Shown in pieces: positions 1-39,966 of a stretch of 39,966 bases of DNA. The stretch lies in assembly GCA_016195125.1 (NCBI GenBank), contig JACQAD010000083.1, forward strand, positions 1-39,966, given 5' to 3'. Below the pieces are notes generated by a model. That model saw only the letters and a program-made list of their open reading frames with translations. It was not told where the DNA came from and did not search any database. Every line of letters begins with the position of its first letter. The stretch's first letter is position 1. The position numbers and the translations under genes were made by a program. The stretch comes from Magnetospirillum sp. Lineage in GTDB: Bacteria > Pseudomonadota > Alphaproteobacteria > Rhodospirillales > Magnetospirillaceae.

Positions 1-266
1 ACCGCCTGCGCGGCCTTGCGACGGATCAGGCGATAGGTGCCGACCACTTCGCCTTCGGCCAGGACCAGCAGATGGTCGCAATGGCGGTCGTAATCGTCGA
101 AATCCAGCTCCAGAGCCTGCATGGAGGCGGTGGCCTTGGCCCCCATCTCCTCGTAGAACACCCGGTAGCGGATCCGCTGGGCGGCGGCGATCTCGGCCTT
201 GGTCTCGGCCAGGCGAACCTCGAGGCTGTCGATTGCGGCCGGCGTCAGGGCATGAAGTGCCGTCAT
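1..266 (-). CDS. olsB: GNAT-family ornithine-acyl-ACP N-acyltransferase (OlsB-like); 3' end lies outside the window
   Basis: Manual translation (not in the ORF track) from ATG at 266 gives MTALHALTPAAIDSLEVRLAETKAEIAAAQRIRYRVFYEEMGA...DFDDYDRHCDHLLV...VVGTYRL. These are the LEVRLA / AQRxRYxVFYEE / D-x-D-xxD-xxCDHL / VGTYRL motifs of OlsB-type acyltransferases. An alternative in-frame TTG lies at 278. Confidence 0.75.
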   Translation of the reverse strand, partial: MTALHALTPAAIDSLEVRLAETKAEIAAAQRIRYRVFYEEMGAKATASMQALELDFDDYDRHCDHLLVLAEGEVVGTYRLIRRKAAQA

Positions 267-530
267 CTGGTGGGTCAAGGCTCACCTCGGCTGATTGAAC
301 AGTCGTTGCGGGAAATGAACGGCGATTCCAAACTGGTCGAATTGGCCGGTCTTAGCGGCCGCTTCGGCACAACATGCGAACCTTCGACTGGATAGGTCTC
401 GTTGCCGTTCATGGCCTATCCTATAACTTGGACACTTGTGCCGAAGGGGTGAAACAATTATTACACTTGGTTTCACAGGCTGGGTGCGTCGTTATTTCGG
501 ACTGTCACCGCTTTCATTGAGGGAGACCCC

Positions 531-896
531 ATGGCCGAGTCCCGCATCGCCTCCGTCGAAGGCTTCCAGTTCTCGTTCCATCGCGAAGATCCCGAACGCC
601 CCATCCGCAAGGTTCTGGATCGCTGGGTGCTGCAGGATTGGACCTGCCAGGTGGAATACAAGGGTGACTGGTCCCACTTCACCATCCACGAATTCAATGA
701 CGGAGTGTTCGAACCCTCGGCCGTCCAGGGGGTGTTCAGCGATTTCGCCGGCGCCGCCGCGGTGGAGGTCACCACCCGCTGGCTGGAACGGCGCATCGAG
801 GAGAAGGATCTGCGCAACCGCCGCCAGCGCGATATCTTCCTGGGCGCCCTGGCCGTGGCCCTGGCCCTGGCCCTGGCCGCCATCTCGCTACGCTGA
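531..896 (+). CDS. Hypothetical protein with a C-terminal hydrophobic (membrane anchor) segment
   Basis: 121-aa ORF with a good SD (gagggag) and typical high-GC codon usage; ends RNRRQRD-IFLGALAVALALALAAISLR. Confidence 0.7.
   Translation: MAESRIASVEGFQFSFHREDPERPIRKVLDRWVLQDWTCQVEYKGDWSHFTIHEFNDGVFEPSAVQGVFSDFAGAAAVEVTTRWLERRIEEKDLRNRRQRDIFLGALAVALALALAAISLR
846..878 (+). repeat. Tandem GCCCTG hexamers encoding the Ala-Leu anchor
   Basis: gccctg gccgtg gccctg gccctg gccctg gcc. Confidence 0.6.
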
Positions 897-912
897 CGGG
901 GGCACCCTATAT
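884..912 (+). promoter_or_regulatory. Candidate RpoH (sigma32)-type promoter for msrA
   Basis: CTCGCT-N16-CCTATAT. The -10 element matches the alphaproteobacterial RpoH consensus CCTATAT; the -35 element only partly matches CTTGAA. Confidence 0.3.
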
Positions 913-949
913 ATCAGGGGGAAGACCCTTATAGAATGGAGCCTGCGTC

Positions 950-1585
950 ATGTCCCTGTGGGGCCCCAGCAAGACGGTGATGGTGACCGCCGACGAGGCG
1001 TTACCCGGCCGTCAGTCCGAAATCCACCTGCCCGAGCGCCATTTCGTGCTCGACACTCACCTCAAGCCGCCCTTCCCGGTGGGCATGGAGGTGGCCATCG
1101 TCGCCATGGGCTGCTTCTGGGGCGCCGAGAAGATGTTCTGGAAGATCCGGGGAGTCTATTCCACGTCGGTTGGCTATACCGGCGGCTTCACCCCCAACCC
1201 CAGTTACGAGGAAGTCTGCTCCGCCCGAACCGGCCATACAGAGGCGGTGATGATCGCCTTTGATCCCGCCGAATTGTCCTACGAGGCGCTGCTGGGCCTG
1301 TTCTGGGAAGGCCACAACCCCACTCAGGGCATGCGCCAGGGCAACGACATGGGCACCCAATACCGCTCGGCGCTCTATTGGACCACCGAATCCCAGCGCG
1401 CCGTCGCCGAGGCCAGCCGCGCGTCCTACGCTGTCAGGCTGAGACAAGCCGGATTCGGCGCCATCACCACCGAGATCGCTCCCGCCGGCCCCTTCTTCTG
1501 GGCCGAGGCCTATCACCAGCAATACCTGGCCAAGAATCCCGGCGGTTACTGCGGTCTTGGCGGAACCGGCGTGCGCTGCGGCTGA
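950..1585 (+). CDS. msrA: Peptide methionine sulfoxide reductase A
   Basis: GCFWGAE active site, [34 protein letters not shown], and C-terminal [12 protein letters not shown] resolving cysteines. Confidence 0.97.
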
Positions 1586-1793
1586 GGCTTTGCCGCAAAA
1601 GGTGATTTATTGTATCGGAACCCAACCGCAGACCAACCGGATCGGCGTCAATACTCTAAGCTTATCAACGATATTCCAGAATCCCTCCCAATCGGGCGCC
1701 TTCCATCCTCCACCCTTGGGGGCATTGCCGCTATGGAAAGGCTTTGAACTCGTGACCATGTTCTGCTCATCAGCGGCAAAGCTGGGGAACATC

Positions 1794-2210
1794 ATGTCCA
1801 CGTGGCGAAACGAAGAATGGCAGAGCGGTGATCCCGCGATGGATACCGAGCATCAGAAGCTGCACCAGATGGCGTCTTCCATGACGGCGGTGGTCATGAA
1901 CGACCCCGGACTGGGACTGGCCACCGAGGCGGTGGACGTCCTGCGCGAGCGCATGCGCCTGCACTTCCGCATGGAGGAACAGGCCTTGGCCAGGACGGAT
2001 CCCGAATCCGCCTCCATCCTCAAGGAGGATCATGCCCGTCTGCTGCTGCTGCTGGGACGGGTTCGCGACGCTTTGGCCGATGGCGGCATCGAGGATTGCA
2101 AGCACTTGCTGACCGAGTTCAACACCGCCATGGACAAGCACGACCGCGAGGTCGATATCCCCCTGTTCCGCATGCAGAACAAGGGAAAGCGCGATCCGCT
2201 GGCCTCCTGA
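1794..2210 (+). CDS. Single-domain hemerythrin-like protein
   Basis: Start reassigned to ATG 1794 (SD ggggaac). Motifs W...GDPAMDTEHQKL, HFRMEE, KEDH, HDREVD; the first His of the HxxxH pair appears to be Leu. Confidence 0.8.
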   Translation: MSTWRNEEWQSGDPAMDTEHQKLHQMASSMTAVVMNDPGLGLATEAVDVLRERMRLHFRMEEQALARTDPESASILKEDHARLLLLLGRVRDALADGGIEDCKHLLTEFNTAMDKHDREVDIPLFRMQNKGKRDPLAS

Positions 2211-2242
2211 GTGCGGTCACATTCCAATGCCGATCGTTCGGC

Positions 2243-2764
2243 CTAATGCCGATAGTTCAGGCGGTCATCGAACAGGTCGCGCGGCCCGATCAGGTTGACG
2301 TGAACCGCACCCTTGTCGGTAAAGATATCCATGCTGGCGAAAACGGCCTCGGCCATGCGGAGGATGCTGCGCTCGCCCTCGAGAATCACTGGTGGCGACA
2401 GGCTGACCGTCGCCTCCGGCAGATGAAAGTCGGAGGTACACAATCCCAGCACCGTGTTGACGAGTTCAGCGGCGGTCTCGCGCAGGAACAAAGGTCGCTC
2501 CGCCTCCGATACCGGGTTATCGGCGGTAAGGCAGCCAAGCACCGTTTCGAGCAATTCCGGCTCGAAGCTGAAGGCGATCAGCAGGCCAATCGGCAATCCG
2601 AACCCAGCCACGGCGGTGATGTCGCTCAATCTTACTTGATCGATGCCACGATCATGGATGTCGAAGCCGTCGATACGCGCCGCCCCCTCGCTGGCCAGGA
2701 CGGAACTGGTCTGGCTCAGGATTGCCTCCATGGTTCTGGAGATGATGGCGGCATCAAAAGCCAC
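2243..2764 (-). CDS. CheX-like phosphatase
   Basis: GTG at 2764 with SD GGGAGG 8 nt upstream; ETAAELVNTVLG (E-x-x-N) and LSPPVIL motifs typical of the CheC/CheX family. Confidence 0.75.
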   Translation of the reverse strand: MAFDAAIISRTMEAILSQTSSVLASEGAARIDGFDIHDRGIDQVRLSDITAVAGFGLPIGLLIAFSFEPELLETVLGCLTADNPVSEAERPLFLRETAAELVNTVLGLCTSDFHLPEATVSLSPPVILEGERSILRMAEAVFASMDIFTDKGAVHVNLIGPRDLFDDRLNYRH

Positions 2765-2766
2765 GG

Positions 2767-2804
2767 CGCATCCCTCCCATATCCGAAAGGGATGGGAGGG
2801 AGCG
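2767..2804 (-). promoter_or_regulatory. Stem-loop occluding the SD of the CheX-like gene
   Basis: Perfect 10-bp inverted repeat tccctcccat (2771-2780) / atgggaggga (2792-2801), extended by cgc/gcg after a 1-nt bulge. Confidence 0.6.
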
Positions 2805-2908
2805 TATGTGACCAAATGTTGCGTTCAGCCGGTGCATACCACCAATGATACACGTAAGGCCGCCGGGCGCAAACAATGAAAAAGAAAGTTGCGTTAAATT
2901 ATCACCAA

Positions 2909-3976
2909 CTACACATTTGCGGCGGCGGCTCCCCGAGGCGGCTTGGGAAAGGTCCGGCCGAGATGTGTGCCCTTGGCCTCGACGAATTTCTTGCCGGTTT
3001 CATAGCCCAGCTCGAACATCCGCTCCAGGTTCGACCGCGACCAGTCCAGGGCGGTGGGTAGCCAATCCGGCGGAATATCGAACTGAACCTTGATCAGTTC
3101 CACATCCTGGCGCTTGGGGTGGTCCGAATTCCAGTCGTCGAGCATGTGCTCGAAGAAGGCCAGGTCGTGGCGGGTCAGCGAGATCAGCGGCAGGATCAGG
3201 TTCTGTCCCCAGGCCTGCCACAGATTGGGCGGATCTTGGATATAGCCCTCGTTGCCGAAGGCGTCGAAGACCACCACGGTTCGAATCCCCTCGTCATGCT
3301 CCAGCAGACCCTGGAAGTTGAAGGCGTCCTCGGCGGCGCCTTCCAGGTACAGCTTGCCGCCGACCTCGGCCGGCGGATAGATGAAGGGATAGGCCAGGGT
3401 GGCGCCGAAATGTTCGTAATCCAGCACATCCTTGCCGAAAATGGCCATCTTGTGGTCGGTCAGGTTGTAGGCGTTGAGGTAGACGTCCTCCTCCACGCTC
3501 TTCAGGGCCTCGAAATCCACCATCTCCATGATGAAGGGGGCATTGGCGCACAGGCCCTTGCTGAAGAAATTGACGGTGCTGGGAGTGAAAAGCGCCCAGA
3601 ACATCTGGATCAGGTCGCTGTAGAACTTCTGGCGCTTGGTCATGTTGAACTGGTTCATGATCAGGTTGTAGCCGGGCATCTTGGACAGCAGCCAACGATA
3701 GGCGGCGGCGACACGGCTGCCCTTCATGAACACCTTGTAGTTCATGGGGATGTATTTGTAGATCTCGTCCGAGACGCCGAAATTGACGGAATTGCGAAGC
3801 GAGTCCTGCCGGCTCATCCCCTTGGGGGCCAGATAGGACAGCGCCACGCCGCCGCCGCCGCCGGTGGCGGAGATCACGTCGAACTTAACCCCGGCCTCAT
3901 CGAAGGCCAGCAGGGCGCCGGTCATCAGGGTGAAGTTGGGAGCACCGCCCCCCAGAACCAAAGCCATCTTATGCAT
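2909..3976 (-). CDS. Patatin-like protein with non-canonical catalytic motifs
   Basis: N-terminal ALVLGGG, FDVISATGGG at the GxSxG position, AYPFIYPP and YLEGA at the DGG position; SD ggggag; starts 14 nt after the PKS stop. Confidence 0.8.
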   Translation of the reverse strand: MHKMALVLGGGAPNFTLMTGALLAFDEAGVKFDVISATGGGGGVALSYLAPKGMSRQDSLRNSVNFGVSDEIYKYIPMNYKVFMKGSRVAAAYRWLLSKMPGYNLIMNQFNMTKRQKFYSDLIQMFWALFTPSTVNFFSKGLCANAPFIMEMVDFEALKSVEEDVYLNAYNLTDHKMAIFGKDVLDYEHFGATLAYPFIYPPAEVGGKLYLEGAAEDAFNFQGLLEHDEGIRTVVVFDAFGNEGYIQDPPNLWQAWGQNLILPLISLTRHDLAFFEHMLDDWNSDHPKRQDVELIKVQFDIPPDWLPTALDWSRSNLERMFELGYETGKKFVEAKGTHLGRTFPKPPRGAAAANV

Positions 3977-3990
3977 GTCGTTCTCCCCCC

Positions 3991-6900
3991 TCAGGAAGGT
4001 GGCGCCATCAGCTCGCGGCCGATGACGCGCTGGATGAAGGCCGCGTCCTCGAAAATGGAATAATGGGTGCCTTCGCGCATGTAGACCTGCATGCGCGAGT
4101 TGGTAAACCGGCCCCAGCCCAGGATGTCCTGGCGCGAGACATAGGGATCACCCTTGGAAACGAAACAGGTGATGGGAATGTCCCAGGGCTTTTCCGGGAC
4201 ATACCGGTACTTGCTGGTCATCTCGAATTCGGCGCGCACCGCCGGCAGCATCAGCTTGCGCAATTCCGGGTCGTCCAGGAACTGGTCGCTGGCGGCCATG
4301 TCGAACTGGCGGATGATCTCGGCAAAGATGGGATCGGGCTGGCGATAGGGCGGCAGCCGGGGCTGGTAGCCCGGCATGGCCGCCAGATGCAGGGCCAGAT
4401 CCTTCTCGAACGAGCCGATGATCCGCACCCGGTCGGGACAGCGGGCGCCCGAGCAGAACAGGTGGCGGGGCTTGTACTCGGTCTCGTGGATCAGGGTGCG
4501 GGCCACCTCGTAAAGGGTCAGCCCGCCCAGGCAATGGCCGAACAGGGCGAAGGGCAGATCCAGCTTGCCGGTTTCCTCCATCTCGTCGATGACGTGATCG
4601 ACGAAGACCTCCATGTCGCGCACCGGCGTCTCGCTGATGCGGGCCAGCCGCCCCGGCGGCTCGACGGCGATGACCTCGATGGCGGGATCGGTGGTCGCCG
4701 ACCAGGCCTGGAAGGCGGCCGAGCCGCCGCCGGCAAAGGGAAAGCAGAAGATGCGGAAACGGGGGTTGGCCCGGGGCGCCACCGTCACCAGCCAGCGCCC
4801 CGCCTTGGCGGCCGGAGCCGGTTTGGGCCGGGGAGCCTCGGCGACGGATTCGGGCTCCGCCATCGCCGGGGCCGTGGTCACCTCGGCCAGATCGGGCCAG
4901 ACATCGGCCACCAATTCGTCGATGCTCGGCCCCTTGATCAGCTTTACAGCCGGAATACGGATCCCGGTGGCGCTCTCCACCCGGTTGATCAGAGTGACGG
5001 ACATCAGCGAATCCAGCCCCAATTCGCGCAGGGGACGGTCGGGCTCGACCTTCTGGGACATGCCCAGGGTGGCCATGACCTGACGGGCCAGGAAATCGGT
5101 GATGGCGCCGCGCCGCCGGACGGGATCGCCGGTCTCCATCTGCCGCTTCAATTCCTCGATATCGGCGGCCAAGCCGCCGACTGCATTGCCCTGAAGCAGC
5201 GAGAAGAAGCGCGGCGGCACCTGGAACTGCCGTAGGAAGGTCGGCCAATCCACCGGAATCACCACTGCCTGGGCGGCATCGCCGTCGAACAGGGCGGCAA
5301 AGGCCTCGTGCCCCAAGTCCGGCTGGATATAGGTGATGCCGCGGGTCCGCCAGACCGCCTCCAGCCCATCGGCCATGCCGGCGCTGGCCCAGGCGCCCCA
5401 ATTGACTGACAGGGCGGGCAGCCCCCGGCGGCGGCGATGGGCGGCCAGGGCGTCGAGACAGGCATTGCCGGTGGTATAATTGCTCTGCCCGGCCGAGCCG
5501 ATCACCGACAGCACCGAGGAGAACAGCACGAAATCGGTCAGGGCCAGATCGCGGCTGTGCTTGTGCAGCCACCATGCAGCATCCAGCTTGGGGGCCAGCA
5601 CCTTACGGAAACGGCCCCAATCCATCTGATCAACCAGACCGTCATCCAGCACACCGGCACTGTGATAGATGCCGCGCAGCCCGGCCTTGTGCTTGGCCAG
5701 CAACTTGGCGACATCGGCCTCGCGCGAGGTGTCGGCCCTGGCGATGGTGACCTTGGCGCCCAGCCCTTCCAGCCGCGCCCTGACGGCGGCGGCATTGGCG
5801 GCCTTGTCGCCCTGGCGCGACACCAGGACCAGATGGGCGGCCTGGCGCGATCGCGCCAGCCACTCGGCCACCTCGATCCCCAAGGCGCCGAGGCCGCCGG
5901 TGACCACATAGGTGCCGCCCTCGGGGGTTGCGGCGCGGCGGGACGGCCTGGGCATTCGGGCCAGACGGGCGCACAGGCGCCGGCCGCCGCGCAGGGCTAC
6001 CTGGGATTCATTGTCCTCGGCCCCCAATTGCGCCGCCAGCAGCGCGGCATCGTCGCCGCCCTCCTCCACATCGATCAATCCGCCCCACAGGGCCGGCGCC
6101 TCCAGGGACAACGAGCGGCCAAAGCCCCACAAGCCGGCCCCCAGCACGTTGACCGGCGGCTCGGTGCCCTGGGCGGAGATCGCATTGCGGCTGACCAGGA
6201 ACAGCTTGGGCGCCACCAGGAAGGCGGTGCGTCCGGCCCCCAGAGCGCGGGCAAGGGCGAGAACCGAGCCGTAGAGGCGCTGTTGCGCGGCCTCGTCGCT
6301 CCAACTTTCCTCCGCCCCGCAATCCAGGCCACCCAGATGGACGATCCCGGCCCGCCCGGCCCCGGCCTCGGCGGCGAAGCCGGACAACAGGGCGCCAAAG
6401 CCCTCCACACTGTCGGGACATTGGGCGGCGGGGACCAGGCGGCAGGCGGCGCCGGTCCGGGCCAGGGCTGCCTGGACCTTGCCGGCATAGCCATCGCCAC
6501 CCAGCACCAGCCAGGTCACCGGCCCGGAGGCCTTGGCCGTCACTTGCGGCAACGCCACCTCGTCCCAGCGCGGGCCATAAAGCCAGCCGCCCTCGCCCTG
6601 GCCGGGCTTGAACAGGGAGGCCGGCAGCTTCTTGACCGCCAGCCCCTCGAACGCGGCCATGGGCCTGCCATCCGAATCAAAGGCCGAGATGTCGATGATG
6701 GTGATGTCGGGATCATGGCCGTTGGGCTTGCGGCGGCGGGCATGGACCCAGGCCTCGCGCTCCTCGGTGCGGGCGCCGGTGAAGCGCTCCAGCCCCAGGG
6801 GCAGATGGGCCAGCGAGCCCTCGGGCGGCGGCTGGGTGAAGTCGCCATGCTCCTCGATCACCGCCGGATAGACATGCAGGCAGGCGTCCAGAAGGGCCGG

Positions 6901-9900
6901 ATGCATGATTCCGTTGCCCAAGGGCGCCACCTGATCGGGCAGGCGGATGCGGGCCAGGGCCTCGCCCTCGCCCCGCCACAGGCTTTCGATGGCGCGGAAG
7001 GAGGCGCCGTAGCCCAGACCCAGGCTCTTCATCCCGGCGTAATAGCTGTCGGCCTTGACCGGAAACGAACAGCGCCGCTTCAGCGCCTTGGCGTCGAAGG
7101 CCGCGGTCTTGGCGCCGTTGGCGGCGCGGAGCCGGCCCCGCATATGGGTGCGCCACTCGTCCTCCTCCGCCCCCTGGCTGGACAGATGAAAGCCGGCGCC
7201 CTCGGCATCGGGCTCGATCACCATATGGCCCAGGCGCTCTTCGTCATCGCCCAGGACCAGGGCGTCGCCGTGGCTGAACTGGGAAATCTCCAGCGGCCCA
7301 TCGCCCAGCTTGTCGCGGGCACCCTCCAGGGCCGCCACCAGACCGGCGGTGGTCGGCAGGACGATGGCGCCGTGGACACGGTGATCGCCCAGCCAGCCGA
7401 AGCGCTCGCAGCTGAGCACGGTCTCGTACTGGGCCGCCGCCAGGGGCGAGCGCAGGCGGTTGCCCAGCAGCCCGGCGGCGATGGCACGGACCGGCGGACG
7501 CCCGCCCACCGGCTGGTAATCCTTGGTGGCCCAGACCCGCTCGTGCTGGAACGCATAGGTGGGCAAAGACAGGCGCCGCAGATCGAAGGGCGCGTCGAAA
7601 GCGGCCCAATCCGGGTCATGTCCGGCCCGGTAGAGGGCGGCCATGGTATCAAGCAGGGTCCGGCTCTCGGCCCCGCCCTTGCCCAAGGTGGGTAGCCAGT
7701 TCAGCCCCTCGGCGGCGACATTGGCGCGCCCCAGGGCCAGCAGCGCCCCGCCGGGGCCAATCTCGACGAAATCCTTGATGCCGCTGGCCGCCAGGGCCTG
7801 AACCGCATCGGCGAAGCGAACCGCCTGGCGGGCCTGCTCACACCAATAGCGGGGATCGGGCGCCTCTTTCTTGGACTGACCGGTCAGGGTCGAGACCCAG
7901 GCCAGTTTGGGCGCCTTGGCCTCGGCGGCGGCGGCGGCCCGTTCCAGCTCGGGCAGGGCCGCATCCATCAGCGGCGAGTGGAAGGCGTGGGAGACGGTCA
8001 GGGCCCTGGTGGCGATGCCCTGGGCCTCCAGCGCCGCCACCACCGGGGCCAGCGCCTCGGCAGCGCCCGAGATCACAATACCCTGGGGGCCGTTGACGGC
8101 GGCAATGCCTAGCCTGGCCGGATCGGCAGCGGCCAGGGCCTGGGCCACCACCGCTTCCTCGGCGAAGACCGCGACCATGCCGCCGCCCGCGGGCAAGGCC
8201 TGCATCATCCGGCCCCTGGTGCAGACCAGCCGGGCCGCATCGTCCAGACTATAGATGCCGGCGATCACGGCGGCGGCGAATTCGCCGACGGAATGGCCGC
8301 ACACCGCCTCGGGCTTGATGCCCCAGCCGCCCAGCATCTCCGCCAGGGCCCATTCCACGGCGAACAGGCAGGGCTGGGTGTAGCCGGTCTGATGGATAAG
8401 CTCGCCATCCTCGAACAGTATTTCGAGCAACGGCCGGTCGAGATGAGGCGACAACGCCGCCGCCGCACGGTCCAACGCCGCCTTGAAATCAGGCTCGATC
8501 CGGTAGAGCTCGCGGCCCATGCCGGCCATCTGGGCACCTTGGCCGCTGAACAGAAAGGCGATGCGCCGGGGCTGGGATTGACGCCGCGCCGCCTTGGGAT
8601 CGGCCTTGAAATCGGCCAGCCGCGCCGCCAGTTCCGCCGGCGACGATACCGTGACGGCGAAGCGGTGATCGAAATGCACCCGCCCCACCGCCATGGTGTG
8701 GCAGGTATCGGCCAGGGAAAGGGCAGGATCAGCCTCGGCCCGGGCGCGATGGCGCGCCGCATTGGCGTCCAGGGCCGGGGCCGACTTGGCCGACAGCACG
8801 AACAGATGATACGGCCGTTCTGGCGCACCGGAACGAGGCCGGCTTTCCGGCGCCTGCTCCATCACCGCGACCGCGTTGGTCCCGCCGATGCCCAGGGAAT
8901 TGACCAGGGCCCGGCGCGGATGGCCGAGCGGCGACGGCCAGGGACGCGTCTCGGTATTGACGAAGAAGGAGGTGCTGTCGATCTTCAGGCGCGGATTGGG
9001 CTTTTGAAAATTGATGGTGGGCGGAATCATCCCCTCACCCATGGCCAGGGCCGTCTTGATCATGGAGGCCAGCCCGGCCGATTGCTCGGAATGGCCGATA
9101 TTGGGCTTGGCCGAGCCGATGGGGCACTTGTCCCGGCGCCCGTCGCCGTCGAAGGCCCGCTGCAGCGCGGTGAACTCGCGCGGATCGCCAATGGCCGTGC
9201 CGGTGCCGTGGCATTCCACATAGCCGATGGACGCCGGATCGAAGCCGCTTTGGGCCAGGGCCGCCGTCATGACGTCGGTCTGGCCGCGCACGCTGGTCCC
9301 GGCATAGCTGGCCTTGCGGCCGCCATCGTTGTTGAGCGCCGTTCCCCTGATCACGCCGTAGATATGATCGCCATCGGCCAGGGCCTGATCGAGGCTCTTG
9401 AACAGCATGGCGGCGATGCCCGACGAGAACACGGTGCCGCCGGCTTCGGCATCGAAGGTGCGGATATGGCCGTCGGGCGAGAAGATGGAGCCCTTGACCC
9501 CCATATAGCCCGCCGCATGAGGCACCCGCATGGTGCCGGCCGCCGCCATGGCCATGGCGCATTCGCCATTGCGGATGGCGTTGACGGCCAGATGCACCAG
9601 GACCAGCGAGGTCGAGCAGGCCGTCTGGACGTTGAGGCTGGGTCCGGTCAGATTCAGCTTGAACGAGACGCGGGTGCCGGCGAAATCCTTATCGTTGCCG
9701 ATATGCAGCAGGCTGGCGGTGGCGCCACGGGAATCCGGGTGGTCGGCCAGCTCGTTCATCATGTAATTGGTGACGACGCTGCCGGTGGCGGCATAGACGC
9801 CCACCGCCCCGTGATCGCCGCCCGGCGGATAGCCCGCATCCTCGAAGGCCTCCCAGGCCACCTCCAGCAGGTGGCGCTGTTGCGGGTCGATCAGGCGGGC

Positions 9901-10158
9901 TTCGTGGGGGGAATAGCCGAAGAAGGCGGGATCGAAGCAATCATGCTCGGGGATCAGGAAGGCGGCCTTGACGTAATCGGGATCACGCAGGCGGGCCGGA
10001 TCGACCCCCGCCTCCAGCATCTGGGCATCGGAGAGGAAGGTAACGGCCTCGACGCCATCGAGCAGATTACGCCAATAGGCGCGCCAGTCAGCGGCACCGG
10101 CAAAGCGGCAAGCCATGCCGATGATGGCGATGTCCAAGGGCGTGCGTCGACCGTTCAT
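3991..10158 (-). CDS. Single-module type I polyketide synthase KS-AT-DH-KR-ACP-TE
   Basis: KS: TACSTSL, HGTGT, NIGH. AT: GQGAQ, GHSVG, HAFHS (malonyl-type). DH: HRVHGAIVLP, HPALLD. KR: TGGLGALG, LDD (B-type), YTTGN. ACP: GLDSL. TE: FPFAGG, GHCLG, GDP, GTHY. Start set at ATG 10158, just after the upstream stop; the ORF track extends to 10233. Confidence 0.95.
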   Translation of the reverse strand: MNGRRTPLDIAIIGMACRFAGAADWRAYWRNLLDGVEAVTFLSDAQMLEAGVDPARLRDPDYVKAAFLIPEHDCFDPAFFGYSPHEARLIDPQQRHLLEVAWEAFEDAGYPPGGDHGAVGVYAATGSVVTNYMMNELADHPDSRGATASLLHIGNDKDFAGTRVSFKLNLTGPSLNVQTACSTSLVLVHLAVNAIRNGECAMAMAAAGTMRVPHAAGYMGVKGSIFSPDGHIRTFDAEAGGTVFSSGIAAMLFKSLDQALADGDHIYGVIRGTALNNDGGRKASYAGTSVRGQTDVMTAALAQSGFDPASIGYVECHGTGTAIGDPREFTALQRAFDGDGRRDKCPIGSAKPNIGHSEQSAGLASMIKTALAMGEGMIPPTINFQKPNPRLKIDSTSFFVNTETRPWPSPLGHPRRALVNSLGIGGTNAVAVMEQAPESRPRSGAPERPYHLFVLSAKSAPALDANAARHRARAEADPALSLADTCHTMAVGRVHFDHRFAVTVSSPAELAARLADFKADPKAARRQSQPRRIAFLFSGQGAQMAGMGRELYRIEPDFKAALDRAAAALSPHLDRPLLEILFEDGELIHQTGYTQPCLFAVEWALAEMLGGWGIKPEAVCGHSVGEFAAAVIAGIYSLDDAARLVCTRGRMMQALPAGGGMVAVFAEEAVVAQALAAADPARLGIAAVNGPQGIVISGAAEALAPVVAALEAQGIATRALTVSHAFHSPLMDAALPELERAAAAAEAKAPKLAWVSTLTGQSKKEAPDPRYWCEQARQAVRFADAVQALAASGIKDFVEIGPGGALLALGRANVAAEGLNWLPTLGKGGAESRTLLDTMAALYRAGHDPDWAAFDAPFDLRRLSLPTYAFQHERVWATKDYQPVGGRPPVRAIAAGLLGNRLRSPLAAAQYETVLSCERFGWLGDHRVHGAIVLPTTAGLVAALEGARDKLGDGPLEISQFSHGDALVLGDDEERLGHMVIEPDAEGAGFHLSSQGAEEDEWRTHMRGRLRAANGAKTAAFDAKALKRRCSFPVKADSYYAGMKSLGLGYGASFRAIESLWRGEGEALARIRLPDQVAPLGNGIMHPALLDACLHVYPAVIEEHGDFTQPPPEGSLAHLPLGLERFTGARTEEREAWVHARRRKPNGHDPDITIIDISAFDSDGRPMAAFEGLAVKKLPASLFKPGQGEGGWLYGPRWDEVALPQVTAKASGPVTWLVLGGDGYAGKVQAALARTGAACRLVPAAQCPDSVEGFGALLSGFAAEAGAGRAGIVHLGGLDCGAEESWSDEAAQQRLYGSVLALARALGAGRTAFLVAPKLFLVSRNAISAQGTEPPVNVLGAGLWGFGRSLSLEAPALWGGLIDVEEGGDDAALLAAQLGAEDNESQVALRGGRRLCARLARMPRPSRRAATPEGGTYVVTGGLGALGIEVAEWLARSRQAAHLVLVSRQGDKAANAAAVRARLEGLGAKVTIARADTSREADVAKLLAKHKAGLRGIYHSAGVLDDGLVDQMDWGRFRKVLAPKLDAAWWLHKHSRDLALTDFVLFSSVLSVIGSAGQSNYTTGNACLDALAAHRRRRGLPALSVNWGAWASAGMADGLEAVWRTRGITYIQPDLGHEAFAALFDGDAAQAVVIPVDWPTFLRQFQVPPRFFSLLQGNAVGGLAADIEELKRQMETGDPVRRRGAITDFLARQVMATLGMSQKVEPDRPLRELGLDSLMSVTLINRVESATGIRIPAVKLIKGPSIDELVADVWPDLAEVTTAPAMAEPESVAEAPRPKPAPAAKAGRWLVTVAPRANPRFRIFCFPFAGGGSAAFQAWSATTDPAIEVIAVEPPGRLARISETPVRDMEVFVDHVIDEMEETGKLDLPFALFGHCLGGLTLYEVARTLIHETEYKPRHLFCSGARCPDRVRIIGSFEKDLALHLAAMPGYQPRLPPYRQPDPIFAEIIRQFDMAASDQFLDDPELRKLMLPAVRAEFEMTSKYRYVPEKPWDIPITCFVSKGDPYVSRQDILGWGRFTNSRMQVYMREGTHYSIFEDAAFIQRVIGRELMAPPS

Positions 10159-10174
10159 GGCTAAGAATCCGCTC

Positions 10175-10552
10175 TCACCATTCCTTGTCCTCGTCGTCAC
10201 CTTCGTCGGCGGCCATGAAGCCGCCACAGACATTCATCTCGCGCAAGCGGCCCAGGGCACGCTCGAATACCTCCTGCATGGCGGTGAGATAATCCAGCCA
10301 GGTCTCGATCGCCCACATCATCAGCTGCAATTGAAAATTGGCCACGCCGCCACCGGGCATGCCGCCGCCCATGGCCATGATCAAGGGCAGCATCTGCATG
10401 ATCTGGGCTGGCCCGAACCCGCCGCCGAAACCGCCGCCGAACCCCTGGGCGAAGCCTTGCCCCCGGCCAAATCCACTCGCATTACGAGCTTTTTCCCGTG
10501 ACTTTTTTCTTTTTTTTCTAATATCGTCGCCAGAACTATCTCCGGGAGCCAT
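10175..10552 (-). CDS. Small hypothetical protein: basic N-terminus, Gly/Phe repeats, Met-rich helix, acidic tail
   Basis: ORF ends 16 nt before the PKS start. ATG 10552 is preceded by aagg; alternative starts at 10576 and 10588. Confidence 0.6.
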   Translation of the reverse strand: MAPGDSSGDDIRKKRKKSREKARNASGFGRGQGFAQGFGGGFGGGFGPAQIMQMLPLIMAMGGGMPGGGVANFQLQLMMWAIETWLDYLTAMQEVFERALGRLREMNVCGGFMAADEGDDEDKEW

Positions 10553-10859
10553 GCCTTCAGTTGAATTATCTCGCATTTTAACCACCATCCGCCAACGAGT
10601 GTCGTTCCAGATATCATAGTGAACTAATCAACGTCTATTCATTGATAATGCCAGCCCTATGCTTTTTGCGGCCTCGGGTTATCACCTGATGGCCCATGAC
10701 AGCGGTTGTCGGGCACAATTCTTTCAGGCTCGCCTCGAACGAATGGTTGAGGCAATTGAACATCGGGCTAAACCAACGTAGGCTTAGCGCCGGGAACGGC
10801 CATGTGAAGAGGGCGCACCGGGCCATGAGACGTTCCTTGTGGGTGGAGCCAAGTCTCGA

Positions 10860-13800
10860 ATGAGTGTTCTTTCCGGATTCAGAGCCGCCGAGATCGTGCG
10901 AGCCGATGCCGAGGTTTCGCTGACTCGTGGCGTGGCCGGCGATGGCGCAAGATTGCTGGTCTTGACGCCGGTCTCCGATCAACCCTTGCCCGCCACCATC
11001 GATCGCCTGGACCACGAATTCTCGCTGCGAGCCGAACTTGAGGCCGAATGGGCGGCAATTCCCCTGGCCCTCGATCAGATCGGCGGGCGCTTGGCCCTGG
11101 TCCTGGCCGATCCCGGCGGCACGCCCCTGAGCCGCTTGATCAGCGCACGTCCCGGCGTGGCCCGCGCCACCGAGATCAGCCGCTGCCTGCGACTGGCGGT
11201 GACGGCGGCCCAGGCCCTGGCCAGGGTCCACGGCAAGGGCATCATCCACAAGGACGTCAACCCCGCCAACATCCTGGTGGACCCGGAGGGCAAATCCGCC
11301 CACCTCACCGGCTTCGGCATCGCCTCGCGCCTGATCCGCGAGCAGCGCCACAACGACGCCATGGAAACGGTGGCGGGCACCTTCGCCTATATGGCGCCCG
11401 AGCAGACCGGCCGCATGAACCGCTCGGTGGACTGGCGCAGCGATCTCTATTCCCTGGGCGCCACCTGCTACGAATTGTTCACCGGCAGCCTGCCGTTTTC
11501 CGCGAGCGACCCGGGGGAATGGGTTCATTGCCACATCGCCCGCAAGGCGATACCGCCCGCGGAGCGCGCCAGCGGCATCCCCGAGCAGGTCTCGGCCATC
11601 ATCATGAAGCTGCTGGCCAAGACCGCCGAGGATCGCTACCAGACCGCCACCGGGGCCGCCGCCGATTTCCAGCGCTGCCTGACCGAGTGGGAACGAAGCG
11701 GCCGCATCGAACCCTTCGCCCTGGCCGAACATGACCGCTCCGGCCAGCTCACCATCCCGGAACGCCTGTATGGCCGCGCGCGGGAATCGGCCACCTTGCT
11801 GGATTCCTTTGCTCGCGTCTCCGAGACCGGCACACCGGAACTGGTCCTGGTATCTGGCTATTCCGGGGTCGGCAAATCGGCCCTGGTCAATCAGATCCAC
11901 CCCGCCATGGTCGAGCGGGACGGTATGTTCGGGTCGGGCAAGTTCGACCAGCACAAGCGCGACATCCCCTACGCCACCTTCGCCCAGGCCTTCCACTCCC
12001 TGATCCGCCAGATTCTGTCCTCGTCGGAATCCGATATCCGACGCTGGTGCGAGGCCTTTCTGGATGCGCTGGGCCCCAACGGCCGCCAGATCATCGAGCT
12101 GATCCCCCAATTGGAGCTGGTGGTGGGCGAGCAGCCGCCCATGGTGGAATTGCCCCCCGGCGAGGCCCAGGTCCGCTTCCTGTCGGCATTCCGCCGCTTC
12201 GTCTCGGTGCTGGCACGCCCCGAACAGCCGCTGGTCCTGTTCCTCGACGACATGCAATGGATGGACAACGGCAGCATGAAGCTGCTGGAGCATCTGATGA
12301 CCAGCCCCGATGTCCGGCATTTGCTGGTCATCGGCAGCTACCGCGACAACGAGGTGGATTCCTCCCATCCGCTGATGCTGTCCATCGACGCGGTACGCAA
12401 GGGTGGACGACGGATCAGCGACATCGTCCTTGCCCCGCTGTCGGCGGACGATCTCAGCCGGATGGTGGCCGACACCCTGCGCTGCTCGCCCGAGCAGGCG
12501 GCCCCCCTGGTCCGGTTGATCCACCAAAAGACCGCCGGCAATCCGTTCTTCACCATCCAGTTCCTGACCACCTTGGTGGAAGATCGGCTGCTGGCCTACG
12601 ACCCGGCTCAGGATGCCTGGACCTGGGACATCGAGCGCATCGGCGCCATGGGCTTTTCCGACAACGTGGTCATGCTGATGGCCGCCAAGTTGCGGCGCCT
12701 GCCCGAGACCGACCAGGCCGAACTGCGCCGCATCGCCTGCCTGGGCAATGGCGCCAGTCTCGCCCTGTTGGGCCTGGTCTACGACCGTACCGAGCAGCAA
12801 TGCCTGGACGAGACCGAGGAAGCGGTGCGGAGCGGATTCCTGATCCGCAGCGGCGACCGGCTGGTCTTCGCCCATGACCGTATCCAGGAGGCGGCCTACC
12901 TCTCCATCCCCATCGCCGAGATGGTGGCATCCCATCTGCACATCGGACGGCGGATGATGGAACGGCTGAGCGCCGACGAGATCGAGGAGAACCTGTTCGA
13001 TCTGGTCCACCACCTCAATCTCGGCCGCCAGCTGCTGACCGGCGCCGACGAACGCGAGGCCATCGCCCGCTTCAATGCCGAGGCCGGGCGCAAGGCCAAA
13101 TCCTCTTCGGCCAATGCCTCGGCCCGCTCCTATTTCGCCCAGGCGCGGGCCTTGCTTTCCCCCGATTGCTGGGAGCGGAGCCACGACGAGACCTTCCGGC
13201 TCTACCTGGATCTGTCCGAGTGCGAATATCTGGTGGGCAACCACGAGCAGGCGGACGAGTTGTTCAACCTGCTGCTGGCCAAGGCGCGCTCCGAGGATCA
13301 GACCGCCCAGGTCTGGCGTCTGCGGTTCCGCATGTTCATGGTGTCGGGACGCTATGGCGACGCCGTCGCCGTGGCCATCACGGCCCTGGGGCAATTCGGC
13401 CTGACCTGCCCTGAAAACGAGGCCGAGACTGCCATCGCCGTGGATAATGCCCGCCGGGAAATGGCCGAGCATCTGAAAGGCCGCCACATCGCCGGTCTGG
13501 CCGACTTGCCGGAATGTTCGATTCCGGCGGTCCGCGCCCTGATCGGCCTGATCGCCGACGCCATTCCGGCGGTCTATCACGTGCGCCCGCTGCTCTATCC
13601 CTTTCTGGGCCTGAGCGGCATCAATCTGTCGCTGCGCCATGGCCTCACCGAGGATTCCTGCGCCGCCTTTTCCGGCTATTCAGTGTCTCTGGTCGGACGT
13701 TTCGAAGACTTCCGCACCGGGCTGGAATTCTCGGAACTGGCTTTGCAATTGGGGGAGCGCTACTCGGGGACGCCGCTGCGCGGTACCTTGCTGTTCCGCT

Positions 13801-16745
13801 ACGGCTATTTCGTGTCACCATGGAGCAAGCCCATCGCCACCATCATGCCGGTGCTGGAGGAAACCTTCCGCACCTGCCTGGATACCGGCAATCTGATCTA
13901 TGCCGCCTATGTGGCCTACGCCTCGGGCTGGATGCTGTTCGAAAAGGGTGAGCCGCTGGACGCGGTGCTGACCCACATGCACAAATATGCGCCCTTCGCC
14001 CGCAATTCGCGGATTCCCTTCGCCATCTTGATGCTGCGGCTGCAAGAGCTGTTCATCGCCGAATTGCAGGGCATCACCCTGGAGATCAATGACGGCGTCG
14101 CCGGCGAGGACAGCGCCGAGAAATCCTATGACGCCCTGGTCGGCACCGCCCATGGCTATGGCATCGCCTTCTATCACGTGATCCGGCAGATCACGCCCTA
14201 TCTGATGGGACGGTTCGAGGATTCCCTGGCCGCCTCCCACGAGACGGCGCCCATGCTGCCCAAGATCTCGTCCTCGGTGATCGAATCCTCGCACCATTTC
14301 TACGGCGCCCTGGCCATCACCGCCCTTTACCCCAATGCCGATGAAGCCCGCCGCGCCCAGCTCGACGACTGGCTGGCCGAACATCGGCGCAAGCTGACCC
14401 TGTGGGCCGCCAATTGCGCCGAGACCTTCGCCGCCCGCGCCATGCTGGTCGAGGCGGAAATCGCCGCCATCGGCAATCGCCACAACGAGGCCATGCGCCT
14501 TTACGAAGATGCCATCCTGGCGGCGCGTGAATACGGCCAGCTTCATTGCGAGGCGATCGCCAACGAGCGCGCCGGCCACTTCTGCCTTGATCAGGGCCTG
14601 CCCAGCATCGCCGAAACCTATATGCGCAATGCCCGCTATTGCTATGCCCGCTGGGGAGCCCAGGCCAAGGTCAAGCTGCTGGACCAGCAATTTCCCCGCC
14701 TGGCCGAGGGCGCGCAGTCCAATGCCGCCGCCGCCGCGCTGATCTATAGCGGCCACGCCGACGGGCTGGACCTGATGACCGTCATCAAGGCCCAGCAGGC
14801 GGTATCGGGCGAGATCGTCCTGAGCAAGCTGGTGGAATCCCTGCTGCGCATCGTGGTCGAGCATGCCGGTGCCGATCGCGGCCTGTTGATCCTGCGCCAT
14901 GGCGACAGTGTTCGAATCGAGGCCGAGGCCACAATCGAGGGCGACCGCATCGAGGTGGTCAGCTGCGCCGCGCCGCCCACTTCCGACGATCTGCCGCAAT
15001 CGGTGCTGCAATACGTCACCCGCACCCGCGACCGGGTGGTCATCGACAATGCCGCCAATCCCAATACCTTCATTACCGAAGGCTATGCCGGACGAACCGG
15101 GGTCAAGTCCATCCTGTGCCTGCCCGTGGTCACCCATGGCGCGCTGTCGGCGGTGCTTTACCTGGAGAACCGGCTGGCGGCGGGAGCCTTCACCCGCAAC
15201 CGTATCGCGGTGCTCGACCTGCTGGCCACCCAGGCCTCCATCTCCCTGGAAAACGCCCTTCTCTACACCGAAATGGAAGAGCGGGTCCGCGATCGCACCG
15301 GCGAATTGGCCGCCTCGCTGGAGACGGTCAAGACCAAGAGCGATCAGGTTTCGGCCCTGCTGGACAATTCCGGCCAGGGCTTCTTGTCCTTCCGCGGTGA
15401 TCTTTTGGTCGAACCGGAATTCAGCCACGCCTGCCTGACCTTCTTCGGCGGCTCGCCGGCCGGCAAGCCGGTGGACCTGTTGCTGTTCTCGGGCGACGAC
15501 CATGCCCGTGATACGCTGAGAGCCTGTATCGAGGAGGCCCTGGACGAGGAGGATCCCGATCGCTGCGAGCTGTATCTGTCGCTGCTGCCCGAGGAAATCA
15601 CCATCGCCGAGCGGGTTCTGAAGGCCGAGTTCAAGCCCCTGAACCAGGCCATCATGGTGGTGCTGACCGATATCACCGGTGAAAAAGCCCTGGCCGCTCA
15701 GGTGGCGCGCGAGCGGATACGCCTCGAAATGATCGTGTCGGCGGTCACCTACGGCAACGATTTCTTCGATGCCGTGGCCGAATTCGCCAGCTTTGCCCAG
15801 GATGGTCCGGGAATGTGGCGCGGCCGCGATCGGGCCGTGCTCTACCGCACGATCCACACCTTCAAGGGCACCTTCAACCAGTTGGGCTTCCACCACCTGC
15901 CCGCCATCCTGCACGACGTCGAATCCTCGCTGCAGCGCCTGGGCGACCGGGCCAGCGGCGCCGATGCCGCCACCATGGTCTTCGCCCACGACTGGCAAAG
16001 CATCCTCAACGACGACCTGGAAACCGTGCGCGAGGCCCTGGGCGACGATTTCATGATGCGCCGTGGCGTGGTCACCGTTTCGCCGGAACAGGCCAAGCGC
16101 TTCGAGCGCTTTGCCCGAGGCCTGCTCGACGAGAACGAAGTTCCGTCCGTCATCGAGGAAATCGCCGCCATCCGCACCATCTCGCTGCGGCAATCCCTGG
16201 CCGAGTTCGACAAGATGATCCATCAGATCTCGGCGCGCCTGGAGAAGGAAGTGGCGCCGCTGGTGGTGGGCGGCGACGACGTGCGCATCGACCCCGACGT
16301 GTTCGGGCCGTTCCTGCGCTCGCTGGGTCACGTTTTCCGCAACGCCATCGACCACGGCATCGAAGACCCGGATTCCCGTCTGGCCGCCGGCAAGAGCGAA
16401 GTGGGCTCCATCACCTGCGACATCGTCAGGGAGGGGGATCTTCTGGACATCAAGATCGCCGATGACGGCGCCGGCATCGACGTCGATACCCTGCGCCGCC
16501 GCGCCGCCGAGATCACCGCCCAGGACGTCAGCGGCTGGGATCTGACCGATCTGGTCTTCGCCGACGGCCTCAGTATCCGGAGCGAAGCCACCGAACTGTC
16601 CGGGCGCGGTGTCGGCATGACCGCGGTTCGCGCCAGTGTCGAGGATTTGGGCGGCAAGGTCTGCATCCATTCCGAGCCCGGTCACGGCACATCCTTCAGC
16701 TTCCGCATCCCCTTTCCCCCGCCAGCTGACGGCCGCAATCCATGA
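10860..16745 (+). CDS. Multidomain sensor: Ser/Thr kinase-like domain, STAND/AAA ATPase, helical region, GAF, PAS-like, Hpt and CheA-type HATPase
   Basis: Kinase: IIHKDVNPANIL, LTGFG, GTFAYMAPEQ, SDLYSLG. Walker A GYSGVGKS; Walker B LFLDD. GAF: KSILCLP...LYLEN. PAS-like: LDNSGQGFL. Hpt: IHTFKG. HATPase: RNAIDHGIE, DDGAGID, SGRGVGM. ATG 10860 with SD ggag. Confidence 0.9.
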   Translation: MSVLSGFRAAEIVRADAEVSLTRGVAGDGARLLVLTPVSDQPLPATIDRLDHEFSLRAELEAEWAAIPLALDQIGGRLALVLADPGGTPLSRLISARPGVARATEISRCLRLAVTAAQALARVHGKGIIHKDVNPANILVDPEGKSAHLTGFGIASRLIREQRHNDAMETVAGTFAYMAPEQTGRMNRSVDWRSDLYSLGATCYELFTGSLPFSASDPGEWVHCHIARKAIPPAERASGIPEQVSAIIMKLLAKTAEDRYQTATGAAADFQRCLTEWERSGRIEPFALAEHDRSGQLTIPERLYGRARESATLLDSFARVSETGTPELVLVSGYSGVGKSALVNQIHPAMVERDGMFGSGKFDQHKRDIPYATFAQAFHSLIRQILSSSESDIRRWCEAFLDALGPNGRQIIELIPQLELVVGEQPPMVELPPGEAQVRFLSAFRRFVSVLARPEQPLVLFLDDMQWMDNGSMKLLEHLMTSPDVRHLLVIGSYRDNEVDSSHPLMLSIDAVRKGGRRISDIVLAPLSADDLSRMVADTLRCSPEQAAPLVRLIHQKTAGNPFFTIQFLTTLVEDRLLAYDPAQDAWTWDIERIGAMGFSDNVVMLMAAKLRRLPETDQAELRRIACLGNGASLALLGLVYDRTEQQCLDETEEAVRSGFLIRSGDRLVFAHDRIQEAAYLSIPIAEMVASHLHIGRRMMERLSADEIEENLFDLVHHLNLGRQLLTGADEREAIARFNAEAGRKAKSSSANASARSYFAQARALLSPDCWERSHDETFRLYLDLSECEYLVGNHEQADELFNLLLAKARSEDQTAQVWRLRFRMFMVSGRYGDAVAVAITALGQFGLTCPENEAETAIAVDNARREMAEHLKGRHIAGLADLPECSIPAVRALIGLIADAIPAVYHVRPLLYPFLGLSGINLSLRHGLTEDSCAAFSGYSVSLVGRFEDFRTGLEFSELALQLGERYSGTPLRGTLLFRYGYFVSPWSKPIATIMPVLEETFRTCLDTGNLIYAAYVAYASGWMLFEKGEPLDAVLTHMHKYAPFARNSRIPFAILMLRLQELFIAELQGITLEINDGVAGEDSAEKSYDALVGTAHGYGIAFYHVIRQITPYLMGRFEDSLAASHETAPMLPKISSSVIESSHHFYGALAITALYPNADEARRAQLDDWLAEHRRKLTLWAANCAETFAARAMLVEAEIAAIGNRHNEAMRLYEDAILAAREYGQLHCEAIANERAGHFCLDQGLPSIAETYMRNARYCYARWGAQAKVKLLDQQFPRLAEGAQSNAAAAALIYSGHADGLDLMTVIKAQQAVSGEIVLSKLVESLLRIVVEHAGADRGLLILRHGDSVRIEAEATIEGDRIEVVSCAAPPTSDDLPQSVLQYVTRTRDRVVIDNAANPNTFITEGYAGRTGVKSILCLPVVTHGALSAVLYLENRLAAGAFTRNRIAVLDLLATQASISLENALLYTEMEERVRDRTGELAASLETVKTKSDQVSALLDNSGQGFLSFRGDLLVEPEFSHACLTFFGGSPAGKPVDLLLFSGDDHARDTLRACIEEALDEEDPDRCELYLSLLPEEITIAERVLKAEFKPLNQAIMVVLTDITGEKALAAQVARERIRLEMIVSAVTYGNDFFDAVAEFASFAQDGPGMWRGRDRAVLYRTIHTFKGTFNQLGFHHLPAILHDVESSLQRLGDRASGADAATMVFAHDWQSILNDDLETVREALGDDFMMRRGVVTVSPEQAKRFERFARGLLDENEVPSVIEEIAAIRTISLRQSLAEFDKMIHQISARLEKEVAPLVVGGDDVRIDPDVFGPFLRSLGHVFRNAIDHGIEDPDSRLAAGKSEVGSITCDIVREGDLLDIKIADDGAGIDVDTLRRRAAEITAQDVSGWDLTDLVFADGLSIRSEATELSGRGVGMTAVRASVEDLGGKVCIHSEPGHGTSFSFRIPFPPPADGRNP

Positions 16746-17659
16746 GCTTCAATCGTCTGAAATTTCCGCCGGCCATGGCGGCGGTCCTGACGCGCAGCCG
16801 GGACTACCTCCAAGAGGAGATCGGACTGAAGGTCGAGCGGGCTAAACCGCGTACCGGCAGCATGGATTCATTGCAATTGCGCGATGTCACCTCCGTGGTT
16901 CAAACCAGTGGTCCCATCCAGTTGCGGATCGCCTTCAGCTTCGACCGTTCGCTCCTCCAGCATATTCGCAGCGTGGTCACCGCCGGCCTGCACATCGCGC
17001 CCCATGAAAAGGAATTGTTCCTGCGCGAGACCGCCGGCGAGGTCGTCAACTCCATCCTGGGCCATGCCACCGCCGACCTTGCGGAGAAGGACAACGACGT
17101 CATCTTGTCGCCGCCGACAATTCTTGATGAAGGCAAGCTCATACATCGCCCCAAAAAGGCGATTTTTACCTCAATCGAAATGTCGACTGTTCGTGGTATA
17201 GCTGACATCAATTTCATCGGTCCGGCGGAGCTGTTCGATGGGGAACTGAATGTCTTGGGTGACGAGGAGAAAAAGGGGGAAGGCATGCACCCGTTGAAGG
17301 TCATGATCGTCGACGATTCGCTTCTGACCGTGCGCACACTGACCGGGATGCTCACCGAAATGGGACACCTGGTGGTACAGACCGCCGGCACAGGCGCCAA
17401 GGCGCGGGAGGTTTATGGCGAGGTCAAGCCCGATCTCGTCACCATGGATATCACCATGCCCGATATGGACGGTATCGAGGCGACCACCGCCATTCTGACC
17501 GACTTTCCCACCGCCAACATCATCATGGTCACCTCCCATGGTCAGCAAGGCATGGTGATGAAGGCGGTCAAGGCCGGAGCCAAGGGCTATGTCCTCAAGC
17601 CGATCAAGCCCGACAAGCTTCGGGACATGATCGCCCGCGTCTTCAAGACCTCGCCTTGA
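16742..17659 (+). CDS. CheX-like domain fused to a CheY-like receiver domain
   Basis: N-half has ETAGEVVNSILG and LSPPTIL; C-half has VMIVDDS, DLVTMDITMPDMDG, MVTS, YVLKP. ATGA overlap with the upstream gene. Confidence 0.88.
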   Translation: MSFNRLKFPPAMAAVLTRSRDYLQEEIGLKVERAKPRTGSMDSLQLRDVTSVVQTSGPIQLRIAFSFDRSLLQHIRSVVTAGLHIAPHEKELFLRETAGEVVNSILGHATADLAEKDNDVILSPPTILDEGKLIHRPKKAIFTSIEMSTVRGIADINFIGPAELFDGELNVLGDEEKKGEGMHPLKVMIVDDSLLTVRTLTGMLTEMGHLVVQTAGTGAKAREVYGEVKPDLVTMDITMPDMDGIEATTAILTDFPTANIIMVTSHGQQGMVMKAVKAGAKGYVLKPIKPDKLRDMIARVFKTSP

Positions 17660-18591
17660 AGAAGGACCGGCTTCCAGCCGCCCCCCGGCGCTCCGTGTCG
17701 GCACAAACGGCCATTCGGGACGGAACCTCCGACGTCATCCCGTTTCCCATCTACGTGGTCGATACCGTCACCCTGGAACTGGTCAGCCTGAACGAAGCCA
17801 TGCGCCGCAAGACCGGCGCCTTGCCGGGCCAGACGTGCCACCAGGCCATTTATGATCAGGATTCCCCCTGTATCTTCTGCAAGATCGCCGAACTCTCCAT
17901 GGCATCGGACCCGGGCTCGGCTGGTACCGTGTTCGAGCATTTCAACGATCGTGACGAATGCTGGTACCAGTTGAACGAAACCCTGGTCGACTGGTTCGAC
18001 GGACGCCGGGTCAAGCATTCCATCGCCGTGAATATCGGCGCCCTCAAGGATGCCCAGAACGAGTTGTCCGAGGCCTATGCCCTGCTGGCCCTGAAAAGCG
18101 TCGAGCTGGAAAAGGCGTCCATCACCGATGCGCTGACCGGCCTGTTCAATCGCCGCCGGCTCGACGACGCCTTCGCCCATGAACTGGACCGGGCCCAGCG
18201 CTACGGCCTGCCCGTCTCCATCATCATCACCGACGTGGACCACTTCAAATCGGTCAACGACACCTACGGCCATCATGTGGGGGATCTGGTCCTGCAGCTG
18301 ATCGCCGAGCGTCTGCGCCACGGCGTCCGGGCCGTGGACACCGTCGGCCGCTGGGGTGGCGAGGAGTTTCTGGTGATCTGTCCCGACACCGACCAGGAGG
18401 GCGCCCGCGCCCTGGCCGAGAAATTACGGGCCAGCATCGGCCAAACCGATTTCCCCACCCTGGGCTCCGCCACCTCATCCTTCGGCATCGCCCAGTACCG
18501 GGACGGAGAATCCTTCAAGGACGTGGTCGCCCGCGCCGACACCGCGCTCTATCGCGCCAAGATCGGCGGCCGCAACCGGGTCGAAGGCTGA
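17656..18591 (+). CDS. Diguanylate cyclase with an N-terminal PAS-like, Cys-motif domain
   Basis: DALTGLFNRR, DVDHFKSVNDTYGHHVGD, RAVD (RxxD I-site), GGEEF. The TTG start overlaps the upstream TGA. Confidence 0.93.
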   Translation: MKKDRLPAAPRRSVSAQTAIRDGTSDVIPFPIYVVDTVTLELVSLNEAMRRKTGALPGQTCHQAIYDQDSPCIFCKIAELSMASDPGSAGTVFEHFNDRDECWYQLNETLVDWFDGRRVKHSIAVNIGALKDAQNELSEAYALLALKSVELEKASITDALTGLFNRRRLDDAFAHELDRAQRYGLPVSIIITDVDHFKSVNDTYGHHVGDLVLQLIAERLRHGVRAVDTVGRWGGEEFLVICPDTDQEGARALAEKLRASIGQTDFPTLGSATSSFGIAQYRDGESFKDVVARADTALYRAKIGGRNRVEG

Positions 18592-18598
18592 TCACATC

Positions 18599-19240
18599 AT
18601 GCTGATCGGCCAATTCACCCTGCCCCTGGCCTTCGACCTTGCCGCCACGTTCTTTTTCGCCATCACCGGCGCCCTGACCGCCATGCGCAAGGAGTACGAC
18701 CTGGTGGGCGTGTTCTTCCTGGCCCTGGTCACCGGGCTGGGCGGGGGATTGCTGCGCGACGGCGTCTTCCTGCAGCTTGTTCCCGCCGTTCTGACCTCGC
18801 CTTATCTGCTTACGGTTCTGGCGGCCATGGCCCTGGGATTGGTCTTCGGCGAGGCCTTGAACCGCCTGGCCCTGGCCTTCCTGCTGGTCGATGCCCTGGG
18901 GCTGGGCCTCTACGCCGTGGTCGGCGTGCAAAAGACGCTCAGCGCCGGATTGGACTGGGTACCGGCTCTGCTGGTCGGAATCATCAACGCCATCGGCGGA
19001 GGATTACTGCGCGATCTGATCACTCGCCAAGATCCGCTGGTCTTTCGTCCGGGCGAGTTCTATGCCGCCGCCGCCATGGCCGGTGGAGCGGCCTTCCTGA
19101 TCCTGGCCCTGCCCCTGGGGGTCGCCGCCCAGCCGGCCGCCCTGGGCGGAATCGCCGTCACAATCCTGGTGCGGCTGGCCTCGGTCCATTTCGGCTGGCG
19201 AACCCCCACCGCCCGAGCGCTGATCCGCCGCCGGGATTAG
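18599..19240 (+). CDS. Trimeric intracellular cation channel (TRIC)/UPF0126 family membrane protein
   Basis: Two internal repeats carrying GGG-LLRD, plus FAITGA, DALGLG and EFYA; about 7 hydrophobic helices. Confidence 0.85.
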   Translation: MLIGQFTLPLAFDLAATFFFAITGALTAMRKEYDLVGVFFLALVTGLGGGLLRDGVFLQLVPAVLTSPYLLTVLAAMALGLVFGEALNRLALAFLLVDALGLGLYAVVGVQKTLSAGLDWVPALLVGIINAIGGGLLRDLITRQDPLVFRPGEFYAAAAMAGGAAFLILALPLGVAAQPAALGGIAVTILVRLASVHFGWRTPTARALIRRRD

Positions 19241-20184
19241 CGCGACGGGCAGAAGGCTTCCCGCAATTCCGCAAAAATCAGCATCAGCTGCTTTTGAATC
19301 CAGTCGATGAATTCATGCAGCCCGGCATTGATGACGTCGTCGATATTGCGGTCGCTGAGCACGGCGCGCAATTCGTCCAGCAATTCCAGCGCCTCGCCAC
19401 CGCCCCTGAGATTATAGCGGCTGCGCAATTGGGTCAGCAGCCAATCCATCTGGCGCACGCACAGGATCACCGAACGCGGGAAGGAATCCGAGAACAGCAG
19501 GAAGGCCGCCACCGATTTCGGGGTGATGGAGCCGGCCAGCACCCGCCGCGAGGCCTGATATCCGGCCGCCGCCTTCAAAAGGGCGTTCCAGTGGCTGATA
19601 TCCAGGGGCGAGCCCACATCCTCGGGCCGGGGCAGCAAGGTGTGATACTTGATGTCCAGCAGCCGGGTGGTCTGGTCGGCCCGCTCCAGATTCTTGCCCA
19701 GATGGTAGAAGTAATGGGCCTGATCCCGGTAGAAGGTGCCCTCGGTAATGCCCACGTGCAATTGGCAGGCTTCCTTGATCTCGGTGCACAGCGCCGACAG
19801 ATTGCCCGGACTCACCGCGTTGGCCGACAGGCCGGTCATCCAGGAGCTCATGCGGTTGATCTGGCGCCACATCTCGATGGAGATCAGCGGCCGCAAGGAC
19901 CGGGCGTTCTCGCGGGCCGCGCGCACCGACGAGATGATCGAGGTCGGGTTCTCCGGGTCAAGGATATAGAAATGCGGAACCGTCTGGGCATCGGCGATCC
20001 GGTGGCGGGCGAAGAAGCGTTCCCCGTCGGCGTTGATCTGCACCACCGGCAGCCAATTGGCGCCGGAGCGGTCGCGGGCGAAGGTTTCGGCCACCCCCAG
20101 GATACGGGCGAGGTTTTCGATCCGCTCCATGTAGCGGGCCAGCCAGATGATGGAATCGGCGTTGCGGGCGAGAAGTTCGGACAT
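19237..20184 (-). CDS. Alpha-E domain protein (DUF403)
   Basis: LARNADSIIWLARYMERIEN, ARENAR, second ER motif LERADQTTRLLD, FPRSV. Confidence 0.9.
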   Translation of the reverse strand: MSELLARNADSIIWLARYMERIENLARILGVAETFARDRSGANWLPVVQINADGERFFARHRIADAQTVPHFYILDPENPTSIISSVRAARENARSLRPLISIEMWRQINRMSSWMTGLSANAVSPGNLSALCTEIKEACQLHVGITEGTFYRDQAHYFYHLGKNLERADQTTRLLDIKYHTLLPRPEDVGSPLDISHWNALLKAAAGYQASRRVLAGSITPKSVAAFLLFSDSFPRSVILCVRQMDWLLTQLRSRYNLRGGGEALELLDELRAVLSDRNIDDVINAGLHEFIDWIQKQLMLIFAELREAFCPSR

Positions 20185-20187
20185 GAT

Positions 20188-21651
20188 CTACTCCAACACC
20201 CAGGTGTCCTTGGACCCGCCGCCCTGCGACGAGTTGACCACGATGGAGCCCTTTTTCAGCGCCACCCGCGACAGCCCCCCCGATAACACCGCGGTCTTGG
20301 CTCCGGTCACCGCGAAAGGTCGCAGATCAACGTGGCGCGGCTCGACGCCGCCATCGGTCAGGGTCGGGCACACCGACAGCCCGATCATGGGCTGGCTGAT
20401 GTAATTGTCGGGATCGGCCTTGAGCTTGGCACGGAACTCGTCCAGTTCGGTCCGGGTGGCCTTGGGGCCGATGATCATGCCATAGCCGCCGGATTCGCCC
20501 ACCGGCTTGACCACCAGCTTGTCCAGATTGTCCATGGTGTATTGCAACGCCTCGGCCTCGCGGCAGATGAAGGTTTCCACGTTGGGCAGGATCGCCTCCT
20601 CGCCCAAATAGTATTTCACCATGCGCGGCATGTAGGCGTAGACCGCCTTGTCGTCGGCGACGCCGGTGCCGGGGGCGTTGGCCACGGCCACATTGCCCTT
20701 CTTGTAGGCCCCCATCAGGCCGGGAACGCCCAGCATGGAATCAGGCCTGAACACCTCGGGGTCGAGGAAGGCATCGTCGATACGGCGGTAGATGCAGTGA
20801 ACCGGCGCCCGGCCGGCGGTGGTCAGCATGTAGACCCGATCGTTCTCGACCACCAGATCGCGCCCCTCCACCAGCGGCACTCCCATCTCGCGGGCCAGGA
20901 AGACGTGCTCGAAGAAGGCCGAGTTGTAAATGCCGGGCGACAACAACACCACGGTGGGATCATCCACCCCCTGGGGGGCGATATCGACCAGGGCCTGGCG
21001 CAGCATCAGGCCGTAATTGTCCACCGGCCGCACCTTGGCCCCATCCATCAGGTCGGGGAAGGATTGCAGCATCAGGTTGCGGTTCTCGACCACGTAGGAA
21101 ACACCCGAGGGCGTGCGGGCATTGTCTTCCAGCACCCTGAACTCGCCCGCCTGATCGCGGATCAGATCGATGCCGCAGACATGGGAATAAGTGCCGCAGG
21201 GCACCTTCAGCCCGCGCATGAACTCATGATAATTGGCATTGCCCAGGACCAGATCGGCGGGGATCACCTTGTCGGCCAGGATGCGCTGGTCGTGATAGAG
21301 GTCATCCAGGAACAGGTTGATGGTCGTCACCCGCTGGATGATTCCGGCCTCCAGACGCGTCCATTCCCCGGCGGTGATCACCCGGGGCAGCACGTCGAAG
21401 GGCAGGATGCGGTCGATGGCGTCCTTGTCGGAATAGACGGTAAAGGTGATGCCCAGATCGAACATCTCCTTGTCGGCCAGGGCCGTGCGCCGGCGCAGAC
21501 TGTCCTGATCCAGGGAATTCAGGCGGGTGAGGATGGCCGCCAGATCCGCTGTGCCGTCAGGCCGGGGCGAGGTCAACTCACAAAAGAAGGGACCGCGATC
21601 ATACTGGGACAACAATCCCAGTGCCGTGGACGAACCTTGGCTCTGCTTCAT
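20188..21651 (-). CDS. Circularly permuted type 2 ATP-grasp protein
   Basis: GITFTVY, PFDVLPR, VLEDNARTPSGVSY, IYRRIDD, NAPGTGVADDK, GGYG, RHVDLRPF, VVNSSQGGGSKDTWV. ATG 21651 preferred over the track's 21696. Confidence 0.93.
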   Translation of the reverse strand: MKQSQGSSTALGLLSQYDRGPFFCELTSPRPDGTADLAAILTRLNSLDQDSLRRRTALADKEMFDLGITFTVYSDKDAIDRILPFDVLPRVITAGEWTRLEAGIIQRVTTINLFLDDLYHDQRILADKVIPADLVLGNANYHEFMRGLKVPCGTYSHVCGIDLIRDQAGEFRVLEDNARTPSGVSYVVENRNLMLQSFPDLMDGAKVRPVDNYGLMLRQALVDIAPQGVDDPTVVLLSPGIYNSAFFEHVFLAREMGVPLVEGRDLVVENDRVYMLTTAGRAPVHCIYRRIDDAFLDPEVFRPDSMLGVPGLMGAYKKGNVAVANAPGTGVADDKAVYAYMPRMVKYYLGEEAILPNVETFICREAEALQYTMDNLDKLVVKPVGESGGYGMIIGPKATRTELDEFRAKLKADPDNYISQPMIGLSVCPTLTDGGVEPRHVDLRPFAVTGAKTAVLSGGLSRVALKKGSIVVNSSQGGGSKDTWVLE

Positions 21652-21824
21652 CCTGGACGCCCCCTTTGAACATTGTTCACGGATGCAGGGTAACACCCCG
21701 ATTGGACTTGATCAAATTTAAGGCAGCTGCCCAGCCATGCCGAATCATGAAGCTTTTGTTCCGCACAGTGCAAATGGCCTGTGCTACCCTGCCTGCCTAA
21801 TTCGCCACCGGGTATGGGAATACG

Positions 21825-24800
21825 ATGGCCATTCACGTCAAGCTTCGTCATACCACCAGCTACCGTTACGACAAGCTGGTCACCCTGTCGCCACAAGTGG
21901 TGCGACTCCGTCCCGCCCCCCATTCGCGAACCCCGGTTCTGTCCTATTCCCTGGACATCGAGCCCAAGAACCACTTCATCAACTGGCAACAAGATCCGCA
22001 GGGCAACTGGCTGGCCCGGCTGGTCTTCCCGGAGCCGGTGGACCACTTCACCGTGGATGTCGACCTTGTGGCCGACATGTCCATCGTCAATCCCTTCGAC
22101 TTCTTCCTGGAGCCGGAGGCAGAGAGCTTCCCATTCGCCTACGACCCCATGCTCGACCACGAGCTGAAGCCGTTCCTGCTGTGCGAGGAGGCCGGGCCGC
22201 TGCTGACGGCCTATTTGAAGACCATCGACACCAGCCGGCCGGTGCACACCAACGACTTCCTGGTGGCGCTCAATCAGCGCCTGCAAGCGGAGATCAGCTA
22301 CACCATCCGCATGGAGCCCGGAATTCAGACCCCGGAGCAGACCCTGGGCCTGCGCACCGGCTCGTGCCGGGATTCCGCCTGGTTGCTGGTGCAGATCCTG
22401 CGCCGCCTGGGGCTGGCGGCGCGCTTCGTGTCGGGCTACCTGATCCAGCTGGTTCCCGACATCAAGGCGCTGGACGGTCCCGTCGGCGCCGCCGAGGATT
22501 TCACCGACCTGCACGCCTGGACCGAGGTCTATCTGCCCGGCGCCGGCTGGATCGGCCTTGATCCCACCTCGGGCCTGCTGACCGGCGAGGGCCACATTCC
22601 CCTGGCCGCCTCGCCCGATCCCAGCAGCGCGGCGCCCATCACCGGCGCCGTGGAAATGTGCGAGGTCAGCTTCGACCACCGCATGAGCGTCATCCGCGTG
22701 CTGGAAACCCCGCGCGTCACCAAGCCCTATAGCGACGAGCAGTGGCAGGCCATCCTCGGCCTGGGCGACGTGGTCGACGAGCATCTGAAGCGCGGCGACG
22801 TGCGCCTGACCCAGGGCGGCGAGCCCACCTTCGTCTCCACCGAGGATCCCGATGGCGAGGAATGGAACACCAGCGCCGTCGGCCCCACCAAGCGGGCCTT
22901 CGCCGATTCCCTGATCCGCCGCCTGCGCGACCGCTTCGCGCCGGGCGCCCTGATCGCCTATGGCCAGGGCAAGTGGTATCCGGGCGAAAGCCTGCCGCGC
23001 TGGGCCTTCTCGCTGATCTGGCGCGAGGATGAGGAGGCGGTGTGGCGTGACCCCAAGCTGATCGCCCTGGAAGCCGAGGACAATTCCCCCACCCATGACG
23101 AAGCCCGCGACTTCTCCAAGGCCCTGTGCCGCAATCTGGGCGTCGATCCCGATTACGCCATGCCCGCCTGGGAAGACCCCGCCTATTACCTGCTGCGCGA
23201 GCAGGCCCTGCCCATCAACGTCGATCCCATCGATTCCAAGCTGGAGAACCCGGAAGAGCGGGCCCGGCTGGCCAGCGTGTTCCGGCGCGGCCTGGGCACG
23301 CCGACCGGCTATGTCCTGCCGCTGCAGCCCTGGCAGGCCCGTGACTCCTTCCGTTGGATCACCGGCCCCTGGCCGACCAGGGATGGCAAGCTGATCACCA
23401 TTCCCGGCGATTCGCCCTTGGGCTTCCGGCTGCCGCTGGAATCCCTGCCGTGGATCTCCGCCGATTCCTATCCCTATCACAACGAGCGCGACCCCTTCGA
23501 ATATCGCCCGCCGCTGCCGCCGTCCCGGCGTCAGCATTCCCAGACCGAGCGGGCCCCCGCCGCGGGCGAGCCCCGAGCCACCATCTTGCAGCAGGTTCCC
23601 GTCGATCTGCGGCCCGTCGAGACCGCCAACGGCCTGGTCTCGGAGAATGTGCGCACCGCCCTTTGCGTCCAGCCCAGGGACGGGCGCCTGAACGTCTTCC
23701 TGCCGCCCATGGAAACCGCCGAGCAATATCTGGACCTGATCGAGGCGGTCGAGCACGCCGCCGCCGAAATCGGCCGGCCGGTGCATGTGGAAGGCTATCC
23801 GCCGCCCAACGATCCCCGCCTCAAGATCATCAAGGTCACCCCCGATCCCGGCGTCATCGAGGTCAACGTCCAGCCGGTGGAGCATTGGCGGGAATTGGTG
23901 ACAAGCACCGAGATCCTCTATGAGGAAGCCCACCAGACCCGCCTGGGTACCGAGAAATTCATGATCGACGGCCGCCATGTGGGCACCGGCGGCGGCAATC
24001 ATATGGTGCTGGGCGGCTGGACCCCCGCCGACAGCCCGTTCCTGCGCCGCCCCGACCTGCTGGGCAGCCTGATCCGCTTCTGGCAGAACCATCCCAGCCT
24101 GTCCTACCTGTTCTCGGGCATGTTCATCGGCCCCACCAGCCAACACCCTCGCGTCGATGAGGCTCGCGACGACACCCTCTACGAGCTGGAGATCGCCCTG
24201 TCGCAATTGCCGCCCCCCGGCACCAACGTGGCGCCCTGGGTGGTGGACCGGGTCTTGCGCAACGTCCTGATCGACGCTTCGGGCAACACCCACCGCACCG
24301 AGCTTTGCATCGACAAGCTCTACTCGCCCGACGGTCCCACCGGGCGGCTGGGTCTGGTGGAGTTCCGCGCCTTCGAAATGCCGCCCCATTGCCGGATGAG
24401 CCTGGTCCAGCAATTACTGCTGCGCGCCCTGGTCGCCCGTTTCTGGGACCAGCCCTATACCCAGAAGCTGGTGCGCTTCGGATCAAGCCTGCGTGACCGC
24501 TTCATGCTGCCCCACTGGGTCGAGAAGGATTTCGACGAGGTGCTGGAATGGCTGGGCGGCGGCGGCTTCGTCTTCGACCGGGCCTGGTTCGCCCCCCATA
24601 TGGAATTCCGCTTCCCCGTGGTCGGCGCCATCATCCATCAGGGCGTGCGCGTCGAATTGCGCAACGCGCTCGAGCCCTGGCACGTCATGGGCGAGGAGCC
24701 TGGGGCCGGCGGCACCGTCCGCTACGTGGATTCCTCGGTGGAGCGCATGCAGGTCAAGGTCACGGGGCTGGAGGGCGACCGCTATGTCATTGCCTGCAAC

Positions 24801-25151
24801 GGGCGGCGCGTCCCCCTGGTCCCCACCGGCACCAGGGGCGAGTTCGTGGCCGGCGTGCGCTATCGCGCCTGGGCGCCGGCCTCCTGCCTGCATCCCACCA
24901 TCGGCGTCCACACACCGCTGGTGTTCGATCTGGTGGACACCTGGACCGGCGAGGCGGTTTCGGGCTGCACCTATCATGTCGCCCACCCCGGCGGCCGAAA
25001 TTATGATACCTTCCCGGTCAATTCATACGAGGCCGAGGCCAGGAGGCGGGCCCGCTTCTTCGGATTCGGACATACGAACGGGCCCATGCGGGTCAATGGT
25101 GGCGCGGTTCATCCCGACTACCCGAATACCTTGGATCTGAGACTGCAATAG
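21825..25151 (+). CDS. Transglutaminase-like domain fused to DUF2126 (putative amidoligase)
   Basis: N-terminal HTTSYRY..RLRP; triad GSCRD / LHAW / LDPT; then GGEPTFVS, GKWYPGE, TPDPGVIEVN, GTGGGNH, FSGMFIGPTSQ, EFRAFEMPP. Confidence 0.92.
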   Translation: MAIHVKLRHTTSYRYDKLVTLSPQVVRLRPAPHSRTPVLSYSLDIEPKNHFINWQQDPQGNWLARLVFPEPVDHFTVDVDLVADMSIVNPFDFFLEPEAESFPFAYDPMLDHELKPFLLCEEAGPLLTAYLKTIDTSRPVHTNDFLVALNQRLQAEISYTIRMEPGIQTPEQTLGLRTGSCRDSAWLLVQILRRLGLAARFVSGYLIQLVPDIKALDGPVGAAEDFTDLHAWTEVYLPGAGWIGLDPTSGLLTGEGHIPLAASPDPSSAAPITGAVEMCEVSFDHRMSVIRVLETPRVTKPYSDEQWQAILGLGDVVDEHLKRGDVRLTQGGEPTFVSTEDPDGEEWNTSAVGPTKRAFADSLIRRLRDRFAPGALIAYGQGKWYPGESLPRWAFSLIWREDEEAVWRDPKLIALEAEDNSPTHDEARDFSKALCRNLGVDPDYAMPAWEDPAYYLLREQALPINVDPIDSKLENPEERARLASVFRRGLGTPTGYVLPLQPWQARDSFRWITGPWPTRDGKLITIPGDSPLGFRLPLESLPWISADSYPYHNERDPFEYRPPLPPSRRQHSQTERAPAAGEPRATILQQVPVDLRPVETANGLVSENVRTALCVQPRDGRLNVFLPPMETAEQYLDLIEAVEHAAAEIGRPVHVEGYPPPNDPRLKIIKVTPDPGVIEVNVQPVEHWRELVTSTEILYEEAHQTRLGTEKFMIDGRHVGTGGGNHMVLGGWTPADSPFLRRPDLLGSLIRFWQNHPSLSYLFSGMFIGPTSQHPRVDEARDDTLYELEIALSQLPPPGTNVAPWVVDRVLRNVLIDASGNTHRTELCIDKLYSPDGPTGRLGLVEFRAFEMPPHCRMSLVQQLLLRALVARFWDQPYTQKLVRFGSSLRDRFMLPHWVEKDFDEVLEWLGGGGFVFDRAWFAPHMEFRFPVVGAIIHQGVRVELRNALEPWHVMGEEPGAGGTVRYVDSSVERMQVKVTGLEGDRYVIACNGRRVPLVPTGTRGEFVAGVRYRAWAPASCLHPTIGVHTPLVFDLVDTWTGEAVSGCTYHVAHPGGRNYDTFPVNSYEAEARRRARFFGFGHTNGPMRVNGGAVHPDYPNTLDLRLQ

Positions 25152-25163
25152 GGATAGCGGACA

Positions 25164-27608
25164 TTGCGCGAGGGGGAGGTCAAGATCCAACGTAGGTTAC
25201 GCAATCGCCGGGATTCGCCCGTTGCGTCCATCTCGAGTGTTTACCGGCCGCTGCCGGGGGCTTGGGACGAGGTTCTGACCGAATCCGGTGAGGTCCGCCC
25301 CCATTGGCAGGCCTTCACCCAGGGCCTGATGGGCTACGAGCCCGAGGAGATGCGGCGGCGCTGGGATCTGGGCCAGCGCCTGCTGCGCGACAACGGCGTC
25401 ACCTACAACGTCTACGGCGACCCGGCCGGACTGGACCGGCCATGGCGGCTGGACCCCCTGCCCCTGGTCCTGGCGGCGGATGAGTGGGCGCACATCGCCA
25501 GCGGCGTCGAACAGCGCGCCACCTTGCTCGAAGCCATCATCGACGACCTCTACGGCGGGCGTAATCTGGTCTCGCGCGGCTTGCTGCCCTCGGCGCTGCT
25601 GCATGCCAATCCCGGCTTCCTGCGTCCCTGTCACGGCTGGCGGCCGGCGGGCGGGCGGCACATGCATGTCTATGCCGCCGATCTGGCGCGCGGCCCCAAC
25701 GGCCAGTGGATGGTCCTGGGCGACCGCACCGAAAGCCCTTCGGGCTCGGGCTATGCCCTGGAGAACCGCTCCATCGTCGGCCGCGTCCTGCCGGAACTGC
25801 ACCGCTCGCTGCAGGTGGAGCGTCTGGGGCCGTTCTTCGATGCCCTGCGGCGCTCGCTGCAGATGCTGTCGCCCCGTCACAAGGACGACCCCCGCATCGT
25901 CCTGCTGACCCCCGGCCCCTACAACGCCACCTATTTCGAGCACGCCTTCATGGCAAGGCAATTGGGCATCACCCTGGTCCAGGGCGAGGATCTGACGGTG
26001 CGCGACAACAACGTCTACCTCAAGGCCCTGACCGGGTTGCAGCGGGTGGACGTCATCTTCCGCCGCACTGGCGGCGTGTGGTGCGATCCCCTGGAATTGC
26101 GGGGCGATTCCACCTTGGGGGTGGCCGGTCTGCTGCAATCGGCCAAGGCCGGCAACGTCGCCCTGGCCAACGCCATCGGCACGGGATTGCTGGATGGCGC
26201 CTCCCTGATGGGCTTCCTGCCCGCCCTGGCCCGCGACCTGCTGGGCGAGGAACTGAGCCTGGGCTCGGTGGCGACCTGGTGGTGCGGCGAGCCCGATGCC
26301 TGCGCTTACGTCTTGAACAATATGGAGCGGCTGATCATCCGCCCCGCCTTCGTCAACCGGGACCGGCCGGCGGTGGGCGCCGCCCTTACCGAGTCCCAGG
26401 CCGCCGAATTGCGCCAGGCCATCAATACGCGGCCCTGGGATTGGGTGGCCCAGGAATTGGGCGGCACCTCCACCGTGCCGGTCTGGACCGGCGGCCATCT
26501 GGAATCCCAGCATTGCGTGCTGCGGGTCTTCGCCCTGGCCACCGAGCGCGGCTGGCAGGTTCTGCCCGGCGGCCTCGCCCGCCTGTCCGCCGAGCGCGAT
26601 CTGCTGGCCACCAGGCTGCAGGCCGGCGGCGGCGGCAGCAAGGATGTCTGGATCACCTCCACCGCCAAGCGGGATTCCCAGGCGGTCCTGCGCGCCCGAG
26701 CGCCGGCGGTCCGGCTGACCCGCGACAACCGCGACCTGCCGTCGCGGGTGGCCGACAACATGTACTGGCTGGGCCGCTATCTCGAGCGTTGCGAGGCCAC
26801 CACCCGTCTGTTGCGGGCCATGCTGGGCCATATGGAGGATTCCCTGGCCCAGGATGATGCCGAACAGGTTCGAAGCATCGTCCGCACCATGACCCGGCTG
26901 GGCCTGGAACTGCCGCCGGACGCCCTGGCCGACCATCCCGAGTCCCTGCCCCAGCGCCTGCGGGAAGAGGTCGGCCACCTGGAGGCCGAGATCCTGGACG
27001 GCGACGTCATCGGCCGCCTCAATTCGGTGGTCCTGACCATGCAGGCCATCAGCGGTCTGGCCATGGAGAACATGACCCGCGGGCCGCAATGGCTGTTCCT
27101 GGATTCCGGCCGTCGCATCGAACGCGCCATCGGTCTGGTGGAAACCATCAGCGGGGCGCTGACCGATGCCGAGAGCGAGGATGCGGTCCCCCTGGAATTG
27201 CTGCTGGAGGTCTGGGACAGCGTCATGACCTATCGGTCGCGCTATCTGGCGGCACCGCGTCTGGCCGGCGTCCTCGACCTGCTGCTCTGCGATGAAAGCA
27301 ATCCGCGCTCGCTGGGCTTCCAGGTCGCCACCCTGGCCCGGCACATGGATCTTCTGGCCAATATGGGCGACGACAGCGGGTTTTATCAGCCCGAGCAGAA
27401 GCTGATGACCATCCTGTCGGGGACCATCCGCACCACCGATGTGGTGGTGCTGTCGCGCTATGAGCGCGACGCCGGCTATCACGATGCCGAGCGCCTGCTG
27501 GATTTCCTGCAATCAAGGCTGTGGGAATTGTCCGAACAGGTGTCGCGAACCTACTTCACCCATGCCCAATGGCGCCTGCCGACAGCGCCGAAGGTGATGC
27601 TGCCATGA
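25164..27608 (+). CDS. Circularly permuted ATP-grasp / alpha-E fusion protein
   Basis: NGVTYNVY, PWRLDPLP, PSGSGYALENR, LLTPGPYN.TYFEHA, GGGSKDVW, then LPSRVADNMYWLGRYLER and NPRSLGFQ. Start uncertain (TTG). Confidence 0.9.
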   Translation: MREGEVKIQRRLRNRRDSPVASISSVYRPLPGAWDEVLTESGEVRPHWQAFTQGLMGYEPEEMRRRWDLGQRLLRDNGVTYNVYGDPAGLDRPWRLDPLPLVLAADEWAHIASGVEQRATLLEAIIDDLYGGRNLVSRGLLPSALLHANPGFLRPCHGWRPAGGRHMHVYAADLARGPNGQWMVLGDRTESPSGSGYALENRSIVGRVLPELHRSLQVERLGPFFDALRRSLQMLSPRHKDDPRIVLLTPGPYNATYFEHAFMARQLGITLVQGEDLTVRDNNVYLKALTGLQRVDVIFRRTGGVWCDPLELRGDSTLGVAGLLQSAKAGNVALANAIGTGLLDGASLMGFLPALARDLLGEELSLGSVATWWCGEPDACAYVLNNMERLIIRPAFVNRDRPAVGAALTESQAAELRQAINTRPWDWVAQELGGTSTVPVWTGGHLESQHCVLRVFALATERGWQVLPGGLARLSAERDLLATRLQAGGGGSKDVWITSTAKRDSQAVLRARAPAVRLTRDNRDLPSRVADNMYWLGRYLERCEATTRLLRAMLGHMEDSLAQDDAEQVRSIVRTMTRLGLELPPDALADHPESLPQRLREEVGHLEAEILDGDVIGRLNSVVLTMQAISGLAMENMTRGPQWLFLDSGRRIERAIGLVETISGALTDAESEDAVPLELLLEVWDSVMTYRSRYLAAPRLAGVLDLLLCDESNPRSLGFQVATLARHMDLLANMGDDSGFYQPEQKLMTILSGTIRTTDVVVLSRYERDAGYHDAERLLDFLQSRLWELSEQVSRTYFTHAQWRLPTAPKVMLP

Positions 27609-28483
27609 GATTCCGGGTCCGCCATCGCACCACCTACAAATACACCGAGCCGGTACAGCTGTCCCACCACGCCGCCCATCTGCGCCCGCGCGAGGTGGAC
27701 GGCCAGCAGATCACCAAGGTCGCCGTCACCATCCGTCCCGAGCCGGCGGTGCTCCACGATGGCGGCCAGGATTATTTCGGCAATCCCACCACCTTCTTCA
27801 CCATCCAGGCGCCCCACTCCACCCTGGAGATCGAATCCACCTTCCTGGTCGATACCAACCAACAGCCGCCCCTGCCGCAATTGGCGGTGCCGGCCTGGGA
27901 TTCCGTGCGGCTGGACACTTGGCCGGGCGGACGCGGCCTGGATGAATCGGTGATGGATTACGTCTTCGCCTCGCCCCAGGTGCCCGTGCTGGAAGAGGCC
28001 GCCGAATTTGCCCGGCCCAGCTTCCCTCCCGGACGGCCTCTGACCGAGGCGCTGGTGGATCTGACCCGCCGCATTTTCCAGGAATTCGACTTCGACCCCG
28101 AGGCCACCAGCGTCGGCACGCCGCTGCTGACCGTCTTCGAGGAGCGCAAGGGCGTCTGTCAGGACTTCGCCCATGTGGGCATCGCCTGCGCCCGGGCCAT
28201 GGGGCTGGCGGCCCGCTATGTCAGCGGCTATATCCGCACCATCGCACCGCCGGGCAAGGAGAAGATGGTGGGTGCCGACGCCTCCCATGCCTGGCTGTCG
28301 GTGTACCAGCCCGGCTGGGGCTGGCTGGACCTCGACCCCACCAACAACATGGTGGCGGGCCAGGACCACATCGTGGTCGCCTGGGGCCGCGATTACGACG
28401 ATGTCAGCCCCATCCGGGGCGTGGTTCTGGGCGGCGGCGACCACCAGGTTCACGTGGCCGTGGACGTGGTCGAGTCCATCTGA
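27605..28483 (+). CDS. Bacterial transglutaminase-like protein
   Basis: MRFRVRHRTTYKY N-domain; GVCQDFAH, SHAW, DPTNN, WGRDY.DVSP. ATGA overlap with the upstream gene at 27605. Confidence 0.93.
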   Translation: MRFRVRHRTTYKYTEPVQLSHHAAHLRPREVDGQQITKVAVTIRPEPAVLHDGGQDYFGNPTTFFTIQAPHSTLEIESTFLVDTNQQPPLPQLAVPAWDSVRLDTWPGGRGLDESVMDYVFASPQVPVLEEAAEFARPSFPPGRPLTEALVDLTRRIFQEFDFDPEATSVGTPLLTVFEERKGVCQDFAHVGIACARAMGLAARYVSGYIRTIAPPGKEKMVGADASHAWLSVYQPGWGWLDLDPTNNMVAGQDHIVVAWGRDYDDVSPIRGVVLGGGDHQVHVAVDVVESI

Positions 28484-28509
28484 CGGTCACCAGAGACCGT
28501 GCAGACTGG

Positions 28510-28803
28510 CTAATGCCCGTTGCGGGCCATGCGGTCGCGGAACTTCACCGGCGTGGTGATGCGACGATAGGCGGCGTCCTGGAAGCCCTTGCTCCAGCGT
28601 TCGCGCTCCGCGACACCCTCGTGCGGGTTGAGGCTGCCGGACAATTCCGTGATTTCCGACATTTCGTCGGCGGCGCATTTGCGGCCGGCGCTCCAGCCGC
28701 TGGCATAGATGCGGCTGAGTTCAAAGGGCGTGCTTTCCGTCATCAAGTCTGCACCGTGATCGGGAGAGAGGGAACGTCCGCCTATATATGGGGACGATTC
28801 CAT
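28510..28803 (-). CDS. Small hypothetical protein, possibly RMF-like fold
   Basis: Pattern Y-A-S-G-W-S-A-G ... N-P-H ... R-E-R-W-S-K-G-F resembles ribosome modulation factor-like proteins. Start is ATG 28803 (purine-rich SD) or ATG 28743. Confidence 0.55.
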   Translation of the reverse strand: MESSPYIGGRSLSPDHGADLMTESTPFELSRIYASGWSAGRKCAADEMSEITELSGSLNPHEGVAERERWSKGFQDAAYRRITTPVKFRDRMARNGH

Positions 28804-28847
28804 CAATTGCGCCCCCCTCTCCCCCGATAAATCCCCCCGGCGGGAAT

Positions 28848-29078
28848 TCAGCGCGGGCCGCAGCGGCGATGCTGATGGCCGCGGGCCTCTTCCTCGGCGG
28901 CGCAATAGCTGCAATGGCGCGCGCGGGGATTGGCGTCGAGGCGCTCCGGCTCGATGATGTCGAAGCAGGACTTGCACACACCACTGGACAGTGGACCCGA
29001 CAGGCGGGACAAGACTGCATTCAGGGCAACCTGATTAAAGCTTTCGACCCGTTCGGCGGCGCAATCGATATCGTCCAA
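28848..29078 (-). CDS. TraR/DksA-family C4 zinc-finger protein (TraR-sized, 76 aa)
   Basis: TTG at 29078 follows the SD GGAGGT, giving MDDIDCA (DxxDxA) at the N-terminus and CKSC-x17-CSYC with I.PERL.A.P. Confidence 0.8.
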   Translation of the reverse strand: MDDIDCAAERVESFNQVALNAVLSRLSGPLSSGVCKSCFDIIEPERLDANPRARHCSYCAAEEEARGHQHRRCGPR

Positions 29079-29298
29079 CTGGACCTCCACAGAAGTAGAA
29101 ATTGGCAGCTCATGCTGTGAAACTTCCTGGAATATGTACAATGACGACTTCATTGCAGTTTCAGTCATGCGGGTATTCACCTAAATTATCACGCTCCTGT
29201 CATCCAACATTCACCCAACGTTAACCACCGCCCTTACCAACCCTCATCATAATCCGCCGTCTGGGGGATGGGGTATTTGACTCTGCGCGGTGTGACAG

Positions 29299-31779
29299 AT
29301 GACCGAAACCATTGAAGCCACCTATTCCGACAACCTGGACGCCGCGGCTCCCCGCATGCCTTGGGCGGGTCTGGCGGCCAAGGTCGGCCGGTTGCGGCAT
29401 GACTTGCCGCAATGGTGGGCCAATGGTGACGTTCCCTGGTTCCGCGACATCAGCATCCAGGCCCGCTTCACCCTGCTGATCGGCATGGTGGCGGCGGTGG
29501 GCGTGCTGGTGGGCAGTGTCTACGGCTTGGGCGAGCACCGGATCACCGGCGCCATCGAGGATCAGGCCGAATATCAGCGCCTGTGGGAGATGTCCAACAA
29601 CATCCGCGCCGGCGCCCTGACCATGCAGACGGCCGCCAACGGCCTGACCGCCGAGCGCCAGCGCCGGTTCATCGATGATTTCGACGCCCAGGCCCAGGCG
29701 GTCAACATCGCCCTTTCCGGCATCAGATCATCGCCGGTGGCGGCCACCCACGGTGGTGAGATCGCCGGTCTGGAACAGGCGGTGACCGAGGTTGCCACCC
29801 AGTTCAAGTCACTGTCCGAGATCACCCTGGCCCTCGGCCTGACCGAAAGCGACGGGTTGCGCGGCAAGCTCAAATCCTCGGTGAAGGCCATCGAGGACGA
29901 GTTGAAGATGTGGCCCAATACCGACGATCTCAAGGCCCGGATGCTCCGCCTGCGCGAAGCCGAAAAGGATTTCATGCTCTACCAGGACGAGTCCTTCCTG
30001 GGCAAAAGCAAGGGTCAGGCCCTGCAATTCGACATCGGCATCGATTCGGCGGCCCTGCCCAATTCCACCAAGGACGATTTCCGCGCCATGGCGACCCGCT
30101 ATTCCGCCGATATGGCCGCCTATGGCAGTGCCCATCTGGAACAGCAGGCCCGCATCGCCAAGCTGCGGACCCTGTTCGCGGCCCTGCAGCCGCGCATCCA
30201 CGACTTCGCCGCCATGGCCCATGACGGCATGAACGAGGCCAATCAACGGCAGAACCGCACCCGCAGCCAGGTCGGAATGCTGATCGCCCTGGTCAGCGTC
30301 TGCGCATTGCTGAGCGTGCTGCTGGTGGGGTCGCTGTCGGCGCGCTCCATCGGGCGGCCGGTGCTGATGATGGAACTGGCCATGAACCGTCTGGCCGGCG
30401 GCGACCTTCTGGTGGACATTCCCGGCATTCACCGCACCGACGAAGTGGGGTTGATGGCCAAGGCGGTGCGGGTCTTCCGCGACAATGCCCTGACCATGGA
30501 GGAATTGCGCGTCCGCCAGGACGCCGAACGCACCGCCAAGGAATTGCGCAGCCGCAAGCTGGACGCTCTCATCGGCCAATTCGATTCCGACGTGGCCGCC
30601 ATTATCGGGTCGGTCGCCCATTCCGCCAGCGGCGCCGAAGCCACCGCCCGCGAGATGGACAGTTTCGCCACCCAGACGGTTTCCCAGATGGAATCCGTGG
30701 ATCAATCCTCGGGGGCGGCGACGGCCATGGCCGCCGCCGCCGAGGAATTGGCCTTTTCCATCGAGGAAATATCCGCCCGGGTCAACGAAGCCTCGCAAGT
30801 CGCCGTCAAGGCCGCCGAGACCGCCATCCGCACCGACGGCATCGTCCAATCCCTGTTCGAGGCCTCCAGCCGCATCGGCACGGTGGTGACCTTCATCCAG
30901 ACCATCGCCTCCCAGACCCGCCTGCTGGCCCTTAACGCCACCATCGAGGCGGCGCGGGCCGGCGAGCATGGTCACGGCTTCACGGTGGTCGCCAACGAGG
31001 TCAAGCAACTGGCCGACAAGACCACCACCGCCACCGACGACATCGCCCGGCAGATCGCCGAAGTGCAGAGCGCCGGCCAGGCGGCGGTCATCGCCATCCG
31101 CGAGATCACCAGCTCGGTGGAGCACGTCAACGAGATTTCCAGCTCCATCGCCGCCGCCGTCGAGCAGCAGGGCGCCGCCACCCAGGAGATCGCCCGCTCG
31201 GCCCAGGAAGCCGCCCAGGGCACCACCATGGTCGCCTCCTCCATCAACTGGGTGGTCAAGGAAGCGGCCCAGATGCGGGGCTCGGCTTCGGCCATGCTGG
31301 ACGGCTCGGTCCAGCTGACCGGCCAGTCGGAGATCCTGCGGGCCGTGGTGGATAATTTCCTGATGGGTGTCCATGACGGCGCCCCCACCTTGAAATGGGG
31401 CGACAATTGGTTGACCGGTCACCCGACCATCGATTCCGACCACCAGAAGCTGGTGGCCTATGTCAACGAGCTCAGCGACGCCATGATGCATTCCAAGGGC
31501 AATTCCGTACTGGGCGACATCTTGGACAAGCTGGCCGCCTATGTGGCCGAGCACTTCGCCCGCGAAGAGCGCATCTGGGCGGAGGCCGGCCTCGCCAGCC
31601 TGGACCGGCATCGGCAAGCCCATGCGGCCCTGGCCGGCAAGGTCGTGGCGTTCACCGAGGATTTCCGCCACGGCAAGGCCGCCCTGTCCATGGATATGCT
31701 GTCCTTCCTGCGTGACTGGCTGATGGACCACGTCTTCAAGACCGACAAGGTCGCCGTCGCCGCCCTCCGCCAGTCCTGA
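29299..31779 (+). CDS. Methyl-accepting chemotaxis protein (2 TM, periplasmic helical sensor, HAMP, signalling domain) with C-terminal hemerythrin
   Basis: Two TM segments; HAMP RTDEVGLMA; LLALNATIEAARAGE.G.GF.VVA.EVK.LA; hemerythrin ligands intact (IDSDH, HFAREE, HRQAH, HVFKTD). Confidence 0.93.
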   Translation: MTETIEATYSDNLDAAAPRMPWAGLAAKVGRLRHDLPQWWANGDVPWFRDISIQARFTLLIGMVAAVGVLVGSVYGLGEHRITGAIEDQAEYQRLWEMSNNIRAGALTMQTAANGLTAERQRRFIDDFDAQAQAVNIALSGIRSSPVAATHGGEIAGLEQAVTEVATQFKSLSEITLALGLTESDGLRGKLKSSVKAIEDELKMWPNTDDLKARMLRLREAEKDFMLYQDESFLGKSKGQALQFDIGIDSAALPNSTKDDFRAMATRYSADMAAYGSAHLEQQARIAKLRTLFAALQPRIHDFAAMAHDGMNEANQRQNRTRSQVGMLIALVSVCALLSVLLVGSLSARSIGRPVLMMELAMNRLAGGDLLVDIPGIHRTDEVGLMAKAVRVFRDNALTMEELRVRQDAERTAKELRSRKLDALIGQFDSDVAAIIGSVAHSASGAEATAREMDSFATQTVSQMESVDQSSGAATAMAAAAEELAFSIEEISARVNEASQVAVKAAETAIRTDGIVQSLFEASSRIGTVVTFIQTIASQTRLLALNATIEAARAGEHGHGFTVVANEVKQLADKTTTATDDIARQIAEVQSAGQAAVIAIREITSSVEHVNEISSSIAAAVEQQGAATQEIARSAQEAAQGTTMVASSINWVVKEAAQMRGSASAMLDGSVQLTGQSEILRAVVDNFLMGVHDGAPTLKWGDNWLTGHPTIDSDHQKLVAYVNELSDAMMHSKGNSVLGDILDKLAAYVAEHFAREERIWAEAGLASLDRHRQAHAALAGKVVAFTEDFRHGKAALSMDMLSFLRDWLMDHVFKTDKVAVAALRQS

Positions 31780-31784
31780 CAACA

Positions 31785-31859
31785 GCCCTTGCGCATAGGG
31801 CGTGGCGGGAAGGATCGGCTTTGACCGATCGGGTCAAGGCGAGGGCCGGTGCAGCCCTC
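31785..31859. terminator. Cluster of short hairpins between convergent genes (possible terminator)
   Basis: GCCCT-N7-AGGGC (31785-31801), TTGACC-N5-GGTCAA (31821-31837), GAGGGC-N7-GCCCTC (31841-31859); no clear poly-U tract. Confidence 0.35.
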
Positions 31860-31920
31860 CTCACCCCCGCAGCGGGACTTCATGCCCGAAGCATTGCCCG
31901 GCGATCGACGCCCGACCCGG

Positions 31921-33258
31921 TCAACGTTCGTGCAGGGCGGAATCGGCGGCACCGATGAATGGTTCCAGAACATAAGCCAGGACCGTGCGCTCGCCGGTAT
32001 GGATGGTGGCGATCACCTGCATGCCGGGATAGAGGCGATAGCGGCTCTTACCGTGCTGGAAGTGGTCGCTTTCGGTCTCGATGCGCACCTTGTAGAAGGT
32101 GGCCCCCTTGTCGGTAATGGTGGTGTCGGGACCGATATGGACCACATTGCCGGCGATGGTGCCGAAGCGTACCGCATCCGAGGAGGCCAGCTTGATCTTG
32201 GCCGGCTGCCCGATCGAAACATAGCCGATGTCGAAATTGGGCAGGCGAGCCTCGATAATCAGCCGGTCGCCGGCCGGCACCAGATCCACCACGGTCCCGC
32301 CGGGCTTGACCACCCCGCCCCTGGTGACGACGTAGAGGGTCTTGACGACCCCGTCCACCGGGGAGCGAATGATGGTGCGCTCCAGATTGTCGCTGACCTT
32401 GCTGAAACGCTGGTTCAACTCGTCCAGGTCGCGACGGGTCGAGGTCATCTGTTCGACCACTTCCTGGCGATAGGATTGACGGGCGGTCTCGATCTGGGCG
32501 CGGGCCTCCTTGATGGCGGCATGGGTGCGCAGGGCCACCGCCTCGTCCTCGTCGATGCGCGAGCGCAGGGCCGAAAGGTCGCGCAGCAACGCCAGGTGGG
32601 TATAGCGGCTGGACAGCCCCTCCTTGACCAGGGAATCGCTGATCCGCACCTGTTCCTGGAGATGGCCGATGGTGTTGCGGGAATTGCGCAGCCGGGCCTC
32701 GACCTCGTTGGCCGATTGCTCGCGCTGACTGAGCGCCTCCCGCAGCCCGCCCAGGGTGGAGATCAGCCGGGCCCGCCGGCTTTGGAACAGGCTTGCCGCC
32801 GCGTCCACCAACTCGGGATGGGATTGGCGGGCATCGGCGGGAAAGTTGGGTTCGGCCCGCTCCTCGGCTTCCGCCTCCAGCCGCGCCAGAGTCAGTTGCA
32901 GGGTCGCCATGCGGATGGACATCTCGTTGAAATCGGCGCCGCTGGCCGTGGATTGCAGCACCACCAGCGGCTGATCGCGGGCAACGCTTTCGCCCTCGCG
33001 CACCATGATGTCCGAGACGATGCCGCCCTCCAGGTGCTGGACCGATTTCAGCTGGCTGAAGGGGATAACCTCGCCGCTGGCCTGGCTGACCACGTCCAGC
33101 GTGCCGAAATAAGCCCAGACCACCGCGCCGAGCACCAGCAGCGTCCCGCACAGCAGGAAGAGGTGAGTGCCCAGACTGACCGGGTCGGCCTCGTCCTCGG
33201 GATTCTCGGGGGGAGGACCGGCCAGACGGGCCAGGAGACGTGACCAGCGCTCAAGCAT
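31921..33258 (-). CDS. HlyD-family type I secretion membrane fusion protein
   Basis: Single N-terminal TM, VQHLEGGIV, coiled coil, IRSPVDGVV, GGVVKPG, LYPGMQ...IHTGERT. ATG 33258 overlaps the ABC gene end. Confidence 0.93.
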   Translation of the reverse strand: MLERWSRLLARLAGPPPENPEDEADPVSLGTHLFLLCGTLLVLGAVVWAYFGTLDVVSQASGEVIPFSQLKSVQHLEGGIVSDIMVREGESVARDQPLVVLQSTASGADFNEMSIRMATLQLTLARLEAEAEERAEPNFPADARQSHPELVDAAASLFQSRRARLISTLGGLREALSQREQSANEVEARLRNSRNTIGHLQEQVRISDSLVKEGLSSRYTHLALLRDLSALRSRIDEDEAVALRTHAAIKEARAQIETARQSYRQEVVEQMTSTRRDLDELNQRFSKVSDNLERTIIRSPVDGVVKTLYVVTRGGVVKPGGTVVDLVPAGDRLIIEARLPNFDIGYVSIGQPAKIKLASSDAVRFGTIAGNVVHIGPDTTITDKGATFYKVRIETESDHFQHGKSRYRLYPGMQVIATIHTGERTVLAYVLEPFIGAADSALHER

Positions 33259-34921
33259 GGGCGGCCTCGCGCTGGATCGGGCCGGCCAGGGCCGGCACGG
33301 GCTTGACGCCCAGGTCGAGCATATAGGTGGCGCCGCACAGCAGCATGGGATCATGGGAGATCACGATGATGGTGGCGCCGCTGGCCAGCAGGGTGTTCAT
33401 GGCATCGTAGACAGCCGCCCGCCCCTCGGCATCCAGGGATTCGGTGGGCTCGTCGAACACCACGAAGCGGCCGCCCGAGGCCAGGGCTCGGGCCAGGGCC
33501 ACCCGGCGCCGCACTCCCAGGGCCAGGTTGCGCCCGCCATTGGCGATGGGAGTGCCGATGCCGTCCACCGAAGTGTCCAGCCAGGGCCGCAGCCCGGCAA
33601 GGCGCAGCACCCGGTTGCGCCCCTCCTCGTCCAGGCTTGGATTGGCGGATCTGACCGCCTCCTCGATGGTCCCGTCCAGCAATTCCGGCTCCTGGGGCAG
33701 ATAGGCAACCTGCTTGCGCCACCATTCCATGGACAATTGCCGCAATTCCACACCATCCACCAGGATCTGCCCACGGATGGGCTCGATCAGGCCCAGCAGC
33801 AGGCGAGCCAGAGTGGTCTTGCCGCTGCCATTGGGGCCGGACACCGCCAGCACCTGCCCCGGCTCCAGATGCACCGACAGGTGCTCGGCCAGGGGGCCGG
33901 TGGAGCCGGGATGGGCGAAGGCCACGTCCACCAGTTCCAGCCGCCCGCTGACGGCCTTCAGGGCCATGCCCGCCTGCTGCTCGCGGGGCAGGCGCATCAA
34001 ATCGGCGACCCGGCGCAGGGCCAGATCGGCACGGGCGAACATCTCGGCCAGACCGGCCATGCGGTTGATGGGCCCCAGCGCCCTTGCCGCCAGGATATTG
34101 GCGCCCACCAGCCCGCCGATGGACATCTCGCCCTTGACCGCCAGCACCGCCCCGACGGTGACGATGGCGATGCCTTGCAGAACCCCCACGGTCTGGGTCA
34201 CCGATTGCACCAGGTTCTGCCGCTCGCCCAGACGGCGCCGCGCCGCCAGCACCCGGGCGCGGGCCTTGCGCCACAGGGCGATGGTATGCCCGGCGGCGTT
34301 GAAGGCCCGGAGCGCGTCGGCGCTGTGGATGGCGGCCCCCAGTGCGGCCTGGGCCTGGGTCTCGCCCTCGCCCGCCAGCCGCGCCGGCTCCTTCAGCATG
34401 GCTTCACCGACGATGATGGTGGCGATGGAGATCAGCATGAACATCAGCGCCAGAACCGCCAGCACGGGGCTGAGGCAGCCCAGGGCGATCAGGGTCACCA
34501 CGGCGAAGGGCAGGTCCAGGACGGCGCAGAGATTGGCCGGGGTCAAGACACGGTCCACCAGATCGAGGCCGCGCATGATGTCTTGCAGCAAACCCGGCGG
34601 CAGCCGGTCAAGCACCGCCACCCGGGCCTGGGCCAGGGCGGAGAAAGCGCTGTCGCCGCGCAGGGCTTCGGCCGGACCGGTAATGGCCCCGGCCAGACGG
34701 ATGCGCGCCTCGCGGAACCCGAATTCCAGCGCCGCCGCCAGCAACACCCCACCGGTCAGGGTGGCCAGGGTGGCGTCGACGCCATAGGGGACATAGCGGT
34801 TGAGGACCAGCATCACGAACAGGGTGCTGGCCAAGCCCAGCAGGTTGATCAGCAGCGAGGCGACCACCAGTTCGGCGAGGATCAGGGGATGATCGAACAG
34901 ACGGCGGAAAAGCGCGTTCAT
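33251..34921 (-). CDS. Type I secretion ABC transporter (TMD + NBD, no C39 domain), degenerate signature
   Basis: INLLGLA..LFVMLVLNR TMD start; Walker A GPNGSGKT; Q-loop YLPQ; LALGV in place of LSGGQ; Walker B FDEPT; ISHD. Confidence 0.92.
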   Translation of the reverse strand: MNALFRRLFDHPLILAELVVASLLINLLGLASTLFVMLVLNRYVPYGVDATLATLTGGVLLAAALEFGFREARIRLAGAITGPAEALRGDSAFSALAQARVAVLDRLPPGLLQDIMRGLDLVDRVLTPANLCAVLDLPFAVVTLIALGCLSPVLAVLALMFMLISIATIIVGEAMLKEPARLAGEGETQAQAALGAAIHSADALRAFNAAGHTIALWRKARARVLAARRRLGERQNLVQSVTQTVGVLQGIAIVTVGAVLAVKGEMSIGGLVGANILAARALGPINRMAGLAEMFARADLALRRVADLMRLPREQQAGMALKAVSGRLELVDVAFAHPGSTGPLAEHLSVHLEPGQVLAVSGPNGSGKTTLARLLLGLIEPIRGQILVDGVELRQLSMEWWRKQVAYLPQEPELLDGTIEEAVRSANPSLDEEGRNRVLRLAGLRPWLDTSVDGIGTPIANGGRNLALGVRRRVALARALASGGRFVVFDEPTESLDAEGRAAVYDAMNTLLASGATIIVISHDPMLLCGATYMLDLGVKPVPALAGPIQREAAHA

Positions 34922-34957
34922 GGCTCTCTCCCGCCGTCCTGGGACGGTTCCGGGGGC

Positions 34958-36250
34958 TTAACGGACGAAGGCCGGATCAAGACTGCCGGTCACCGCCAAG
35001 ACCGTATAAGCGGCGATGACCACGTCAGCCTCGGCCGAGGCGGCCTGGCTTTGGGCATTGATCAGCGCGGTCTCGCCGGCCAGCACATCGATCAGCGAGC
35101 GATTGCCCAGCTGACGCTCCTTGCGGGCCAGGGTCAGGAACTCGTTGGCCAGCACCGCCTGATTGCGCAGGGTTTCGGCGCGGGCGCGCTGGTGGATGTA
35201 ATTCTCCCAGGCGTTGCCCACCTGCTCTTCCAGCTGGTCACGGGTGTCGGCCAGCCGACGGTCGGCGGACACCATGGAACTGTCGGCGGCCTTCAGGCTG
35301 TTGATGGCGGTAAAGCCCAGGTTGAAGGGCAGCGACACTTCGACCTTGGCCACCATCTCCTGCTGCGTCCCCAAGGTTCCCGCGACGTTGCGCTTGTTCT
35401 TGGCTTCGCCCACCAGTTCGACCTTGGGAAAGAAGGCGGAGGCCCGCGTGGCCTCGCGCTGGCTCTTGGCGGCTTCCACCACGTAGCCGGCGGCCTGAAC
35501 CGAGGGACTGTTGGAGCGGGCCGCCGCCAGGGCCTCGGCATGGCTGGCCGGAAGGCGGTCGCGCGGCACCTTGGGCATCACCATGGTCTGGGCGTTTTCC
35601 ATGGATTTGTTGAAGATGTTGCGGAAACGGTTCTGAGCCTGGGCCTGGGCGAATTCCGCCTGAACCCGCGCCGCCTCGGCCCCGGACAATTGAGCCTTGG
35701 CCTGGAGCACGTCCGAGGACAGGCCCGAGCCCAGACTGACCTTAGCCTCTTCCAGGCCGGTCTGCCGACGGATATTGGCTTCGGATTCGCGGGCAAAGGC
35801 CAGCTGCTTGATGGCCCGGACCAGATTGGAATAGGCCGAGACGCCCTCCAGCATCAGGCCCTGGCGCACCGCCTCGCGGATCGCTTCCGACTGCTTGTGG
35901 GTCGCGCTGGCACGGTCGATCCCCGCATCCACGGCTCCGAAATCCCACAGCAATTGCTTCAAGGAGGCGACGTATTCGTTGCGATAGGCGGAGGTGTCCT
36001 CGGACCCGGAGGGCTTGTTGTAGTGCTCGTAGCCGTAATTGACCGTCGGCGTCAGCGTCGGAAACCAGCCCCCGCGCGCCACTTCGACCAGATTACGGGA
36101 TCCCTCCACATCGGCGGCGGCGGCGGCCATGCGTTGGTTGGACGACAGCATGTCGGTGACCAGCTGATGCAGATCGTCGGCCCGTCCAGGCGAAGCCAAC
36201 CCCAGGCAACCCAACGTAACAGCCAATACCAGCCGGCCTCGGACGAACAT
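34958..36250 (-). CDS. TolC-family outer membrane efflux protein
   Basis: Signal peptide, duplicated OEP pattern (ARGGWFP / RASAFFP), QLLWDFG, G.RSLIDVL. Confidence 0.9.
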   Translation of the reverse strand: MFVRGRLVLAVTLGCLGLASPGRADDLHQLVTDMLSSNQRMAAAAADVEGSRNLVEVARGGWFPTLTPTVNYGYEHYNKPSGSEDTSAYRNEYVASLKQLLWDFGAVDAGIDRASATHKQSEAIREAVRQGLMLEGVSAYSNLVRAIKQLAFARESEANIRRQTGLEEAKVSLGSGLSSDVLQAKAQLSGAEAARVQAEFAQAQAQNRFRNIFNKSMENAQTMVMPKVPRDRLPASHAEALAAARSNSPSVQAAGYVVEAAKSQREATRASAFFPKVELVGEAKNKRNVAGTLGTQQEMVAKVEVSLPFNLGFTAINSLKAADSSMVSADRRLADTRDQLEEQVGNAWENYIHQRARAETLRNQAVLANEFLTLARKERQLGNRSLIDVLAGETALINAQSQAASAEADVVIAAYTVLAVTGSLDPAFVR

Positions 36251-36360
36251 ACTTACCCCCTTCGTATCAGAACATTGGCATGTTATAGTCTTGAGGTTGA
36301 ATTTGCCAGAGCTAGTTGCCTCAATTGCAACTAATTCTTATGATATAGGGGGAGGGCGCC

Positions 36361-39966
<3,606 letters not shown>

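What the first reader, a model, noticed from the sequence alone, without database searches (positions are those of the whole stretch)
2909..10552. Candidate new system: small Gly/Phe protein + single-module Cys-TE PKS + pseudo-patatin operon
Seen: three tightly spaced co-oriented genes (gaps of 16 and 14 nt). The PKS has intact KS, malonyl-type AT, DH, B-type KR and ACP motifs but no ER, loading module, PPTase, tailoring enzyme or exporter nearby. Both hydrolase-fold components are altered: the TE has Cys for Ser and the patatin lacks its Ser/Asp. Known: lone modules often act iteratively, and KR+DH without ER gives enoyl/polyene or hydroxy chains; PHA synthases use a GxCxG nucleophile; some patatin-like proteins are granule-associated. 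I know of no characterised cluster with this composition. Inference A: a PKS-fed polyester/lipid-inclusion system (Cys-TE as acyl-transferring polymerase, patatin as lipid binder, small protein as coat). Inference B: synthesis of a small lactone/polyene signal.
Basis: partly seen in the sequence, partly recalled or inferred. Interest (0 to 1): 0.85.

Follow-up and report, generated by a model that had tools for sequence, protein, structure and literature searches.

The report
Polyketide–patatin signalling cassette with Trp-tailed protein
A conserved three-gene bacterial cassette (a one-module polyketide synthase, a patatin-fold protein whose usual catalytic residues are replaced, and a small protein that almost always ends in tryptophan) sits beside sensor genes in many proteobacteria and likely makes a small lipid-like signal that those sensors would read.

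Summary
The genes form a conserved cassette under purifying selection. PKS and patatin are adjacent in 9 of 61 related genomes and also occur in Elstera, Roseospira, Azospirillum B510 and soil alphaproteobacteria. In 63 of 68 informative metagenome loci this patatin family directly follows the Cys-thioesterase. The patatin is probably not dead. Glu replaces Asp throughout; one clade has Cys at the nucleophile elbow, while the window's clade has Gly there and only Cys or Ser at residue 143, which suggests a migrated nucleophile. The small protein ends in Trp in 33 of 34 aligned cluster proteins. PKS-less patatins adjoin signalling genes in 22 of 36 contexts, against 4 of 50 for canonical patatins. 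Best reading (0.5): a synthase–sensor cassette for a fatty-acid or lactone-like signal. A polyester granule is unlikely. No description was found in 10 literature searches. Product and activities are untested.

The parts
10175..10576 (-). Small Trp-tailed protein (133 aa): disordered charged and Gly/Phe/Met-rich N-part, conserved helix (W..ExWLDYLxAMQxV), acidic tail ending in Trp; no known family
   Evidence: dN/dS 0.24-0.32
3991..10158 (-). Single-module type I PKS, KS-AT-DH-KR-ACP-TE (2055 aa); KS with NDKD...VQTACSTS, closest to hybrid NRPS/PKS-type KSs; the only type I KS found in this assembly
3991..4788 (-). C-terminal thioesterase of type II (RifR-like) ancestry with Cys1876, Asp2004 (after strand 7) and His2032; most constrained part of the PKS
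   Evidence: dN/dS 0.08-0.10
2909..3976 (-). Divergent patatin ('EGA' family, Gly-elbow clade): GGGAPN loop, Gly39 at the elbow, Cys143, Glu212; patatin fold
10839..16745 (+). Divergent cytoplasmic sensor: kinase-like, STAND (AAA_16), TPR-like, GAF, Hpt and HATPase domains (CheA-like output)
   Evidence: same position in 7 of 8 genus relatives, the eighth contig being cut there, and in Rhodospirillum and Roseospira records
16742..17659 (+). CheX-receiver fusion, overlapping the sensor's stop codon
   Evidence: CheX-like hit after the sensor in 5 relatives whose fetched stretch reached it
17656..18591 (+). GGDEF protein in the same run; possible output, linkage in relatives not tested
2243..2815 (-). 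CheX-family gene downstream of the patatin, same strand
   Evidence: follows the patatin in 6 of 8 genus relatives and in L040 and L041

Best explanation
The cassette likely makes a small fatty-acid- or lactone-like signal that neighbouring sensor proteins would read. Shown: gene content, motifs, co-occurrence and sensor adjacency. Inferred steps: (1) the KS takes a starter from a separate carrier (an AMP-ligase/SDR/ACP trio in the long soil clusters; a primary acyl-ACP or acyl-CoA in the window's reduced form), extends it with malonate, and KR plus DH leave a hydroxy or enoyl chain; (2) the Cys-TE holds the chain as a thioester and cyclises or transfers it rather than simply hydrolysing it; (3) the patatin is an active Cys/Glu acyl-enzyme whose nucleophile has moved from the elbow to Cys143, and it releases, converts or turns over the signal; without a PKS it would act on primary acyl donors; (4) the Trp-tailed protein is an adaptor for the PKS complex; (5) the STAND-CheA-like kinase with CheX/CheY (or a STAND-adenylate cyclase, MCP or histidine kinase elsewhere) converts the signal into motility or second-messenger output.
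For: PKS directly upstream of the patatin in 8 of 8 genus relatives that carry the close orthologue. The TE orthologue is found in the same 9 of 61 genomes. Reverse search: 63 of 68 metagenome TE loci with at least 1 kb downstream have the patatin within 700 bp; the other 5 have an AC-STAND gene next, and 3 of those have the patatin after it. 13 of 14 PKS-bearing GTDB loci include a STAND, MCP/Cache or CheX gene, and Azospirillum B510 has ligase-Cache-MCP-TEII-small-PKS-patatin. PKS-less patatins: adjacent signalling gene in 22 of 36 contexts (27 of 68 raw loci; 23 of 68 adjacent genes after collapsing) against 17 of 477 distant genes and 4 of 50 canonical patatins from 9 of the same genomes. 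The partners are unrelated sensor types, some periplasmic (4HB MCP, sCache), which favours a diffusible molecule over one protein interface. Residue pattern: Glu212 in 155 of 155; Gly-elbow clade Cys143 in 119 of 121, otherwise Ser; Cys-elbow clade Cys39 in 33 of 33 with Tyr143 in 34 of 34. Cys-TEs with the Asp after strand 7 (ObiF1, SulM) close small rings (PMC11298585, passages). Purifying selection on all three genes.
Against: No product, activity or expression data. The two largest PKS-less contexts (13 Chromobacterium-type and 10 Rhodocyclaceae loci) mostly lack an immediately adjacent signalling gene. The window has no loading genes, so its starter is unknown. The position of Cys143 relative to the active site could not be measured, and coupling analysis is weak (Neff 135; G141-G40 rank 137, G141-D217 rank 117). 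The Asp position is also explained by type II ancestry. One of 13 PKS copies checked has an in-frame stop, and several soil MAG copies are in pieces. The invariant Trp tail is not explained by this model. Samples were the best 80 of 219 and of at least 545 hits, related loci are not independent, gene calls came from my own heuristic, and the signalling exemplars came from these same neighbourhoods.
Confidence: 0.5

Rival explanations
1. The patatin is a non-catalytic (or single-turnover, D14/KAI2-like) receptor that binds the PKS product and passes the information to the sensor; PKS-less copies are 'solo' receptors that eavesdrop on other species.
For: Ser replaced by Gly in 119 of 119 ungapped Gly-clade rows. 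One-way dependence: the PKS comes with the patatin, but 0 of 10 tested PKS-less patatin genomes had the TE orthologue. The KR-bearing PKS pairs with the Gly clade (29 of 29) and the KR-less PKS with the Cys clade (27 of 27).
Against: One receptor would have to dock on many unrelated sensors, some with periplasmic input. Only Cys or Ser occurs at position 143. The KR/patatin pairing is a single change on the TE tree, so it is one event.
Confidence: 0.15
2. The small protein is the substrate: the PKS acylates it or extends its C-terminal Trp (a RiPP-polyketide hybrid), the patatin processes it, and the STAND-TPR protein senses the modified peptide.
For: Terminal Trp in 33 of 34 aligned small proteins against 6 of 941 other genes. 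It is kept whether or not the stop overlaps the next start. The KS is closest to hybrid NRPS/PKS KSs such as ClbC and ClbK, which extend products of upstream NRPS modules (PMC10794256, passage). The STAND-cyclase partner matches TIGR03903, the TOMM kinase/cyclase, below its cut-off, and such kinases accompany ribosomal precursor peptides (PMC2887384, passage).
Against: The window has no enzyme to activate a peptide C-terminus, no dedicated protease and no exporter. The residues before the Trp vary freely. A few soil clusters have an upstream ORF without a terminal Trp (L132, L141, L151). PKS-less patatins keep the sensor link without the small protein. Homology between the two small-protein types is not statistically shown (hhalign E 0.074).
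Confidence: 0.15
3. PKS-fed polyester or lipid inclusion: Cys-TE as polymerase, patatin as granule binder, small protein as coat.
For: GHCLG resembles the PhaC lipase box (recalled); the small protein has a conserved helix with a hydrophobic pattern and low-complexity arms.
Against: The TE is RifR-like (E 1e-43) and has no PhaC domain. Two full PhaC_N genes lie elsewhere in the genome. No phasin or PhaE match for 34 members. The neighbours are sensors, and an intact DH would remove the hydroxyl needed for a 3-hydroxy polyester.
Confidence: 0.07
4. A defence- or stress-type circuit in which the STAND-cyclase makes a cyclic nucleotide that activates the patatin as a lipase effector, as in CBASS CapV/CapE.
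For: The best structural matches are CapE (Z 24.8) and CapV (Z 23.9), and AC-STAND genes are frequent neighbours (23 of 30 long metagenome loci).
Against: PlpD scores about the same (Z 23.4) and is the best sequence match. There is no PADLOC hit for either patatin type. The window's sensor has a CheA-like output and no cyclase, and MCP, HK and GGDEF partners are not defence outputs.
Confidence: 0.05
5. The PKS makes a special envelope lipid or acyl substituent, and the adjacency to sensors reflects co-regulation only.
For: AMP-ligase/FabG/ACP trios often supply acyl groups to glycans (recalled); Magnetospirillaceae are rich in signalling genes.
Against: No recurring glycosyltransferase or flippase among the clustered neighbours. 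Canonical patatins do not show the link, and there is no sigma-28-like enrichment upstream.
Confidence: 0.05

Closest known systems
DSF/BDSF fatty-acid quorum sensing (rpfB-rpfF-rpfC/rpfR; recalled, no call)
   Same: An acyl-thioester-releasing enzyme sits beside an acyl-CoA ligase and a sensor, and an enoyl fatty-acid product is plausible.
   Different: No crotonase-type RpfF; a type I PKS, a Cys-TE, a divergent patatin and a small protein take its place, and the sensors are STAND proteins, MCPs or varied histidine kinases.
ObiF1 / SulM ring-closing Cys-thioesterases (PMC11298585, passages)
   Same: Cys nucleophile, Asp after strand 7, His; these TEs group with type II TEs.
   Different: Here the TE is on a lone PKS module rather than an NRPS; the motif is HCL rather than SulM's QCN; and it has a lid insertion of about 30 aa relative to RifR.
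Patatin phospholipases PlpD, CapV, CapE
   Same: Same fold (VIA Z 23-25) and glycine-rich loop.
   Different: GGGAP or GGGP instead of GGGxR/K, Gly or Cys instead of Ser, Glu instead of Asp, and a conserved Cys143 in one clade; 11-17% identity.
TOMM/NHLP-Burk clusters with kinase/cyclase fusion (TIGR03903; PMC2887384, passage)
   Same: A small ribosomal protein, a modifying machinery and a large STAND kinase/cyclase occur together.
   Different: The modifier is a PKS, not a cyclodehydratase; the STAND partner scores 558 bits against a cut-off of 705.75.
PHA synthase systems (PhaC/PhaE/phasin)
   Same: GxCxG nucleophile in an alpha/beta-hydrolase fold; a small helical protein nearby.
   Different: The TE is of type II thioesterase descent and fused to a PKS; no PhaC, PhaE or phasin family match; the genome has separate phaC genes.

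Membership tests
Canonical patatin phospholipase | Patatin fold / PF01734 | tested here: met
Canonical patatin phospholipase | Ser in GxSxG | tested here: not met
   Gly39 in the window and in 120 of 120 homologues; Cys in the sister clade
Canonical patatin phospholipase | Asp in DGG/DGA | tested here: not met
   Glu in 155 of 155 locus rows and 120 of 120 homologues
PHA synthase system | GxCxG Cys nucleophile | tested here: met
   GHCLG in 19 of 19 PKS loci reached through the patatin
PHA synthase system | PhaC homology (PhaC_N domain) | tested here: not met
   TE is PF00975 and RifR-like; PhaC_N matches lie on other contigs
PHA synthase system | Phasin or PhaE partner | tested here: not met
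   No Pfam family below E 0.001 for any of 34 small proteins
PHA synthase system | Polyester product and granules | not testable with these tools
   needs chemistry and microscopy
ObiF1/SulM-type ring-forming TE | Cys, Asp after strand 7, His triad | tested here: met
   C86, D214 and H242 invariant in the 16-row TE alignment; definition from PMC11298585 passages
ObiF1/SulM-type ring-forming TE | NRPS context; Gln-Cys-Asn motif (SulM) | tested here: not met
   PKS context, His-Cys-Leu
ObiF1/SulM-type ring-forming TE | Beta-lactone or beta-lactam formation | not testable with these tools
   needs an assay
DSF (rpf) system | Crotonase-family RpfF synthase (recalled) | tested here: not met
   No crotonase domain among the cassette or scanned neighbour proteins
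DSF (rpf) system | Adjacent sensor and acyl-CoA ligase | tested here: inconclusive
   Sensors are present but of other architectures; a fatty-acid CoA ligase is present in L052 and B510 but not in the window
TOMM / NHLP-Burk | TIGR03903 kinase/cyclase above its cut-off | tested here: not met
   558 bits against 705.75 for L048's partner
TOMM / NHLP-Burk | YcaO cyclodehydratase in the cluster | tested here: inconclusive
   None among the 96 neighbours scanned; not all neighbours were scanned
CBASS / Pycsar with patatin effector | Defence-family match for effector and cyclase | tested here: not met
   No PADLOC match for either patatin; the cyclase domain gives only weak PycC matches (E 1e-12 at best)
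Hybrid NRPS-PKS module | Hybrid-type KS (NDKD...VQTACSTS; motif recalled) | tested here: met
   NDKD in 40 of 40 metagenome copies covering it; top PDB KS hits include ClbC, ClbK and entries named hybrid NRPS/PKS
Hybrid NRPS-PKS module | Upstream NRPS module | tested here: not met
   Upstream genes are the small protein, or AMP-ligase/SDR/ACP

The most novel reading that the evidence does not exclude
A polyketide synthase modifies a ribosomally made protein at its invariant C-terminal tryptophan, a patatin with a migrated Cys/Glu active site processes it, and a STAND sensor reads it: a new class of RiPP-polyketide signalling circuit.
Probability: 0.12. Interest if true: 0.95.

Novelty: categorically new. 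Interest (0 to 1): 0.76.

Why it matters
If it makes a signal, this would be a bacterial communication system built from parts no known system uses. It would also supply a candidate ligand class for STAND adenylate-cyclase and STAND-kinase sensors, whose inputs are largely unknown (own knowledge). Apart from that, the 'EGA' patatins (at least 219 GTDB stretches for the Gly clade alone) suggest a patatin chemistry with Cys/Glu and an apparent nucleophile migration, testable with three point mutants. Cultured hosts exist (Azospirillum B510, Paramagnetospirillum caucaseum, Roseospira visakhapatnamensis), and a link to motility in magnetospirilla or a rice endophyte would be directly testable.

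Tried and rejected
Complex prediction of TE + patatin + small protein: no verdict, so it is used neither way. Search for longer, fused patatin forms: none at E <= 1e-20, which is weak evidence. RNA runs: none was listed. ESM Atlas: a homologue gave only patatin clusters, and the small protein could not be searched. An AF2 model of a soil-type small protein was low-confidence (pLDDT 65) with no Foldseek match. A sigma-28-like promoter scan showed no enrichment over the opposite strand. A sigma-70/terminator scan was at chance level. The upstream DNA alignment gave no convincing shared motif. Earlier-findings look-ups returned nothing. Paper searches with no description of this system: (listings and abstract starts). 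bioRxiv 2025.08.11.669332 was read in passages and is irrelevant. The idea that the terminal Trp is only a by-product of a TGG-TGA/GTG start overlap was rejected, because it persists where the gap is 16-50 nt. The KR/patatin-type pairing was rejected as independent co-evolution evidence, being one change on the tree. Cys conservation in the metagenome set was not counted as evidence, because GHCLG was a search pattern. An evenly drawn class sample had the TE orthologue in 1 of 400 genomes, so the cassette is patchy.
Full report
Observation. The three minus-strand genes are real: a small gene ending at 10175, a 2055-aa PKS (10158-3991) and a 355-aa patatin (3976-2909), with gaps of 16 and 14 nt. 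Pfam gives KS-AT-DH-KR-ACP-TE without ER, and every catalytic motif is present. The small gene's start aligns at ATG 10576 in all 8 upstream regions compared, giving 133 aa. This is the only type I KS found in the assembly (assembly 79.6% complete), which has two PPTase-family matches elsewhere. Against two relatives, dN/dS is 0.13-0.14 for the patatin, 0.24-0.27 for the PKS, 0.08-0.10 for the TE and 0.24-0.32 for the small gene. The closest named records are a Phaeospirillum MAG (92% patatin identity) and Paramagnetospirillum caucaseum (59%).

Co-occurrence. Of 61 related genomes, 9 including the window's carry the close patatin orthologue, and the same 9 carry the TE orthologue (E <= 3e-138; all other matches 1e-31 or weaker). 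In all 8 relatives the PKS lies directly upstream of the patatin. The small gene and a divergent STAND kinase are seen in 7, the eighth contig being cut there. A GTDB scan found 219 patatin relatives; of the best 80, 14 have the PKS within 10 kb (Elstera, Rhodospira, Rhodospirillum, Roseospira, Acetobacteraceae, soil alphaproteobacteria), and all 19 PKS loci examined keep GHCLG. The reverse scan with the TE found at least 545 metagenome stretches. Of the best 80, 68 have at least 1 kb downstream; 63 have the patatin within 700 bp and the other 5 have an adenylate-cyclase-STAND gene first, followed by the patatin in 3. Long soil versions read TEII, PPTase, small protein, AMP-ligase, FabG-like SDR, ACP, PKS, patatin, plus AC-STAND, so the window holds a reduced form. 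Azospirillum B510 plasmid pAB510d has ligase, Cache, MCP, TEII, small protein (ending in Trp), PKS, patatin. The cassette is patchy: 1 of 400 genomes in a class sample. One of 13 PKS copies checked has an in-frame stop.

The patatin. The fold is patatin (pLDDT 91.5; VIA Z 24.8 CapE, 23.9 CapV, 23.4 PlpD). The family has Glu for the catalytic Asp in 155 of 155 locus rows and splits into two clades (tree of 109 of 156 rows after dropping near-duplicates and short rows). One clade has Cys at the nucleophile elbow (33 of 33) and Tyr at position 143 (34 of 34). The window's clade has Gly at the elbow and Cys143 in 119 of 121 rows, Ser in the other 2. In a partly overlapping set of 120 homologues the counts are 116 Cys and 4 Ser. 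Complementary Cys positions, with Ser as the only substitute, point to a migrated nucleophile (inference). I could not measure distances. Mean-field coupling links residues 141-149 to the 190-198 segment and weakly to G40 and D217, at low depth (Neff 135). KR-bearing PKSs pair with the Gly clade (29 of 29) and KR-less PKSs with the Cys clade (27 of 27), but this is one change on the TE tree. PKS-linked Gly-clade patatins form one branch (37 rows, support 96) apart from the PKS-less ones (53 rows, support 92). None of 10 PKS-less genomes tested had the TE orthologue (several are incomplete MAGs). A Cys-clade copy followed by an MCP lies on contig C261, which by synteny with relatives continues the window's left end. 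It also occurs in 7 PKS-less relatives fetched, followed by an MCP in at least 4.

13 of the 14 PKS loci include a STAND kinase or cyclase, an MCP with Cache protein, or CheX; the fourteenth is cut just upstream. For 68 PKS-less loci, 27 have an immediately adjacent signalling gene. Collapsed to 36 syntenic contexts and counting the first locus of each, the figure is 22 of 36 (23 of 68 adjacent genes), against 17 of 477 distant genes. As a control, 50 canonical patatins from 9 of the same genomes had such a neighbour in 4 cases. Against this, the two largest contexts (13 Chromobacterium-type and 10 Rhodocyclaceae loci) mostly lack one, although the latter have hybrid kinases two genes away. 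Gene calls were heuristic and the exemplar domains came from these neighbourhoods. The partners (AC-STAND, kinase-STAND-HK, 4HB MCP, PAS and GAF kinases, GGDEF, LytTR) are unrelated, and some sense outside the cytoplasm, whereas the patatins show no hydrophobic segment. This favours a diffusible molecule as the link (inference).

The TE and KS. The TE is of type II descent (RifR, E 1e-43), with Cys, Asp after strand 7 and His invariant and 71% mean column identity. PMC11298585 (passages) reports this arrangement for the ring-closing Cys-TEs of ObiF1 and SulM and also for type II TEs, so it is suggestive rather than diagnostic. The KS carries NDKD in 40 of 40 metagenome copies, and its top PDB matches include ClbC, ClbK and hybrid NRPS/PKS entries. 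Such KSs extend products of upstream NRPS modules (PMC10794256, passage); that they also accept chains from separate ligase-ACP loaders is my recollection. A trans-loaded starter is therefore more likely than plain iterative polyene synthesis.

The small protein. A profile search gave 26 hits; of the 25 short ones retrieved (one 1277-aa hit dropped), 23 end in Trp. Soil clusters have a longer protein in the same slot. Of 34 aligned sequences of both types, 33 end in Trp, against 6 of 941 other genes. A few soil clusters lack the Trp-ending ORF. The two types share a similar helix, but the profile match is not significant (E 0.074). No Pfam family matches. It was seen only with the PKS. An adaptor with a C-terminal docking motif is my working reading; a substrate role is the boldest one, encouraged by the sub-threshold TIGR03903 match of the STAND partner and by the pairing of such kinases with precursor peptides (PMC2887384, passage).

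Comparison and verdict. It fails membership of PHA synthase systems, canonical patatins, rpf/DSF, TOMM and CBASS/Pycsar on tested features, and it most likely works like a signal synthase-sensor pair. Ten searches of the open library found no description. Subscription papers and supplementary BGC tables were not seen and may list the cluster. Best explanation 0.5; receptor-patatin 0.15; protein-modifying hybrid 0.15; polyester 0.07; defence 0.05; envelope lipid 0.05. The cassette, its residue patterns and the sensor association are shown; every chemical step is inferred.

Noticed in passing
G000:C261:1424-2581 (L003), beyond the window's left end by synteny: A Cys-elbow 'EGA' patatin (ACIG, EGA) followed by a 4HB MCP; in relatives an sCache protein and a ParA-like gene follow. 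It is also present in genomes without the PKS.
   Followed up: partly
L135 and L189 (one metagenome contig): Both cassette types (KR-less with Cys-clade patatin; KR-bearing with Gly-clade patatin) face each other with two AC-STAND genes between them.
   Followed up: partly
window 19237-28483: Alpha-E, circularly permuted ATP-grasp, DUF2126 amidoligase and transglutaminase genes: a recognisable peptide-ligase neighbourhood (known type, recalled), apparently unrelated to the PKS.
   Followed up: no
window 31921-39966: Type I secretion set (HlyD, ABC transporter, outer-membrane efflux protein) on the minus strand, divergent from a large FecR/FG-GAP repeat protein that runs off the window.
   Followed up: partly
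window 531-896: A 121-aa conserved protein without a Pfam or NCBIfam match, between the OlsB-like gene and msrA; 81-85% identical in genus relatives.
   Followed up: no
L061, L063, L065, L066, L083, L086, L100: A RebB-family (R-body) gene directly follows the PKS-less patatin in 7 Chromobacterium loci.
   Followed up: no
L081:9989-11776, L091:9992-11533: Andreprevotia patatins carry C-terminal extensions (595 and 513 aa in all) with no Pfam match.
   Followed up: no
L020 (G005), PKS codon about 1611: In-frame stop between KR and ACP in one relative's PKS.
   Followed up: partly
metagenome PKS copies: 6 of 68 ACP motifs read NSL instead of DSL.
   Followed up: no
window 10839-16745: The kinase-like domain has HKDVNP and LTGFG in place of the usual Hanks motifs and may be a pseudokinase; a paralogue lies on contig C255.
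   Followed up: no
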